In this document: positions 1 to 64,000 of the stretch, piece by piece | How positions within the stretch are numbered: the first letter of the stretch is position 1 | Layout of the letters: each line of letters starts with the position of its first letter | Source: Trypanosoma brucei | Lineage: Eukaryota | Length of the DNA stretch: 64,000 nt | Reading direction: 5' to 3' | Assembly: GCA_000002445.1 (NCBI GenBank) | Contig: CP000071.1 | Coordinates: forward strand, 320,001 to 384,000 | Notes under the pieces: generated by a model | What the model was told of the DNA's origin: nothing | The model's input: only the letters and a program-made list of their open reading frames with translations | Databases searched by the model: none | Program-made: the position numbers and the translations under genes

Positions 1-856
1 ACTGATTCTATCTTTAATCGTATCAAAAGCTGGAGACCGGCATGACATCGACCAGGAAGGCCGTTTCATCGCACTTTCACCCTGCAACTGTCGTTGCCTC
101 ATATAAATCACGAGACAATACTACACAAGAAAACGCAAGATTGGTGACAGCACCTTTCCGCTACGTCAGCAATCCCCCTCCTGCACCACGCGAGCCCTCA
201 GCAGGTCGTTTAGAACCCCTCAGAAGAGATAGCCACAAGGTACTGAAAAATGGGTGAAGGGCTCACCCACAACAGTCAAAGAGAGAAGAAAAGGGAAAAT
301 ATGTGCAACAAGGGTGCTGACGCCTCATTTCAAAAAATGAAGGGAAACCAAAGAAAATAGTGCTGCTAATAAAGAAAAAGTGTAGAATGGAGGAGAAAGC
401 GGGAAACCCCTTGGCTTGAATGCATTGCCACTTGTACAAACCGTTGCGGTCGATCATTTAGATGAAAGTTCGGTTACCTAAGTGCACCGCACATTTATTC
501 CGGTTATTGGAACAGACGACAGGAAAATAGAAAAAAAATGGTCTGAGAAGAATGATGCAGTAATGGCAAGGAGGTTGGTATGAAAAGCACTGCCGCGGCG
601 CGAAAACAAAAAAAATTGAAGTAATTTAAAAACAGAAAAGGCAAAAGAAGTAACTTCCCATCACAACAACGCGATTACCATGATGCTGCTCTCAGCAACT
701 AAAAAGAGAGAGTGTGTGAGTAACGGACGCCACCTCATAAATGCAACATTCAGACACCATCTATATGTGATTCTTCCTGGATACGGGCCTCCATTGCACC
801 CGCAGCGACACACTTCACTTGCTTCTATTGGATGTCACATACACACAAACAAGTTG

Positions 857-2128
857 TTACAACACCCGGTTCTCAGCTTGTCCGCCGTCGTGTATACCAT
901 TAAGAATGGTCCTTATGGCCCGAACAGCATTGAGCTCGTCACTTACAACACTCTGGGGATTCACAGCAGCTCCCTCCGCGAGGCTCTGATTAGCATCACT
1001 CCACGCGCGGCCTCTCTGCATATTAGTCAGCTGCCGCAGTTGTTCCTCCCTCCGGCTCGGCTCAAAGAAGACAACCCCTGGCGGATGGTGCGCCCGGACG
1101 ACTAGCCGCCCTTTTTCCTCAGGGATGAAGGGCCAGCCCCTTGCTATCGTATTGTTCTCAATACGCTGGCGTCGTGCTCGCTCCAGAGCACGCAGCTCCC
1201 GTTCCTTGGAAGTGGTGACAACGTTGTAATCGGTGCCGCTTTGGCCGCCGAAACCCCTCGCAAGCGAGTACCGCTGAGCATCAAGACGCTCGGCAGCGGC
1301 GGCCTCGCGACTGGACTGAATTCGGTCGTTCATTTCTTGGCGCAGTCGCTGCAACTCCGCAAGACGTTCGTGCCGCGCGAAACTCTCCGCCATCTTCCAC
1401 CCATCGTCATGCATCCAATCACGATACCGCCTGTACGCCAGAAGGAAAAGTACACATATGCCGAGGTAAGCTACAATGGCACGAAGAAGAATGGAACTCA
1501 TCGGCATGTTCCATGCCCGTCGTACCTGGGCGTGCATCGAAAAGGGGTTCGAGGTCGAGAAGGGATTATCTGTGAAGCTACGGTCACTTTGCTTGTACGT
1601 ATAGAAGCCTCGCCGGGGGTTAGCGGTCTGCTTGAAATAGTCTGCGTTCGAAGCGCCGCGATAGTCGTAACTGGTGCCTGCATCGTGCGAACCCTGCGCG
1701 GCGTACCGACCAGAGGTATCGTAAGAAGGAGTTCCATTACCACTGCTACCTGCGCGGCTACTGTAGTGGTAACTACCGCCTCGATAAGTCGCTTGCTGAG
1801 CCTTGAATTGCTCCCGCTCTAGCTTGGAAAGATCCTTTAACCGATTATATGCCACGGTTATGCGGCTCATTGCGGCCGCATCACCACCGGCGTCAGGGTG
1901 GTGCTTCTGGACGAGGCCACGGTAAATCTTCTTCAAATGTTTTGGGTCACTATCCACATCAACCCCTAGCACGGAGCATGCATCCCTCACTTCGTCATAT
2001 GTCGGGGCACGTTGCCCAGCCGATGCAAAACGACGCGCGGTCACCTGCGGCCATGCAGGCGGCAGAGTTGCGAAGCGAATGCCGGTTCGAGCCGTCAAGC
2101 CTGAGCGGAGGAGCGCGGCAGAAGTCAT
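857..2128 (-). CDS. J-domain (DnaJ/Hsp40-like) membrane protein: N-terminal Arg/Ser-rich presequence-like segment, J domain with HPD motif (KIYRGLVQKHHPDAGGD), G/S/Y-rich linker, one TM helix (ILLRAIVAYLGICVLFLLAY), C-terminal coiled coil. Putative mitochondrial J protein.
   Basis: Track ORF 857..2446(-) begins with a TTG in a purine-rich tract (MQVRVESKSREKE...), so I trimmed it to the in-frame ATG at 2128..2126 (+ strand 'cat', verified). The HPD motif and flanking J-domain helix consensus can be read directly. An alternative ATG at 2329 cannot be excluded. Confidence 0.6.
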   Translation of the reverse strand: MTSAALLRSGLTARTGIRFATLPPAWPQVTARRFASAGQRAPTYDEVRDACSVLGVDVDSDPKHLKKIYRGLVQKHHPDAGGDAAAMSRITVAYNRLKDLSKLEREQFKAQQATYRGGSYHYSSRAGSSGNGTPSYDTSGRYAAQGSHDAGTSYDYRGASNADYFKQTANPRRGFYTYKQSDRSFTDNPFSTSNPFSMHAQVRRAWNMPMSSILLRAIVAYLGICVLFLLAYRRYRDWMHDDGWKMAESFARHERLAELQRLRQEMNDRIQSSREAAAAERLDAQRYSLARGFGGQSGTDYNVVTTSKERELRALERARRQRIENNTIARGWPFIPEEKGRLVVRAHHPPGVVFFEPSRREEQLRQLTNMQRGRAWSDANQSLAEGAAVNPQSVVSDELNAVRAIRTILNGIHDGGQAENRVL

Positions 2129-3311
2129 TAGTGGCGTGCTGCGAGCATATGCACGTGGACGTGACACTAAAGTCTCAACATATCCAAATGGCGACTCGGT
2201 GTCGCTTCGACTGCGCTGTGGAGAGCACGAAGGCCTCCTCCACAAGATATGCGCTACCCTCCGACACATAGTTACATGACTCATAAGAAAATGTGGCGAA
2301 TAGACGCCAGCCCACTTGCCATAACTCATTTTCGTTGCGTTTCTTCTAACAGCTCCCACTATCCTCAATTCCTTTTCCTTTTTCTCTTTTTCCTCCTTTT
2401 CCCACGTCTCTTTCTCCCTACTCTTGCTCTCAACCCTTACTTGCAACTCGATAATCGTGGCGTATCTTCCTACACCGAATCACTGTACCTGTCGCACACG
2501 ATGGAAAACAGAGGAAGGAGGGGGGAAATGGAAAATGAGGATAATAGCAACAATAACAACGGTGATAATGATACAAGTGCTACACAGCACTCTTCACTGT
2601 AGTTTACACCTTGCACCACACACGAATATATCCAACTGTGCCAGGACTCCTGGGAAGAAAGGGAGTTGGTAGTGAAGAGTAACTTCAAATCCCCTTCCGT
2701 AACCGGAAAGGTTACGAAAAAGGAATAAAACAAATGGATTAAAAGGAAGCAAGCAACATATAACCAACCATGAATAAATATGATGAATGCCCACACTCCG
2801 AGCCGTTCCCCCCACCACACCGGGTATGTGCCACTACCTCACTTGTCCCCATTTCCGACACAACTCCTAGTGAGTCTGCGGAAACAATAAAATAAAAAGC
2901 GGCCAAACACCCCGCTTTACGGGTCGATATGCTTCGGATAATGCACACCGCACTGCGCACATGATATTGTTCACGGTGAGGTAACCAAAAACCGGGAAAA
3001 TATAGTGGAAATAAAAAGAGGCTAAAAGTGAGGAATGGACGAAAAAGGGATCAAAAATGGAGGGTAGGCGCTTAACCGCCCGTCAGATCCGTCAGCAACA
3101 GCGATACTTCAAATACAGATAATTAAAAAAACATACCGCCTCTGAGACTAACATTTAAAAATAAAAACAGAACTACAACTGCACGCGTTTTTTTTCCTTT
3201 TTTTTCTTGAAAGGAGAGTGATAGAAGAATGGAAGGGGGGAAACCACTCATAAGACCGTTGTGAACGCAGCCCGTGTCGGCCGGTTCACGCTTGGATGGA
3301 AAAGATAATGC

Positions 3312-3333
3312 ATATATATATATATATATATAT
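3312..3333. repeat. (AT)11 microsatellite.
   Basis: Direct read. Confidence 0.9.
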
Positions 3334-3521
3334 CATATGCCCGCAGTGTGTCGAAGGGCTTTCACTCTCAACCAAGAGAAGTGGGGGGGGGAAAAGGAAA
3401 AAAGAAAAAAACTTATGGCTTCAAATAACAGAAGGTCATGCCCCGAATATAGGATGAAGCAGTGTCTCATCACCCATCCCGTTTGCTTCACTCGTCTATG
3501 ATCGTCTTTCCATCTTTGACC

Positions 3522-5630
3522 TCATTCCACCGGTGCAGCTTCATCCTGCTCGTCAAAACGCAGTTCCTCCAGCGAAGTCATGCCTTTGCTATCGTATGTA
3601 CACTTCCACACGGTACGATACGGTACATCCAACCACATGCAACTCTCTGCAGAAATACTCCCAAAGTACGTCAGTAGGGCGCGTAGCACAGCACGGTGCG
3701 CAACAATAACAACAACGCGGTCTGTGTTCTCAAGTTCCATGATGACGGGCTCAAGGCGTTGTACAAGGTCCTTGTAGCTTTCACCCTTGGGATAACGAAA
3801 GCTAAATTTGTTGCAATTGCGGAGCTCCTGCATCAGTGGGCACTGCTCACGAAGTTCCGCGTGCGTCAAATTCTCGCAGACACCGGCATACAATTCGTTC
3901 AGGCTGTGGCACCGTGTTGTCTTAATCCCAAGCAACTGCTCACACTTCTCTACGGTTTGAATTGCGCGATATAGTTGACTCGTCCATATCACGACACGTT
4001 GCGGGCTGTCGGGAAACCCGTAAGCACTATGAGTATCGGTGCTTGCACACGTTCCACTCCCTTCCCGCACCCGACCATCTCCATCACCAGCCGTATGCGC
4101 AGTTTCGCAAACGCAGGAATCTGTATCATTCCTCTCTTGCTCCACGTACTGCGTCAAGGAAGCAACAAACTCAAGCAACTCAATAGTATCCTGCTCTCCC
4201 TCTGGAGAAAGCGGCGAGTCGCCACCGATTCGATCCTCGCAATGGTAAACAGACATACCATTACGAACAAAGTAAATAGGGTGTTGAACCTTCAGTTGAG
4301 TGACGTTCATAACAAACGAAACAATGCGACTAGCGATGTATCCCATCACACCACACACCTCCACTTCGTGGAAGTTATTTACCCTCACGTACCGCTTGGT
4401 GCCCCTCTGCTTAGCAACCTTCTCCTCCAACATGGTGCAAGCACTATTGTCGCCAGTTTTCGAGTTCGACTGGTTCGCACAGCATGAGGCAGCGCCGACA
4501 GACGTGTACACACTCTTCAGGTAATCCACACGCCGCTCAAAATCTCTTTTTGCATCGTTCAGTTTTACACTTGAGTGATATTCCATTACATCCCTCACCT
4601 TAAATTCATCAAATGTTTTGTTAAATTTGTTGCTTCGCACCACCTCTACGAAGAACGTCTGTGTACAAAGTGGGGAAAATAGACCTTCGGCTTCGTCACG
4701 CAACTCTTCCGTAGGGAAGTCATCATTGAGCACAAGCACTTCACCGCCTTCGGCGTAGAAGTTCTGGGCGTCATGAGCATACTGCTGCAGAACGCAACGG
4801 TAGAGCCTCCGCTCAACGCTGTTCGAATCACTTACAAGCGCATGGAAGTGCTCCGCCCGAACGTAAACCGGGTCCTTTTCCTTCAGCCTGCTCCGTTCAG
4901 ACCGTGATTCATCTCCTTGCCCGTTATAGTAATTCATCAGCAACCGTCGCCAAGCAACCTGAACGTTTAGAACCTTTGCACGGTGACCATGCCACCCCAG
5001 TAGTCGGCAAACCTTGTGCGCAAGAAACGTTTTACCGCGTGCTGGTAAACCCACCATGATGACACACAACGTAGTCGTATAGGAATGTGTCTTATCATCA
5101 AAGTGTACTGGGCCTTGGTAAGATAACGGTCCGGTATAGTTGTCCAGTGGTGGGGAAGCGCTAACAGCGGGTGAGTAAAGAGGGGTGGAGCTGACCTGTG
5201 ATGCACCTGCAACATGTGAGCCCTCTCCGACACACAAATCAACGTCGTTTTGAAAGTCCACCGCGGGAGAATTAAGGGAAGCAATAGACTTGGAGACCGT
5301 GTCCGCATCCCCACGATCCACCCCCGGTTCTTCACCGTTTTGTTCACCGGAGACCCCGACCACAGTGTGGGCGGACGTTTTAGCTATTTCTGCCCTCCTC
5401 TGCAGGTTAATCTTTCGCCATTTCCACTTGTGAAAGGGGCGAATAGGGCCGTGAAGCAATTTTTTCACAACCAACATGCGCTGTGACGCATCCAACGGAC
5501 ACGAGGCATCGACCTCACTGCAACAACCTCCGCGACTATATCTGTTACCCTTGTTCATGGCATTGCGCTCACTCAACTCCATCAGCACCTCGGCCTCAGA
5601 AGTTGTCTGGGGCTTAGGAGCCTCCGTCAT
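3522..5630 (-). CDS. 6-phosphofructo-2-kinase / fructose-2,6-bisphosphatase (bifunctional PFK-2/FBPase-2 family).
   Basis: PFK-2 nucleotide-binding signature GLPARGKTF is present, and a C-terminal histidine-phosphatase (FBPase-2) region follows (VVVIVAHRAVLRALLTYF). The track start at 5735 is GTG, so I trimmed to the first in-frame ATG at 5630..5628 (verified). The N-terminal extension before the kinase core is typical of kinetoplastid isoenzymes. Confidence 0.75.
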   Translation of the reverse strand: MTEAPKPQTTSEAEVLMELSERNAMNKGNRYSRGGCCSEVDASCPLDASQRMLVVKKLLHGPIRPFHKWKWRKINLQRRAEIAKTSAHTVVGVSGEQNGEEPGVDRGDADTVSKSIASLNSPAVDFQNDVDLCVGEGSHVAGASQVSSTPLYSPAVSASPPLDNYTGPLSYQGPVHFDDKTHSYTTTLCVIMVGLPARGKTFLAHKVCRLLGWHGHRAKVLNVQVAWRRLLMNYYNGQGDESRSERSRLKEKDPVYVRAEHFHALVSDSNSVERRLYRCVLQQYAHDAQNFYAEGGEVLVLNDDFPTEELRDEAEGLFSPLCTQTFFVEVVRSNKFNKTFDEFKVRDVMEYHSSVKLNDAKRDFERRVDYLKSVYTSVGAASCCANQSNSKTGDNSACTMLEEKVAKQRGTKRYVRVNNFHEVEVCGVMGYIASRIVSFVMNVTQLKVQHPIYFVRNGMSVYHCEDRIGGDSPLSPEGEQDTIELLEFVASLTQYVEQERNDTDSCVCETAHTAGDGDGRVREGSGTCASTDTHSAYGFPDSPQRVVIWTSQLYRAIQTVEKCEQLLGIKTTRCHSLNELYAGVCENLTHAELREQCPLMQELRNCNKFSFRYPKGESYKDLVQRLEPVIMELENTDRVVVIVAHRAVLRALLTYFGSISAESCMWLDVPYRTVWKCTYDSKGMTSLEELRFDEQDEAAPVE

Positions 5631-6868
5631 ATGCCAATTAAATCCGACTATAACCGACTTTTGGCACCGCAGCAGTAGCTGCACCCCGCCTACAGCCTCT
5701 GCTTCGTTGTTGTTGTTGTTTTCACCCTCCCCCACACTCTCTCTTTTGCTTCAAAAAGAGAAACGTCTATTTTGCCAACTGTTTTTCCTTTTCGTTGCGC
5801 CGAGACCTTGTGGTGTATCTGCCTTGTCCTGCGGGGACACCAATGATACAATAATCCCGAAAGAAAAGTGGACCTGAGTGTCGCGCGAAAAGATAAATCT
5901 CGTACGTATGTAAGATATGATTATTTATGCGTATGTATGTATACCGGAAAGAATAGTTACGGAAGCAAACCTGTACTCCTGGAGGCCAACGGACTAATGG
6001 GTCCTCCTTTCCTTCGTTGCGCTTCTGCTGTCCTTACTGCAAATGCTACCGGTAGATTTCCCTTGTCTTCTCTTCTCCCTTGAGGTATCCGTCTTTCCCA
6101 CACTTTCTTAATCTTTGAATATATTTCTGACTGACCCTCGTCACTAAAACTGCTTTGTTCTTTGATGATATACTCCCTTGTATTATAGTGATAATGATTA
6201 TCACGCTCTCACTGCTTCCTTATGAGCACTCACGAGTAAAGCAAAACAACAGTAATAATAAATGATCACATCTGAGATTGTGAAACGCGTCAGAGGACGG
6301 TTTAAACTCCTTTCCAGCGGAAGTAGCGACAACGGTAGCAGCGCCACTAAATTTCGCATTTGTAATTGGGTCACTGTTCAGGTAAAAAGGTGACCACAAA
6401 AAAACGAGTGCATACATATATGCATATGTATACATGTATATTAAAGCGGTAACAAATAACGGATAAAACGCCCCGTAGGGGCCACATCAACGAGCGATAA
6501 GGAAAAAAAAAAGACTCAAACACAATCCATGCATATATATATATATACATGTGTATCTGTATATGTGCGTGTGCGCGCGCACTCATATGCGGTGCAACAT
6601 TATCGATATAAGTTGAACGAGGACAGAGGGTTACACACTGATGTCCCTTCAACCACTCGTACCGCCATCCCACCATTTCCGATGTCTATTACGACCAACA
6701 CTGCCGGGCGATTATAACCATGGGTAGGTGTCAGTAAGCGTACCCAACAGGTTACAGAAAAGAGGGGGGGAAATCTCGACGCAATGATTCCCACTCGGAG
6801 GTGAACCAGGGGTTAATGAATACACGACAGACCCAACAGCAAAATAGCGCACTTAAAACCACAGACCT

Positions 6869-7750
6869 TCACCTCAATTCACGTTTGGAAAAAGACTCAG
6901 AATTGGTGTAGAGGCCCCGCGCGGCGTAGTGTTTCTTCACTGCCACAAAAATCATACAAATAAGCAAAAAGACGGTGACGGCAAAAACACCAGCGACTAT
7001 ATGGCGGCCAAACGCCGCACTGACAATCTGCGCCCGCTCTGCCCGCTGCCTGGTCCTCGCCCATTCGTCAGCATTGGCACCAAACAACCCCGATGGTGCA
7101 CGAGACCCAAAACTGCCAGCACAACAGTCCCTAAATCGACCACCAGCCAGGTGACCTGTACGCCTGTACTCGCGGAGTATTTCAGCAGCGGAGACTCGTG
7201 CGTCCGTTGCCGCGCCACCTAAAACATAAAACAAAAAGGACCGCCTTTGATTTCTTGGTGGGTGGTTGTCCACCTTCCACGGTGGGGCCTCGTTCCTCAT
7301 CTCACGCCGACGCTGCTCAAATTTGTTGAACTCAAATGTAGCTCTGCTCCCTTCGCCCTTTCGGCCAGCCACACCTTCGTATACTCTCCGCCCTCGCTCT
7401 GTTTCCTCTTCCTGCTGTACTCTTTGCTTTAAAAGGGCATGTCGTTCCGCCTCAGTGAATCGGCGCAGCAACTTATACGCCTCTACCCCGCGGCGCATTT
7501 TGTCCTCGGCAACTGACGACTCCTCGGTGCCACCTTGCAAGACATCAGGATGGTTACTCTTAGCCAATGATTGAAAGCGATCCCTTACCTCGGCGTCACT
7601 GGCACTATCGGAGAGTGAAAGGACTCGTAGCGCCTGTCTAATTTCCTCTACCAAATGAGCGGTCGATGTTGAGAGAAAACGACGTTGGAAGACATACCAG
7701 CGAGCAGCAACATCGCTTATGAGAGCCCTGCGGAGGCCCTCTGTCCGCAT
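6869..7750 (-). CDS. Second J-domain membrane protein: presequence-like N-terminus (MRTEGLRRALISDVAARWYVFQRRFLST), J domain with HPD (FQSLAKSNHPDVLQGG ... AYKLLRRF), C-terminal TM helix (IVAGVFAVTVFLLICMIFVAV).
   Basis: The track ORF starts on GTG at 7756; the first ATG is at 7750..7748 (verified 'cat' on +). J-domain motifs and hydrophobic segment can be read directly. Same architecture as the gene at 857..2128. Confidence 0.6.
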   Translation of the reverse strand: MRTEGLRRALISDVAARWYVFQRRFLSTSTAHLVEEIRQALRVLSLSDSASDAEVRDRFQSLAKSNHPDVLQGGTEESSVAEDKMRRGVEAYKLLRRFTEAERHALLKQRVQQEEETERGRRVYEGVAGRKGEGSRATFEFNKFEQRRREMRNEAPPWKVDNHPPRNQRRSFLFYVLGGAATDARVSAAEILREYRRTGHLAGGRFRDCCAGSFGSRAPSGLFGANADEWARTRQRAERAQIVSAAFGRHIVAGVFAVTVFLLICMIFVAVKKHYAARGLYTNSESFSKRELR

Positions 7751-8539
7751 ACTCACAAGGTTCTCTCCTTCCCCCTCCCTCCCTCCGTTTACCCACGCCG
7801 CCGCTAGAACACTTCAACGTCTTCCTTCGTAATTAATCTCCACTTGCTACCGCTACGGTGAGGCAGCTACGCGTGATGGTAACAAAACAGGCAGGTAGAA
7901 GAGGTAGAAAGAACTGCTGAATAACAAAAGACCTCGTTGACGGAATGCCCATTCACACCTAACATGTGTGAAGGAGAGGATGGAGACCAACAAAGCATCA
8001 CTGTCAGATAGGGGTAGACAAGCTCTGGTTTGGCCGAGGAAAGAGAAAAGAAAGAAGGGTGTGTGTAAGCACTCATTTGCAATTATGTCTGCCTCTCACT
8101 ATATATTTAAAAAAAACGAAAATAAACGAACAAAGGACGTTAATAGGGAAGTTGGGCTTCCACTGCTGCAGCGGAAGCGACCAACCGTTAGCACACATAC
8201 ATACACATCTACATCGATAAATAAATATATATGTTTATATGCGGAGTCACACAGATTTATCGATTTGCAGAAATCGGAGAAACATCCGACCACCGCGCAC
8301 AACGCTTGTACCGTTGGGATTCGCCTCACAAAAATGCAAATGAGGGGCATAAGTGCCTAAAACTGCGGGTTCATCCTGAAAAGACCCCGACTGCATAAAC
8401 TGACTACACCCATATATCCTTGATGCAAAGAAATCAAATAAAAACAAACTAGGGTTGCACAGCCTTTCCCACAGGTACACACAAGTATGCGTGTTCCACT
8501 GATGCAAGCGTGTAAGCCCTTCCCCCTTTGCGAAGCGAC

Positions 8540-8974
8540 TCAGTGAAACCGAGTTCCACAATAACAATGTTCTCTCGTGCACGGTGGACGCTTTTTGCGA
8601 CGGCTACCGCATGACCCCTGAGCTCCTGCGCCACCCTCACCATCACCGCAGGCTTCACCATTTTGCTTCGCCTCATTGTTGTTTGCACAACCGTGGCAGC
8701 TGTCATCCTGATCACTACAACTACTACTAGTGCTGTCATCATCACTGCTGCTCTCACCAAAGAGTTTCTTTTTGTGGAAAATGCAGCAACTCTTACTTAC
8801 GCGTTGGTTTTGGTTATCCTTTACGTTAGCCTCCCAAGAGATGTGTCGGTCCCGGGAAGCCGATGAGGGGGCGGGACGCAAATGAAGTGTCACCTCTCGG
8901 CGCGGAATAAAAGCAACTTGCGTCTGTTGTATTCCTTCCGCCTGGTGGGTGCCCAATTGCTGAGACGAAGACAT
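8540..8974 (-). CDS. Protein phosphatase 1 regulatory subunit 11 / inhibitor-3 / Ypi1-like small protein.
   Basis: Conserved family core RHISWEANVKDNQNQRVSKSCCIFHKKKLFGESSSDDDS...SCHGC aligns with human PPP1R11 ...[42 protein letters not shown]...GCGH. The track ORF starts at 9025 on a non-ATG codon; I trimmed to the ATG at 8974..8972 (verified). The overlapping ORF 8449..8760(-) is an out-of-frame artefact. Confidence 0.55.
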   Translation of the reverse strand: MSSSQQLGTHQAEGIQQTQVAFIPRREVTLHLRPAPSSASRDRHISWEANVKDNQNQRVSKSCCIFHKKKLFGESSSDDDSTSSSCSDQDDSCHGCANNNEAKQNGEACGDGEGGAGAQGSCGSRRKKRPPCTREHCYCGTRFH

Positions 8975-9959
8975 GACAAAAGAGCACCTTCCCTTTTTTC
9001 TTTCCTTTTTTTCCTTAATTTTCACCTTTTTGTATTCTTGCTTTGCTTAGATCGTAACTGTATTGCTAGTAACTGGGGCGAATATTGAGTACTGTGGGGT
9101 AAAATTAACTGAGATAAAATAAAAGGCGCTCTTTGTTCCTCTTTTCCACACACCAGTGTTATCACCACTATCGCCGCTAGTGGCACTGTTTCTACTCGAA
9201 ATATGTATAGGACAACTGCTTTTTAGTGTTTACTTGACTGATTATTTTTTTTTCCCCCTTCGGTGAGCCCGATGTGTTTAGTGAAGTAATGAATTAAGAT
9301 TTAGAGAAGAATTTTAAAAAAAGAAAAATAAAGAGGAAATGGAAAGGGAAGGAAAGCTAAGAATCAATAACGTTTAGAGTCGTATGAAGCACAGGGAGCG
9401 ATCCAGCGAGTAAAATACGAACACTGAACAGTGTACGAGAAAGGGAAGTAACTGTGCATCAAAGTGGAACAGAAACACATGGCAAGTCGAATACGTCACG
9501 GAATGAAACATGCTTATGGAAAACGGCAAAAAAAAATACATATACAGGTGCACACACGGACTGCAACTAAGAGGAAGACAACAATGAAAAAGAGAACCAG
9601 TGCCACTTACATCTCCGCATAACAACATTTCGTGCGAAGATATCAACCATGCGGGAATGCACATATGCACACGTGTACTCCCACCCACCCACCCCCCAGC
9701 AATCCTTCGCCTCTTAATTCAGCAGCGCACTCATTCGCTCCTTTTAGCACAAGTGAAAGCGGACCACCAAAAAGGAAAGTAAAATAAAAATGTGGAACAC
9801 ACCTGCATTACGTGACAAACCACAACAAACACATTTGTCTAGTGTCTTTATCTTCATATGTACATGAACAACACAATAGACACAACCTTGTCTACTGCTA
9901 CACTCGAGAACCAAAGAAATAGGCCCCAACACAACAGCGCCCTTCACGCAAACAAACAA

Positions 9960-9979
9960 CCACACACACACACACACAC
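9960..9979. repeat. (CA)10 microsatellite in an intergenic region.
   Basis: Direct read. Confidence 0.9.
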
Positions 9980-10506
9980 GTACAAAGAGGGTCAATGAGA
10001 CATGTAAAAGCGAACAAACAGATCAAAAAGCAAAGAAAAAAAAAGGAAAAACACAGTTCAACCAAACGGGCGACGAACGCCCCAACTTATAATTTTATCG
10101 CTGTGATACTTAATCTCTTCATCCCTATCCTACCCCATCTATCCATGCGCACATGCGCATCTCCCCCATGACGTCTAAATTAATGTGAAAGAAAAGGAAA
10201 AATCAAAGCTCCTAGGGGGGTAAACGGGAGGGGAAAAAAAGTAATGCCAAAATGATACACCGCACCGGATGACGTAATAACACTGAAAGGAAATAAGCAC
10301 ACGCACATAAGGCTGTAGACTGGTCTTGAACTATTTGATGTTCCACCGCCTTCCCCACATCTCAATCCTCATATCTACAGTTCAACGATAGTGGCGACAA
10401 CAATGCTTCAGAGTACATTATTTTTCCTCTTCCTACTTGTTACGTGCACTTTTCCCAACACTTCTGTCTCACTACGGTACAACAAATCACCCGGTACTTC
10501 ACTTGT

Positions 10507-10557
10507 GAACCGTAACTGACGGGTGCTGGCTTTCGGAGCACCCGTCAGCTACGGTTC
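10507..10557. repeat. Near-perfect hairpin/palindrome: 21-bp stem (one mismatch at 10515/10549) with a 9-nt loop, gaaccgtaactgacgggtgct-ggctttcgg-agcacccgtcagctacggttc.
   Basis: Arms paired base by base from the sequence. It lies in the intergenic region 8975..10826, in the 3' flank of the 2653-aa gene. Confidence 0.85.
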
Positions 10558-10826
10558 TCGGCACTCATTTGCAGTGAACAAGCATTACCCTCACCTGCAC
10601 TGCGCCTTTCTTGAAGCGGTTATAAACTCAACCCGTCACTCCTCATCACGTTCCTGAGTCAACACTTCTACCCCCCCCCAACAATTGCGGGGGCGACGAA
10701 ACAACGGTGGACAAGAAATAAAAAGAACCCTAAACGATAAAACAGCACCCCACCAAAACCATATAAATTCACACAATCTAATAATGGAACTCACTCACAC
10801 ATACATACACACACACGTGAAATCCG

Positions 10827-13800
10827 CTAAGGACGGCAAGGTTGCGGGATACGGGGGTTCGGCGAGGTCACACCCGCACGACCATCGACAGCATTTGAAT
10901 TACCCTCCTTTTGAAATCCCTGAGGGCTCACTCCCCACTCATTCCCCAAAGTGGTAGTTCCATTTGCTCTTAACGGCTGTTGATAATTGCGGGGACGACT
11001 GTCCCTGGTACTTCTTGGTGGCGTTAGAACTGTGCGACCCGTTCGCGACAACTTGGCTCGCTGATTTTGTTGTTTGCTCTCCAGCGTCCAACGTATGTTC
11101 ATCGTGGGGTGCATACTACCGCGCCCGCTCTCGGCAACGTCGTCCAAGTGGGGGCGGGGACGGCGCGACTCCACTTCTTGGAATGGTTTGAGATGTGTCT
11201 CTGACCATTTTCCTCCAATGGCTGTGGTTGAGATAGCAGAAGGCGTTTTGGTTGGGCTTCGTAAATCGTGAGTCTCCGTAAAAAAGAAACTGCAGCGCTT
11301 GCCTGTCGCCGTATTTTCGTTAGCGTTTGCGTTCAGATACTGTGAACTGCCTCTCCTCAACCGCGTTCGGTCTAAGTGTTGGGGTTCCCCTTCCGACTGC
11401 AGTAACCCTAAATCTTCTTCAACATTACTAGGGCTCATGACGAGCAGAGGGTCAGCTAATGTGGTTACTCCTTTACCCATATCACCACATCGCAAAGGGG
11501 TTTCCTTCGTGAGGATTGAGGGCAAGATGCCTGCTATCGGAGGCACTTGCACACTCCCACGACTTACATCACCTACTCTCTGCCCCCGTCCCAAGTAGGG
11601 GCTCGGTGAAATACTAACACACTGAAACGAATCCATGGTTAACGCGCCGTCACTGCTGTTGATGTAAAGCTTCAATGCCTCCTCTAACGCGATCCATTGA
11701 GAGTTCGCAGCCAACTGCGGCAAGTCAAACTCGAACTGCGGATTTAGTTGCCCCTCGCGGCGCTCTGAGAGGGCGACGACGATGACACCCGGACGCCCCA
11801 CAACGCCAGCCTGCGCGAACTGCGGTAAGGAGGCGGTAACAGCTGTTTCCCCATCAGGAGTGCTAGGAAGTGATTCCTTGGCATCCTGAGTTCGAGAAAA
11901 ACTAAACGGGGGGCGTTGTAATTTGCTATGAAGGGAAATGAATGTAACACTGTGCCCCGTCCGGCTCAACGAATTACCATGCTGAGACGTGTACTCTCCA
12001 TCGTCCAGCTTCCTCTTGGCTTCTACATAAAACGAGGTCATGTGCTTCTCGTGCGAAGAGATAAAAAAAGAGATACTTGTATCAACGGCTGACTCAGCCT
12101 CTCCACCTCGCTTTACGTCGGTAGCAGATAGCGGCGGCCCTGCACCGGCAAACGTTTGACTCTCATCAGCATTTAGTTTAACTCTATCCAACACACCACT
12201 GTACCTCGCACTCGGAAAGGGATCCAGGCCTTGGCCATCCGAACAGCAAACATCCCTCAAGAGGCGCGCAACGGAAAGATCGACAGCCGCTGCATAGGCC
12301 TTCCCGTCAAGATCCTCAAGCTCTGACAAAACAGACATTTGCATCGGCAAGAAGTAAAGGTCCTCCATAATGATACCTTTCGAATCCATTTCTGACTCAT
12401 CGATCGGTAGTGCAGCCATGAGCAATTCCTTCGGTTTCTTAATCAAGTTTTGCATCTCATTATGTAGGGTTGTGGGCATACTGCCCAGGGACTGAAATCC
12501 CACATGTGACATGGCCCGCCGCGGTGATGCTTGCTTTCTACCATCAGCGCCACTAGAGTTTCCCCCGCCTGGTGAGTTGTAAACGCCAGAGCCACCACCT
12601 CTTTTGGCACCCTGCTTTAACAACGCCACCCTGTACTTCAACGTAATATTGCGCATCATTGCTTCGTGGAGCTTCTGTTTATTAGTCCCACTGGCATAAG
12701 CTTTACGTTGTCGTAGATTTTCCGCACTCTTCCACTGCTTCGTGAATTGGGTCTTCACAAACTCACCGATCCGCCGAATACCAGCGTCCAATGGGTTACA
12801 TGGTGAAAACTCCTGAAGACGCGCACACGCGTAGGGTGTCCACACACTAACCGACCCGTCCGCGCTCCCCACGTACAGGACGCCATTGCGTCGCGTTGTA
12901 ATACACTGCACTGCGTTATTATCTTCTGAAAAAAAAACTTCCTCGTCACGGCTCGCGCCTTCGTGGCAGCGACGTAACGCCTCGGTAATGCAGTCAGGTG
13001 GGGCTCCTTCGAGAAAAGCGTTCCAGTTGACGGAGATGGATTTATGCTGCCATCGGGACGATGCACCACCCTCTCGGTGGTCAGTTCCCTCCCTCGCGAG
13101 AAGACGCCTCTCGTCAACATACTTCATCAGTATTCTCACGCGCTCACGACGCTCGCGCCGTGCCCGCTCGATTATGGCTTCCATGGACAACAGGGTGAGA
13201 GGAGAGCTGGACACGGTGTTCACGGCGTGACGACGGAATAGAAGTTCCACCCAGTCCCCTGTTATCGGGGCCGGTCCTTCCTCTAACTCACCCGACGCCG
13301 CAATCGTTTCGACAAACTCCTCAATGTGGCAATTCGAGACCCGATTCGTGGAAGTGGGGTGCGAGCTATTGATTTCTTCAAACATGCTTTTTCGGTGGTG
13401 AAGCTCCTCCAAAATGCACTGACGAATGTGTCGCAAATCCTGCGAATTTATCATCGCAGCACACTTGGTTGTTTGGTCTCCATCCATTGCTCCATAATCC
13501 GTGGACGATGGTTGGCCGCTTCGTTGTGTTTGCATGAGCTGTAGCACATAGTGCAGAATTGCCGCCCCCAATAAAAGATCCGAGAGAGTTACGGTTGCAA
13601 GGTCCAACAAGGAAAACGTCGGTTCCGATGGGCCCCGGAACGTGGACGTTGAGGTCGGGTGTGGATGAAACAGCGATCGACAGGAATCATAGATCCACAA
13701 AAGCGATGGTCGCCACGACTGCAACGGCACCGCTGTCTGTGGCCTTTCCGACTGCCCATCAACTTCAGGGTTTGAAGATCCCTTGGGTAACCTCAGGGTC

Positions 13801-16800
13801 CCCAAGCTGGTGGATCTGCTAGAACTCACGGGCTTCGGTACGGAGGGCGCATTGCCTTCATCTGTGGAATCATCCGTTGCAGTCGGTTGTACCGTTGCAG
13901 CGGAGCCGCTCACCAAACTCCGTCGACGGCGATTTAGGAATGCGAGATCGTTGCGCTGCCTATTTATGGTCCTCATCACACGGTCAGGAGTCAGGTTAAA
14001 GAACACCAGCAAAACATTACACAACTCCACCTCTGCGCTGCCGCTTTGACCTTGTACAGACATTCTGCCGCGGGACATCAAGCTGGGCGATCTTCCAGAT
14101 AAAGAAGCAGGGTGAAGGTTCGCAGCAACTATTAGATTTCGCACCAAATACGATGTGACGAAGCCCTGCTGCGTACCAACGTACAGTGAGCAACAATGTG
14201 GGTCAAAGTGAAGCGTCGTCGGGGCACCGGGAACACGGAACCACCATACACAGGGAGTGGAGTTTAGACCATGCTGGTTAGTGCTCTCCACACTCGATTC
14301 CGTCAACTTGTCAACATTAAAAAGTTCCACGGATGGCTCATGCAAACTGGCTTGTTGCTGCCGCCGATATAACAACAAAGCCTTGTAGAAGTTATCAAAG
14401 AGGTCCAAAAAGGAAGCACCCTTCAGGAGGTAGAAACCAACAGTTCCCTGTACCTCTCCCACAACCAGGCAGGGATAGCCGCCAAGAAACGAAATAGTAG
14501 ACACCTCACTAGCAACATAAAACACTTGCAGGGCCATTCCGACGGCGGAGCCCATTCCCATCAGAGAGACACGACCGTTAACTTGCACGAGACATACAAG
14601 GTTTAACGCATGGCTAACAGTGATAAAACTAACTGCGTCGGCCTCCACCATTACGTTACGATATGCCTCGGCTGCCTCACTCTCGGTGCATCTAGTTGTA
14701 CGGCCACTTCTGTTGGCTGCTTCTTTCCTCATCAACGTGTTCTCCATCCGTAAATATGAAAGGGCCTTACTCACAAGAAACTCGGGAATGATGATGCGAT
14801 GCGCGTGCACACTACTGCCTAGAAGCGGGAAGAAACGGATAACTCCATCAACGTACACGACACACAACTCATGAGAGTTACGAGGGGTCATCATCCCGAC
14901 TACTTCACGGTGAACTGAAGAAGTTTTCGATCTCTCTAACGGAAGTTTGTGGCCCTCCCGGAGGAGACGTTGCAGGACAAAGGCGACATCATGAACGCCT
15001 ACGTGAGCCCCAACGTAACCATCTGGTGACTTCACATCATCACAGTCCTGGTTGTGTCGATTTTCGCCGGGGTTTCTAGTATACGTATACATGTGACGGC
15101 ACTGGAGCACAGCAGCGTAGATGAGCTCTGTAGAAGGGGACATAGTCAACAGCGTTTTCACCAATTGACCACTCTTTATTCGGTGCATACGAACATCCCC
15201 GCTTCCCAGGGCATAAAAAACGAACCGCTCTTGTGCATCTACGTGAGCGCAAATGACCCTATGCGTGGCCATCTGCTTTGACGAAACATCATCTTCGCCT
15301 GAGTTGTCTGCTCCTGCCGCGGCGGCTGCGGCGAATCGTGGAGTTGGAAGACCGCGAGCGGTTTGGTGGTTTGACTCCGGCGAAGGTCGGGAACCACCGC
15401 CGGCATCGCGGGCGGTGGACGCCTCGTGTTTCTGGGCGACCATCGCACGGCTGTTCTCCCGACGAGCCAAATCGGCCCGTTCAGTCGCGACACGGATAAC
15501 ATCATTTATTGTGGGAAGTGGCTGCTTGCATTCATCCAACTTATAGCGTTCCAAATCGGCAGCGGCGTTTGCGAGTTGTGCATCCGTGGGCAAATTCGAG
15601 CGTGACGCGAATGTGAGAGCCAAACGGGCCATGAGAAACTCTGGGTTATTCACCTTGAAACCAACCACAAGTTTGCTACTCTGGCAATCCCACACGCGAC
15701 AATCTGTGGGGCTCACGCTCACAAGCCACCGGTTTCGCTCACACATACCCACGTACAATGGCGGCGAGGAATGTGTTTTCATCGCAACTGAACCACTGAT
15801 GAACACACACACCAAATTATTTTTGGCCCCCGAAACAAACAGACGCCTCGTGTAGGCATCGTATGCAACCGTGCGAATGGGGTGAAGACTTCTTCTCTTC
15901 TGGTCATCCTCTAGCTTTGCGAATGACGTTTGCAAGATCGCGGCCAGTGCCCGGGAACCGGTGTCCCCAGCAACTCTCAAACGTTTATTGCCTGCATCAT
16001 CAACATCGAAGAGCCTAAAACCATTATTAGGTCCCATGTTTTCCTCCGACAAAAATCCCAAAGAGTTCATGCATTCTTCCGAAACAGCATAAAACGAAAA
16101 CTTGACGAGAGCGGTCCTCAGACTCCACACCTTTATGTGGCCACTCGTGTCAACGGTCGTTAGTTGCTCGAGGCTCTCATCAACTATAAATGATGCAATT
16201 TGGAAGTAATGGGGAGATATGGGGTCGTAAAAGTCTACACGAGAACTTTGGTGCGTCGTCCCCCATAGTGAAACACGGTTAGAGGAACTCAATGTCACAA
16301 TGGCGTTACCCGTCGGTGTGATATACGCAAGTCGCACTCCTCCACCAGTTTCCAATCGAAATGAGCGTACAAGTGTCATAGTACTCGCTCGGCTAAGAAC
16401 GATAGCACCGTCTAAGCTAGAGGTTAGAAGCATATCAGACGCTGTGAGGCATACGGATGTGACAACCTCCGAGTGAATTTTTTGCTCCTGCACAACGCGC
16501 CTTTCGAAGCGATCACGAACAGTTGAGGCAGCCACAATACCAGTAGTCATAATATCACTTGTTGAGGTCTGTGCTGAGATCATGCGTCGGAGAATTGCCT
16601 GTAGATCCAGTTTAATTACCTTTCCTGACCGTGTCCCAACGAAAAGGAAACCCTTTAACGGTAGGTTTTCATCAGCCGCCGCTGCACACCAGTCCATGGC
16701 GCAGATCGTCTCCTTCACATTCATCGTCAGACTCTCGGGAACCACCCAGATATGCTGATCCATGTTGTAGAAACGAATGATAAGATCATTCGTTAGGGTG

Positions 16801-18788
16801 ATAATAGTCTTGGGCAAATTGGGCCCAACGTCTTTTACCTCCATGCAGCATTCAATAGTGGGTTTGTTCCGATAATTGTTCTGGTCAGTTCGCTTTTCCT
16901 CCTTCTTTCGTTCGTCTTCCTCCTCTTCTGACAGACCCTGCTCTTTCTTCTGCTTCCGCTGCAGAGTAAACAACAACGACTGCTTTCCCCCGCCGTCCTG
17001 CAAGCGTCCATCCTCGTAGAGCACGTACCCCTTGGTAAACTTTTCCTGCTCCTTATTGTTTTCCCCTGTGCCAGCGTGGATGTCCCATCGTTCGGGGTCC
17101 CACGCGTCGGTTGCCCCATGACAATGCATAAGAAGCATTTCCGACGACCGTACCAACAGCTTCCGCTGAATAAGCCCATGGTATGAACTATCACACACCG
17201 CAAAGTCATTTGTTCCTTCCACGAGTACAGCAGCAGGGTTGTGACGGACCTTCGTTACCGCACGAACATAACCTAAGCGCCGCAACATTGATGGAAAGGG
17301 TTCTACCACACAATCGTCAAACACTGCCACGCCACTGCGTTCACTATCCTCACCGCAGTCCTGATCACACAACCCGCGGAGCTTTTCTTCCATGCATTCC
17401 GTAAGAGCATCTGTAAAGACCGACCAACTAATAACCCCCTTCTGCTCTGTATCAAATATATCAAAGCCCTGCATTGCAACCCGCCGGCACTCTTCCAGGA
17501 GAGAAACAGCCTCCTGAAGAAGAGAGTGGAGGGCTTCGTAACGAGGTGACACCAGAGGAGAAACGTTGTGAAGTGAATTACTTCCAGAGTCTCCCATGAC
17601 AACCGAAAGGCTAACCTCTGTCCTCGGTGTTGAGCCTCCGGCACAACTGGCACCCTGATTTGTTTGCTGAGACTTCACGCTGAATGCTTCCGCGGGAAAG
17701 CGGTCAAGGTAGTGCAAACGAAACAAGGCCCTGCTCAGCACGTACACAAAAACCGGAAGCGGTAGCACAAGGTTATCGGCATCTGTAACTAAGTGTGTGT
17801 GTCCGACTTTCTCACCTGCCTCATTTAAGCAGCTGCCGATCCCGTCGTGCAAGTCAAGATCCCGCATGTTCCTCGGCTTCGGTGCATTGCGTAAGTTTAC
17901 CATGAGTTCCTTTGTTCCGGCGTCAGGGAACTGTCTCGATACCACTGCAGTGAAAGTATCATTCGGGCGGGCCTTTCGCTTAGCCCTCAGCTCAAAAATC
18001 CTCTGCTGAACGTAACGATCATATATCCAAGTACACAACATTGCCTTCGTCTGCGAAGGAACATCCATCATACTCTTGACTGACTCCTCAACGGAAACAT
18101 CCGATGACGATTGGTCGTCTAAACTCTGCCAGGCCCGATCCGTTCCACCATCAGCGTTCGCACCGTCGTCTTCGCTTCTCACAGATGCTTGGTAAGATGG
18201 GGCTTTCGACCCCTGCCGCCCACGATGGGATCTATCCAAATGCTGCTCACCATACCGCATCTCCCTCTCGACGTGATTAACCAGCTTCTGCATGTCATTC
18301 AGGTCCCCGTGATTAAGAATGGCAGCGTGGGCCACGAATGACAACTTCAGCTTGTCGAGGTCTGTTGTCGCTAAATCTAATACCGACAGGGTGGAAGGAT
18401 TGCGGTAAGCACCGAGGGAACGAAAGGACTTTCTAGTGATGCGTGATTGCTTGGGGCGCCGCTTTAAGGGAGGCACCAGCGACTTGGACGACCACAAGCC
18501 GTCCTTCGGTTGTTCATCGGCGTCTGTGAAACTCACGAAAGGCACCGAAACGCTTCGGTTACGCACAGCATGTGACCCTGAAGGACTCGCAGGTGCACGG
18601 CTAATCGACTCCCCCTCCTCAGCCAACTTGGTGTCGGCTGCAGGGGAAGAAAATTCTGCGAAGCAGGACTTCGTCTCTGCCTCGTCATCGCCATGACTTG
18701 CGGCGGCGTTTACTTCGAAGTCCAGTGAAACTCCTACAGTGCTGCCGTGAGCTGAATTGGGCCCAACGGAACCAGTTAATGTAGACAT
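10827..18788 (-). CDS. Very large (2653 aa) WD40/beta-propeller repeat protein with a degenerate EF-hand-like loop (FDIFDTEQKGVISWSVF); function unknown, possibly cytoskeletal or flagellar.
   Basis: Single uninterrupted 7.96 kb ORF with an ATG start at 18788 (verified). There are multiple WD-like repeat segments (e.g. SLDGAIVLS, SSSNRVSLWG, TSGHIKVWSL, GSADGSVSVWT). No catalytic motif was recognised. Confidence 0.65.
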   Translation of the reverse strand: MSTLTGSVGPNSAHGSTVGVSLDFEVNAAASHGDDEAETKSCFAEFSSPAADTKLAEEGESISRAPASPSGSHAVRNRSVSVPFVSFTDADEQPKDGLWSSKSLVPPLKRRPKQSRITRKSFRSLGAYRNPSTLSVLDLATTDLDKLKLSFVAHAAILNHGDLNDMQKLVNHVEREMRYGEQHLDRSHRGRQGSKAPSYQASVRSEDDGANADGGTDRAWQSLDDQSSSDVSVEESVKSMMDVPSQTKAMLCTWIYDRYVQQRIFELRAKRKARPNDTFTAVVSRQFPDAGTKELMVNLRNAPKPRNMRDLDLHDGIGSCLNEAGEKVGHTHLVTDADNLVLPLPVFVYVLSRALFRLHYLDRFPAEAFSVKSQQTNQGASCAGGSTPRTEVSLSVVMGDSGSNSLHNVSPLVSPRYEALHSLLQEAVSLLEECRRVAMQGFDIFDTEQKGVISWSVFTDALTECMEEKLRGLCDQDCGEDSERSGVAVFDDCVVEPFPSMLRRLGYVRAVTKVRHNPAAVLVEGTNDFAVCDSSYHGLIQRKLLVRSSEMLLMHCHGATDAWDPERWDIHAGTGENNKEQEKFTKGYVLYEDGRLQDGGGKQSLLFTLQRKQKKEQGLSEEEEDERKKEEKRTDQNNYRNKPTIECCMEVKDVGPNLPKTIITLTNDLIIRFYNMDQHIWVVPESLTMNVKETICAMDWCAAAADENLPLKGFLFVGTRSGKVIKLDLQAILRRMISAQTSTSDIMTTGIVAASTVRDRFERRVVQEQKIHSEVVTSVCLTASDMLLTSSLDGAIVLSRASTMTLVRSFRLETGGGVRLAYITPTGNAIVTLSSSNRVSLWGTTHQSSRVDFYDPISPHYFQIASFIVDESLEQLTTVDTSGHIKVWSLRTALVKFSFYAVSEECMNSLGFLSEENMGPNNGFRLFDVDDAGNKRLRVAGDTGSRALAAILQTSFAKLEDDQKRRSLHPIRTVAYDAYTRRLFVSGAKNNLVCVFISGSVAMKTHSSPPLYVGMCERNRWLVSVSPTDCRVWDCQSSKLVVGFKVNNPEFLMARLALTFASRSNLPTDAQLANAAADLERYKLDECKQPLPTINDVIRVATERADLARRENSRAMVAQKHEASTARDAGGGSRPSPESNHQTARGLPTPRFAAAAAAGADNSGEDDVSSKQMATHRVICAHVDAQERFVFYALGSGDVRMHRIKSGQLVKTLLTMSPSTELIYAAVLQCRHMYTYTRNPGENRHNQDCDDVKSPDGYVGAHVGVHDVAFVLQRLLREGHKLPLERSKTSSVHREVVGMMTPRNSHELCVVYVDGVIRFFPLLGSSVHAHRIIIPEFLVSKALSYLRMENTLMRKEAANRSGRTTRCTESEAAEAYRNVMVEADAVSFITVSHALNLVCLVQVNGRVSLMGMGSAVGMALQVFYVASEVSTISFLGGYPCLVVGEVQGTVGFYLLKGASFLDLFDNFYKALLLYRRQQQASLHEPSVELFNVDKLTESSVESTNQHGLNSTPCVWWFRVPGAPTTLHFDPHCCSLYVGTQQGFVTSYLVRNLIVAANLHPASLSGRSPSLMSRGRMSVQGQSGSAEVELCNVLLVFFNLTPDRVMRTINRQRNDLAFLNRRRRSLVSGSAATVQPTATDDSTDEGNAPSVPKPVSSSRSTSLGTLRLPKGSSNPEVDGQSERPQTAVPLQSWRPSLLWIYDSCRSLFHPHPTSTSTFRGPSEPTFSLLDLATVTLSDLLLGAAILHYVLQLMQTQRSGQPSSTDYGAMDGDQTTKCAAMINSQDLRHIRQCILEELHHRKSMFEEINSSHPTSTNRVSNCHIEEFVETIAASGELEEGPAPITGDWVELLFRRHAVNTVSSSPLTLLSMEAIIERARRERRERVRILMKYVDERRLLAREGTDHREGGASSRWQHKSISVNWNAFLEGAPPDCITEALRRCHEGASRDEEVFFSEDNNAVQCITTRRNGVLYVGSADGSVSVWTPYACARLQEFSPCNPLDAGIRRIGEFVKTQFTKQWKSAENLRQRKAYASGTNKQKLHEAMMRNITLKYRVALLKQGAKRGGGSGVYNSPGGGNSSGADGRKQASPRRAMSHVGFQSLGSMPTTLHNEMQNLIKKPKELLMAALPIDESEMDSKGIIMEDLYFLPMQMSVLSELEDLDGKAYAAAVDLSVARLLRDVCCSDGQGLDPFPSARYSGVLDRVKLNADESQTFAGAGPPLSATDVKRGGEAESAVDTSISFFISSHEKHMTSFYVEAKRKLDDGEYTSQHGNSLSRTGHSVTFISLHSKLQRPPFSFSRTQDAKESLPSTPDGETAVTASLPQFAQAGVVGRPGVIVVALSERREGQLNPQFEFDLPQLAANSQWIALEEALKLYINSSDGALTMDSFQCVSISPSPYLGRGQRVGDVSRGSVQVPPIAGILPSILTKETPLRCGDMGKGVTTLADPLLVMSPSNVEEDLGLLQSEGEPQHLDRTRLRRGSSQYLNANANENTATGKRCSFFFTETHDLRSPTKTPSAISTTAIGGKWSETHLKPFQEVESRRPRPHLDDVAESGRGSMHPTMNIRWTLESKQQNQRAKLSRTGRTVLTPPRSTRDSRPRNYQQPLRANGTTTLGNEWGVSPQGFQKEGNSNAVDGRAGVTSPNPRIPQPCRP

Positions 18789-18880
18789 GTTATTTCCTTT
18801 TTTTTTTTGGCGGTGAATGTAACCTTAATGCCACGGGGAACAGCGAAGGTCACACGAATAATCTCTGCCACCTACAGAAG

Positions 18881-19010
18881 GCAATAAAGAATGTGAAATA
18901 GAGGTGGCAATAAGGAAACAACAAAACAAAATGCGTTTGAAGAAGGCACGATAATAACAATGACTTGGGAATTTTTTTTAACCGATAAAGCAACACGACT
19001 AAAAAAAAAA
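18881..19010 (-). promoter_or_regulatory. Purine-rich tract on the + strand, i.e. a polypyrimidine tract on the coding strand, upstream of the 2653-aa gene. Candidate trans-splicing acceptor region.
   Basis: Composition only; established kinetoplastid gene architecture. The exact AG acceptor was not determined. Confidence 0.3.
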
Positions 19011-19212
19011 AAACTCCTCCGTAACTCACTTGATTACCACTGCACACCTAAGTAGCATTGGAAAAGAACGTAATAACAGCAGTCCAGATAAAACTTTTTG
19101 AACTTCTCTCTAGCAGGCTAGAGGTTCACAACCCATCGTGCCACACTCACTCCGGTGCTCAGTTTCACTTTATGTACGCAGTCACATAGCAAATAAAAAA
19201 TTTAAGCGCTGC

Positions 19213-19275
19213 ACTCGGCCAATCCAAGCGGGAATAGCCTGGTTAACTGAAGTGGAGCACGCACATTGGCCGAGT
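19213..19275. repeat. Perfect 11-bp inverted repeat (actcggccaat / attggccgagt) separated by 41 nt.
   Basis: Read directly. Located in the intergenic region 18789..19736. Confidence 0.7.
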
Positions 19276-19736
19276 TGAAACAAAAAAGATAACAAACGAA
19301 ACGAGTGGGCAAACAAATGGTAAAGTAATGCAGGAAATTAGAAAGAAATAACATACGAAATAGAAAAGGTGAAGGAAGGAAGAAGTTCACCTCGCTCGGA
19401 AAGGAAAGAGAAAACACTAATCCAAAAAGAGGGTCAGTTCAAAAAGAACGGGAAGACTAATCGTCACATACCAAGTCCTTGTTCCCCTCCTCCTCCTCCC
19501 TCCATGGCTTCACAAAGGAGGGTTAGCTTCCCACCCACCCGCCTCCGAAACAAGATGAAATAAGCACCGAAAAGGTACGCACATCAAACAAGTGTTGAGA
19601 ACGGCGATTCATGTAACTATACGAAAGACATATGTGCATCAAACATGAGATTATTACCAAACACACATATGCGTGCATGCCCCCAAAAGGGAGGAAAAAA
19701 GTATGTCGCATGCAAGCAAGAAGCAGAAAAAATACG

Positions 19737-21962
19737 TTAGGATATGTTGAGGAGTCGAAGAACATCATCCCCAATAGGCACACTTCGTTGCATCCCATAG
19801 GCCTTTACACGCTCATCCACACAAGCGGGTTCGTAGAGGTAATTCACCATTACAGTGGCACTCTGTCTGCTACCATCCGCAGTGCAGTTGGCAAGAAAAT
19901 TCAGTCGGAACATGGTGGCCCCGTTCGATATATGAAAGTTCCCTACCGGATCGAGAATACGATTACGGTGCTTCTCCTTATACAAATAGTGCGCTACCGA
20001 GCGGAGAAGCGGTTTCTCAACGGTACGTGTAAACTCACTATCATTCCACCATGGTGAAATGACATCCTCATCTGCTTTGCCGGGGGCACCGCTCTCACCG
20101 GTGCCATCCTCCTCAGGGGACCCAAAAAGAGCCAACAGATACTGCATGGTGACGAGGTTAGCAGCATCTTCATTCCCCTCACGTAGGTGGTAGTGAAGTC
20201 GTGAAATAAAGTGCCCACAACCCCTCCCTCTGTGATGTGACAAACCGAGGACGGCGCCGCGAAGTATTGAAAAAAGCTCCGCCGCCTTGGGTTTCGAGCA
20301 TTCTCCGAAAATTCGAGGTTGCGCGAATTTTTTCGAGGAAGAACACAACGAAATGCTTCCGCTGCGCATTTCCACCTGTTGCTGAAGCTTTGCCACCTCT
20401 CCAACCAACCATCTTAAGTACCCAGGGACGGGAGAAATTGTGGAAAATGTGGTAATGGGTGAGAGGCCGGCACAATGACGCTCGCCGTTGAGTCGTGCTT
20501 CAATTTCCCGCACTACACGTTTGATGAGCATATTTCCAAGGTTAACACCACGTAGTGCTGACTGCACCGAGTTGATACTGTAAAACATGGAAGTGTCTAC
20601 GTCCTCTACAGGATCATGCTTTCGTGCCCCTGAACAAGCATCGGCCACCTCACCATTGGCAGCCCCCAATTGGTCGTTTTGGCGCTCCTGAACGCTTGGG
20701 GGGTGGGGACGACCTAAAATAATGTCGACGGAGCGGGCAATACCACGCGTAAGGGCCACTTGTACAGCAATTAGGGGTTCCTCCACAACCGCCGGGTGAA
20801 AAAACGCGAAGAGGTGTCTATTTTTCGCAGGCTGCAACCGCTGCTTCATATCCACAAGACCCCCAACAAAGGGATGAACGCTTTCGGCGGCCATCACCTT
20901 CTCAAGCAGAAGAGGTGGGGTAGTACGCCACGTGAGTTCCTCCATAACAAGCCACTGCTTCGAGAAAAAATCGCCGAAAAGGTACTCCAGCGACACGTCA
21001 ATAGATGAGACATGATGCTGACGGAGGAGCCAAAGTTCAAGCTCTCTATTCGTAGTCAGTGGACCACTGTTTGGAGGTGAATCGATTACTTGACGCGACG
21101 ACTGCCGCTCATGTTGACGCTTCAACTCGGCCTGAAGCTGTGCCACCTGGCAATGGCACCTCTTTTGAAAATACATTACACATCGACGCAAATCCATCAG
21201 TCTGCGCACTCCACGCTCCACAGAAGCAGATTGCTTAAACCACATGTAATACACAGGAGAACCCGCATGTAGTGCAGCAACGCATTGCCGAAGCAAATTG
21301 TTCTTAGCCTTAACAAGCTTGGAGGACAAAACAGCAGCACCCACACCGCTGCGGTTCTCTTCCCTAAAGCAACTTTCCGCTGACACGGTCGCAGAACATC
21401 CACCAGCGATAAATTGACCCGATTGAGCGTTGAGGTCCTCGATATTTTGAATGGTATTGTTAAGCTGCGCCACCGCCGCTTGTACCTCTACGATATCGAC
21501 GTCAAGCTCCATCAACAGAGCAACGAAACTAAAAAACGCATCTTCTTGGTTGGGAGATATGGTCTCACTCAAGTCGAACAGCGTGCTGGGAGGAATGATA
21601 GACTCGTATACATCCCACACGGCAGACACAACAGATGGCGGTAGCTGCCCTTTCTCTCCAACCAAAACAGATTTCATTTCCTCAACAAGCGTAAATTCAG
21701 TATGAGGGCCCCGACCACTGAATACCGACCCCGACTTTGTCGTTCCATTACTTGCGGGAACTGCCGAACCATCATCATCACCATCACCACCACCCTGCGC
21801 TAAGGCCCAAAGCCTCCGACACCAGTTCGCCAGTCGGTCCTCTGACAGTTGTAGTGTGACATCCGTTGCGTTGTACCGATGTGACACCCGTGAGATGTTG
21901 TCTAAGTGAAAAGGGAACCTCATACGCCTGGAGCAATAAGGGCGCCGGACTAAGGTCAACAT
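19737..21962 (-). CDS. Malonyl-CoA decarboxylase (MLYCD family).
   Basis: C-terminal catalytic-domain conservation DPVGNFHISNGATMFRLNFLANCTADGSRQSATVMVNYLY matches human MLYCD [22 protein letters not shown]...LMANYRY. ATG at 21962 verified. The N-terminus MLTLVRRPYCSRRMRFPFHL looks like a targeting sequence. Confidence 0.7.
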   Translation of the reverse strand: MLTLVRRPYCSRRMRFPFHLDNISRVSHRYNATDVTLQLSEDRLANWCRRLWALAQGGGDGDDDGSAVPASNGTTKSGSVFSGRGPHTEFTLVEEMKSVLVGEKGQLPPSVVSAVWDVYESIIPPSTLFDLSETISPNQEDAFFSFVALLMELDVDIVEVQAAVAQLNNTIQNIEDLNAQSGQFIAGGCSATVSAESCFREENRSGVGAAVLSSKLVKAKNNLLRQCVAALHAGSPVYYMWFKQSASVERGVRRLMDLRRCVMYFQKRCHCQVAQLQAELKRQHERQSSRQVIDSPPNSGPLTTNRELELWLLRQHHVSSIDVSLEYLFGDFFSKQWLVMEELTWRTTPPLLLEKVMAAESVHPFVGGLVDMKQRLQPAKNRHLFAFFHPAVVEEPLIAVQVALTRGIARSVDIILGRPHPPSVQERQNDQLGAANGEVADACSGARKHDPVEDVDTSMFYSINSVQSALRGVNLGNMLIKRVVREIEARLNGERHCAGLSPITTFSTISPVPGYLRWLVGEVAKLQQQVEMRSGSISLCSSSKKFAQPRIFGECSKPKAAELFSILRGAVLGLSHHRGRGCGHFISRLHYHLREGNEDAANLVTMQYLLALFGSPEEDGTGESGAPGKADEDVISPWWNDSEFTRTVEKPLLRSVAHYLYKEKHRNRILDPVGNFHISNGATMFRLNFLANCTADGSRQSATVMVNYLYEPACVDERVKAYGMQRSVPIGDDVLRLLNIS

Positions 21963-22516
21963 AGTTTTGTATTAGTCACCCCTTTCGGCAGCAGTGACTT
22001 CGGTACGCTGTGCACTTGCTCCCCCTAATAAAAAAAAAAAGATTACCCAGCCTTTTGGGTGTGCTGGTGGTCGGTTCCCGCAGCTCTTTGAACCTACTCT
22101 CTTCCGTTCCTTCCGGCAGATATTCTCTCAAAACTGGCACGCCGGGTAGAAAGGCCATGTTGCAACTCCAAACAAAATAAGGCGGAAAGAAAAGATAAAA
22201 GTTACATAAACAAACAGATCCCAACTTGTACGACAATGCGAAGATAACGATAAGAGATTCAAAACAAAAATAAGGAACCAACTAGCAAGTAAAAGAAGGC
22301 ACACACGTCGCATAACACTGTTCGGACGGGGCCTGAAAACATGTATAAAGATGGTTAGTATGTAAACTTTGTATCTGCCCTTCAACACCAGCCCTCCCAG
22401 ACTTATGCTGGAGGGCAATCATTCTAACACTGAGATGTAAGCACCGCTTAGGGGAAACGCTAACGGTGCCTCTATATATCTTCTATATGTGTGCATGGAG
22501 AAATTCTTCCGACCGC

Positions 22517-25171
22517 TCAGCACTTTCTTTCCACACCACCCAAAAGTTTCCCAATCCGAACCAACAGATCCGCTCGCCGTCCGCTTTCCAGCGCCTCATC
22601 GCCGCAGCCACCGTAAGAACAGTCGCGAATGGTACCCCCAACTGCAGCTGCATGTTCCATACCGGAGCAGTCGCACTGTTCGTTATTATAGCTTCGACTA
22701 GCAAGTTGTCGCCACATTAAGTCACTTTTTGGTAAAGCTGGAGAGACAAAATAGTCCCTTCCGGAGGGTAACAGCGATCCACAGTGAAGCGAAGGTCCCA
22801 ACGGCGCTCTCCACGCATCTTTCACTTCGTCGTGCACAACCTGCGGCGCTGCCTCGGGTTGTGTTGGCTCATAAATTGAAGGAGGGTGGTGATACGATGG
22901 CGTTCTGGCGAAGCGATAATCATAGGGAGCGGCACGGGAGCTGCCCAACCCAGTTGAGTAGCAGCACCGAGCTGCTGAAGAAGATGAAGAAACCGGCACT
23001 GAAGAGGTAGCAAAGCCCCACGGCGCGTTGCACGAGACCCTTTGTTCCATTGGCATCTGCCATGGTCCTTGCCCAGACTCCTTGCGAGGAAATGCAAGTG
23101 ACGTCCCCGTTTTAGAGGGGACCAGGGGACGAGTCATGTCGCCGCATGTCGGTTCCCATGTCTCAACATGAGCTGCGTTAGGAACCGACGGGGCGCAGAG
23201 GTGGTACACAGGGCCACGACGATGGCGGCCGTTACCATTCAGATCCCCACATCCGCCGTTGTTGCTTGCACAAACAGGGGTATAGTCAACAGCTGAAGAT
23301 GCCCTGGTGCACAAAGATGCGGTTCGATGGGAGCACCCGTCTCTTTTAGGTCCCACTGCCGCTGCTTTTGGGTTCCCTGGCCGTTTCGAAGCCTCTCGAG
23401 TGCGACTACAGCGAGATGAACTTGCGCAGGTACCAGGGTTGCGCTCCATCATTGCCTTTCCACCATGACCTTCCCCACCCGCAGTTTTTAAAGTAGACAC
23501 CTCCGCCAGGTGCCGTGATCTGCCGTTGCGAAGGTAAAAAGCCGCCATGCGCTCTGCGTCAACGGAAGCACCGCGTGTCTGTCCCCTTGGTGCCCTAGAT
23601 CCACTCCCACCTCCTTCTGTAGGTGCGTACGGGTCAACATAAGTTCGAGCCGGCTCAGCCACATGGATAGCAGCGGTGGCGCGACTTGGCTTTTTCCCTA
23701 TGTGATTCGAACAGCAGCTACGCAAAGACTCACGTTCTGCGCAGCGGTTAACGTCAGTGCCAACTGCGGCGGCAGAGCCAGTAGTGTTATTATCATCAAC
23801 GACAGCGACAGGAGTTACCGTAGTAAGTGTTGGTGGTTTTGCTGCACGCGCCTTGCGAACAGATGCCCCACGCCGCCTCGGTACGGCACTGCATCCTGAA
23901 ACTTTCAATGCTAACCGACGGCCAACAGTCTTACAGGGGCACCCCTCTTGTCGGCCGTCGTGTTCAAGGCTGCTGCGGAAACTCGAGGGAAAATGGGAGG
24001 GCCCACCAGCGGATGAAACCGACAAGGAGGACGGCTGCCGATGTTCTAAGGCTTTTTTGGTAGTAGCATGCAGTGCAGCTTCGTAGCGGTTACGCAACTC
24101 CAACAATTTAGCCTTCTCTCTGCTCAATGCCTCACCAGAAGCTGAGCCTATCCGAAAAACGTTTTGCCGCTGTACCCCTTCCATCCGAGCCACCTCAGCA
24201 TCGACCAACTTGATTTGACGAAGAAGGCAACGCCGCCGCCTCTCGGTTGCACACGATCTTGCCACAGCAGGTTTCCGCTGCCCGTCCGCTTCCACACATG
24301 TGGCATCCTCACGCTCAGAAACACAGCTTACTACTCTCTCAACGTGTTCCATACTGTTGGGCCTCTCCGGGGTGTTTGCGCAACTCCATAACCTTCTGTT
24401 GCTGTCACCGGAATGGGTGCCGACTTCGTCAAGAGAATCATCGGAACTAACGGTGTTACTACCATCACGCACCGCTGCTTCTGCTGCACCCGGTGGCGGC
24501 GCAGAACTAACTACTGTCAAATTTACGTCGTTGCCGCCACTGGCTGTTTTGAGGGGTGACATGAAAATAACTGCGGGTGGCAGTTGTGGAGGGTGGCACT
24601 TATTGAAACCACTATCATTGTCCCCGGAATCACCAATGCCGCCGTGGTTCAATTCATCCTTGCTTGACCCAACGGCTCTCTCCTCGGGTGGGCAGCTCTG
24701 CTTTGTAGGAGCTACACCATGGTTTGAAGAATCACATCTCCCTGTCGCCTGGGACACTGACGCCTGCAGTGGTGGCTTTAGTGCCGAGGAGTGTTTTGCA
24801 CGACTGTTAGTTTGGCGTCCATTGACATCCCCGCCTGCTGTGCAGCTAACGGAAAAAGGCAACACTTTCCGCACGCCGCACAGAACGGACTCGCCGCCAC
24901 ACTTCCCTTCCACCGCCGGCTGCTGTTGGATTTGTTGTTCTGGACTCCCCGCCAAGTTATGGGTTCCGCGGATAGTATCCCCTATATCTTTCCAATCATC
25001 TGCAGGAGGGTCAGTGTTCCATAGTGACGATGATGATGAAAGCGAACACATTCCGGAAAGCGCTGTGGAACGAGGGGGTGAGGCGCTTACCGTTGCAACG
25101 TTTGTAAACGTGGATCGGGCGCATGTGGTCACCGTGCTACTCGGCTGAGAAAGGACAGTAACACTGTGCAT
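22517..25171 (-). CDS. Hypothetical Ser/Ala/Pro/Arg-rich low-complexity protein (884 aa) with one predicted coiled-coil segment (LLRQIKLVDAEVARMEGVQRQ...KAKLLELRNRYEAAL).
   Basis: Long ORF with ATG at 25171 verified, co-oriented and evenly spaced with its neighbours. No recognisable domain. The biased composition makes the antisense ORF 24300..25148(+) a likely artefact. Confidence 0.5.
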   Translation of the reverse strand: MHSVTVLSQPSSTVTTCARSTFTNVATVSASPPRSTALSGMCSLSSSSSLWNTDPPADDWKDIGDTIRGTHNLAGSPEQQIQQQPAVEGKCGGESVLCGVRKVLPFSVSCTAGGDVNGRQTNSRAKHSSALKPPLQASVSQATGRCDSSNHGVAPTKQSCPPEERAVGSSKDELNHGGIGDSGDNDSGFNKCHPPQLPPAVIFMSPLKTASGGNDVNLTVVSSAPPPGAAEAAVRDGSNTVSSDDSLDEVGTHSGDSNRRLWSCANTPERPNSMEHVERVVSCVSEREDATCVEADGQRKPAVARSCATERRRRCLLRQIKLVDAEVARMEGVQRQNVFRIGSASGEALSREKAKLLELRNRYEAALHATTKKALEHRQPSSLSVSSAGGPSHFPSSFRSSLEHDGRQEGCPCKTVGRRLALKVSGCSAVPRRRGASVRKARAAKPPTLTTVTPVAVVDDNNTTGSAAAVGTDVNRCAERESLRSCCSNHIGKKPSRATAAIHVAEPARTYVDPYAPTEGGGSGSRAPRGQTRGASVDAERMAAFYLRNGRSRHLAEVSTLKTAGGEGHGGKAMMERNPGTCASSSRCSRTREASKRPGNPKAAAVGPKRDGCSHRTASLCTRASSAVDYTPVCASNNGGCGDLNGNGRHRRGPVYHLCAPSVPNAAHVETWEPTCGDMTRPLVPSKTGTSLAFPRKESGQGPWQMPMEQRVSCNAPWGFATSSVPVSSSSSAARCCYSTGLGSSRAAPYDYRFARTPSYHHPPSIYEPTQPEAAPQVVHDEVKDAWRAPLGPSLHCGSLLPSGRDYFVSPALPKSDLMWRQLASRSYNNEQCDCSGMEHAAAVGGTIRDCSYGGCGDEALESGRRADLLVRIGKLLGGVERKC

Positions 25172-25869
25172 CCTTCTACGATCAGCTTCTTACTTTACGG
25201 AAGGTCAACAAATTTGTGAGGATAAGGCATCAGGCGGAGCCAAACTGGTGCAGCACAGGGACAGAAAGAAAACAGCGCTTGCAGTGGGAAATTATCACTA
25301 CACACGAAACATTAATCTCTTTGCAACCACGCCGCTCAGACGAAGCAGCTTCAGGTGCGACTGGACAATCTCGCCCTCGTAACGAGTCGTAGGAAGTTCT
25401 ATTTGACCTACGAAGCACACATACACGCAGAGAGGACGGTACGCTCAGTCCCACCACCTTTTTGCAGAAGTCGAGTCAGCAGTAGATTGCGCCGAACAGA
25501 GAATTTTTACACATGGAAATAGGAAAATAGCCACTTATTTCTTTCTATGCAACCGAACTCGTCCCCCACCACTACCACCACCACCACCACCCCCCCTGCG
25601 CCTGCAGTCTCTGATCTATTTTTCCTCACCCTCATCCACACAAATTCGACACTTCCTTATTCACATGCCGACTGTAGACTCAGCATCTAACGGATTCCCT
25701 CCCAATCCTCTGCACATTTCACTGCCAACTCCACTCTTTCCGCATTGGCAAACATGCACTTGAAGGAGGAAGAGGGGAAAGGGGTACAAATATACATACA
25801 CGCACCAAAGCTCTACCAGCTGTAATCAACAAAACCCCTCATCCATAGCTCACTATACGACTTCGCTCC

Positions 25870-26460
25870 CTAATAGAGCGAAGTTTTCTTCATGATGCGA
25901 AGGAACTCCTCCTCACTTACCTCACCGTCACCGTCCCTATCAGCCTCGTCGATCATCTCTTGTATTTCAGAGTCCGTCATGTTTTCGCCCAACTCCTGCG
26001 CGACCCGTTTCAGGTTCTTGAAAGTTATCTTTCCCGTTTTGTCGTCGTCGAATAGGTGAAACGCCTTCAACATCTCCTCACGTGAGTCACGCTCATTCAT
26101 CTTGCGCGCCATCAGATCAACAAACTCGGCAAACCCGATGACGTGGTTGTCCGCACCAGGTGCAGTACCAGGTTTAACAGGTGCCGGGTCACCACGCTCC
26201 TCCATTGTCGACGCGATCAAGCGGCGCACTTCATCCTTCCGTGGTTCAAATCCCAGCGCCCTCATCGCAACCTTCAGTTCCTTCACGTCAATGGTTCCAC
26301 TGCCATCAGTATCGAAGAGATCGAAAGCCTCCTTAATTTCTTGGCGCTGCTCCTCCGTCAGTACGGCAAGGGCGGAGCCGCTCAGACTCATCCCCGGAGC
26401 TATCGAACGGTTCACACTCTGCGCGACGGGGGAATTACCGCCACGGTTGGTGGTGCTCAT
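25870..26460 (-). CDS. Centrin (caltractin), four EF-hand calcium-binding protein with an N-terminal extension.
   Basis: EF-hand loops [24 protein letters not shown] and [13 protein letters not shown] are present, and overall similarity to centrins is high. The track ORF starts on TTG at 26487; the first ATG is at 26460..26458 (verified). It may correspond to T. brucei centrin 2, but that is recalled from memory and not confirmed. Confidence 0.8.
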
Positions 26461-27670
26461 AGGTGTGTTGGCAGGTGGAGAAATCAATCAACGGCACTGC
26501 AAGTCGAAAAAATTACAATAGAGGAGTATAGTAATGCAAAAGAGCTCTTTCGCGTGGTGGCTTGTCCACCGTTTGCTGCTGAATAAACAAAAGACAAGTT
26601 TAAAGCGAGCAGGTATGCAGAATTGAGCAAAAATACGAGAAAGGCAAAATGGCAGACAGTGAATTCATTTCCCATTTTTTTTCTCTCAGAGAGAAAGAGA
26701 AATGAGGGAGGGAAACACGTCCCTTTCGTTTATAACAACTACACGCAACTGGGGACCACCAACGTATATGGCATCACCATTCTCACAACCAGAGCAGAGG
26801 CTGGAAAAAAGGGCAGAAATAGAAACAGATATAGGGAAGAGCGAAGAAAAAGAAAACATGTAAGGTGCAAAAGGAGGCTAAACGGTTAAAAAGTACGAAC
26901 ACAACAACAACCCACGCAACGACCCAAACCCAGTCTTGTCACACAGCTGCCTGTCAAACAACACATAAGCACGTGCAACGTCTCATCCCCCGGACAAAAA
27001 AAAACAAAAAAGAAAACAAGACAAAGTTTCTCCACGAAGCATTGCGTCAAGGCGTTTTTTACTTGAAACTTCGCTTGTGCACCCTCTCCTTTCCTTTACT
27101 GCCGGTCATTCATTATTCCCCCTCTCTCTCCCCCCCCCTCATCACTCACCTTTCGCTAATGTCCCTGATAGTTGCACACCCGGCAATCAGGAAATAGCTA
27201 ATATCAAATGACCTGATGGGGGGAAGTGGAAGTATATACTTCATAGTTTTCACTCTTACTCGCCATCCCTCGGTTGCCTTAACACTCTCTCCCTTCTCTC
27301 GCTTTCGTTTCCGCCATCCCATCCTATTCCTTCCCCAACACATACAGACACACACACACAAATTATTGCCACATTACCGTTCCACCGACAAATGCAGAAA
27401 AGAAGAAAGAGTGGCTAACAAACACGCCCTCCTTTTCCCCTCTTCACATCCCGACTTTCTCCGTGAGTGTCCCACTCAAGCCACAGTTGCACAAAAAGGC
27501 GGAGATGCCGAGGCTGTGAAAAGGAGAAAAGGAAACGAAGCCCGAATATCAGCAGAAAACAGAAGAAAAACACGAGACGAATCCCACGTGACGCCGTACG
27601 CGCAAAAGGGAAAGGAAAAGGAAAAAAGAAGGAGAGCAAAGTTATGCACGCATACACACACAAACTGACA

Positions 27671-29911
27671 TTAACGTCGGGTCAATGACCGAGCCGTGCG
27701 GACCGAACTGTCGTTCGATGAGCAACTGTCGCCCCTCCTACTCTTGGAGAACTTGTCTTCGTTACTATCTTCACGAGGTCGTTTGTGAGAAACCAACCTA
27801 TCACTTGTGGGAGGGCAGCTGAGAAGCGAAACGTTTTCAAGCATGCGCTCCCTCCTCTGTTTGTGCTCATCTACAACCTGCTGCAACACAAGACGGCCAT
27901 TCGGATCTTGCAAGAGTGACCCATGTGCTTCGATTATGGCCTGTCGCCTCTTCACACTTTCCCCATCCACGTGCAAGATGCGTGACAGCAGCGTTGGGCG
28001 TTGGTCAATGTGCAACGCATCAGGAGAGGAAGAACCCGGCCTACGGTTGGGTTCAAATACCGCTGTTAACGCACGGAATGCATGGGTGAAAGAAGTTGCA
28101 ATGACATTAAAATTACGAAGTGAACTAGCTGCATTATTCTCGGGACATCCCGGGTCCTCCAGTAACACTTGTGGTGGCCCAGATTGCGGTCCTCCTCTCC
28201 CAAGCGAGCTATTGGCTCCATTGGTCATGGGCCGCACTGAAGAAGCACAAACGTCCGTACGTTTAAAGCATCTGCCAGTACCAACAACTGACAAACCGCA
28301 GCGATCATAACGAAAGTACATGCCATAATAACGGAAGAAATCCACAAGAAGGCGGCCTAGTCCACAGTAAAGACGTTGATCCGGAGAGCCTGTGTATATT
28401 GGGTGTTGTTGCAAAAAACTTATTGCCATAAGGGTGAGGGCAAAGGAACCCAAACCGCCATGGTACGGTTCGTCCATTCCACGCTGATGCAAAAAGTATT
28501 TCACGACTACAATCAGCGGCTCTGCCTCGCGATAGTGTTTCAGCAAATCAATGACAATCAACGTGTTCCGCGGCCCGTCTCGTGCGTTGATGCTTATATC
28601 AACATCCAGCAACGAACCACAGTGCTGAAACTTTAGCAGCGGAACTTTTGCCTTAAGAACCAGCTGCGGGTAAGCGGTATTGCAGATGCCGGACAAACTA
28701 ATCTCACGCGCCAGAAGCCTTAGAGCTTCCTCTGTCGGCACATCCACATTGAGGATAGTTATGTCAACATCGGAGAGTGGCAACAGAAGCCCTGTGGCCA
28801 TACTTCCAAACACCACAGGTTCACACTTTGGCCACAGTTGTTTGGCGATGGTGACTACCTCCGCTTCTACTAAGCACCGTATAGCAATTTCAGCCTCAGT
28901 AGGTTGATGAAACTTGACGAAATCACATATCTCCTGGTGAAGAGCGATAGCCGCGTCTTTGGCGTATTCTTTTTGTCCGGTTAGACGACCCACACACCAC
29001 AGAGGCACAGACCGTGTTTCCTCCCCCAAATAGGAGTGCCCAGGGTCGTATCCACCTTGACCTGATGAAACCTCATCTGAGGCTAAAACGCACTTTCCAT
29101 TCTTCAAAGTTACAGTCGCCTGCACTGCGTATCGCGAATCCGCATTTTTTTCGCTGTCTCCCTTAGAAAACCCGAGAAAATCGTCGAGAAATCCCTTTTC
29201 CGCTTCATCAGAGTTCGTGGAAGGTGCGGCAACTGCCGAGCCCACGACCGTAGTTTCCTCACCCCCCTGTTGTTTTAACGAACGATATCCGCGGGTGTCT
29301 TCCTGGGGGACGTACTCCACGTCACTGTCACTTTTACCGTCGTCGGCACCTTGTTTCCTGAGTTCCTCATTCAAAGCCTCTAGTCTTCCCTCATCCCGGT
29401 TCTTAACTGCACTGCTTCCTGTAGTCTTGAGGGTGACCTCATCTCTACTTATCTGCATTTGGGCCTGTCGCTCTCGTAATTTCATTACCAACTCGGCAGC
29501 AATGGGGGGTTCACTAGGCTGATTAGCCGCATTCTCTTCTTGAAGCAGCATCCAATCGGAACTAAAGTCACCCCTCCTCTCCTGGAATTTCGAAAACAAA
29601 CCAACTGACGGGGCAGGTGGGGGAATATCCACTACCTTCGATCTTTTGTTGGTGATCGCGTCACCGGCACGGTTTCTTGTGGAAACTGAGCCACACCGAT
29701 CAACAGCAGCATCGCTTGAGTCAACGGCGACGGGGCTTGTAGGTTTAGCAGGTTCGTCAGCAAGAGCATTTTCTTCAGCATCCTTACCGCAAATGGGAGT
29801 ACGCCCGGGGCGGTTCTTAGAACTGGTAGCCTTATTCCTGGCAGCCCCGCGGGCACGCGCAGTGGGCACATCTTCACTTCCAACGTGAACAGCGGCCGAC
29901 CGATCTTTCAT
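27671..29911 (-). CDS. Non-canonical nucleotidyltransferase of the Cid1/Trf4 (PAP/TUTase) family (pol-beta superfamily, PAP-associated domain).
   Basis: Catalytic signature GSMATGLLLPLSDVDITIL ([GS]x(9-13)DxD) plus a downstream PAP/25A-associated region (...VKYFLHQRGMDEPYHGGLGSFAL...). The track start at 29941 is TTG; the first ATG is at 29911..29909 (verified). Confidence 0.7.
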   Translation of the reverse strand: MKDRSAAVHVGSEDVPTARARGAARNKATSSKNRPGRTPICGKDAEENALADEPAKPTSPVAVDSSDAAVDRCGSVSTRNRAGDAITNKRSKVVDIPPPAPSVGLFSKFQERRGDFSSDWMLLQEENAANQPSEPPIAAELVMKLRERQAQMQISRDEVTLKTTGSSAVKNRDEGRLEALNEELRKQGADDGKSDSDVEYVPQEDTRGYRSLKQQGGEETTVVGSAVAAPSTNSDEAEKGFLDDFLGFSKGDSEKNADSRYAVQATVTLKNGKCVLASDEVSSGQGGYDPGHSYLGEETRSVPLWCVGRLTGQKEYAKDAAIALHQEICDFVKFHQPTEAEIAIRCLVEAEVVTIAKQLWPKCEPVVFGSMATGLLLPLSDVDITILNVDVPTEEALRLLAREISLSGICNTAYPQLVLKAKVPLLKFQHCGSLLDVDISINARDGPRNTLIVIDLLKHYREAEPLIVVVKYFLHQRGMDEPYHGGLGSFALTLMAISFLQQHPIYTGSPDQRLYCGLGRLLVDFFRYYGMYFRYDRCGLSVVGTGRCFKRTDVCASSVRPMTNGANSSLGRGGPQSGPPQVLLEDPGCPENNAASSLRNFNVIATSFTHAFRALTAVFEPNRRPGSSSPDALHIDQRPTLLSRILHVDGESVKRRQAIIEAHGSLLQDPNGRLVLQQVVDEHKQRRERMLENVSLLSCPPTSDRLVSHKRPREDSNEDKFSKSRRGDSCSSNDSSVRTARSLTRR

Positions 29912-31666
29912 ACCGTTGCAGAGACCCCAAAACAAGCGCAATAAGAATTATTAGAGTGGGCGAGCACAAAAAAATATGCCTGCGAACTTTCGCTTCGCGC
30001 CTTCAGCTGCTAGTTTTTTTTTTTTTTAACCGCTACCCTTTCCTTCCCCGCGCACAACGTCGTCACAGGGCAGTCGTCACTTATTCGAAAACGTTAACAA
30101 CAAACACGCCTACACGCAAGTGTTAGCACCCCACTTTTCCGCTAAAATTCGCCCCACTTTCTTCTACTTCAGTTGGTACCACCATTTAGAGGGAAACGAG
30201 TGGTAAAAGGAACGTGGGGAAGAACAAAAAATTAAGACAAAAAATAATGCGGTAAAGAAGAAAAAGTAGAAAAGATGGTAAAGGGTCAGTTGCCAAAGAC
30301 GCAAAGAACAAATCGCCGAAAAAAAAAACAGCCATGGATATACGCTGAAAGGGAGACGGTATGACAGAACTTAGTAACACAAACACACACTCTCACATCC
30401 TCTCCAAGCAACGAAAAGAAGGAAGGGTGATTTCAACATATATTTATGATCGTAAGAGAAAACAATAGTAGTAGTAATAATAATAATAATAAAAGGGGGG
30501 ATAACAACGGCAAGATAAGACAGTAAGCGAAAAAGTAATATTCACGAAACAAAAAATCAGGGGATTCACGAATGATATAAAAATAACAACATAAAGGGCA
30601 TGCAATTCTGCGGGGAAGAGATAAAAAAAATGAGAAAAATGCGCACGAAGTGTTACTCGAATATCCTACAACAAGGTAACATATGTGATCCAATGTTTCA
30701 ATATTTTATCATTCTTTCTATCTTCTCTCTCTCTTTTTTTTCACTCATCCACCGCTACAATCGGCCCAGATCCTCAATATAATCCCCTTTGATCTACTCC
30801 CGCACACGCTTATTGGGTCCCAATCCGTTGTATGTACACCACAATTTAATTTACACATCCGCAAACAGCATCACAAACAAACAGACTTATCAGCAACCGG
30901 TGGGTAGAAGGAAAGAGGAAAAATGAAGATGGGTATAAGGCGTGCAGTTACGCATGAGAGCAACTGATTCTTTACGACTCCGCCAGCTACCACTCGAATA
31001 ATTGCCGTCCCTGAGTACAAAACAAAAAAAAGAAAGGAAAGGAGGTAAAGAGGGCCCCTCCCCGCCCTCACTCCACTTCCGTGATTTAAAAAAAAAAGGC
31101 AGTGACGGAAGGTGATGAAAAGGCGGCAAAACAGATGTTTAGAACACATTTAAGTAGTAAGAATGAGGCAAGGAGCGAATAATGACAAAATGAAAAAAAT
31201 GAAAGTAAAGAGCGAAGTAACTCGCCTTCCTCCCAGGAGACAAAGTCCCAATACACAGCCGCCCAACAATCAGGCACAACCACCAGAACACAATACGTCG
31301 CTGTTTAAATTTGAAGTCGTTTCACTGAAGAAATATTGAGAAACACAGCGGGTACTTTACCTTTGTTGTGCCTGCTTACTTGCGTTTGTCGAGCCGCTGT
31401 TTCTTTCCAGCCTTTTAAATTATCCACTCCCGCGCTCCTCCTTCGGAGCTGCAGCCTCTCGATTGTGACAACTTCTCACTTAAACCATCGTACAAAGTTA
31501 TCATTACAATATGCTTTATTCACCTTGACTCCTGCTACTGATACACCTCCCCCGTTTCAACTCTTCTTTTCTTTTAAAATATTTTTCTTAGTTTTTCATA
31601 TTTTTGTCATTTTTTTTTCTTTTTTTGACAGTCCCTTACACACAAATCGCTCATACCACTCTCCAG

Positions 31667-34324
31667 TTAGCGGGTGACCAAGAAAGGATGTCTTAACATC
31701 TCTTCACAGTTTGGTCTTTCCTCAGGCCGAATGTGTAGGCACGAATGCAGAAAATCTTCCAATGAAACAAGCAACTGCATGTTTAGTAGACTCTCTATAT
31801 CACATTTGAAGTGATTTGCAGCATTCTCTGATCGATCGCAACGCAGAACGGTGGCCGCGTCGTATCTTCGTTCCTCTTCTCCTTCATGTGCCAACAATTT
31901 AGCAGCACTGTGATGATCATGAACGTCCCTTCCATTAGCCTCAGCGTCATTGCTGTAGCACGCTAACCACCACCGTGCATCACGTACCGCCTCCACAATG
32001 CGTGGCGGTAGCGGCAAATCCTCTTTTGTTGAGGCAACACGAAACATAACGCACAACTGCTCTTCTGCCATATGTTGCCACGGCACTTCTCCTGTTGCAA
32101 GTTCCATAGCCACACAACCAGCGGCCCACACATCGCTGGGCGCGCCTATCCGACTTTTGTCCAGACGGATCACCTCTGGGGCAACGTAAAGCGCAGTGCC
32201 ACGGGGCTCCGCAGTTAGTTCATCATCAACCAACGTGGGATACATAACGGAATCTCCACCGCTTACGCAATTGCAGCTTCCACTCCCGTGAATCCCCGCG
32301 GCCCCAGCCGTCGCGTCGCCACTCTCGGACATCGATGCCACCGGTGGTGTTGAGAGATTATGACGTGTTGGGTCGGAAGGGGCAATGGAACCAGAAAAAG
32401 CAGCCGCATGCGGAGTGCCATCTAAAAGACCCGACGGCCACACAGCGTGACTATGCCCCACACAAGTATGCAGCGAGGTGGGACCCTGCCGTAAGCGCCC
32501 GCAACATCCAAAGTCTGCGAGACGCACGTCACCATCCGCCGTGACAAGAATATTGGCAGTCTTCACATCTAAGTGCGCATAACCATTGGAATGAAGAAAA
32601 TGAAGTGCCTCAACTGTTTGTCGCATAAACCGCTGAATCTCTCTGATGGGAAGCGCAAGTGGGTTGGACCAGGGGCGCTCGGCATTGGCGCGCTGCCTGC
32701 AATCAGAAGAGTAAGGGGAAACTTGGGGAAGTGGAGGAAGAATTCCTCCATCAGTTTCTTCCCTCAAAGAACCTTCTACGGGTCGGTGATTACTCGTCCC
32801 CCCTGCACCTTTTTCCACACACGACGACTGGCAGTACAAATCGTCCCTTCGATGGGGCAGTGGAGAACCACCCCGCTCACTGACGATCTCGGCGCCACAT
32901 CTCGAAGTCAAACGCCGCGCTGCCGCGACGTGCTGCGTCAGGTAGTCAAGCAGCGAACCACGAGCACAGTACTCCATAAAGAGTAAAACGGAAGAACCAC
33001 GTCTCTCCACCCCACGGAATCCAACAATCCACGGCACGCGGCAACGATTCGCCAACCTCAGCACATCCAGTTCGAGTCGCAACTCGCCTACACGTTGCCG
33101 CACTTTCGGGTCATTATCGTCAAAAATAAGCTGTTTTACTGCCAAAACCTCACCTGTCTCGGGGTTACAGCACTGGAAAACTTTTCCCCACCTCCCTCTT
33201 CCGAGGAAGCGGCCTATCCGCATTTCACCATGACGCACGGTAGCACCTTGGATCCATGGTCCAGAGGGCGGATGGGCGGTGCCGGCTTTAGCTTCGACGT
33301 CATCAGTTTGCTTAGCAACCGAGGCGTGACCACATGAAAACGACGGGGGATTAAGCGGGGGCACAGTGGTGTACTGGTTTGTAGAGTAACTGCTCCTCAA
33401 CAGGTGTTGTGCTACTGCATCCGCGTGGAGGGCACCAGTTATTCCTGCTGCGCTGTTATCCCCTACTCTCACCACCAACTCGCAGTGTGTGTCCGAAGTT
33501 TCATCCATTACTTTTACATCCGCTTGTGCTACCGGTCGCTGCTGCGTCCCGCAACGTGTGTGCATTCCATCTGCCTCACTGGAAATCAAACGCGATCGCA
33601 GTAAAAGTAGTTGTGATGATGGAAAAGAAAATGTCCAACGATTTCTGAGGAAATTCAGGTTAGGGATCTCACATCTAACGAAGCGAGGCACAGCATCAAC
33701 AACCAATGACATGATCGCAACTGCTCTTGGCCACAACACGTCACTGAGGAGGTTCATACCTTGAGCTATCGCGTGGGCCATCAAGCCTTGACTGGCATTC
33801 TTGCGTTTGTTATGCCGCACCATTCCATTACGCCTTCCACCACGGCAGATGGGTGCGTGCATGTAGAGGATAGGAATGTGCGCGGAAGAAAACAAGGAAC
33901 TTGAGGGGCTAACTTCAACGCACAGAGGGGTGGTGCCCCGCGGTAACAGCACTGCCGACGACGTTGCGGTCACCACTCCCGACCCACCGGCGCATCGTGT
34001 GCCCTCATCGGTGCTGTCAATGTCCCACAACGTACTGGTGGTGGTGCTCTCTCCCGTCGCAACATTTATCTGGGTTGCGCCGAGTTTCACACGCCGTGGA
34101 GCATTACGATTGGCATGACCGAAAAGACCTGGTGCACCCTTCCACCGAGGCGAACTGGAACAAATGTAAGTGAAAAAGGCTGTGCATACGACCGCCGAGC
34201 CGACGGCAACGGGCAACAGTGAGTTTTGTGCGGCCAACCGAGTTCCCGTCGCGTAGACGAACTTCAGCAAGAAGGGGCCAGTTTGTCGCAACGTACACCC
34301 ACCCGCTGCGCTGTCCTCACTCAT
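31667..34324 (-). CDS. Serine/threonine protein kinase (STE-group-like) with a long N-terminal non-catalytic region and large kinase-domain inserts.
   Basis: Gly loop LGRGRWGKV, VAVK-like LAVKQL, catalytic loop HLDVKTANIL, DFG (ADFGCCG) and APE (YVAPEVIR). The track start at 34357 is GTG; the first ATG is at 34324..34322 (verified). Confidence 0.75.
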   Translation of the reverse strand: MSEDSAAGGCTLRQTGPFLLKFVYATGTRLAAQNSLLPVAVGSAVVCTAFFTYICSSSPRWKGAPGLFGHANRNAPRRVKLGATQINVATGESTTTSTLWDIDSTDEGTRCAGGSGVVTATSSAVLLPRGTTPLCVEVSPSSSLFSSAHIPILYMHAPICRGGRRNGMVRHNKRKNASQGLMAHAIAQGMNLLSDVLWPRAVAIMSLVVDAVPRFVRCEIPNLNFLRNRWTFSFPSSQLLLLRSRLISSEADGMHTRCGTQQRPVAQADVKVMDETSDTHCELVVRVGDNSAAGITGALHADAVAQHLLRSSYSTNQYTTVPPLNPPSFSCGHASVAKQTDDVEAKAGTAHPPSGPWIQGATVRHGEMRIGRFLGRGRWGKVFQCCNPETGEVLAVKQLIFDDNDPKVRQRVGELRLELDVLRLANRCRVPWIVGFRGVERRGSSVLLFMEYCARGSLLDYLTQHVAAARRLTSRCGAEIVSERGGSPLPHRRDDLYCQSSCVEKGAGGTSNHRPVEGSLREETDGGILPPLPQVSPYSSDCRQRANAERPWSNPLALPIREIQRFMRQTVEALHFLHSNGYAHLDVKTANILVTADGDVRLADFGCCGRLRQGPTSLHTCVGHSHAVWPSGLLDGTPHAAAFSGSIAPSDPTRHNLSTPPVASMSESGDATAGAAGIHGSGSCNCVSGGDSVMYPTLVDDELTAEPRGTALYVAPEVIRLDKSRIGAPSDVWAAGCVAMELATGEVPWQHMAEEQLCVMFRVASTKEDLPLPPRIVEAVRDARWWLACYSNDAEANGRDVHDHHSAAKLLAHEGEEERRYDAATVLRCDRSENAANHFKCDIESLLNMQLLVSLEDFLHSCLHIRPEERPNCEEMLRHPFLVTR

Positions 34325-34392
34325 CCTTGACGAAGCGCAAGCAAAGCAGTAACGCACAGGCGTGAGATCTCACCTCTGTCGCAAACTCTTCC

Positions 34393-34408
34393 CCGTTACT
34401 TATATACG

Positions 34409-34429
<21 letters not shown>
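34393..34429. repeat. Interrupted (TA)n microsatellite.
   Basis: Direct read (tatatacgtatatatataaatatatatatatatatat). Confidence 0.85.
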
Positions 34430-34439
<10 letters not shown>

Positions 34440-34816
34440 TCTGTTCCTCACTTGTTAGAAGAGCAACCTCCCAGCACACCCTGATTTGTTTCCGAATTCC
34501 CCTGATTTCTCCTCCCTTCCAGACCTGAACTTCAAAAAACACCAAAGCAGGAACCCTTTGCTTTCTTCTACGAAGTAACCCCGAGCTGCCTGTTTTTCAG
34601 TCCACTTCCTCTCTCCAACCAACAGACACAGCGGTGGGAAACAAGAGAGCCCTTTGCTTTTTTTTGGTATTTCGTGCAAGCACGAGCACCCAAAACGCAG
34701 CTCGCAAGCTGATGAATGAGTGAAAGGAAAGTGGGGACCTTTCCGCGCTTAGTCTGAGCCAACTATCCCCCTCCCTTTGGAGAATAAACCCGAGAATACA
34801 CACAGACGCAGACGAG

Positions 34817-34841
34817 CACACACACACACACACACACACAC
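34817..34841. repeat. (CA)12 microsatellite.
   Basis: Direct read. Confidence 0.9.
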
Positions 34842-35679
34842 GTAAGGAATATTTGCGGAATGCACCAACAAAGGCCTAAAAGCCACCCTTACACACTTTC
34901 TGTGCACCGTCGCCCACCTTTCCCTGTATACCCTTTTCTCTCCTTTTTATTTGCAGCTGCCGTATATCCTCGTGTAGAAGTATGTTTTTTTTTTCTTTCT
35001 CCGTAAATGGGTAAACTGATGTGCAGTGCCTTCCACTTGAATCACCGTCTAAAACACAAAGCACGCACCGTTTGACTACTTTACAGCAATCTCACGGTGT
35101 AGTTTGGGCACGTCCCTTTCCCTTTTGCTTGGGCGTAAACACCAAACCTTCCCCAATTACTACAGCAATGATGTGGAAGGAAAGAAAAGGGGGAAAGCAT
35201 GAAAATTAACACAGCTACGGCGAGATGGAAATAAAACGACTAACAAAACAAGAGAGACAGGCGGTGTTAGCGCCCTTCGCAAGGCTCCCGGGGAAATTTC
35301 AACAGTAAAAAAAAAAAGAAGCACAAGAAACGTGCACAAAAAATGGGGAAGGCACCCAAAAATTATAAAGTGGCTGCATCACCGCTACTACTGCCTCACA
35401 CGCCAATAGCATCATACCTGACTTACTCTTGCCCGACGTGCTTTCGGTTATTCTTTCACTCTTCAGTTGGTCCAAGTGCACTCACTCGCCCCATCACCTC
35501 CACTTTGTTGCCCACCTTTTCACCCCTGTGGCCGCCTCTTTGTAAAAGAAAAAAGCAGACAAGCAAATGGGGGAAAGGCGCAAGTTCACATAATGGGATT
35601 CCGATGGCATGCGAGTCCAACTTGTCGCCCAAACGCGTCACGTCTTCTCTCTGTCAAGCGCCATATGACCCCTTGGTGC

Positions 35680-36252
35680 TTACTCGTCATCATCACCACC
35701 ACCGCTACCCTTCTTCGCAGCGTTCCTTTTCACACGCTTCACGCGACCTGGGCGACCATTGCCGAATGGCGACGCATCCGCAAAGGCGATGTGGTGCTCA
35801 GAGCTCACGCGCACGATAAAGGAAGGAATCGTAACGATTTGCTTAGCAACAGCAATGTGCCGCTGTTGGATAAGAACACGGGAGTGGTGAACTGACTTTG
35901 CGAGGCCATGCTTGAAGACGACCGTTTGAAGGCGGCGCTCGAGAATGTCGGGAACGGTGAGAGAAAGCACATAATCGAGTTTGTCCTTATCTTCGTCGAG
36001 GAAACCATATCCGTGGCAGCGGCGCATAATCGCAGAGCCCTCAAGAAGGCGGCGCGGGTGGTTCTCCGGAAGCGTCAGCAAAAGGCGAGCAGTGCGACGC
36101 ATCTTTGAGAGTGTCATGTTGACGCGCCAAATCTCGCGCTTGCAGCGCAGGCCGTACTGCCCGCAGAGCTTCATCTCACGGTCGAGACGCTCCTTCTCGA
36201 AGGGTCGCCGTGGGGCCTTCCACACGCGGTTGAAGTTGTTGTAGTTGCGCAT
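35680..36252 (-). CDS. RPS9: 40S ribosomal protein S9 (uS4).
   Basis: Near full-length identity pattern to eukaryotic S9 ([44 protein letters not shown]...). ATG at 36252 verified. Acidic C-terminal tail. Confidence 0.9.
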
Positions 36253-36390
36253 GGGCGTGCCGATCTGTTACTCTGCAAATAATGCACGGACGCGATGATT
36301 GCCCTTTATTTTTGATTGTGGTTGTTATATTGTTGTTGTTATTGTTGTTTTAAGTTTGCGAGGCATCGGCGGCCACATTTGTTTGTTTGC

Positions 36391-36470
36391 GAACAAAAGG
36401 CACAGCGGTTCGCAACGAAGTGAGAAACACCAAGAAAAACAAAGGGAAAGGGACGGGGAGATAAAGGAGT
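36391..36470 (-). promoter_or_regulatory. Polypyrimidine tract (coding strand) upstream of RPS9. Candidate trans-splicing acceptor region.
   Basis: Purine-rich on the + strand (gaacaaaaggcacagcgg...aaagggaaagggacggggagataaaggag). Composition only. Confidence 0.3.
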
Positions 36471-37126
36471 TCCATGAGTTGCCTTCAAGTATATACCAGC
36501 AGGAATGACATAGAGAGAGAGAGCGGTGACGTCATTTGGGCATTATAACTATGAGTCGAAGGCGTGCAAACGGAAGGGCACACACACACACACACATGAG
36601 TGTGGCAGTGGCTATAGTATGAAAGACGGAGAGAAAAAAAAAGGAAATACCGCCGTCAAACAAACACCCACCACCGGCATCCCAGACTCCAAAAGCAGGG
36701 ATGAAATCACGGGGAGACCGAAGCAAAACAAACAAAAGAGGGATAAATTATGGGCACGAAGAGGGAGGGACGGAAAGCATCATGTTCACATAAAATCACG
36801 ACTCAAAACGCGCAAACAGACACATTTATAGATGATAAAGGGGACATATTGGCGGCACCACAAGGATGGAATTCCTGCCCGTGCGCAATAAAGTTTTGTA
36901 CAACCGAGAAGTTATGCGACACCATTCCCCTCTCATCACGCCTGCGCACACCGAAACATCAACCTTTCTCACTGCTTTCATTCTCTACGTCCTGTGTCAC
37001 TGCCCATCCCTTCTTTCAACGATTTCCTTTTTTTTTTCTTTCTCTACCTTTCCCACTTGTTTGTCCCTACCTCCTTTACACGAGGTTATGTACCCAATAC
37101 CTTCACTGATCAGCCTCTCCGGCGAG

Positions 37127-37498
37127 CTAAACTTTCCCCAGAAACTTCCTGTAGAAGAGGTATACGTCCAATACGAAGAGCAAAGTTAAGACAAGACCCT
37201 TGATAACCCACTCCTTGTACACACGCAGGCGAATATCTCGAATAATCCTACGCGCTTCGCGCAGTTCTCCTCGCGTTTCCCCCACGTGTTCCACAGAGTT
37301 TGTAATTGTTTCCTTTTGCCTACTTAGCTCTTGCATGGTGGCATATCCGGCCTCGTTCGTGGAGGTGTTTGTCCGCAACGCACGCAACAAATTCTCATTC
37401 GCCTCTCGCATCATTTGTTCGGTACTTTTAGTTTTAGCAACGCCACCTGTTGCCCCATCCCGTTTCGAGCCGTAAACTCCAACGCCGTCCCCGCTCAT
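37127..37498 (-). CDS. Small tail-anchored coiled-coil protein, possibly a Qc/Qb-SNARE-like (Bet1/Sft1-type) protein.
   Basis: Trimmed to the ATG at 37498..37496 (verified). Gly-rich N-terminus, central heptad-like region (ATMQELSRQKETITNSVEHVGETRGELREARRIIRDIRLRV) and C-terminal TM helix (VIKGLVLTLLFVLDVYLFY). The family call is a pattern-based guess. Confidence 0.4.
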   Translation of the reverse strand: MSGDGVGVYGSKRDGATGGVAKTKSTEQMMREANENLLRALRTNTSTNEAGYATMQELSRQKETITNSVEHVGETRGELREARRIIRDIRLRVYKEWVIKGLVLTLLFVLDVYLFYRKFLGKV

Positions 37499-39789
37499 TC
37501 GACTACACAACACGTAAACAAACAAACAAACAATTTCCAATGCTGGTGCTGGTGTTACCGTTTCCTTCCCTTCCCCTTTCTGGCAACGAGCTAGTGAAAT
37601 ATAAGAAGAAAATGAAAATGAAAATGAAAAAATAAATACAAAGGGACGCCAACATATTCACCAAAGTGGCAAATGCATTTCAGAAACAAAATAAAGAAAA
37701 GAGAAGGTGATCAGGAAATGAGGTGCCGCACGGATGGGTTTCCACACTCGTTTACTTGAACTGACCGTGTCATTTGCTTTTTTCTTTCTTTCCTTTTCCC
37801 CTTTCTTGCCTCTGACACCCTTTTTTTAACGGCATTTGCGGGATCATACGCTCCCACACCGTTATTTACGGGTGCGGCGGCAAGTTTCCCCATGCAAACA
37901 TTCATTTAGTCCTTCCGGTCACACATCAAAATACAAAAAGCCATAGCAAAACGCAAACATGCGCAGCACAGTCGCAATTGATACATATTAACGGAAGAAA
38001 AATAAAAAGAAAAAAAAATCGAATTGGGAAGCAGAAACGAAGAAGTATCGACCCTGCAGAATAGACAAAAATTACGAATATAGAAAAAACGAAAAAAACG
38101 AAAACAAGTAAAAAATGAAAGGGAATAGTGAAAAACAAGGTTCAACACGAATTTGAAACATCAGAAACGACACGAAACATATGACTTCAAGACACTGACA
38201 CTTCTATTCCAATTTTTCATGCAGCCCCTCTTCTCCCTTTCCTTGCTCACCTTCATACCCTCGCACATTTGCTTTTATTTATTTATTATTGTTATTTTTC
38301 TCGCTTCTAACCGCTTTATTTATTTATTTCCACTTTCGTTTTCACCTTATTTCGTTTGGGTGCTTGTTTCTTTTTTCTTTTTTTTTTTGATAACTGTCTG
38401 TTTTTTTTCCTTTTCCGAAGTCCAACATCAAATATATTCCACACCGTTACCCCCTTTTCCATCCCCCCGGTTGTCTGCACGTCAGTTGTTAATTCGCATT
38501 TTCTTCACTTGCATCAAATTGATTTAAAAGGCAAACGAAAAAAAAAAAATGACGGCACTCAGCTGCACGCACCTCAACAGCGAATGAAATAAGCGACGAT
38601 GAATATAATAATAGTAGTAATAAACAATATTATTATTACTGTTATATGGCCTTTTATAAATCGTGGAACTACTTTTATGATTAAAACGACGACTAGAAAA
38701 GCAGTAAAATCAATAAAAAGCGGCATTGAAATATCATTGTAGTTGCCACCCAAACACAACGTAACCACTCACGTAATATATTCGAAACCAGTGGAAGGAA
38801 GAAGAAGGGGGAAAAAACAAAGTAAACAAATATCTAATTGAAAAAAGTAGAAAAAGGTGATGCAAATGAAGGAACGATATTGAATATTTGTCATCGGTTA
38901 TTCAAAATATCTCATTTGATCTCTCTTTTTTATATTTTTTTTATATACTGCCTTTCGTGCTTTCAACGTGAGTAATTTAAACAATAAACAAAAAAGTAGA
39001 CGACTCTACCTAACCGTAACCACGCATAAAATCAAATATACATATATTGAAATCTTTGCATCTTATACATTTTTTTCATTAATTTTAACGCACCTTATGT
39101 TTTAAATATAAACAAGACAGATATAACCATTTGCTTCGATCACTTCACATATGATCGAATGGAGCGAGAAGCTAAACATGATGATAAAAAAAAAACAACG
39201 GAAAAAACTAAGTTATAATCATAAAGTTGGAAAATAAAATAATATGGAAGTACAAAAAGATGAGAATAGACCGCTTTTTTTTTTTCAATATACCGTACCT
39301 TATATAAATAAGTTGACATAAATATGTCCTCGATACTTTACTTTGGTATAACACAATATTGCCCATTGCGTTCACCAACTGCCTCCAACGTTGCACCTCC
39401 TCGCTTCACTTTAGTTCCCCTTCACCCCGCCTTTTGCTTCCAACATTGTCAATGCCCTTCATATTTTATTTATTACTTGATCACTCGTTCATCCCTGCGC
39501 GGGTGCTGAAGGAGGGAGTAGGAGACCACAAAAGGGCGAAAAAACAAAAAAATAAGGTAATAGTGTTGGAAAGTACTGATATGATTGTTTCTAACGCAGG
39601 CAATAGCAATCAGTATGCAACTCTGTTTATTAAATGTCGCTCACATCGCAGCTCTTCTTTTCGTTCAGATTTATAAACTTTTGACCGTTTGTCTGTTCCC
39701 TCTACGGCACTGACAAACAGTTCTGTCTTCGCATCCAATTACTCACACCGTAGAGTTGCTGTTTATTTCGTCGTAAGTGATCCCACTGT

Positions 39790-42700
39790 TTAACCAGAAT
39801 GGTCACCGTCACCTCCAAGCAGCGTACTAGATAAGGAGAAATTGTCCCGGCATGTCGATCTCCCCGTTGCATTGGCTGCAAGCGACTCTGAAGTTGGTAC
39901 CATCTCGCCGTACGGAGCTTGTGGAGGAATGGGAGAAGGAGACCCCTCCCGTACCGACCCGGAGGTGTGGTCACTGCTTAAGGGGGACGAGAATCCGGTT
40001 CGCTGTCGCGCGCGATCGCGGTTTAGATGCCCGCGACATGACCGTAGGGCTCGTCTGTGCAGCGGTGACTGCTGTTCAGAACCGATTCGCGGTAACGGTG
40101 ACTGCTGTTCAGAACGATACCTTAGGAGCGGGGACTGCTGTTCTGAATTGAATCGTGATGGCGCGGCGTGCGGGCTTCGCGCGACGCAGCTTATTGGTAA
40201 TCGCTCCTGTTTTGCACACCGAGGGAGCATGGTTCGGGGTAATCGGCGTCGCCTCCTGCCCTCCCGCCGCGCAAAAGCATCCTCCCGCCCATCTGCCTGC
40301 ACAGGTGGCACTGCGGACGGTCGCTCAGCTCGTGTCTCGGCATCAGCAGATCCCACAGCGGTAGCAACGGCTGCCGTGTCCTCCGACGGCACGCACTGAT
40401 CTAAACACCACAACGGACACAGTTTTAGCGCGCCCACTTTAGAAGTATCTCCACTGTTGCAACTGCCAGACTCTCCGAAGTTGGTGGTCCATTCTTTACA
40501 GCCACTTTCAGCGACGTGATCGTCATAATGGCATGAGTGCTCGCCGTGCGAAATAGATACGGTAGAGAAGAATGTAACAAACTGGTCTCTCGTGAGGTAA
40601 TCTGCTTGAGCATTTTTTACGCCGATGTTGTTCACAACACTTTTGAGTAACGCCACTTGGCACCTCAGGGACGACGCCCTCGACAATGCCCTGCTCAACA
40701 CCCCCAAGGACTCTGACAAACTACAACACTCCGCCGATCCAAGAAGGTGTTGCCCCACGTCGCGTATTAGACAAAATATAATTTGCTGCTCTTGACGTGT
40801 TGGCGGATCCAGCATGCATCGACCAATGTGATTAAAAGTAACGGCAAATTGATCAAATGTCAGTTTCCCATCGTGCGTGTTGTTGAGTGCCTTAAAGTGT
40901 TGCAGGGTTGATCGGATGGTATCACAGGCAAACCTCTCGTGCAAATGCAGCAAGACAGGATATACTCTCATGCAATCCAAGTCGCTCATAGTGGCACTTA
41001 CGGATTGTCGGCTCCACAACACGGATGACGAGTGCGTTGAAGATTCCTCATCTGAGTCCACAGCCATTTCGACATGCGCCGGCGTATAAGAAGCTAGCGC
41101 TGTACTGCTAGCTGAGTTTGCTGGAGTCCAATCGTCGCAGTACTCTCCTGCTTTGGATACCGGGGAAGGCATGGGAATGACAGCGTCTGCGGACACACCG
41201 CTAGGCTCGTCACACAACACTGTTGTTCCGGCTGCTGGCTTCTCATCAGAGCCTCTCTGGGGGAAAAAATCGATGTCAAACGACCCGGTGAGGTCCAAAA
41301 CCACAGATTCATCAGAATCCTCGACACCGACACTATCAACAACGTCAACGATGTCACCCACTGCCGCATGTCCACACGCATCCTTGTCAAAGATTTGAAA
41401 TAGAGTGAATATAGTGTTGTCCTCCATCATCCCACCGGCACGTGAAATGGAGCGGAGCGCTGAAACCAGAGAGTTGAAACTCAACCTTATTTTCCGCCAA
41501 GAGTCATCCCTCTGGTTGCCTCCTCCGCAACATCCGCCCGACGGTAGGACGGAAGATCCCCCCATTGTATTCGGGATTCCCCTACATCCGTCACCTGTTC
41601 TTTCAGCCAAATTCAACATTAAACCACTGGGGGAGAGAGTTACTCCGCTCCCGATGAATTTGCCATTATCATCTGTGATCGGCTGCTCTTCGGCAAAATG
41701 GTCCGTTGTAATGCATGACAAGAGGTCACCAGGCATGTCAACATCACGAAAAACGTGACGCAGCAACGCCGTTTGGAAACGAGCTGAGAACAGTGACGTG
41801 AAGCATGGGTTGAACCTGCGAAGAAAGGTCACATACCGTATATATGGCGATCCCTCTTCATAAGACGACCCAACAAGGTACGGAGCTAGAAAGTACCACG
41901 GTATGTCCATGTTTAGGACCTTCCGCATGATATCACACCATTCGACCTTGTGGATGGTGCCATTCTTCCCACTATCCGCTCTGACAAATGAGGAAAGTAA
42001 GGAGTACCGGCTGCTATAGATAATTCCGACGAGGACATCAAGCATGCGTGCCCTTGCCAGCATCCGCTCCCTTGTATCGTCCACGCACCGCACCAACTCA
42101 ATTGGTGAATGGACTGGGCCAGCCTTTCTGGAACTATCAACAGTCTTGGCGCGTGGACTCTCATGATGTGAGGGAGATTCCCCATCCTTAACACTCGAAA
42201 CTCCCCCCATGGCTTTGGTGTCGCCGGAACCGTTGCCGTCTTGCCCAACCGGCGACTCTTCAGCATCCACACCGCGTGAAAAGTCGGTGAGTCCCTCCAG
42301 CAGATCACTCATAACAACGTCCCTCACCACCGTTTCGGCATCTCGCAAAAACCATGTGTGAAAGGTCGGCTGCACAGAACCCTTTTCCAACACTGCGATG
42401 GCTCCACGATTGTTGGAAACACCAGTGTAGTTTGATGCGCTAAAAACCGTACAGTTACTACGCCCATGAACAAACTGAAACCCTGCCTGCACCATCTGAT
42501 GGGAACGGACAACGAGTTTCAGTTTATTTAACCGCAGAAAATTCTCAGTGATGGGTTCAAGATACTCCACACCAACGCCCCGCACGCTGCTCCGCCAATT
42601 CGCACCTTGATGCCTCACCCCTATCCTACGGGAAAGATAAGTATCCACAGGATCATTCCACAGGAGCTCTGAGGCCAACCGCTCGCCGTCTGTTCGCGGC

Positions 42701-44082
42701 TCCAGAGCCGAAAACTTCGTCACGCGACCCACAGCCTCAATTTCAGCCACCGTAGCGCCGTTCCGTGGAACCCCACCATGCACCACAATCACATCCTCAT
42801 CCACAAGAGTAGCCCACGCCATGACGTCGTAACTCGCCGAGAACAAGTCAAGGAGTTGTTTAGCCTCCCAGTAGGTGTACTTGCTAAACACTTCCGCTTG
42901 AAAACCATACTCAGCATTCACACGAGAGTCTTCGTGGTTGCCACGATTGATGAACACATAATCGGGAAAGAGACACTGTAAAAGTAAAACGTGCAGAAGC
43001 ACACCCACACCGTTGGAACCGCGGTCAACATAATCACCGTTGAAGACATAATACCTCCTAGGTGAAGGAAGGCCGCAGAGACGGTTTAGCACTAACGCAA
43101 GGTCCTTCAACTGTCCATGCAAATCTCCCACAACAACGGCGTCACCACCATCAGGAATATTCACGCGCAGCACAGCCGAGCGCTTGGACATAATGGCAAT
43201 GGCATTGGTCAATATTCGCACGGCTATCTTAAAGCACACAACTCCTCCTGAAAGGATCGACTCGCTGATGTCAACGTATTCTTCCATAGTTATGGAGTAA
43301 TCCGCCGGTTCGGCCGTGTTGGGAGAGGATGGCCGTTGCCTGGGGGAGTGAGACCGTGACCTTGTGGAGATGCAGCCACCGAGTTCGGGTGGTCCTCGGG
43401 AAACGCGGCGGAACTCAATGCCATTCCACACCTGCTTAAACGCTGTGTCCAGCATTCGCTCGTAGATGGAAGCACTGCGCCACATCCTTTGAAGGCGTGT
43501 CAGGGGGTTCCTATTTCGCTCAGGAAAATCCAACTTGATCCGCGAGAATTTTGAAAACGGTGCCAGAGGGGGCTCATCCCACAGTTTCTCATGATGTGAG
43601 GTTGCCGCACCCTCAGTTGAAGCATGTTTGTTGCCTTTACCAATGTTAGGGCTCGAACGAGCCCTGCTACTAATTTCATTGTTCATTCTGACCTTACTTG
43701 GGCAACACTCAATCAGGCGGGCGGGCACTCTCTCGCCGCAATACACGCACTGGTGCAACAGGCACTTCTGCTTATGTTGCCGATAGTCTGACTCCTTTAT
43801 GCGCAAACGACAGTTTGGGCACTGTACCAACTGAACATCAGTGGCGCATTTGAGTAAATGTGCCCCACGTTGGGACTGTGGGACAAAAGCCCGACACCAG
43901 TCGTTCTTGCAAGTTACAAAATTATCCTCTCCACCCCTGTACGCCTGGATTAAACCCAAAAGGTAAGAAAAGGGATCTGTCGGCCGGACTCGCGCAACTT
44001 CTTCAGTCCACTCCTCCATGAGCCAATTGAAACGAAAGCGGGCGAGATATTCTTCACCAGAGCCACTGAATTCATGGCTCAT
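39790..44082 (-). CDS. Large (about 1430 aa) PPP-family Ser/Thr protein phosphatase with an N-terminal Cys/His-rich zinc-finger-like module and a long C-terminal extension ending in three tandem SEQQSPL repeats.
   Basis: PPP catalytic motifs GDLHGQ, GDYVDRG, GNHE, HGG (VIVVHGGVP), WNDP, RSSVRG and SASNY. N-terminal C/H cluster (CKNDWC...KCATDVQLVQCPNCRL...HKQKCLLHQCVYCGE...CCP). A possible EF-like loop (IFDKDACGHAAV). The track start at 44163 is GTG; the first ATG is at 44082..44080 (verified). Confidence 0.7.
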   Translation of the reverse strand: MSHEFSGSGEEYLARFRFNWLMEEWTEEVARVRPTDPFSYLLGLIQAYRGGEDNFVTCKNDWCRAFVPQSQRGAHLLKCATDVQLVQCPNCRLRIKESDYRQHKQKCLLHQCVYCGERVPARLIECCPSKVRMNNEISSRARSSPNIGKGNKHASTEGAATSHHEKLWDEPPLAPFSKFSRIKLDFPERNRNPLTRLQRMWRSASIYERMLDTAFKQVWNGIEFRRVSRGPPELGGCISTRSRSHSPRQRPSSPNTAEPADYSITMEEYVDISESILSGGVVCFKIAVRILTNAIAIMSKRSAVLRVNIPDGGDAVVVGDLHGQLKDLALVLNRLCGLPSPRRYYVFNGDYVDRGSNGVGVLLHVLLLQCLFPDYVFINRGNHEDSRVNAEYGFQAEVFSKYTYWEAKQLLDLFSASYDVMAWATLVDEDVIVVHGGVPRNGATVAEIEAVGRVTKFSALEPRTDGERLASELLWNDPVDTYLSRRIGVRHQGANWRSSVRGVGVEYLEPITENFLRLNKLKLVVRSHQMVQAGFQFVHGRSNCTVFSASNYTGVSNNRGAIAVLEKGSVQPTFHTWFLRDAETVVRDVVMSDLLEGLTDFSRGVDAEESPVGQDGNGSGDTKAMGGVSSVKDGESPSHHESPRAKTVDSSRKAGPVHSPIELVRCVDDTRERMLARARMLDVLVGIIYSSRYSLLSSFVRADSGKNGTIHKVEWCDIMRKVLNMDIPWYFLAPYLVGSSYEEGSPYIRYVTFLRRFNPCFTSLFSARFQTALLRHVFRDVDMPGDLLSCITTDHFAEEQPITDDNGKFIGSGVTLSPSGLMLNLAERTGDGCRGIPNTMGGSSVLPSGGCCGGGNQRDDSWRKIRLSFNSLVSALRSISRAGGMMEDNTIFTLFQIFDKDACGHAAVGDIVDVVDSVGVEDSDESVVLDLTGSFDIDFFPQRGSDEKPAAGTTVLCDEPSGVSADAVIPMPSPVSKAGEYCDDWTPANSASSTALASYTPAHVEMAVDSDEESSTHSSSVLWSRQSVSATMSDLDCMRVYPVLLHLHERFACDTIRSTLQHFKALNNTHDGKLTFDQFAVTFNHIGRCMLDPPTRQEQQIIFCLIRDVGQHLLGSAECCSLSESLGVLSRALSRASSLRCQVALLKSVVNNIGVKNAQADYLTRDQFVTFFSTVSISHGEHSCHYDDHVAESGCKEWTTNFGESGSCNSGDTSKVGALKLCPLWCLDQCVPSEDTAAVATAVGSADAETRAERPSAVPPVQADGREDAFARREGRRRRRLPRTMLPRCAKQERLPISCVARSPHAAPSRFNSEQQSPLLRYRSEQQSPLPRIGSEQQSPLHRRALRSCRGHLNRDRARQRTGFSSPLSSDHTSGSVREGSPSPIPPQAPYGEMVPTSESLAANATGRSTCRDNFSLSSTLLGGDGDHSG
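40064..40162 (-). repeat. Three imperfect tandem 33-bp repeats (ggtgactgctgttcagaac...) inside the phosphatase CDS, encoding SEQQSPL(L/P)R(Y/I)(R/G) x3 near the C-terminus.
   Basis: Read from the DNA and from the translation FNSEQQSPLLRYRSEQQSPLPRIGSEQQSPLHRR. Confidence 0.8.
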
Positions 44083-45166
44083 CGCCCTCACCTCAGCAAT
44101 GTTTCGCTTCACCGCTGCTGTTAAATCGCTTCCTCTTTCCCTTTCAAAGTATCGCAACAACACCTCCGATACAAATTAGGAGGGACTGAGGTTCCCAGCA
44201 CGGTCAATTTACTTAAATCTTCCTTAATGCAAGTGTAAAAGGCGCCAATTTCACCTCTCTTAGGTCACTCGCGAAAAAATGGAGGAGAAACGTGCACACC
44301 ACCCTCCAGCTCCTTTTTGTTTCTACTCAACTAGCAGTTCCTTCACCGCCCTTAGCAACTTCCAATTGTCTCCAAAAGGCAGCACTAAAAGATGCCCTCC
44401 AGTGGTATCAATATTCTGTGTGCCGACGTCTCGTAACGTGAAGAGATATGTTTCCGTTTAGTCACCTTCACTTCAGTGCTTCACAAATGCCCTTTCTCCC
44501 CCTGCCCCACGGATCATACAAGACAAGAAAAGATAAAAAGAAGGCGCCACACTCACCAAGGGCGATGTCGAAGGTATCCCTTCAGATGTCCCTTATTTAT
44601 TTGTTAAAATTGCGCCCAGAAAGACGCGACGACAATGATGACAGCGGAATACTCAACCAAACGGAAAGATATGAGCCGTTTAACCTACAAGGACAGTCGA
44701 AAGAAATCACCACACCGCTACGAGTACTTTTAGAAAATTGTTGAGGCAAACAGGTGGGGGAAAATGAACAAGGAAACAAGTATGAAAAGATAAAAAGTAC
44801 ACGTAACGACACACAAGGAATGCGACAGCCACGCGGCGGTTATAAAAGGGAGCGAAACAACAAGAAATTCAGAGAGGCAAATAGTAGCACGGAAGCGATT
44901 CAACGAAAACGTGAAAAACAGAAAGGTAACAAGTGATGGGTGATAAACAAAAACGGAAGGTGATCCACAGTACACATGGATAAAATAGTGAGAAGCGAGA
45001 CAAACCAAGCACCGAAAAGGAATGCAACCGTTACTCGCGCATTTAAGTGACCTCACGAACTGTCAATACATTATGTACAGTTCTTCAAGGGGATACGAGG
45101 CGTCATCACCAATAATATATATATGTGTGTGTGTTTTTTTGGCACAAGAAATGCGAATATGTAGCT

Positions 45167-46222
45167 TTAGTGCCCACCACAGTGTCCGCAACACGGGCAG
45201 AAGTTAAGCACCTGATTCTCCCTCGATGTTGCCTCATCCCACTTAACATCCTCACCACTAATGAATCCCTTTAGTGGCACTAGCTCCAATCCCAGCCCAA
45301 TCCCCAGAGATGACGAAATGATCTGCACATCCTCCATCGGTTTCCCCTTCTGGTGATGATCTCCTACAAAAACAACTGGTGGCGCCGTCAACTGGGGGCC
45401 GGAGCCGCTTCCCACAGACGAGGTATCGCTGAGGCGCCTTAGCGTAGACACAAGCTCGGCAGCAGTTGAACCGACAAAGTGCACATCAACAGCGCACGAG
45501 GAGCCACTCTTCACAAAGTCACGTGCACAGAGAGTGAGATGTTCAGCTAAAAAGTCCAAACCCTCCTGCACGATGGGGTTCTTTTTCTCGCAGCCAACGA
45601 TACAATCATACGGCAACCGCACTACCACATGTTTTATTCGGTTAAACACCCCACGAAGCGAGGCATAGGCGGCCAGCCACGCCACCTCAACAGCAATCTT
45701 GGTGGCTGCTTCCTCCAGCAGAATGTACGAGACGTCTAACACAACCACCTCCCCAAAATTCACGTCCTTCGAGAGTCGGAACTGAATTAGTTCGGGTGGG
45801 AAGTAATGTGTAACAACAACTGGTGTCTGAGATGAGGTACGCGATGTTAGTTGAGTATATCCTGTCGAGCCCAGGTTTTGATCCGACTGCCTACCAGCGC
45901 TGAAACTGGAAGAAAAGAAGGTGGTGGTTACGTTTGCCTTCGGAGGAAAGATACACAAATCGTCATATACTATGTCGTACATGTTCCAGATCTCCCTCCA
46001 CACGGCACTGCACAACTGCGCGTTCACCTCCGCATTATTGTCAACATCAGGAACCTGAACACCCACATGGAAGTGAGAGAAAATCATAGGTTGGGTTTTA
46101 CCGCTCAGTGTGAAGTCCACCGCGGGTGGACGTGTGTTTGTAAGGCGAAAGCCCCGCAGATGAACCAGTAGCGCCTGCGAATTCTCTGGCGAGGCGCCAT
46201 TGCCGCGAACGCGAAGAAACAT
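45167..46222 (-). CDS. Conserved hypothetical protein (351 aa), no recognisable domain; C-terminus CPCCGHCGGH.
   Basis: ORF with an ATG start (MFLRVRG...), co-oriented with and evenly spaced from its neighbours. Confidence 0.5.
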   Translation of the reverse strand: MFLRVRGNGASPENSQALLVHLRGFRLTNTRPPAVDFTLSGKTQPMIFSHFHVGVQVPDVDNNAEVNAQLCSAVWREIWNMYDIVYDDLCIFPPKANVTTTFFSSSFSAGRQSDQNLGSTGYTQLTSRTSSQTPVVVTHYFPPELIQFRLSKDVNFGEVVVLDVSYILLEEAATKIAVEVAWLAAYASLRGVFNRIKHVVVRLPYDCIVGCEKKNPIVQEGLDFLAEHLTLCARDFVKSGSSCAVDVHFVGSTAAELVSTLRRLSDTSSVGSGSGPQLTAPPVVFVGDHHQKGKPMEDVQIISSSLGIGLGLELVPLKGFISGEDVKWDEATSRENQVLNFCPCCGHCGGH

Positions 46223-47459
46223 TAATGCCCCTGTTCGTTGTCAACCTCTCTTTTTTTTTTTTCGCCCTCAGGTCTTTCTTGGTTTGTACAAATGTTCACC
46301 TTTCCATCCCCAATGAGCAAAAAAAAAAAAGGAAAAATAAAAGGAAAAAGAGTAAACAAAAGAAAAGGTAAGAGGTGTTAACTACAACACCGATAGGAAG
46401 CGTCACAACGGAGCAACGCTCAGAGAGAGAGAGAGAATCGAGCAATGAAGACAGCGGGTAACAACAGAAAAACGCAGAACAGTCCCTTATCATGAACTGA
46501 AAAAAGCAGAATGGAAAGAAATGAACGAATAGGGGAAACAAACGGAATATAGAACATAACCCATACCTTCCTCCCTTCCACTTTTGGAAACAACTATCGC
46601 ACCACACTTCAACCCCGTGTCCCCCTTCTCTAACATTTCTTATTGATACTACCGCTCCTTTTTCCTGTAATTTACTCCCTTCCAATCTAATTTAACTTTA
46701 GTACCCTTCTCTCCACTCCTCATGTCTTATCACTCATCCACCAACGCCAGGAATTTGGTAGGGAGGGGGGATCAAAAAAAAAAAAATGTTATTTCCCCCT
46801 TTTTTAAAGAAAATTAAAAAAAAGGGGGCGAAAACCTTCCCCACATACGTCCACGTCCCATCCCGGTTCCCAATTCTAAAACCTTCCACTCCAAAGCAAA
46901 TATATGCACTGTTTACCCGAGAGAAAATGCTCGGGACGGTGAAGATGTTTTACCTCCTTTGTTGTGTCGCGTGAGTGACAGGATGGCGGGAGTACATGCC
47001 CGTCTTTGCATGAGTGGAGTATGAACCGCTAACACTTAAACACACACACACACACAATTCGGTAATCACCAAAATATAAAAAATAAAAAAACAAGAAAGG
47101 ATCTAGAAAGAGAAGTGTATAAAAAAAAAAAAGCATGCCCGTAAATGCACCCCCGTGACGAAGGACCATCCCCACAGACACATCTGTCACTGCCGGACAA
47201 TCCGCGCCGTCACGCCACCGAGTTGAAAGCAACGATAAACAGTTAAAATGGAAGAAGGGCGGGGTGTAAAAGAAGGCACACAAAATGTACGCTCCCTCCA
47301 ATCTAAGTTTGAAAAAAGGGGGGGAAGGAGGGAGGGAGCGGTGAAAAAAAATAATAATGTGTGGTCATCTCATCTCTAAGTGCCGTGTCCCCAAGAAAAT
47401 GTAGCATGTAGACAAAACAGTAGCTGCCGTTCGATAATCTGAAATGCCGGCGAGAAGGT

Positions 47460-48488
47460 TCAGATGTTCGTGGAGTCTCGAAGCAACTCATGCTTCCTCC
47501 CCGCCACCCTTTTGGTATCTGCGTACGAAAACGCCCTCTGAGAGGCTGCGCCCCGGATTTTGACAATGTTCTCTGAGTCCCCACTTACTAAGGACTGTGA
47601 TGTCGCCCGCGATACGGGAGCGGAATGGAAATGTTGTGACACACCCTGTCCTGTGGATCCGCTGCCATTGGTGCTACGGCGGCGGTTGGCCACAGTGTTT
47701 CTACCGGTCTCTAATTCATTGGAAAAGCGATTCCCCCCTGTGGAGTTGTTGTTCTTAAAACACGAACGGATCTGCCGCGTCGGGAGACACGATGACTTGT
47801 TAATGGCGATAAACTGTTGCTCCTTCCGGTTTGCTTCCAACGGTTCGAAAGCCTGTGTGTGGACCGCCGCTACGGTTGGGCGTTGCGAAGGGGGTTGTGG
47901 CGTCCCCCGACGGCTCCTTAGGAGACCCTGCGATTCCTGTTGTAAATCCTCCCGGCGCGCAATCCGTTCCTGCTCCAACTTCTTCGTCATCTCTGCCAGC
48001 TCCGTTTCTAGCGTTTCTACCTCCTTCCGGCGCTCCTTTCTCGCCTGCTTCAGAGTAGTGTTATGAGTTGAAACGGAAGCAATGAGTTGCCGCTCACGGT
48101 CTGCCCACGTAGTGTTCTCTTCTTCTAACACAGCCTCAAAGTCCGTCCGGTCTTGTAGTCGTTTATCTCCCTCTTTGATGAAAGTTACCGTGTCGCTCAT
48201 TTTCACGTACCGTTTAACAGCCTCGTCGTGTTCTTTCTTTAGCCACTCTCTGCGCGACCGAACTTCTTCAAACTCTCGTACAGACCTATTGATTTTTGCC
48301 TCCTGCTCCTCCACGATACCGAGCAGTTCCGCCCTTTCCTTTTCCACTCTCTTGAGGTCATCATCGATTGTTTTCCTAAGTTCAATTCGGTGCTTCCTGG
48401 CGGTTTCAAGGTCGCGCTTGATCAACTCTCTCGTCTCCTCCAACTTGCCAGCGCAACTCGAAAAGGACCGCGTAAGAACCGAGGACAT
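47460..48488 (-). CDS. Coiled-coil protein (N-terminal ~200 aa highly charged heptad-rich region, C-terminal Ser/Thr/Asn-rich tail).
   Basis: Trimmed from the TTG track start to the ATG at 48488..48486 (verified). Sequence such as RELIKRDLETARKHRIELRKTIDDDLKRVEKERAELLGIVEEQEAKI is typical of a coiled coil. Confidence 0.5.
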   Translation of the reverse strand: MSSVLTRSFSSCAGKLEETRELIKRDLETARKHRIELRKTIDDDLKRVEKERAELLGIVEEQEAKINRSVREFEEVRSRREWLKKEHDEAVKRYVKMSDTVTFIKEGDKRLQDRTDFEAVLEEENTTWADRERQLIASVSTHNTTLKQARKERRKEVETLETELAEMTKKLEQERIARREDLQQESQGLLRSRRGTPQPPSQRPTVAAVHTQAFEPLEANRKEQQFIAINKSSCLPTRQIRSCFKNNNSTGGNRFSNELETGRNTVANRRRSTNGSGSTGQGVSQHFHSAPVSRATSQSLVSGDSENIVKIRGAASQRAFSYADTKRVAGRKHELLRDSTNI

Positions 48489-49464
48489 AATATAGAAGTA
48501 AAACACGTAGGTCACCAACGTAACGAAGGAACAGTGCCCGGCCCTGCTCCTGTGGCACCCCGTATATTTAAGCGAAAAAAATCTTGCTCTTCCACCTGCT
48601 TACTTTGTCAGTGGAAACGCTACAACCTAATTTAAGAAGAAGGAGTTGTTGTTGGGACGAATAAAAGTAGCAGGTTTAGAGAAAATTGGTAGCATACGCA
48701 CTGTCTCTAACCATATCTCTCTTAATGGTCTGAAGCGACCGTGTATACACCGCCGAACCGCTGACCCCTACACACGTGCGCCAATGTTGTCCTCACATGC
48801 TTTCATGCATGAAGGTCGCGGCGATGGTGAGGGAAGGAAAAGAAAGGAAAGGATTGAGTTAAAAGATGTGTCCCGCAACCGTCTAAATGCCACAAGAAAA
48901 CCCCACGGCGGAAAATGTAGGAAAAGGCAACCCTTCCTTTCAGTGCGGGTCAACGGCACATGAGAAGTCGACAAAAGTGATACAAAGAATGGTGTTTCCC
49001 AAGAATGCAAAGGCACAACAAAAGTATTTTTAATACTAGCAAGGAACAAGGGTAACAGTAAAGGAACATGTCGCAGGTTCACAGGGTCCATGATCACTAA
49101 AGTCCACAATCAACAACAGAACGAGAGTTGTAGGAAAACAAAAATTGGTCAAAAGTTTTACTCACATTATCATTATAGCATGCAGAGTCCCCAAAGGGTA
49201 AAGGAAACAGAAAAACTATATGAACCAATACTCACCCCGCACCTACCCACTGCATAACACTTACATCAAATACCAAAGTGCTCACACATTTACGTAAGTG
49301 CAAATTCCCTTCTTTCATGCCTCCGTGCAACCGAAAAAAAAAACCTCCATCACACGCAGGTTTCGTTTGCAACCACGTATATGAATTATCAACCCCCCCC
49401 TCCCCTCCGCATCCCTACACTCCCTCCTCACTCTCTTCTCTTCTCTTCTCAAACATTTCCTACA

Positions 49465-52400
49465 TCATCTAATACGTTCCTCGCACCAAGCGCTCATACG
49501 TCTCCATCCTCGCTCCCGAGGATGACTATGCCTCGACCACCAAAACTGGCTAACGCCCCGCATTGTTACATGTTCTCTCACCCTCTGCCATTGTGCCCTC
49601 GCCACCAGGCGCTGTCCAAAACGCATATAACTTCCCACATTATTCGAAGCAGAAGAATGATGCTCAACATCCTCAGCTAACTTCACGGCAATGCGACGCG
49701 CCCCCGGTTCCATGTCCTCCAGTTCAGCACCCTTTTCAAATGAGGGTTCCGACACCGGAATCAGGCGGGAAACAGAAACAAATACAAGTGTCAGCGATGC
49801 AATCAGAATCGATGCAATCCACTGTTCTGCTCTCAACGGTACACACGACATAAACTCTTTTAAGACCTCCACGGCCAAAACCTGAAAACCCACACAACAA
49901 ACCACGATAACCAAAAATGACTTTGAACGAATAAAAAGCCCTTCAAATACATTAACTTCATCATACACTTTGCGGGCATTAAACATATTAAATATGGTAA
50001 AGAAAATAAAAACGTTAAAAACAACAGTTGGAAGTTCCTTCCCCTTCGCCTTTAACCACTTACCACCATATTGGGTTAATAAAAGAACGCTAACAACCTG
50101 AACTACAGTAGCAGTCAGTATTGTCAACCACATTCGACGTGAGACAAGGGGAGCTCGGGGGGAAGACGGACCACGATTTAAGCAATCCTCTGTCGGTTGC
50201 TCCGTTGCGAGAGCGAGGGCCGCAAGTGTGTCCATAAGAAGATTTACCCATAACAGCTGTACAGTCGTTAACGGTGACATATCATGAGCAGACAAAAAAG
50301 AACCAACAAAAACAACAACAATAGAAGCAATATTAATAGAAAGTTGTAACTGCAGGAACTTGCGGATGTTGTCATTCACAGTCCGTCCCCAAACAACGGC
50401 ACGCTGGACAGAACGGAAGTTGTCGTCTAAAAGCACAATATCACCGGACTTCACCGCTATATCCGTGCCACTGCGCATCACAAAACCCACATTTGCAAGA
50501 CGCAGCGCAGGGGCGTCATTTGTCCCATCACCAGTCACAGCAACGACCTCACCACGGAGCATCAGCATCAGTACGAGCAGTTGCTTGTCCAGAGGCTGCG
50601 AACGCCCCATCACCATCATCCGGTCAAGAACAGGCCAGAACTTCTCCATGTTCGCCTCGTCACCATAAGTGTCATACACAAGGTTGCGGAAGTCCTTCCC
50701 AGTGAGCGCAAGATCACCACGCAGTCGATTGTAAATTCCACATTGCCGAGAAATTGCAACGGCTGTGTCGAGATTGTCACCCGTACACATCCTCACTGTC
50801 ACTCCCGCACGCTGGCACATTCGCACAGCATCCACAACCTCTGGACGAAGCGGGTCCTGGATGCCTAATAGTGCAAGCCACACAAATGGTCCCTCGGGTT
50901 CCTCCTCGGGAACCGCACCGTCCGTACCGATACGCCCGTATGCCACGCCGATTGTGCGATTTGCGTCCCCCGCTATTGACCGTATCTGCGCAGTGATCAT
51001 CTCAGTTACCTCCTCCGTCAGCGGCTCCTCACGACCCTCTGACGACAAGTATCGGTTGCACATGCCAAGCACACGATCAGAGCCCCCTTTCACGTACTGC
51101 ATCACAACTCCATCCGCACCTGCAACCACAGCAGTCATAAACTTCCGTTCGCTCGTAAAAGGAAAGATGGCAAAGCCACGGCTGCGGTTTGTCATGCGTA
51201 ACTTCTGGTGTGGAAGCTCCTTGTCATTACAACTACCCGGTACCGATATCAACACGCGATCCACAAAATCCAATATCGCTTGGTCAGTTTTGTTGCCCTT
51301 GTCGGTACGCCACGTCCATCGAGACAGTAAGTCAGACTCAGCTCCCACATTACCTGGTAAAAGCTCCTTCTCACTCGAACTATTCAGTGCAAGACCAAGC
51401 ATTAGTAACGACTGTGCATCACTAGACACACCCTCCAGATTAACCGTGGACGAGGGATCTCCGGGATTCGAGACACGGAACCGCCGCATCCCAATGTAAC
51501 CTTGTACCACAGTCATACGATTCTGAGTCAGCGTCCCAGTTTTATCACTACAAATCTGTGTTGCATTGCCCATTGTCTCACAAGCACACAAACGCCTCAC
51601 CTGATTATTGTCCTTCTGCATCTGGCTCTGTGAGTACGCAAGAGCAATCGTCACCGCCAACGGCAAGCCCTCTGGCACTGCGACGACAACAATCGTCACA
51701 CAAAGTAAAAAAATATCAAGAAACTTTTTTGCGCGTAACTCTTCTTTACCACGAAGAACGAGAAGGATGTAAAACAAAGAAAGCAGAGACATAAGTATCA
51801 CTGCCGCTCCAATTCCTATCCGACCAATAAACCCAGCTAATTCGTCCAATCGCTCCTGCAAGGGAGTCGCCCTCGGTTCACCGTCGAGACGAGATTCCAT
51901 TAGCAGCTTTCCACCAAAAGAAGACTCACCGACGGCGCACGCAAGAATGTAAGCATCCTCAGCCGTACTCACAACAGTCCCAGAAAGTAAGATTGGATGT
52001 TCGGCGCCTTTCTTTTTCAGATCATTCTCGCCAGTCACACTCGACTCATCAACAACAACACTCAAACCACGTACGTATAAACCATCTACAGGGATAACAA
52101 GACCCGGTGACAAGGACACAAGATCACCCACAACAATTTCTGTCACATCCACCGTAACCTTGTGACCATCACGAATGACGGAGATTGGCTGAGCAGAGTT
52201 CTCCTCCACAAGAGCACGGAATTTCAACTCCTTGCGGTAATCCTGAATAGACGATGCTGAGGTTACTGCAATCACGGCCATAAGAATGGCGGTGCCCTCT
52301 ATCCAACCTGTCTTATAGTCAACCTTCTCGTGTCCGGGTTCCGGCACAGTTAACCCGAGGATAAGCGACACACATGCGGCAAGGGTCAAAAGTATGATCA

Positions 52401-52773
52401 TGCGGTCACTCCATGCAGCTTTAAAAATCTTCCAGAATGTCAGCGGAGCCTCCTCAGGAAGCTCATTCCTCCCATACACAGCACGCCGATTCTCTACAGA
52501 AAAAGAGTCGATGCCATCTGTTATACTCGTGCCAAGTCGTTCGGCAATACCCTCAACGCCGCCAAGTTCCTCGTATAGGGGCTTAGCGTCACCGACGCAA
52601 CTGAACAAGGTGTGAAGCTCTCCCTTAATCCCTATGCCGATACGATCTTCGAGCTCCACCTCCACTGCAACGGACCCATCACTTCTGGTAAGGCCAGTGG
52701 ATAAAAACGCTTGCCTCTCTCGACCGCGGCCGGCAAGTGTACCGTAGTTCGAAGTGTCTTTTGGGGAAATCAT
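49465..52773 (-). CDS. PMCA/vacuolar-type Ca2+-transporting P-type ATPase, array copy A (1102 aa), with a C-terminal ~270 aa divergent from copies B and C.
   Basis: P-type ATPase motifs CSDKTGTLTQN (phosphorylation site), MCTGDN, GDGTNDAPAL and PEGLPLAVTIALAYS. The track start at 52776 is GTG; the ATG is at 52773..52771 (verified). The length of 1102 aa matches my recollection of one of the two T. brucei PMC proteins (TbPMC2), which is unconfirmed. Confidence 0.85.
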   Translation of the reverse strand: MISPKDTSNYGTLAGRGRERQAFLSTGLTRSDGSVAVEVELEDRIGIGIKGELHTLFSCVGDAKPLYEELGGVEGIAERLGTSITDGIDSFSVENRRAVYGRNELPEEAPLTFWKIFKAAWSDRMIILLTLAACVSLILGLTVPEPGHEKVDYKTGWIEGTAILMAVIAVTSASSIQDYRKELKFRALVEENSAQPISVIRDGHKVTVDVTEIVVGDLVSLSPGLVIPVDGLYVRGLSVVVDESSVTGENDLKKKGAEHPILLSGTVVSTAEDAYILACAVGESSFGGKLLMESRLDGEPRATPLQERLDELAGFIGRIGIGAAVILMSLLSLFYILLVLRGKEELRAKKFLDIFLLCVTIVVVAVPEGLPLAVTIALAYSQSQMQKDNNQVRRLCACETMGNATQICSDKTGTLTQNRMTVVQGYIGMRRFRVSNPGDPSSTVNLEGVSSDAQSLLMLGLALNSSSEKELLPGNVGAESDLLSRWTWRTDKGNKTDQAILDFVDRVLISVPGSCNDKELPHQKLRMTNRSRGFAIFPFTSERKFMTAVVAGADGVVMQYVKGGSDRVLGMCNRYLSSEGREEPLTEEVTEMITAQIRSIAGDANRTIGVAYGRIGTDGAVPEEEPEGPFVWLALLGIQDPLRPEVVDAVRMCQRAGVTVRMCTGDNLDTAVAISRQCGIYNRLRGDLALTGKDFRNLVYDTYGDEANMEKFWPVLDRMMVMGRSQPLDKQLLVLMLMLRGEVVAVTGDGTNDAPALRLANVGFVMRSGTDIAVKSGDIVLLDDNFRSVQRAVVWGRTVNDNIRKFLQLQLSINIASIVVVFVGSFLSAHDMSPLTTVQLLWVNLLMDTLAALALATEQPTEDCLNRGPSSPRAPLVSRRMWLTILTATVVQVVSVLLLTQYGGKWLKAKGKELPTVVFNVFIFFTIFNMFNARKVYDEVNVFEGLFIRSKSFLVIVVCCVGFQVLAVEVLKEFMSCVPLRAEQWIASILIASLTLVFVSVSRLIPVSEPSFEKGAELEDMEPGARRIAVKLAEDVEHHSSASNNVGSYMRFGQRLVARAQWQRVREHVTMRGVSQFWWSRHSHPRERGWRRMSAWCEERIR

Positions 52774-53425
52774 CACTCCCTCAAAACTTTCCCTCCCACT
52801 CGGTCACACTTCGCGCAACCAAACGTTACTTTATCCTGTACTCGCTTTGGGCCACTCAACAACAATCCAGAAATATCACCTACCTGTATCGCAAATGACA
52901 CCTAACGTTATTCTCATTATTTTTCAAAATTGCATTTGATATAATTGTTACAAGTCAATGAAGGGAAAGAAAGAGACAGGGAAAGGGAGTGACAGAAGTG
53001 TTCCTAAGTGGTTAATTGAACATGACTTTTGAGTCACGTAAGGAAAGAAAGGTGAACACAAAAGCATCCACTGGTCTTCCCCCTCCCTTTCTACACCTAA
53101 TATTCCCTAATCGGCCTCTTCCGTTAATATTACCTGCGCGTCACCGAAAGTACAGAAGGGTGAAGTGGGGCCCCTTGCACAGACGTATGCGAACTGCCGG
53201 TTCACAGGCACACCATGAAACCATTAACCTTATCCTGTTTCTTACTTCACACAACAATTTCTCTTACGCTTACTTTCAGTCCGGCTGCTTCATCCTCATG
53301 AAGAAGCAGTTATGCACTTCCGCATTACTTGGTAATATTTGGTTGTTGTTATTGCTCCCCTTCGCTTTCATTTATCACCAATGACCACAGGCTGTTCACT
53401 GTAGAGTTGCTTCTCAGGTACATAC

Positions 53426-54421
53426 CTACAGGTCACGTAGGAGTGATGAAATGAGAAGGGTACCATCGCACAGAGCCTCTAGATGCTGAGCCTGTTCCCT
53501 AAGTTGCACCAGTGCCAACATTGTGTCCACTCCACGTGCGGGGGGTACATTGTTTTCATCTCGCTGGTTTCTGGAAGTTTCCCGACTGAGTTTGCCCTCC
53601 AAATCACTTAAGTTTCGCTGTACAGACTCAAGGAGGGCAACCTTGTAATCAGCCATAGAATCAGAGTGATGTACTGTACTGTTGCTTGGCAACGGTGCGA
53701 TATCAATGCCGTTTAGGCAAAAAAGTTGATAAGCATCCACCTCCACCTCCACCTTCACCTCGCGAAGCACACCTTGCTTGGGGACCGAACACGCACGCAG
53801 AAGCCGTGCTTCTTCCTGCATCCCACTCTTCTTGTCAGTCTTTTTGGTTTTTTTGTTCTTTCTGGAAAAGTCGAGAAATGCATCCGTCGGCACGAACGCA
53901 CGAAGGTACAACTTACCCATTAGGCCGGTACGGAAGGGGTCGTAGACAAGAAGCACACTTGGGTGACCGTCAATTGCCAAGTTCGCCAACCGATCAGCTG
54001 TCACAACCGAGTAGGGATCATTCACACAAGCACTGGAAACAATGAAGTAACCTACGCTATAACTGTCTAGGCACTCCTTACGCAGCATCTCCTTTACTTT
54101 CTCGTACATCTTCTGCTGCTGTTTACTCTCGGCCGTGTCATCCCGCTCATCCTCTGCGTCACCAGAAGCTCCCAGGCTGGGAAGAACACTCGTGATGAGA
54201 ATCGTATCCCCTTGTTGAACTCCACAAAGACGTCCGCCGACGGCACTGTGGCACGTGGCATCCTGCGAGAAGCTGCCGAGATGTGTGAGGGCGGGAAATG
54301 ATATGCGAACTTTCTTCGCTGGCGGCAGTTCCACGTGAGAATCACTATCCTTCGCGAATATCGATTCGCCAGTGGGGGCGTCGTCGGAAACGACCTGAAC
54401 CTGCGGAAAACCGTGAAACAT
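53426..54421 (-). CDS. MPN (JAB/Mov34) domain protein with a C-terminal coiled-coil tail, likely translation initiation factor eIF3 subunit h; array copy 1.
   Basis: MPN-like core (GDTILITSVLPS...GYFIVSS...HPSVLLVYDP) and a C-terminal helical region. ATG at 54421 verified. The eIF3h assignment is from fold pattern and memory of a duplicated eIF3h at this locus, so it is an inference. Confidence 0.6.
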   Translation of the reverse strand: MFHGFPQVQVVSDDAPTGESIFAKDSDSHVELPPAKKVRISFPALTHLGSFSQDATCHSAVGGRLCGVQQGDTILITSVLPSLGASGDAEDERDDTAESKQQQKMYEKVKEMLRKECLDSYSVGYFIVSSACVNDPYSVVTADRLANLAIDGHPSVLLVYDPFRTGLMGKLYLRAFVPTDAFLDFSRKNKKTKKTDKKSGMQEEARLLRACSVPKQGVLREVKVEVEVDAYQLFCLNGIDIAPLPSNSTVHHSDSMADYKVALLESVQRNLSDLEGKLSRETSRNQRDENNVPPARGVDTMLALVQLREQAQHLEALCDGTLLISSLLRDL

Positions 54422-55581
54422 TTTCGAGCAAGCGGCTCAAACGTGAAGCGATGGACCCTATCGGTGCTTATTTTAATACCTTAAAACCTGGAAGCCAATG
54501 AAGCAGTTTGTGTCCACATGGGGCGACGGCAGATAATAGCAACATTGAAATTGACAAGAAGAATAGGATGAAAGGAAATTTGTAACAATGAGCAAGACAG
54601 AAGAGAAGCTGCGGCATGCACAACTACGACGGTGGACCCATACACCAGCACACGAATCTCTGATAAATCTTGATCAATTTATAATACTCCGTAAACATTT
54701 TCCGCTCCCGAAGCTTCCCGGAGGTTTCGATAATGGCATACCTTAACGTGTCCTGTGCCCTTTCCTTCACCCCTCCGGAGGGTAAGAAAATAAAGCATCA
54801 AACACCAACCATCAAACCTAAAAAGAATAGTAAAATGATGACAAGAGGGGGGATAGTGTTAGGACATTTAAGATTTACACAAGAAGATGAAAACGCTGGT
54901 TGCTGTGAACAGAAAAAAAACAGAAAACGTATAAAATGGGACGAGTGAGCGGAAGCTAAAACAGTCGCTACGCAGCCCCTTCAATTTAAAAAGAGGAGTA
55001 CGCAGAAGAATATGTAAGTGCGAAGCCCATTAGGAGCGTATGATACATAACATATTATGTATGCAAAAAGTAAAATAGCGAAAAATAACTTCTTTTCTCC
55101 TAAAAAAGGGAAAAAGAAAGCCAATGAAAAGAGAGAAGAGAAAAATGAACGGTGTCGTACACATTTTTTGTATCATTTTCTTTTTGATATTCTCTGTTGC
55201 CCCTCCTCGATGTCACGCGGAGCAAAGGGCCCACCATTCTTATGCATCCTCAGCCATCCACTCCAGTCCCTCACATCAACTGTCATACCACCGCAAAACA
55301 GGGACGAAACGCTTCAAATAAAAGATCTGAGAAATAACGAAATGGGGGGGGTGGAAATGATGCGGTAGGGCAGCAACGGTGGTGTTACCAAAAAATGACC
55401 GTGTGGAAGGAATCCACGCCAAGCTTCCGCACCGCAATTTATTATTAGAAAGAACGCAAAATAACAATAAAAGAGCTTACGAACGGGACTGGAGAACTCT
55501 TCATCCGATCCAAACAAATCATTTAGGAGGAAAAAGTTATTAAAAGATGAGGGGTAAGGTCAGGGTATAAAAGACAAACAT

Positions 55582-58500
55582 TCATACCATCCTTAATGTG
55601 TCATAAAGTTGTCGGGTGGAGCCCCGTTTCATATCGCGATCCGTCCATGCGCGGCGGAATGCATTAACAACACGAGGTTTCTTCACATGCTCTGCCTGAA
55701 GTCTACGCCACCGCGACTGCGCACGCAACCGACCCGCAAGAAGCGAAGAGGCGTCACTTGTCCCGTCCGTCTCCCGCTGCCTCTGCTCCGCAGCCACCGA
55801 AACATCTTTGATGAGGCGAGAGGCACTACCGTCGACATTTCTACTATCTGGTATCAGTGCAAACACAGGTTCCCTGATGCTCACCACCCGGCTCAAAATA
55901 CCCACAACAAGTGAAATGGCAGCAATACCGATACTTACACCCCATTGCTTGATCGAAAGGGGACGGACACCCATAAAGTCGTTAAAGGTGCAGATGGCCA
56001 ACACTTGAAACGCAATGCACGAACCGACGACAACAATAAAAAATACCGACCGACCCATCCCTTCAAACACATTAAGTTCTCGGTACAATTTGCGACAATT
56101 TAACATGTGGAATATAGTGCCGAAAACAAAAACGTTGAATAGAAATGTTCGGTGCAAATGCTTGCCATTCTCATCCTCCCCAAAATACTTTCCACCAAAC
56201 GTGAGCACAGAAAAGAAAGCAGTTAGCTGAACTGTGGCAACGGAAAAAATTGTGAACCACATTCGACGTGAGACAAGGGGAGCTCGGGGGGAAGACGGAC
56301 CACGATTTAAGCAATCCTCTGTCGGTTGCTCCGTTGCGAGAGCAGGGGCCGCAAGTGTGTCCATAAGAAGATTTACCCATAACAGCTGTACAGTCGTTAA
56401 CGGTGAAGACTTACCCTCCCTCACGAGGGTACCTACGACGGTTAATGAAAAACACACCAAATTCACCGTGAACTGTAACTGCAGGAACTTGCGGATGTTG
56501 TCATTCACAGTCCGCCCCCAAACAACGGCACGCTGGACGGAACGGAAGTTGTCGTCTAAAAGCACAATATCACCGGACTTCACCGCTATATCCGTGCCAC
56601 TGCGCATCACAAAACCCACATTTGCAAGACGCAGCGCAGGGGCGTCATTTGTCCCATCACCAGTCACAGCAACGACCTCACCACGGAGCATCAGCATCAG
56701 TACGAGCAGTTGCTTGTCCAGAGGCTGCGAACGCCCCATCACCATCATCCGGTCAAGAACAGGCCAGAACTTCTCCATGTTCGCCTCGTCACCATAAGTG
56801 TCATACACAAGGTTGCGGAAGTCCTTCCCAGTGAGCGCAAGATCACCACGCAGTCGATTGTAAATTCCACATTGCCGAGAAATTGCAACGGCTGTGTCGA
56901 GATTGTCACCCGTACACATCCTCACTGTCACTCCCGCACGCTGGCACATTCGCACAGCATCCACAACCTCTGGACGAAGCGGGTCCTGGATGCCTAATAG
57001 TGCAAGCCACACAAATGGTCCCTCGGGTTCCTCCTCGGGAACCGCACCGTCCGTACCGATACGCCCGTATGCCACGCCGATTGTGCGATTTGCGTCCCCC
57101 GCTATTGACCGTATCTGCTCAGTGATCATCTCAGTTACCTCCTCCGTCAGCGGCTCCTCACGACCCTCTGACGACAAGTATCGGTTGCACATGCCAAGCA
57201 CACGATCAGAGCCCCCTTTCACGTACTGCATCACAACTCCATCCGCACCTGCAACCACAGCAGTCATAAACTTCCGTTCGCTCGTAAAAGGAAAGATGGC
57301 AAAGCCACGGCTGCAGTTTGTCATGCGTAACTTCTGGTGTGGAAGCTCCTTGTCATTACAACTACCCGGTACCGATATCAACACGCGATCCACAAAATCC
57401 AATATCGCTTGGTCAGTTTTGTTGCCCTTGTCGGTACGCCACGTCCATCGAGACAGTAAGTCAGACTCAGCTCCCACATTACCTGGTAAAAGCTCCTTCT
57501 CACTCGAACTATTCAGTGCAAGACCAAGCATTAGTAACGACTGTGCATCACTAGACACACCCTCCAGATTAACCGTGGACGAGGGATCTCCGGGATTCGA
57601 GACACGGAACCGCCGCATCCCAATGTAACCTTGTACCACAGTCATACGATTCTGAGTCAGCGTCCCAGTTTTATCACTGCAAATCTGTGTTGCATTGCCC
57701 ATTGTCTCACAAGCACACAAACGCCTCACCTGATTATTGTCCTTCTGCATCTGGCTCTGTGAGTACGCAAGAGCAATCGTCACCACCAATGGCAAGCCCT
57801 CTGGCACTGCAATAACAACAATCGTCACACAAAGTAGGAGAAAGTTCAGGAACTTCTTCGGGTAAAATTGTTGTTTGTTTGTAGCAATTCGCTCAATTTC
57901 GATGATACAAAGTACTATGAAAAAAAGAACGGCGGATATAATTGCAACTCGAGCGATGAAGCTAACTAAGTTTTGCGACCGCTCCTGCAAGGGAGTCGCC
58001 CTCGGTTCACCGTCGAGACGAGATTCCATTAGCAGCTTTCCACCAAAAGAAGACTCACCGACGGCGCACGCAAGAATGTAAGCATCCTCAGCCGTACTCA
58101 CAACAGTCCCAGAAAGTAAGATTGGATGTTCGGCGCCTTTCTTTTTCAGATCATTCTCGCCAGTCACACTCGACTCATCAACAACAACACTCAAACCACG
58201 TACGTATAAACCATCTACAGGGATAACAAGACCCGGTGACAAGGACACAAGATCACCCACAACAATTTCTGTCACATCCACCGTAACCTTGTGACCATCA
58301 CGAATGACGGAGATTGGCTGAGCAGAGTTCTCCTCCACAAGAGCACGGAATTTCAACTCCTTGCGGTAATCCTGAATAGACGATGCTGAGGTTACTGCAA
58401 TCACGGCCATAAGAATGGCGGTGCCCTCTATCCAACCTGTCTTATAGTCAACCTTCTCGTGTCCGGGTTCCGGCACAGTTAACCCGAGGATAAGCGACAC

Positions 58501-58902
58501 ACATGCGGCAAGGGTCAAAAGTATGATCATGCGGTCACTCCATGCAGTTTTAAAAATCTTCCAGAATGTCAGCGGAGCCTCCTCAGGAAGCTCATTCCTC
58601 CCATACACAGCACGCCGATTCTCTACAGAAAAAGAGTCGATGCCATCTGTTATACTCGTGCCAAGTCGTTCGGCAATACCCTCAACGCCGCCAAGTTCCT
58701 CGTATAGGGGCTTAGCGTCACCGACGCAACTGAACAAGGTGTGAAGCTCTCCCTTAATCCCTATGCCGATACGATCTTCGAGCTCCACCTCCACTGCAAC
58801 GGACCCATCACTTCTGGTAAGGCCAGTGGATAAAAACGCTTGCTTCTCTCGACCGCGGCCGGCAAGTGTACCGTAGTTCGAAGTGTCTTTTGGGGAAATC
58901 AT
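55582..58902 (-). CDS. PMCA/vacuolar-type Ca2+-transporting P-type ATPase, array copy B (1106 aa).
   Basis: Same P-type motifs as copy A. ATG at 58902..58900 (verified; the track start at 58905 is GTG). Nearly identical to copy A over about two thirds of its length, but with a different TM3/TM4 patch and C-terminal region. The length of 1106 aa matches my recollection of TbPMC1, which is unconfirmed. Confidence 0.85.
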   Translation of the reverse strand: MISPKDTSNYGTLAGRGREKQAFLSTGLTRSDGSVAVEVELEDRIGIGIKGELHTLFSCVGDAKPLYEELGGVEGIAERLGTSITDGIDSFSVENRRAVYGRNELPEEAPLTFWKIFKTAWSDRMIILLTLAACVSLILGLTVPEPGHEKVDYKTGWIEGTAILMAVIAVTSASSIQDYRKELKFRALVEENSAQPISVIRDGHKVTVDVTEIVVGDLVSLSPGLVIPVDGLYVRGLSVVVDESSVTGENDLKKKGAEHPILLSGTVVSTAEDAYILACAVGESSFGGKLLMESRLDGEPRATPLQERSQNLVSFIARVAIISAVLFFIVLCIIEIERIATNKQQFYPKKFLNFLLLCVTIVVIAVPEGLPLVVTIALAYSQSQMQKDNNQVRRLCACETMGNATQICSDKTGTLTQNRMTVVQGYIGMRRFRVSNPGDPSSTVNLEGVSSDAQSLLMLGLALNSSSEKELLPGNVGAESDLLSRWTWRTDKGNKTDQAILDFVDRVLISVPGSCNDKELPHQKLRMTNCSRGFAIFPFTSERKFMTAVVAGADGVVMQYVKGGSDRVLGMCNRYLSSEGREEPLTEEVTEMITEQIRSIAGDANRTIGVAYGRIGTDGAVPEEEPEGPFVWLALLGIQDPLRPEVVDAVRMCQRAGVTVRMCTGDNLDTAVAISRQCGIYNRLRGDLALTGKDFRNLVYDTYGDEANMEKFWPVLDRMMVMGRSQPLDKQLLVLMLMLRGEVVAVTGDGTNDAPALRLANVGFVMRSGTDIAVKSGDIVLLDDNFRSVQRAVVWGRTVNDNIRKFLQLQFTVNLVCFSLTVVGTLVREGKSSPLTTVQLLWVNLLMDTLAAPALATEQPTEDCLNRGPSSPRAPLVSRRMWFTIFSVATVQLTAFFSVLTFGGKYFGEDENGKHLHRTFLFNVFVFGTIFHMLNCRKLYRELNVFEGMGRSVFFIVVVGSCIAFQVLAICTFNDFMGVRPLSIKQWGVSIGIAAISLVVGILSRVVSIREPVFALIPDSRNVDGSASRLIKDVSVAAEQRQRETDGTSDASSLLAGRLRAQSRWRRLQAEHVKKPRVVNAFRRAWTDRDMKRGSTRQLYDTLRMV

Positions 58903-59554
58903 CACTCCCTCAAAACTTTCCCTCCCACTCGGTCACACTTCGCGCAACCAAACGTTACTTTATCCTGTACTCGCTTTGGGCCACTCAACAACAATCCAGA
59001 AATATCACCTACCTGTATCGCAAATGACACCTAACGTTATTCTCATTATTTTTCAAAACTGCATTTGATATAATTGTTACAAGTCAATGAAGGGAAAGAA
59101 AGAGACAGGGAAAGGGAGTGACAGAAGTGTTCCTAAGTGGTTAATTGAACATGACTTTTGAGTCACGTAAGGAAAGAAAGGTGAACACAAAAGCATCCAC
59201 TGGTCTTCCCCCTCCCTTTCTACACCTAATATTCCCTAATCGGCCTCTTCCGTTAATATTACCTGCGCGTCACCGAAAGTACAGAAGGGTGAAGTGGGGC
59301 CCCTTGCACAGACGTATGCGAACTGCCGGTTCACAGGCACACCATGAAACCATTAACCTTATCCTGTTTCTTACTTCACACAACAATTTCTCTTACGCTT
59401 ACTTTCAGTCCGGCTGCTTCATCCTCATGAAGAAGCAGTTATGCACTTCCGCATTACTTGGTAATATTTGGTTGTTGTTATTGCTCCCCTTCGCTTTCAT
59501 TTATCACCAATGACCACAGGCTGTTCACTGTAGAGTTGCTTCTCAGGTACATAC

Positions 59555-60550
59555 CTACAGGTCACGTAGGAGTGATGAAATGAGAAGGGTACCATCGCAC
59601 AGAGCCTCTAGATGCTGAGCCTGTTCCCTAAGTTGCACCAGTGCCAACATTGTGTCCACTCCACGTGCGGGGGGTACATTGTTTTCATCTCGCTGGTTTC
59701 TGGAAGTTTCCCGACTGAGTTTGCCCTCCAAATCACTTAAGTTTCGCTGTACAGACTCAAGGAGGGCAACCTTGTAATCAGCCATAGAATCAGAGTGATG
59801 TACTGTACTGTTGCTTGGCAACGGTGCGATATCAATGCCGTTTAGGCAAAAAAGTTGATAAGCATCCACCTCCACCTCCACCTTCACCTCGCGAAGCACA
59901 CCTTGCTTGGGGACCGAACACGCACGCAGAAGCCGTGCTTCTTCCTGCATCCCACTCTTCTTGTCAGTCTTTTTGGTTTTTTTGTTCTTTCTGGAAAAGT
60001 CGAGAAATGCATCCGTCGGCACGAACGCACGAAGGTACAACTTACCCATTAGGCCGGTACGGAAGGGGTCGTAGACAAGAAGCACACTTGGGTGACCGTC
60101 AATTGCCAAGTTCGCCAACCGATCAGCTGTCACAACCGAGTAGGGATCATTCACACAAGCACTGGAAACAATGAAGTAACCTACGCTATAACTGTCTAGG
60201 CACTCCTTACGCAGCATCTCCTTTACTTTCTCGTACATCTTCTGCTGCTGTTTACTCTCGGCCGTGTCATCCCGCTCATCCTCTGCGTCACCAGAAGCTC
60301 CCAGGCTGGGAAGAACACTCGTGATGAGAATCGTATCCCCTTGTTGAACTCCACAAAGACGTCCGCCGACGGCACTGTGGCACGTGGCATCCTGCGAGAA
60401 GCTGCCGAGATGTGTGAGGGCGGGAAATGATATGCGAACTTTCTTCGCTGGCGGCAGTTCCACGTGAGAATCACTATCCTTCGCGAATATCGATTCGCCA
60501 GTGGGGGCGTCGTCGGAAACGACCTGAACCTGCGGAAAACCGTGAAACAT
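59555..60550 (-). CDS. MPN-domain protein (eIF3h-like), array copy 2, with protein identical to 53426..54421.
   Basis: Identical 331-aa translation. ATG at 60550 verified. The longer overlapping ORF 60223..60729(-) is in another frame and is an artefact. Confidence 0.6.
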   Translation of the reverse strand: MFHGFPQVQVVSDDAPTGESIFAKDSDSHVELPPAKKVRISFPALTHLGSFSQDATCHSAVGGRLCGVQQGDTILITSVLPSLGASGDAEDERDDTAESKQQQKMYEKVKEMLRKECLDSYSVGYFIVSSACVNDPYSVVTADRLANLAIDGHPSVLLVYDPFRTGLMGKLYLRAFVPTDAFLDFSRKNKKTKKTDKKSGMQEEARLLRACSVPKQGVLREVKVEVEVDAYQLFCLNGIDIAPLPSNSTVHHSDSMADYKVALLESVQRNLSDLEGKLSRETSRNQRDENNVPPARGVDTMLALVQLREQAQHLEALCDGTLLISSLLRDL

Positions 60551-61715
60551 TTTCGAGCAAGCGGCTCAAACGTGAAGCGATGGACCCTATCGGTGCTTCT
60601 CTCAACATACGCACCTAAAACCCGGAAGCCAATGAAGCAGTTTGTGTCCACATGGGGCGACGGCAGATAATAGCAACATTGAAATTGACAAGAAGAATAG
60701 GATGAAAGGAAATTTGTAACAATGAGCAAGACAGAAGAGAAGCTGCGGCATGCACAACTACGACGGTGGACCCATACACCAGCACACGAATCTCTGATAA
60801 ATCTTGATCAATTTATCATACTCCGTAAACATTTTCCGCTCCCGAAGCTTCCCGGAGGTTTCGATAATGGCATACCTTAACGTGTCCTGTGCCCTTTCCT
60901 TCACCCCTCCGGAGGGTAAGAAAATAAAGCATCAAACACCAACCATCAAACCTAAAAAGAATAGTAAAATGATGACAAGAGGGGGGATAGTGTTAGGACA
61001 TTTAAGATTTACACAAGAAGATGAAAACGCTGGTTGCTGTGAACAGAAAAAAAACAGAAAACGTATAAAATGGGACGAGTGAGCGGAAGCTAAAACAGTC
61101 GCTACGCAGCCCCTTCAATTTAAAAAGAGGAGTACGCAGAAGAATATGTAAGTGCGAAGCCCATTAGGAGCGTATGATACATAACATATTATGTATGCAA
61201 AAAGTAAAATAGCGAAAAATAACTTCTTTTCTCCTAAAAAAGGGAAAAAGAAAGCCAATGAAAAGAGAGAAGAGAAAAATGAACGGTGTCGTACACATTT
61301 TTTGTATCATTTTCTTTTTGATATTCTCTGTTGCCCCTCCTCGATGTCACGCGGAGCAAAGGGCCCACCATTCTTATGCATCCTCAGCCATCCACTCCAG
61401 TCCCTCACATCAACTGTCATACCACCGCAAAACAGGGACGAAACGCTTCAAATAAAAGATCTGAGAAATAACGAAATGGGGGGGGTGGAAATGATGCGGT
61501 AGGGCAGCAACGGTGGTGTTACCAAAAAATGACCGTGTGGAAGGAATCCACGCCAAGCTTCCGCACCGCAATTTATTATTAGAAAGAACGCAAAATAACA
61601 ATAAAAGAGCTTACGAACGGGACTGGAGAACTCTTCATCCGATCCAAACAAATCATTTAGGAGGAAAAAGTTATTAAAAGATGAGGGGTAAGGTCAGGGT
61701 ATAAAAGACAAACAT

Positions 61716-64000
61716 TCATACCATCCTTAATGTGTCATAAAGTTGTCGGGTGGAGCCCCGTTTCATATCGCGATCCGTCCATGCGCGGCGGAATGCATTA
61801 ACAACACGAGGTTTCTTCACATGCTCTGCCTGAAGTCTACGCCACCGCGACTGCGCACGCAACCGACCCGCAAGAAGCGAAGAGGCGTCACTTGTCCCGT
61901 CCGTCTCCCGCTGCCTCTGCTCCGCAGCCACCGAAACATCTTTGATGAGGCGAGAGGCACTACCGTCGACATTTCTACTATCTGGTATCAGTGCAAACAC
62001 AGGTTCCCTGATGCTCACCACCCGGCTCAAAATACCCACAACAAGTGAAATGGCAGCAATACCGATACTTACACCCCATTGCTTGATCGAAAGGGGACGG
62101 ACACCCATAAAGTCGTTAAAGGTGCAGATGGCCAACACTTGAAACGCAATGCACGAACCGACGACAACAATAAAAAATACCGACCGACCCATCCCTTCAA
62201 ACACATTAAGTTCTCGGTACAATTTGCGACAATTTAACATGTGGAATATAGTGCCGAAAACAAAAACGTTGAATAGAAATGTTCGGTGCAAATGCTTGCC
62301 ATTCTCATCCTCCCCAAAATACTTTCCACCAAACGTGAGCACAGAAAAGAAAGCAGTTAGCTGAACTGTGGCAACGGAAAAAATTGTGAACCACATTCGA
62401 CGTGAGACAAGGGGAGCTCGGGGGGAAGACGGACCACGATTTAAGCAATCCTCTGTCGGTTGCTCCGTTGCGAGAGCGAGCGCCGCAAGTGTGTCCATAA
62501 GAAGATTTACCCATAACAGCTGTACAGTCGTTAACGGTGAAGACTTACCCTCCCTCACGAGGGTACCTACAACAGTTACTAGAAAAGAAACAACGTTCAC
62601 GGTTAATTGCAGCTGCAGGAACTTGCGGATGTTGTCATTCACAGTCCGCCCCCAAACAACGGCACGCTGGACAGAACGGAAGTTGTCGTCTAAAAGCACA
62701 ATATCACCGGACTTCACCGCTATATCCGTGCCACTGCGCATCACAAAACCCACATTTGCAAGACGCAGCGCAGGGGCGTCATTTGTCCCATCACCAGTCA
62801 CAGCAACGACCTCACCACGGAGCATCAGCATCAGTACGAGCAGTTGCTTGTCCAGAGGCTGCGAACGCCCCATCACCATCATCCGGTCAAGAACAGGCCA
62901 GAACTTCTCCATGTTCGCCTCGTCACCATAAGTGTCATACACAAGGTTGCGGAAGTCCTTCCCAGTGAGCGCAAGATCACCACGCAGTCGATTGTAAATT
63001 CCACATTGCCGAGAAATTGCAACGGCTGTGTCGAGATTGTCACCCGTACACATCCTCACTGTCACTCCCGCACGCTGGCACATTCGCACAGCATCCACAA
63101 CCTCTGGACGAAGCGGGTCCTGGATGCCTAATAGTGCAAGCCACACAAATGGTCCCTCGGGTTCCTCCTCGGGAACCGCACCGTCCGTACCGATACGCCC
63201 GTATGCCACGCCGATTGTGCGATTTGCGTCCCCCGCTATTGACCGTATCTGCTCAGTGATCATCTCAGTTACCTCCTCCGTCAGCGGCTCCTCACGACCC
63301 TCTGACGACAAGTATCGGTTGCACATGCCAAGCACACGATCAGAGCCCCCTTTCACGTACTGCATCACAACTCCATCCGCACCTGCAACCACAGCAGTCA
63401 TAAACTTCCGTTCGCTCGTAAAAGGAAAGATGGCAAAGCCACGGCTGCGGTTTGTCATGCGTAACTTCTGGTGTGGAAGCTCCTTGTCATTACAACTACC
63501 CGGTACCGATATCAACACGCGATCCACAAAATCCAATATCGCTTGGTCAGTTTTGTTGCCCTTGTCGGTACGCCACGTCCATCGAGACAGTAAGTCAGAC
63601 TCAGCTCCCACATTACCTGGTAAAAGCTCCTTCTCACTCGAACTATTCAGTGCAAGACCAAGCATTAGTAACGACTGTGCATCACTAGACACACCCTCCA
63701 GATTAACCGTGGACGAGGGATCTCCGGGATTCGAGACACGGAACCGCCGCATCCCAATGTAACCTTGTACCACAGTCATACGATTCTGAGTCAGCGTCCC
63801 AGTTTTATCACTGCAAATCTGTGTTGCATTGCCCATTGTCTCACAAGCACACAAACGCCTCACCTGATTATTGTCCTTCTGCATCTGGTTCTGTGAGTAC
63901 GCAAGAGCAATCGTCACCGCCAACGGCAAGCCCTCTGGCACTGCGACGACAACAATCGTCACACAAAGTAGGAGAAAGTTCAGGAACTTCTTCGGGTAAA
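61716..64000 (-). CDS. PMCA/vacuolar-type Ca2+-ATPase, array copy C, 5'-truncated by the window edge (the N-terminal about 350 codons lie beyond 64000).
   Basis: The reading frame is open to the window end. The track's M at 63962 is an internal GTG, not a start. The C-terminal region matches copy B, and an internal segment around 63900..63960 matches copy A. Confidence 0.8.
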   Translation of the reverse strand, partial: YPKKFLNFLLLCVTIVVVAVPEGLPLAVTIALAYSQNQMQKDNNQVRRLCACETMGNATQICSDKTGTLTQNRMTVVQGYIGMRRFRVSNPGDPSSTVNLEGVSSDAQSLLMLGLALNSSSEKELLPGNVGAESDLLSRWTWRTDKGNKTDQAILDFVDRVLISVPGSCNDKELPHQKLRMTNRSRGFAIFPFTSERKFMTAVVAGADGVVMQYVKGGSDRVLGMCNRYLSSEGREEPLTEEVTEMITEQIRSIAGDANRTIGVAYGRIGTDGAVPEEEPEGPFVWLALLGIQDPLRPEVVDAVRMCQRAGVTVRMCTGDNLDTAVAISRQCGIYNRLRGDLALTGKDFRNLVYDTYGDEANMEKFWPVLDRMMVMGRSQPLDKQLLVLMLMLRGEVVAVTGDGTNDAPALRLANVGFVMRSGTDIAVKSGDIVLLDDNFRSVQRAVVWGRTVNDNIRKFLQLQLTVNVVSFLVTVVGTLVREGKSSPLTTVQLLWVNLLMDTLAALALATEQPTEDCLNRGPSSPRAPLVSRRMWFTIFSVATVQLTAFFSVLTFGGKYFGEDENGKHLHRTFLFNVFVFGTIFHMLNCRKLYRELNVFEGMGRSVFFIVVVGSCIAFQVLAICTFNDFMGVRPLSIKQWGVSIGIAAISLVVGILSRVVSIREPVFALIPDSRNVDGSASRLIKDVSVAAEQRQRETDGTSDASSLLAGRLRAQSRWRRLQAEHVKKPRVVNAFRRAWTDRDMKRGSTRQLYDTLRMV

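What the first reader, a model, noticed from the sequence alone, without database searches (positions are those of the whole stretch)
57837..57979. 143-bp in-frame replacement patch covering the TM3/TM4 region that distinguishes ATPase copy B from copy A
Copy A 51708..51850 encodes ...LDELAGFIGRIGIGAAVILMSLLSLFYILLVLRGKEELRAKKFLDIF..., whereas copy B 57837..57979 encodes ...SQNLVSFIARVAIISAVLFFIVLCIIEIERIATNKQQFYPKKFLNF.... The two are exactly the same length and sit between stretches of near-perfect identity. This is a cassette-like swap of a membrane segment inside otherwise homogenised genes.
Basis: seen in the sequence. Interest (0 to 1): 0.5.

Follow-up and report, generated by a model that had tools for sequence, protein, structure and literature searches.

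The report
Old unhomogenised island in tandem calcium-pump genes
Three tandem calcium-pump genes of Trypanosoma brucei are kept almost identical by gene conversion, and the 143-bp "patch" is a short, ancient stretch around membrane helix 3 that escaped this copying, so it is a real but fairly ordinary case of mosaic evolution in a gene array.

Summary
Copy A 51708-51850 and copy B 57837-57979 are the same length with no gaps. They differ at 71 of 143 bases, while the rest of the alignable 3.3 kb is about 99.5% identical (P~1e-61).

The window is T. brucei TREU927 chromosome 8:
- A = Tb927.8.1160
- B = Tb927.8.1180 (TbPMC1)
- C = Tb927.8.1200 (TbPMC2)

The patch covers stalk 3 and helix M3, the M3-M4 loop and the first 9 residues of M4. 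It is not the only difference between A and B. There is a second island in M5, and everything from M7 to the 3' UTR is also diverged.

Synonymous divergence in the patch is saturated (pS 0.70), like the M7-M10 and tail regions and unlike the flanks (0-0.02). Segment trees show concerted evolution in the core. In M7-M10/tail they show two paralogue lineages older than the T. brucei-T. vivax split. The patch tree leans the same way, with modest support.

So the patch is most likely a relic that gene conversion left behind, not an inserted cassette. It is also divisible: its first ~42 bp exist in three versions. The gene family and the general phenomenon are known, and interest is low to moderate.

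The parts
51708..51850 (-). M3 island, a-type, in copy A (Tb927.8.1160). Codons 308-356: end of stalk S3, helix M3, M3-M4 loop and first 9 residues of M4.
   Evidence: Searches give the boundaries and the 71/143 differences. One search gives the helix map. One search shows it is 143/143 identical in the T. b. equiperdum downstream gene.
57837..57979 (-). M3 island, b-type, in copy B (Tb927.8.1180, TbPMC1). The sub-block 57938-57979 (TM3a, SQNLVSFIAR) is private to B. The sub-block 57837-57937 (TM3b) is shared with copy C.
   Evidence: One search shows that B departs from positions L309, A313, G317 and G320, which are at least 90% conserved.
63971..64000 (-). Start of the same island in copy C (Tb927.8.1200, TbPMC2), b-type. 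It is cut by the end of the window.
   Evidence: all 14 sites that differ between A and B in 63971-63999 are B-like in C; 30/30 identical to B. The full protein P0122 shows LDELAAFIGR followed by the b-type remainder.
57785..57814 (-). Five B-private substitutions in M4 next to the island (V to I, A to V in PEGLPLAV, plus synonymous changes). A and C are identical here.
   Evidence: (pattern B|AC at 57785, 57790, 57811, 57813, 57814).
50278..50349 (-). Second island, a-type, in copy A: membrane half of M5 plus the M5-M6 loop.
   Evidence: 41/72 differences from B; pS 0.64; helix 786-827.
56407..56478 (-). Second island, b-type, in copy B. The version in copy C (62541-62612) is b-like but differs from B at 15/72 bases.
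49465..50125 (-). 3' part of copy A that was never homogenised (M7-M10 and cytosolic tail, a-type). The conversion block ends at 'SRRMW', the start of M7.
   Evidence: pS 0.59-0.84; {A, T. congolense} 100% bootstrap.
55582..56254 (-). 3' part of copy B (M7-M10 and tail, b-type). It is identical to copy C at 61716-62388.
   Evidence: ({B, C, T. vivax upstream gene} 98% bootstrap).
49465..52773 (-). Copy A coding sequence, 1102 aa. It is an exact match to XP_846953.1/Q57VN8 (Tb927.8.1160, TB4b).
   Evidence: TIGR01517, 1047.7 bits.
55582..58902 (-). Copy B coding sequence, 1106 aa. This is Tb927.8.1180, TbPMC1, reported to be acidocalcisomal.
   Evidence: P0125; 992 bits; fold matches PMCA structures. 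Localisation is taken from PMC6884021.
61716..64000 (-). Copy C, 3' 761 codons only. This is Tb927.8.1200, TbPMC2, reported to be in the plasma membrane.
   Evidence: P0122.
53426..54421 (-). 331-aa spacer gene that belongs to the ~6.13-kb repeat unit. The second copy is at 59555-60550.
   Evidence: The same PMCA / ~331-aa gene / PMCA layout occurs in T. vivax and T. b. equiperdum.

Best explanation
The three genes are tandem PMCA-type (P2B) Ca2+-ATPase paralogues of T. brucei chromosome 8. They descend from an old two-gene array: an upstream gene with a short N-terminus and b-type M7-M10/tail, and a downstream gene with a long N-terminus and a-type M7-M10/tail. Recurrent gene conversion or unequal exchange keeps about 820 central codons nearly identical within each species. 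This is concerted evolution.

The 143-bp patch is a piece of the old paralogue divergence, covering S3/M3, the M3-M4 loop and the start of M4, that conversion tracts did not overwrite in the T. brucei lineage. The M5 island is a second such piece. The patch edges are the ends of conversion tracts. The patch is therefore a relic, not an insertion.

What is shown:
- Block-wise divergence.
- Saturated synonymous divergence inside the patch and near zero outside it.
- Concerted evolution of the core, against cross-species grouping by paralogue type of M7-M10/tail.
- The patch tree not grouping the T. brucei copies.
- Stability of the island across two strains.

What is inferred:
- Why the island persists. 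My best guess (about 55:45) is that heteroduplex rejection at about 50% identity makes tracts stop at the island, so it perpetuates itself.
- Purifying selection against mixing M3, M5 and M7, which are neighbours in the P2-ATPase fold, is a likely second factor.

Copy B looks like an unequal-crossover hybrid, with an A-like 5' part and a C-like 3' part. It also carries private, old-looking clusters in TM3a, M4, M5 and M6 whose source is unknown.
For: Identity of the locus:
- Copy A protein is exactly XP_846953.1.
- B and C match P0125 and P0122.
- Three linked copies separated by one gene are described in PMC6884021.

Block structure: 112 of the 127 A/B differences lie in two islands totalling 215 bp of 3275 bp.

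Age of the patch:
- pS is 0.70 in the patch, 0.64 in M5, 0.59 in M7-M10 and 0.84 in the tail.
- pS is 0.000, 0.021 and 0.025 in the three homogenised blocks.
- 11 of the 16 conserved residues in the patch use different codons.

Phylogeny:
- Cores: T. brucei copies monophyletic at 100%, and the T. vivax pair at 100%.
- M7-M10+tail: {B, C, T. vivax upstream} 98%, {A, T. congolense} 100%, T. brucei monophyly 0%.
- Patch: T. brucei monophyly 7%, {B, C, T. vivax} 70%, {A, Stercoraria} 53%.
- The closest non-brucei relatives of the a-type patch are same-group orthologues (T. conorhini 67%, T. rangeli 60%). For the b-type it is T. vivax at 45%.

The same architecture occurs elsewhere:
- T. vivax has two tandem genes with an identical core and diverged N-terminus and M7-M10/tail.
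- Five Leishmaniinae genera show the same two boundaries.

Stability across strains: the a-type M3 and M5 islands are 100% identical at nucleotide level in the T. b. equiperdum downstream gene. That strain's upstream gene equals copy C wherever C is visible.

Tract ends vary between copies: C is b-like in the patch but A-like at the M4 sites 22 bp away, and TM3a has three haplotypes.

M3, M5 and M7 line one cleft in SERCA (PMC6843150).
Against: - The patch tree rests on 49 columns and its support is only moderate (53-70%).
- T. vivax and the Leishmaniinae pairs have homogenised M3 and M5 while keeping different M7-M10. One M3/M5 version therefore works with both M7-M10 types there, which weakens the co-adaptation argument. 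It also means the T. brucei lineage must have escaped conversion at this spot for a very long time.
- Two database proteins combine a b-type M3 with a-type M5 and M7-M10: T. b. gambiense P0002 and T. equiperdum P0124. P0002 comes from a locus that PMC2854126 reports as one copy in the assembly, with reads for a further isoform left unassembled. I did not check the P0124 assembly. If these proteins are real, the island can be converted without obvious harm.
- The B-private TM3a block fits neither ancestral type, and the two-lineage relic model does not explain it.
- I did not verify the heterology-barrier step in the literature here. It rests on general knowledge that recombination in T. brucei depends on homology and mismatch repair.
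Confidence: 0.78

Rival explanations
1. Cassette import. After the genes had been homogenised, a short ectopic gene-conversion tract copied a foreign M3 segment into one copy. The donor would be another PMCA paralogue, an allele or a pseudogene.
For: - The edges are sharp, the lengths are equal and the frame is kept.
- The TM3a block of copy B (57938-57979) differs from both other haplotypes at 15-18 of 42 bases, although B is otherwise nearly identical to A or C around it. This is what import from an unsampled donor would look like.
- Segmental conversion is common in T. brucei arrays (PMC2854126).
Against: - No second copy of either patch, of either M5 island or of B's TM3a exists in the 64-kb window.
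- Both versions belong to the same orthologue group. No other fetched protein resembles them better than the syntenic orthologues do.
- The a-type patch sits in the gene with a-type M5 and a-type M7-M10, and the b-type with b-type, in two strains. A relic predicts this. Import would have to produce it by coincidence.
- The T. brucei genome outside the window could not be searched.
Confidence: 0.1
2. Recent in-situ adaptive divergence. The patch was homogenised like its flanks and then diverged rapidly under positive selection on M3, for instance to suit a different membrane.
For: - Amino-acid identity in the patch is only 33%.
- Copy B changes several nearly invariant positions.
- The pumps are reported in different membranes (PMC6884021).
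Against: - Synonymous sites are saturated in the patch (pS 0.70) while the flanks have pS 0-0.02. Selection on the protein does not produce that.
- dN/dS is well below 1 (0.60/2.02, with dS saturated).
- The T. brucei copies are not monophyletic for the patch (7%).
- GenBank TbPMC1 and TbPMC2 (P0001 and P0127), which are reported in different membranes, carry the same patch and differ in the N-terminal ~65 residues. These two entries share an apparent sequencing error, so their bodies may not be independent.
Confidence: 0.04
3. Assembly or annotation artefact. On this reading the patch results from mis-assembly of a repeated array.
For: Tandem arrays are often collapsed or made chimaeric in assemblies. 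The T. b. gambiense locus is an example.
Against: - The a-type patch is 143/143 identical in an independent strain and assembly (L004).
- The b-type occurs in independently cloned entries AAL55433 and AAP46286.
- Both ORFs are intact and both pass the PMCA model cut-off.
Confidence: 0.02

Closest known systems
Concerted evolution and sequence mosaics in T. brucei tandem gene arrays (Jackson 2007, PMC1855330; T. b. gambiense genome paper, PMC2854126)
   Same: Tandem duplicates in one polycistronic unit are homogenised by recombination, with mosaics and differences between subspecies. This very locus is listed as a 6215-bp unit with 3 copies in T. b. brucei and 1 assembled copy in T. b. gambiense.
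   Different: The 2007 paper contains none of the words ATPase, calcium, mosaic or transmembrane. None of the papers I read describes the internal M3 and M5 islands or the conserved outer boundaries. Here the unconverted parts are membrane helices rather than UTRs or gene ends alone.
TbPMC1 / TbPMC2 (Luo et al. 2004, as summarised in PMC6884021 and PMC6027440)
   Same: Copies B and C are these genes. They are PMCA-type pumps that complement yeast pmc1/vcx1 mutants, and they are reported in acidocalcisomes and the plasma membrane respectively.
   Different: Copy A (Tb927.8.1160, TB4b), the only carrier of the a-type patch, is uncharacterised. The patch itself has no reported function.
Leishmania LM3-LM4 and T. 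vivax tandem PMCA pairs
   Same: They have the same layout (PMCA, one gene, PMCA) and the same homogenised core with diverged N-terminus and M7-M10/tail. The boundaries fall at the same codons.
   Different: In those pairs M3 and M5 are 89-100% identical between the two genes. Only T. brucei keeps internal islands.
Mammalian PMCA isoform diversity by alternative splicing at site A (first cytosolic loop, just before M3) and site C (C-terminal tail). This is recalled from general knowledge and was not checked here.
   Same: Variable segments lie near M3 and in the C-terminal tail of an otherwise constant pump.
   Different: Here the variants are separate genes, not splice forms. The variable segment is M3 itself rather than the loop before it. 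No functional link has been shown.

Membership tests
P2B (PMCA-type) Ca2+-transporting P-type ATPase | The whole protein matches the curated PMCA-type model above its cut-off. | tested here: met
   TIGR01517 scores 1047.7 bits for A and 992 bits for B against a cut-off of 507. The SERCA, PMR1 and other type models score below their cut-offs.
P2B (PMCA-type) Ca2+-transporting P-type ATPase | P-type signature motifs: TGE(x) in the A domain, PEGLP in M4, DKTGT phosphorylation site, TGDN, GDGTNDAP. | tested here: met
   Read directly from the translations: SVTGEN, AVPEGLPL, CSDKTGTLT, CTGDN and TGDGTNDAPAL are present in both A and B. All lie outside the patch.
P2B (PMCA-type) Ca2+-transporting P-type ATPase | Ten-helix P2 fold closest to solved PMCA structures. 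| tested here: met
   The AlphaFold2 model of B has pLDDT 80.6 and pTM 0.76. The best PDB matches are mouse PMCA structures such as 9gsf_A (E 7e-65, TM 0.70/0.81), with human PMCA1 6a69 and ACA8 8qmp also in the top ten, ahead of SPCA, SERCA and Na,K-ATPase.
P2B (PMCA-type) Ca2+-transporting P-type ATPase | ATP-driven Ca2+ transport. | not testable with these tools
   Yeast complementation is reported for TbPMC1 and TbPMC2 (PMC6884021). Nothing is reported for copy A.
Concerted evolution of tandem paralogues by gene conversion or unequal exchange | Within the converted region, paralogues of one species group together rather than with their orthologues. | tested here: met
   For core1 and core2, T. 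brucei A+B+C group at 100% bootstrap and the T. vivax pair at 100%. Each Leishmaniinae pair clusters together.
Concerted evolution of tandem paralogues by gene conversion or unequal exchange | Unconverted regions group by paralogue type across species. | tested here: met
   For M7-M10+tail, {B, C, T. vivax upstream} has 98% support and {A, T. congolense} 100%. For the 49-codon patch the same tendency has moderate support (70% and 53%, with T. brucei monophyly at 7%).
Concerted evolution of tandem paralogues by gene conversion or unequal exchange | Abrupt switches between near-zero and saturated synonymous divergence. | tested here: met
   pS is 0.000 / 0.70 / 0.021 / 0.64 / 0.025 / 0.59 / 0.84 along the gene. 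Differences are concentrated with P = 1e-61.
Concerted evolution of tandem paralogues by gene conversion or unequal exchange | Tract end-points differ between copies or strains, giving mosaics. | tested here: met
   C is b-like in the patch but A-like at the M4 sites. The M5 island in C differs from that in B. TM3a has three haplotypes.
Donor-templated cassette replacement (segmental ectopic conversion, as in antigen-gene mosaics) | An identifiable donor copy of the inserted segment outside the recipient. | tested here: not met
   blastn-short of both patches, both M5 islands and B's TM3a against the window found only themselves and their tandem counterparts. The rest of the genome could not be searched.
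Donor-templated cassette replacement (segmental ectopic conversion, as in antigen-gene mosaics) | The segment's history is discordant with the history of the unconverted remainder of its own gene. | tested here: not met
   The a-type patch travels with a-type M5 and M7-M10, and the b-type with b-type, in TREU927 and T. b. equiperdum. The exception is B's private TM3a block, whose history is unresolved.

The most novel reading that the evidence does not exclude
The M3 island, the M5 island and M7-M10 may form a co-adapted, lipid-facing module. These helices line one cleft in P2-ATPases. T. brucei would then keep the module distinct between pump isoforms by selection, while conversion keeps the catalytic core and the ion-binding helices M4 and M6 constant. 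In an organism without alternative cis-splicing this would be a genomic counterpart of mammalian PMCA splice-site diversity. It might tune each pump to a particular membrane, and the a-type module of the uncharacterised Tb927.8.1160 would mark a third functional isoform.
Probability: 0.2. Interest if true: 0.5.

Novelty: new member of a known kind. Interest (0 to 1): 0.25.

Why it matters
The result explains why three annotated Ca2+-ATPase genes of a pathogen are nearly identical yet differ sharply in a few membrane helices.

It gives isoform-specific sequence that can be used for probes, tags or RNAi. The M3 and M5 islands and the 3' part are the only places where Tb927.8.1160 can be told apart from TbPMC1 and TbPMC2.

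It points to an old tandem pair whose conversion boundaries have stayed at the same codons across trypanosomatids.

It is also a caution for assemblies and proteomics at this locus. The single T. b. gambiense gene joins a C-type 5' end to an A-type 3' end, and peptide assignments between copies are ambiguous.

It does not reveal a new mechanism.

Tried and rejected
1. Donor search. blastn-short of both patches, both M5 islands and B's TM3a against the window found only chance 9-14-mers.
2. Extent of the old duplication unit. I tested whether it included the downstream gene. The 331-aa spacer gene and the 352-aa ORF after copy A are not homologous.
3. DNA for the rest of copy C. A look-up of P0122 found nothing on record. 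I used the T. b. gambiense locus (L001) and the T. b. equiperdum locus (L004) instead.
4. T. b. gambiense P0002 as evidence that M3 type is uncoupled from M7-M10 type. I set this aside. The genome paper reports one assembled copy with reads for a further isoform left unassembled, so the gene may be a collapsed chimaera.
5. GenBank TbPMC2 (P0127) as an independent mosaic. I treat it with caution because it shares an apparent compensated frameshift (GHGYSGEVRC) with the TbPMC1 entries.
6. Helical-face test. The 9 residues identical between the a- and b-type M3 helices do not lie on one face (moment 0.155 against a permutation mean of 0.256, P = 0.76). This gives no support for a conserved packing face.
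7. Literature. Jackson 2007 has no mention of this locus. A phrase search for the M3/M5/M7 pocket failed twice before one search found a review.
8. The first NJ/bootstrap script timed out and was rewritten.
9. Contacts between M3 and M5/M7 could not be computed because the structure tool returns no coordinates.
Full report
**What is at the coordinates**

The last 17 kb of the window holds three minus-strand ORFs for P-type ATPases:
- A: 49465-52776.
- B: 55582-58905.
- C: 61716 to beyond 64000.

They repeat with periods of 6129 and 6134 bp, and each pair is separated by a 331-aa ORF.

An ungapped alignment of 51500-52050 with 57629-58179 is identical except for a block whose first and last differing bases are 51708/57837 and 51850/57979. 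Within the block 71 of 143 bases differ, which is 50.3% identity.

Across the 3275 bp where units A and B align there are 127 differences. 71 lie in this block, 41 in a second 72-bp block (A 50278-50349), and 15 in the remaining 3060 bp. The chance of that concentration under a uniform distribution is about 1e-61.

**Identity of the genes**

Copy A's product is exactly XP_846953.1/Q57VN8, which is Tb927.8.1160 of T. brucei brucei TREU927. B corresponds to Tb927.8.1180 (TbPMC1, 1106 aa). C corresponds to Tb927.8.1200 (TbPMC2, 1080 aa).

[quoted passage not shown] It places TbPMC1 in acidocalcisomes and TbPMC2 in the plasma membrane, and the 1102-aa copy is uncharacterised (PMC6884021).

Both A and B pass the curated PMCA-type model: TIGR01517 scores 1047.7 and 992 bits against a cut-off of 507. 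They carry the TGEN, PEGLP, DKTGT, TGDN and GDGTNDAP motifs. An AlphaFold2 model of B (pLDDT 80.6) matches PMCA structures best, with 9gsf_A at E 7e-65.

**Where the patch sits**

In the model, residues 304-340 form one long helix (stalk S3 plus M3). Residues 341-347 are the exoplasmic or lumenal loop. Residues 348-365 are the first half of M4, ending at PEGLP (367-371).

The patch is codons 308-356, so it covers most of S3/M3, the loop and the first nine residues of M4. HMMER aligns it to the corresponding M3 to M4 stretch of PMCA1 and PMCA2 structures.

**It is not the only difference**

A and B also differ in two other places:
- A 72-bp island covering the membrane half of M5 and the M5-M6 loop.
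- Everything 3' of A~50125 / B~56254: M7-M10, the cytosolic tail, the 3' UTR and the downstream DNA. This is unalignable at nucleotide level.

B and C are essentially identical over the whole 6.1-kb unit, apart from M5, five sites in M4, two in M6 and two others. C has a different N-terminus, which lies outside the window.

**Age of the patch**

Nei-Gojobori counts between A and B give the following proportions of synonymous differences:

| Segment | pS |
|---|---|
| N-terminus + core 1 (codons 1-307) | 0.000 |
| M3 patch | 0.70 |
| Core 2 (codons 357-810) | 0.021 |
| M5 island | 0.64 |
| M6 block | 0.025 |
| M7-M10 | 0.59 |
| Tail | 0.84 |

Eleven of the sixteen residues conserved in the patch use different codons. 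The patch is therefore as old as the parts that were never homogenised. It is not a recent burst of protein-level change.

**Comparative evidence**

T. vivax has the same layout: PMCA, a 332-aa gene, then PMCA. Its two genes are identical from about residue 50 to 'SRRMWCTI' and diverged in the N-terminus and in M7-M10/tail.

Tandem pairs in Leishmania, Leptomonas, Novymonas and Porcisia show the same pattern. Their boundaries fall at the same codons, and M3 and M5 are 89-100% identical within each pair.

Neighbour-joining trees with bootstrap give:
- Cores: T. brucei copies monophyletic at 100% and the T. vivax pair at 100%. This is concerted evolution.
- M7-M10+tail: {B, C, T. vivax upstream gene} 98% and {A, T. 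congolense} 100%, with T. brucei monophyly at 0%. This indicates two paralogue lineages older than the T. brucei-T. vivax split.
- The 49-codon patch: T. brucei monophyly 7%, {B, C, T. vivax} 70% and {A plus the T. cruzi-clade species} 53%.

The nearest non-brucei relatives of the a-type patch are same-group orthologues (T. conorhini 67%, T. rangeli 60%, T. melophagium 58%, T. cruzi 56%). For the b-type it is T. vivax at 45%. Both versions are thus diverged forms of the same ancestral segment, and neither looks foreign.

**Stability and divisibility**

In a T. b. equiperdum assembly the array has two genes, an upstream one of 1080 aa and a downstream one of 1103 aa. The downstream gene is 100% identical to copy A at nucleotide level in the M3 patch, M4, M5 and M6. 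The upstream gene equals copy C wherever C is visible. The island is therefore real and stable.

It is also not a single unit:
- The first ~42 bp (TM3a) exist in three haplotypes. A has a (LDELAGFIGR). The upstream gene has a' (LDELAAFIGR, encoded with different codons). B has b (SQNLVSFIAR).
- The next ~101 bp (TM3b) have two haplotypes, a and b.
- The M4 sites 22 bp further on group A with C against B.

Conversion tracts have therefore ended at several different points in and around the patch.

**Interpretation**

The data fit concerted evolution of an old tandem pair, with the M3 and M5 segments as unconverted relics in the T. brucei lineage. 'Replacement patch' most likely has the direction backwards: the flanks were replaced and the patch was left.

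Copy B combines the A-type N-terminus and upstream region with the C-type 3' part and downstream region. That is what an unequal crossover between a downstream-type and an upstream-type gene would produce. The two-gene array in T. b. equiperdum is consistent with this, although that assembly might also be collapsed.

**Why the island persists (inference)**

I see two non-exclusive reasons.

1. A heterology barrier.
   - At about 50% identity, heteroduplex formation and mismatch-repair rejection should stop tracts at the island. This rests on general knowledge of homology dependence of recombination in T. brucei, and I did not verify it here.
   - M3 and M5 are the least conserved parts of the core among orthologues, at 46-67% identity against 70-76%. 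They would be the first to cross such a threshold.
2. Selection against mixing.
   - M3, M5 and M7 line one cleft in SERCA (PMC6843150).
   - In the two assemblies I relied on, a-type M3b and a-type M5 occur only with a-type M7-M10.

Against selection, T. vivax and the Leishmaniinae use one M3/M5 with both M7-M10 types. Two database proteins also mix the types: P0002, whose locus is known to be incompletely assembled, and P0124, whose assembly I did not check. I put the barrier slightly ahead, at about 55:45.

**Function**

The patch has no demonstrated role. The GenBank TbPMC1 and TbPMC2 entries carry the same patch and differ mainly in the N-terminal ~65 residues. The reported difference in localisation therefore does not need the patch. 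Those entries share an apparent sequencing error, however, and may not be independent.

The a-type uncharged M3 run is longer than the b-type (22 against 16 residues), but the location of copy A is unknown. Proteomic peptides could not be assigned to it with confidence (PMC4263762).

Copy B departs from positions that are at least 90% conserved in the family (L309S, A313V, G317A, G320A, L853P). It also scores 56 bits lower than A on the PMCA model, yet it is the characterised, essential pump.

**Unexplained**

B's private clusters in TM3a, M4, part of M5 and M6 include synonymous differences at conserved codons. They look old, but B is otherwise nearly identical to A or C. No donor is present in the window, and a third old lineage or an unsampled allele cannot be excluded.

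**Novelty and verdict**

Mosaic, concerted evolution of T. brucei tandem arrays is established (PMC1855330; PMC2854126). This locus is even listed there as a 3-copy against 1-copy difference between subspecies. The papers I could search do not describe the M3 and M5 islands or the conserved conversion boundaries.

This is a new, well-resolved example of a known process in known genes. It is useful for telling the isoforms apart and as an entry point to test helix co-adaptation, but it is not surprising to a specialist. Interest is 0.25.

Noticed in passing
A 50278-50349, B 56407-56478, C 62541-62612: A second unhomogenised island covers the membrane half of M5 and the M5-M6 loop. A and B differ at 41/72 bases (17% amino-acid identity). 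C is b-like but differs from B at 15/72.
   Followed up: yes
A ~50125, B ~56254, C ~62388; L002; proteins P0007-P0027: The 3' end of the homogenised block ('SRRM(W/H)xT', the start of M7) and its 5' end (just before the Cation_ATPase_N domain) fall at the same codons in T. brucei, T. vivax and the tandem pairs of five Leishmaniinae genera. This implies very long-term concerted evolution with fixed boundaries.
   Followed up: partly
B 57938-57979, 57785-57814, 56344-56345: Copy B (TbPMC1) has private substitution clusters at otherwise nearly invariant positions: LDxLAxxIGR becomes SQNLVSFIAR, PEGLPLAV becomes PEGLPLVV, and LAALALATE becomes LAAPALATE. Synonymous differences are mixed in. Their origin is unknown.
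   Followed up: partly
whole array 49465-64000; L004: Copy B has the N-terminus and upstream region of A and the 3' part and downstream region of C, as expected for an unequal-crossover hybrid. The T. b. equiperdum assembly holds only two genes, C-like and A-like.
   Followed up: partly
L001 10001-13234 (T. b. gambiense): The single annotated T. b. gambiense gene joins a C-type N-terminus and M3 to an A-type M5, M7-M10 and tail. The genome paper reports one assembled copy, with reads for a further isoform left unassembled, so this gene is probably a collapsed chimaera.
   Followed up: partly
proteins P0001, P0127, P0128 against B residues 747 and 770-779: The early GenBank TbPMC1 and TbPMC2 entries read KGDG...GHGYSGEVRC where the genome reads TGDG...GTDIAVKSGD. 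This looks like a compensated frameshift or sequencing error shared by entries for different genes.
   Followed up: no
about 54466-54504 against 60595-60638: The A-to-B and B-to-C periods differ by 5 bp (6129 against 6134). A short indel and low-identity spot in the otherwise identical inter-copy spacer accounts for this.
   Followed up: no
53426-54421 and 59555-60550 against 47460-48518: The 331-aa spacer gene is duplicated with the repeat unit. It shows no similarity to the 352-aa ORF downstream of copy A, so the repeat ends inside the pump gene on that side.
   Followed up: yes
30001-32000 and 38001-40000: These are low-GC stretches (0.416 and 0.365) in a window that is otherwise about 0.47-0.55 GC, with negative GC skew throughout.
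   Followed up: no

What the first reader, a model, noticed from the sequence alone, without database searches (positions are those of the whole stretch)
63890..63975. ATPase copy C is itself chimeric, with a copy-A-type segment joined to a copy-B-type TM3/TM4 patch
At 63910..63962 copy C reads tcaccgccaacggcaag...gcgacgacaac (VVVAVPEGLPLAVTIALAYSQ), as copy A does at 51651..51697. Copy B has tcaccaccaatggcaag...gcaataacaac (VVIAVPEGLPLVV). From about 63966 copy C switches to the copy-B version (ggagaaagttcaggaacttcttcgggtaaa). Copy C also has a private change (SQNQ versus SQSQ; ggttctg versus ggctctg at ~63888). A recombination breakpoint therefore lies within about 15 bp around 63962..63968.
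Basis: seen in the sequence. Interest (0 to 1): 0.5.

Follow-up and report, generated by a model that had tools for sequence, protein, structure and literature searches.

The report
Shared gene-conversion boundary in trypanosome calcium-pump genes
The three tandem calcium-pump genes of Trypanosoma brucei are patchworks made by recombination between copies; the junction seen in copy C is real, but it is old, shared with other strains, and an ordinary result of concerted evolution.

Summary
The window is Trypanosoma brucei brucei TREU927. Copies A, B and C match the three annotated tandem PMCA-type Ca2+-ATPases exactly (an uncharacterised 1102-aa copy, TbPMC1 and TbPMC2).

Copy C equals A and differs from B at 5 sites in 63919-63948. 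It equals B and differs from A at 14 sites in 63971-63999. The switch falls in a 22-bp stretch identical in all three copies (63949-63970). It is not chance (max-chi2 permutation P=0.002; five B-private sites within 30 bp, scan P=4e-5).

- The same junction (B-like TM3 core beside A-like TM4) occurs in four other gene copies from three other T. brucei-group genomes.
- The five "A-like" bases are the family consensus.
- B (TbPMC1) is the outlier. Its TM4 cluster is one of several linked B-specific micro-patches.
- The "private" SQNQ change is not private to C.

All three genes are mosaics. Divergent modules (N-terminus, TM3 cassette, TM5 patch, C-terminal third) sit in blocks homogenised by gene conversion or unequal crossover. 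This is a further instance of concerted evolution already described for T. brucei tandem arrays. Interest is low.

The parts
61716..64000 (-). Copy C, a PMCA-type Ca2+-ATPase gene cut by the window end. It is the 3' 2285 nt of TbPMC2 ('vacuolar-type Ca2+-ATPase 2', AAZ12891, 1080 aa).
   Evidence: The translation equals the tail of P0122 with no difference.
55582..58902 (-). Copy B, which is TbPMC1 ('vacuolar-type Ca2+-ATPase 1', AAZ12889, 1106 aa).
   Evidence: Exact match to P0125. Pfam Cation_ATPase_N, E1-E2_ATPase, Cation_ATPase, Hydrolase and Cation_ATPase_C all hit.
49465..52773 (-). Copy A, the third, uncharacterised PMCA paralogue (AAZ12887, 1102 aa).
   Evidence: Exact match to P0121.
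63971..64000 (-). Visible end of C's TM3 cassette core. C equals B, and A differs at 14 of 30 positions.
63949..63970 (-). 22 bp identical in A, B and C. This is the interval that must contain the switch point.
   Evidence: gene positions 1067-1088, 0/22 in every pair.
63919..63948 (-). TM4 (PEGLP) segment where C equals A and the family consensus, and B has 5 private transitions.
57785..57814 (-). B-specific TM4 micro-patch: GTC>GTT, GTC>ATT, CCG>CCA, GCG>GTG, giving V>I and A>V in VVVAVPEGLPLAV.
   Evidence: At DNA level it is unique to B among the 8 copies compared. At protein level it is confined to the four TbPMC1-type sequences (P0001, P0125, P0127, P0128) among 129 homologues.
57837..57977 (-). 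B's TM3 cassette. Core 57837-57947 differs from A at 51% of positions and from C-type at 2 of 111. The 5' edge 57948-57977 is divergent three ways.
   Evidence: Hydropathy places TM3 at aa 309-343 and TM4 at aa 346-382.
51708..51848 (-). A's alternative TM3 cassette (alpha type).
62617..63970 (-). Central homogenised block in C, from TM4 through the cytoplasmic P and N domains. It differs from A at 4 and from B at 3 of 1302 positions outside the TM4 cluster.
62569..62616 (-). TM5 micro-patch where the three copies all differ (A-B 23, A-C 18, B-C 15 of 48).
61716..62568 (-). 3' module (TM5/6 to the C-terminus). C and B differ at 3 of 853 positions, and A differs from both at about 41%.
63889..63889 (-). 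Ser/Asn polymorphism (AGC/AAC). It is shared with copies in other subspecies, so it is not private to C.
58906..61715 (-). B-C spacer carrying a 331-aa gene (59555-60550). It duplicates the A-B spacer 52777-55581 (331-aa gene at 53426-54421).
   Evidence: 99.57% identity over 2810 bp.

Best explanation
The feature is the 3' boundary of a divergent 'TM3 cassette' inside a three-gene tandem array of PMCA-type Ca2+-ATPase genes that evolves in concert.

Homologous recombination between the direct repeats (gene conversion and unequal crossing-over) has made most of each gene nearly identical. A few modules stay distinct: the N-terminus, the TM3 cassette, a TM5 patch and the C-terminal third.

In C-type genes, homogenisation with A-type genes runs right up to the cassette at 63970|63971. 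In B (TbPMC1), a further 5-nt TM4 micro-patch has escaped homogenisation or was acquired. It belongs to a linked set of B-specific patches in TM3, TM4, TM5 and TM6. C therefore looks 'A-like then B-like'.

The junction is an old haplotype shared across T. brucei subspecies, not a recent event in this copy.

Shown here: the mosaic pattern, its statistical support, its presence in other genomes, and that B is the outlier.

Inferred: the recombination mechanism, the direction of transfer, and that selection on membrane helices or loss of homology at the cassette edge stops the conversion tracts.
For: - Identity of the genes.
- Tandem 6.13-kb units, with spacers 99.6% identical.
- Abrupt switches in pairwise divergence along the gene. 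A against C-type is 56/111 in the TM3 core, then 0/52, then 4-9/1302. B against C-type differences are concentrated in three micro-patches (15/30, 5/30, 15/48), against 2/111, 3/1302 and 3/853 in the neighbouring segments.
- Breakpoint test P=0.002 and cluster test P=4e-5.
- The same junction in L001-up, L003 and L002-dn.
- B's TM4 and TM6 variants are found only in TbPMC1-type sequences among 129 homologues.
- B has A's 5' end and upstream spacer plus C's 3' end and downstream spacer, as an unequal crossover would give.
- The array is listed as a tandem array in a survey that found widespread concerted evolution and region-dependent phylogenetic affinities in T. brucei arrays (PMC1855330).
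Against: - Polarity is unresolved. No donor for B's micro-patches was found. With only T. brucei-group DNA, I cannot tell whether the C lineage lost a B-like TM4 by conversion from A or the B lineage gained it.
- Copy C's DNA beyond 64000 was not available for TREU927. It was inferred from the TREU927 protein and from a 99.5%-identical gene of another subspecies.
- Other assemblies (T. b. gambiense, T. equiperdum OVI) may have collapsed or misjoined repeats. The junction itself spans under 100 bp and is less exposed to that.
- No direct evidence was obtained that selection maintains the cassettes.
Confidence: 0.78

Rival explanations
1. A discrete gene-conversion event copied A-type sequence into copy C of this genome, ended at about 63962-63968, and overwrote a previously B-like TM4.
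For: C equals A at all 5 TM4 sites and equals B at the next 14 sites. The breakpoint is significant. A lies in the same array and is a plausible donor.
Against: The identical junction is present in three other genomes and at a different array position, so it is not private or recent to this copy. The A-like state is also the universal consensus. At most, the event happened once in an ancestor of all C-type cassettes.
Confidence: 0.12
2. The five differences are independent point mutations in B, that is isolated SNPs, and no recombination is involved.
For: All five are transitions. B-private single differences do occur elsewhere (62673, 63449).
Against: Five in 30 bp against 2 in 1280 bp gives Poisson 1.8e-9 and scan P=4e-5. 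B carries two further micro-patches that are 31-50% divergent from C-type, inside sequence that is otherwise about 99.7% identical. Recent mutation cannot produce that.
Confidence: 0.03
3. Assembly or sequencing artefact. Reads from near-identical repeats were mis-joined, creating a false chimera in copy C.
For: The repeats are over 99% identical across kilobases. The assemblies differ in copy number: 1, 2 or 3.
Against: The junction spans under 100 bp. It recurs in independent assemblies and in an independently deposited T. equiperdum PMCA sequence (P0126). B's variant recurs in three independent GenBank entries (P0001, P0127, P0128).
Confidence: 0.03

Closest known systems
Concerted evolution and gene conversion in T. 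brucei tandem gene arrays (Jackson 2007, BMC Evol Biol 7:54, PMC1855330)
   Same: Tandem duplicates in a polycistronic unit. Most of the sequence is homogenised, variation is retained in patches, and different regions give different affinities. This very array is listed in that paper's supplementary table as array 65, 'Tb08.29O4.300/vacuolar-type Ca2+-ATPase 1', chromosome 8.
   Different: The paper's main text does not mention this array. The supplementary table lists it as 2 units and, in what I could read, gives no breakpoints. The cassette map and cross-subspecies comparison here are specific to this locus.
TbPMC1 and TbPMC2 (Luo et al. 2004, J Biol Chem 279:14427, as summarised in PMC6884021)
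   Same: B and C are these genes. The review reports three copies on chromosome 8, TbPMC1 in acidocalcisomes, TbPMC2 in the plasma membrane, and a single copy in T. b. gambiense.
   Different: The passages of the two reviews I searched by gene name or locus tag do not describe the mosaic structure or the TbPMC1-specific TM4 and TM6 substitutions. I could not read the 2004 paper itself.
Segmental gene conversion that builds mosaic VSG genes in T. brucei
   Same: Short-tract homologous recombination between diverged paralogues produces mosaics (my own knowledge; mentioned in the abstract of PMC7015903).
   Different: That process involves subtelomeric antigen genes and is selected for diversity during infection. 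Here a housekeeping ion-pump array in a chromosome core is mostly being homogenised.

Membership tests
P2B (PMCA-type) Ca2+-ATPase | P-type ATPase domain architecture (N-terminal cation ATPase, E1-E2 actuator/TM, P/N domains, C-terminal TM bundle). | tested here: met
   Pfam PF00690, PF00122, PF13246, PF00702 and PF00689 are all above their cut-offs for copy B.
P2B (PMCA-type) Ca2+-ATPase | Catalytic and ion-site motifs: DKTGT phosphorylation site, PEGLP in TM4, TGDN, GDGxNDxP. | tested here: met
   All are present in A, B and the visible part of C. B has V>I and A>V flanking PEGLP, and L>P in the TM6 motif.
P2B (PMCA-type) Ca2+-ATPase | Identity with characterised members. | tested here: met
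   A, B and C match P0121, P0125 and P0122 exactly. Best homologues are named PMCA or vacuolar-type Ca2+-ATPases.
P2B (PMCA-type) Ca2+-ATPase | Ca2+ transport activity. | not testable with these tools
   Reported for TbPMC1 and TbPMC2 by yeast complementation, according to PMC6884021.
Gene-conversion mosaic in a concertedly evolving tandem array | Direct tandem paralogues with highly similar flanks. | tested here: met
   Unit spacing is 6129 and 6134 bp. Spacers are 99.57% identical over 2810 bp.
Gene-conversion mosaic in a concertedly evolving tandem array | Abrupt, statistically supported switches of nearest relative along the gene. | tested here: met
   Segment table. Max-chi2 P=0.002 and scan P=4e-5.
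Gene-conversion mosaic in a concertedly evolving tandem array | Identified donor, recipient and direction of transfer. | tested here: inconclusive
   Outgroup proteins show that the A/C state at TM4 is the consensus and B's state is derived. No outgroup DNA and no donor for B's patches were obtained.
   The same junction is in L001-up, L003 and L002-dn.
Unequal-crossover origin of the middle copy B | B shares its 5' end and upstream flank with A, and its 3' end and downstream flank with C. | tested here: met
   Positions 1-200: A-B 1/200, with C-type unalignable or divergent. Positions 2469-3321: B-C 3/853 against A-B 344/828. The spacers are duplicated.
Unequal-crossover origin of the middle copy B | Reciprocal single-copy hybrid (C 5' end with A 3' end) found in nature. 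| tested here: inconclusive
   T. b. gambiense DAL972 has exactly such a single gene and no 331-aa spacer gene. A collapsed assembly would look the same.

The most novel reading that the evidence does not exclude
TbPMC1 (copy B) may carry a linked set of short, highly divergent patches in the ion-pathway helices: the start of TM3, TM4 (A>V beside PEGLP), TM5, and TM6 (L>P in DTLAALALATE). Under this reading, selection holds these patches against constant homogenisation by its neighbours, and they mark functional specialisation of the acidocalcisomal pump. The N-terminal, TM3-cassette and C-terminal modules would then reassort among T. brucei subspecies by crossover in the homogenised blocks, giving arrays of 1, 2 or 3 genes with different module combinations.
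Probability: 0.3. Interest if true: 0.4.

Novelty: new member of a known kind. Interest (0 to 1): 0.15.

Why it matters
It matters mostly as a caution. These three genes are over 99% identical across 1.3 kb blocks and differ only in short cassettes. Read mapping, RNAi, tagging and copy-number calls for TbPMC1, TbPMC2 and the third copy can therefore cross-react or be misassigned. Assemblies can also collapse the array into a false or real hybrid.

Biologically, the map shows which short membrane segments distinguish the acidocalcisomal pump from the plasma-membrane pump. That gives a small, testable set of residues for swap experiments. As a case of recombination it adds nothing new in principle.

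Tried and rejected
- Exact-protein look-ups meant to fetch TREU927 DNA beyond 64000 failed, both for copy B and for the full copy-C protein P0122. I used the neighbouring 331-aa gene and the T. b. gambiense protein to get related loci instead.
- My first whole-unit alignment listing was too verbose to use, and one statistics script timed out. Both were redone.
- Jackson 2007 main text has no mention of the ATPase array. Only the supplementary table lists it.
- I checked whether the genes downstream of A (352 aa and 351 aa) are related to the 331-aa spacer gene or to each other. They are not, and there is no DNA similarity either. The repeat unit therefore ends at A's stop codon.
- I considered that the second-group T. 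brucei PMCA (Tb927.10.11620) might be the donor of B's micro-patches, but did not test it. None of the 129 retrieved homologues carries B's TM4 motif.
- I considered and rejected chance, point mutation and assembly artefact. See the rival explanations.

Full report
**What the window is.**
Every ORF of 250 aa or more lies on the minus strand, as in a kinetoplastid polycistronic unit. Three large ORFs are P-type ATPases: 49465-52776, 55582-58905 and 61716 to beyond 64000. They carry the full Pfam architecture. Their best homologues are Trypanosoma brucei 'vacuolar-type/plasma-membrane Ca2+-ATPases'.

Cluster members and direct comparison show exact identity:
- Copy A matches AAZ12887 (1102 aa).
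- Copy B matches AAZ12889, 'Ca2+-ATPase 1' or TbPMC1 (1106 aa).
- The visible 760 residues of copy C match the tail of AAZ12891, 'Ca2+-ATPase 2' or TbPMC2 (1080 aa).

All three are T. b. brucei TREU927 proteins. A review states that T. brucei has three such genes on chromosome 8, that TbPMC1 is acidocalcisomal and that TbPMC2 is in the plasma membrane (PMC6884021). The locus tags Tb927.8.1160.1180 and .1200 are used for them in PMC6027440. Mapping the tags to A, B and C by order is my inference.

The units repeat every 6129 and 6134 bp. The two 2.8-kb spacers, each carrying a 331-aa gene, are 99.57% identical.

**Checking the observation.**
The quoted strings are present. In a three-way alignment:
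- C equals A and differs from B at 63919, 63924, 63945, 63947 and 63948.
- C equals B and differs from A at 14 sites in 63971-63999.
- C differs from both at 63889.

Between the two runs lie 22 bp (63949-63970) that are identical in all three copies, so the switch cannot be placed more finely than that.

A maximum chi-square scan over the informative sites of 62620-64000 picks exactly this point (chi2 13.8, permutation P=0.002). Five B-private sites within 30 bp, against 2 in the other 1280 bp of the central block, is far beyond chance (Poisson 1.8e-9; scan permutation 4e-5).

Hydropathy and the PEGLP motif confirm that the region is TM3 (aa 309-343) and TM4 (aa 346-382).

**Extending beyond the window.**
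TREU927 DNA past 64000 could not be fetched. Three related loci were obtained through the 331-aa spacer gene and the T. b. gambiense protein:
- L001, T. b. equiperdum: two ATPase genes.
- L002, T. equiperdum: the contig starts inside the upstream gene.
- L003, T. b. gambiense DAL972: one ATPase gene.

The upstream gene of L001 is 99.5% identical to C. Its protein agrees with the TREU927 copy-C protein through the cassette. I used it as a proxy for the missing 5' third of C.

**The mosaic map, in positions of gene B.**

| Gene positions | Region | Pattern |
|---|---|---|
| 1-200 | N-terminus | A-B 1/200; C-type quite different (MHPLESPQEH... against MISPKDTSNY...) |
| 201-925 | | All nearly identical (at most 2/725) |
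| 926-955 | Start of TM3 | Three-way divergent: A-B 13, A-C-type 9, B-C-type 15 of 30. C-type keeps the ancestral RLDELA residues with synonymous changes; B reads RSQNLVS |
| 956-1066 | TM3 core and loop | A against B or C-type 56-57/111; B-C-type 2/111 |
| 1067-1088 | | Identical in all |
| 1089-1118 | TM4 | B-private 5/30; every other copy identical |
| 1119-2420 | Central block | At most 12/1302 in any pair |
| 2421-2468 | TM5 | Three-way divergent (23, 18, 15 of 48) |
| 2469-3321 | To the C-terminus | A against B or C 344/828; B-C 3/853 |

All three genes are therefore patchworks of a few divergent modules embedded in homogenised blocks.

**Whose event is it?**

The five bases that separate B from C are found in B alone among the eight DNA copies. 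At protein level, VVIAVPEGLPLVVT occurs only in the four TbPMC1-type sequences among 129 retrieved homologues. VVVAVPEGLPLAVT is the consensus from Bodo to fungi. The same four sequences alone carry L>P in the TM6 motif (AAPALATE).

The five changes are GTC>GTT, GTC>ATT, CCG>CCA and GCG>GTG. Three are silent-type and two are replacement changes, and all are transitions.

The four proteins with B's TM4 also carry B's TM3-edge, TM5 and TM6 variants. The five C-type cassette proteins carry none of them. B is therefore the outlier at TM4. Its cluster is one of several linked B-specific micro-patches, up to 50% divergent, sitting in otherwise 99.7%-identical sequence.

What remains true of C is the A-versus-C contrast. 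Divergence falls from 14/30 to 0/52 at 63970|63971. Two genes whose TM3 cassettes are 51% different cannot share identical TM4 codons and a near-identical 1.3-kb block without homogenisation. This boundary is a genuine conversion or homogenisation limit, but an old one, shared across subspecies.

**The 'private' change.**
AAC (Asn) at 63889 is also in both genes of L001 and in L003. Asn is the residue in T. vivax and T. melophagium. It is a shared polymorphism.

**Mechanism (inferred).**
Homologous recombination between direct repeats explains the pattern. Gene conversion homogenises the blocks. Tracts stop where homology collapses at cassette edges, or converted variants are removed by selection on the membrane helices.

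Unequal crossover explains the copy number. B has A's N-terminus and upstream spacer, and C's C-terminal module and downstream spacer. That is the hybrid expected from an A x C-type exchange that turns a two-gene array (as in L001) into three.

The T. b. gambiense gene has the reciprocal architecture: C-type 5' end, C-type cassette, A-type TM5 and 3' end, and no spacer gene. An assembly collapse would look the same. The review also lists T. b. gambiense as single-copy.

In T. equiperdum L002 the cassettes sit in the opposite genes. The A-position gene has the C-type cassette, and the upstream gene has the A-type cassette with a C-type 3' end. This is consistent with module reassortment or with misassembly.

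The GenBank TbPMC2 entry Q8I919 (P0127) has the C-type N-terminus but all B-type patches. It is either a real allele or a PCR chimera.

**Relation to what is known.**
Jackson (2007) surveyed T. brucei tandem arrays. The survey reported widespread concerted evolution, retained variation, and inconsistent affinities between regions of an array (PMC1855330). Its supplementary table lists this array as number 65, although the main text does not discuss it.

The present junction is thus one more instance of a described phenomenon in annotated, functionally studied genes. The specific cassette map, and the TbPMC1-only substitutions next to the Ca2+-site motifs, are not described in the parts of the papers I could read. 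They are modest in significance.

**Verdict.**
The finding is ordinary concerted evolution of a tandem array, and its interest is low.

Noticed in passing
window 57785-57814 (TM4) and 56344-56346 (TM6 codon CCT), copy B: TbPMC1 alone carries V>I and A>V flanking the PEGLP Ca2+-site motif, and L>P in the conserved TM6 motif DTLAALALATE. Neither variant is seen in any other of the 129 PMCA homologues retrieved.
   Followed up: partly
window 62569-62616 (C), 56435-56482 (B), 50306-50353 (A): A 48-nt TM5 patch where all three copies differ from each other by 31-48%. It sits at the edge of the homogenised central block and is a second small three-way mosaic zone.
   Followed up: partly
L003:10001-13234 (T. 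b. gambiense DAL972): A single ATPase gene with C-type N-terminus and TM3 cassette but A-type TM5 and C-terminus, and no 331-aa spacer gene. It is either the deletion product of an unequal crossover or a collapsed assembly of the array.
   Followed up: partly
L002:1-2960 and L002:5249-8557 (T. equiperdum): The TM3 cassettes are in swapped positions relative to TREU927 and L001. The A-position gene carries the C-type cassette, and the upstream gene carries the A-type cassette with a C-type 3' module.
   Followed up: partly
P0001, P0127, P0128 (GenBank AAL55433, AAL55434, AAP46286) against copy B aa 747 and 770-778: These deposited TbPMC sequences read K and HGYSGEVRC where the genome reads T and TDIAVKSGD. 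The 9-residue run looks like a compensated frameshift, that is a sequencing error in the older entries.
   Followed up: no
P0127 (Q8I919, published TbPMC2): It has the C-type N-terminus but B-type TM3 edge, TM4, TM5 and TM6 patches, unlike the TREU927 TbPMC2. It is either an allele showing further module shuffling or a PCR chimera of TbPMC1 and TbPMC2.
   Followed up: no
window 1-64000: All 17 ORFs of 250 aa or more, except one embedded overlap, are on the minus strand, as expected for a single polycistronic transcription unit. The repeat unit ends exactly at A's stop codon, and the genes downstream of A (352 aa, 351 aa) are unrelated to the spacer gene.
   Followed up: partly
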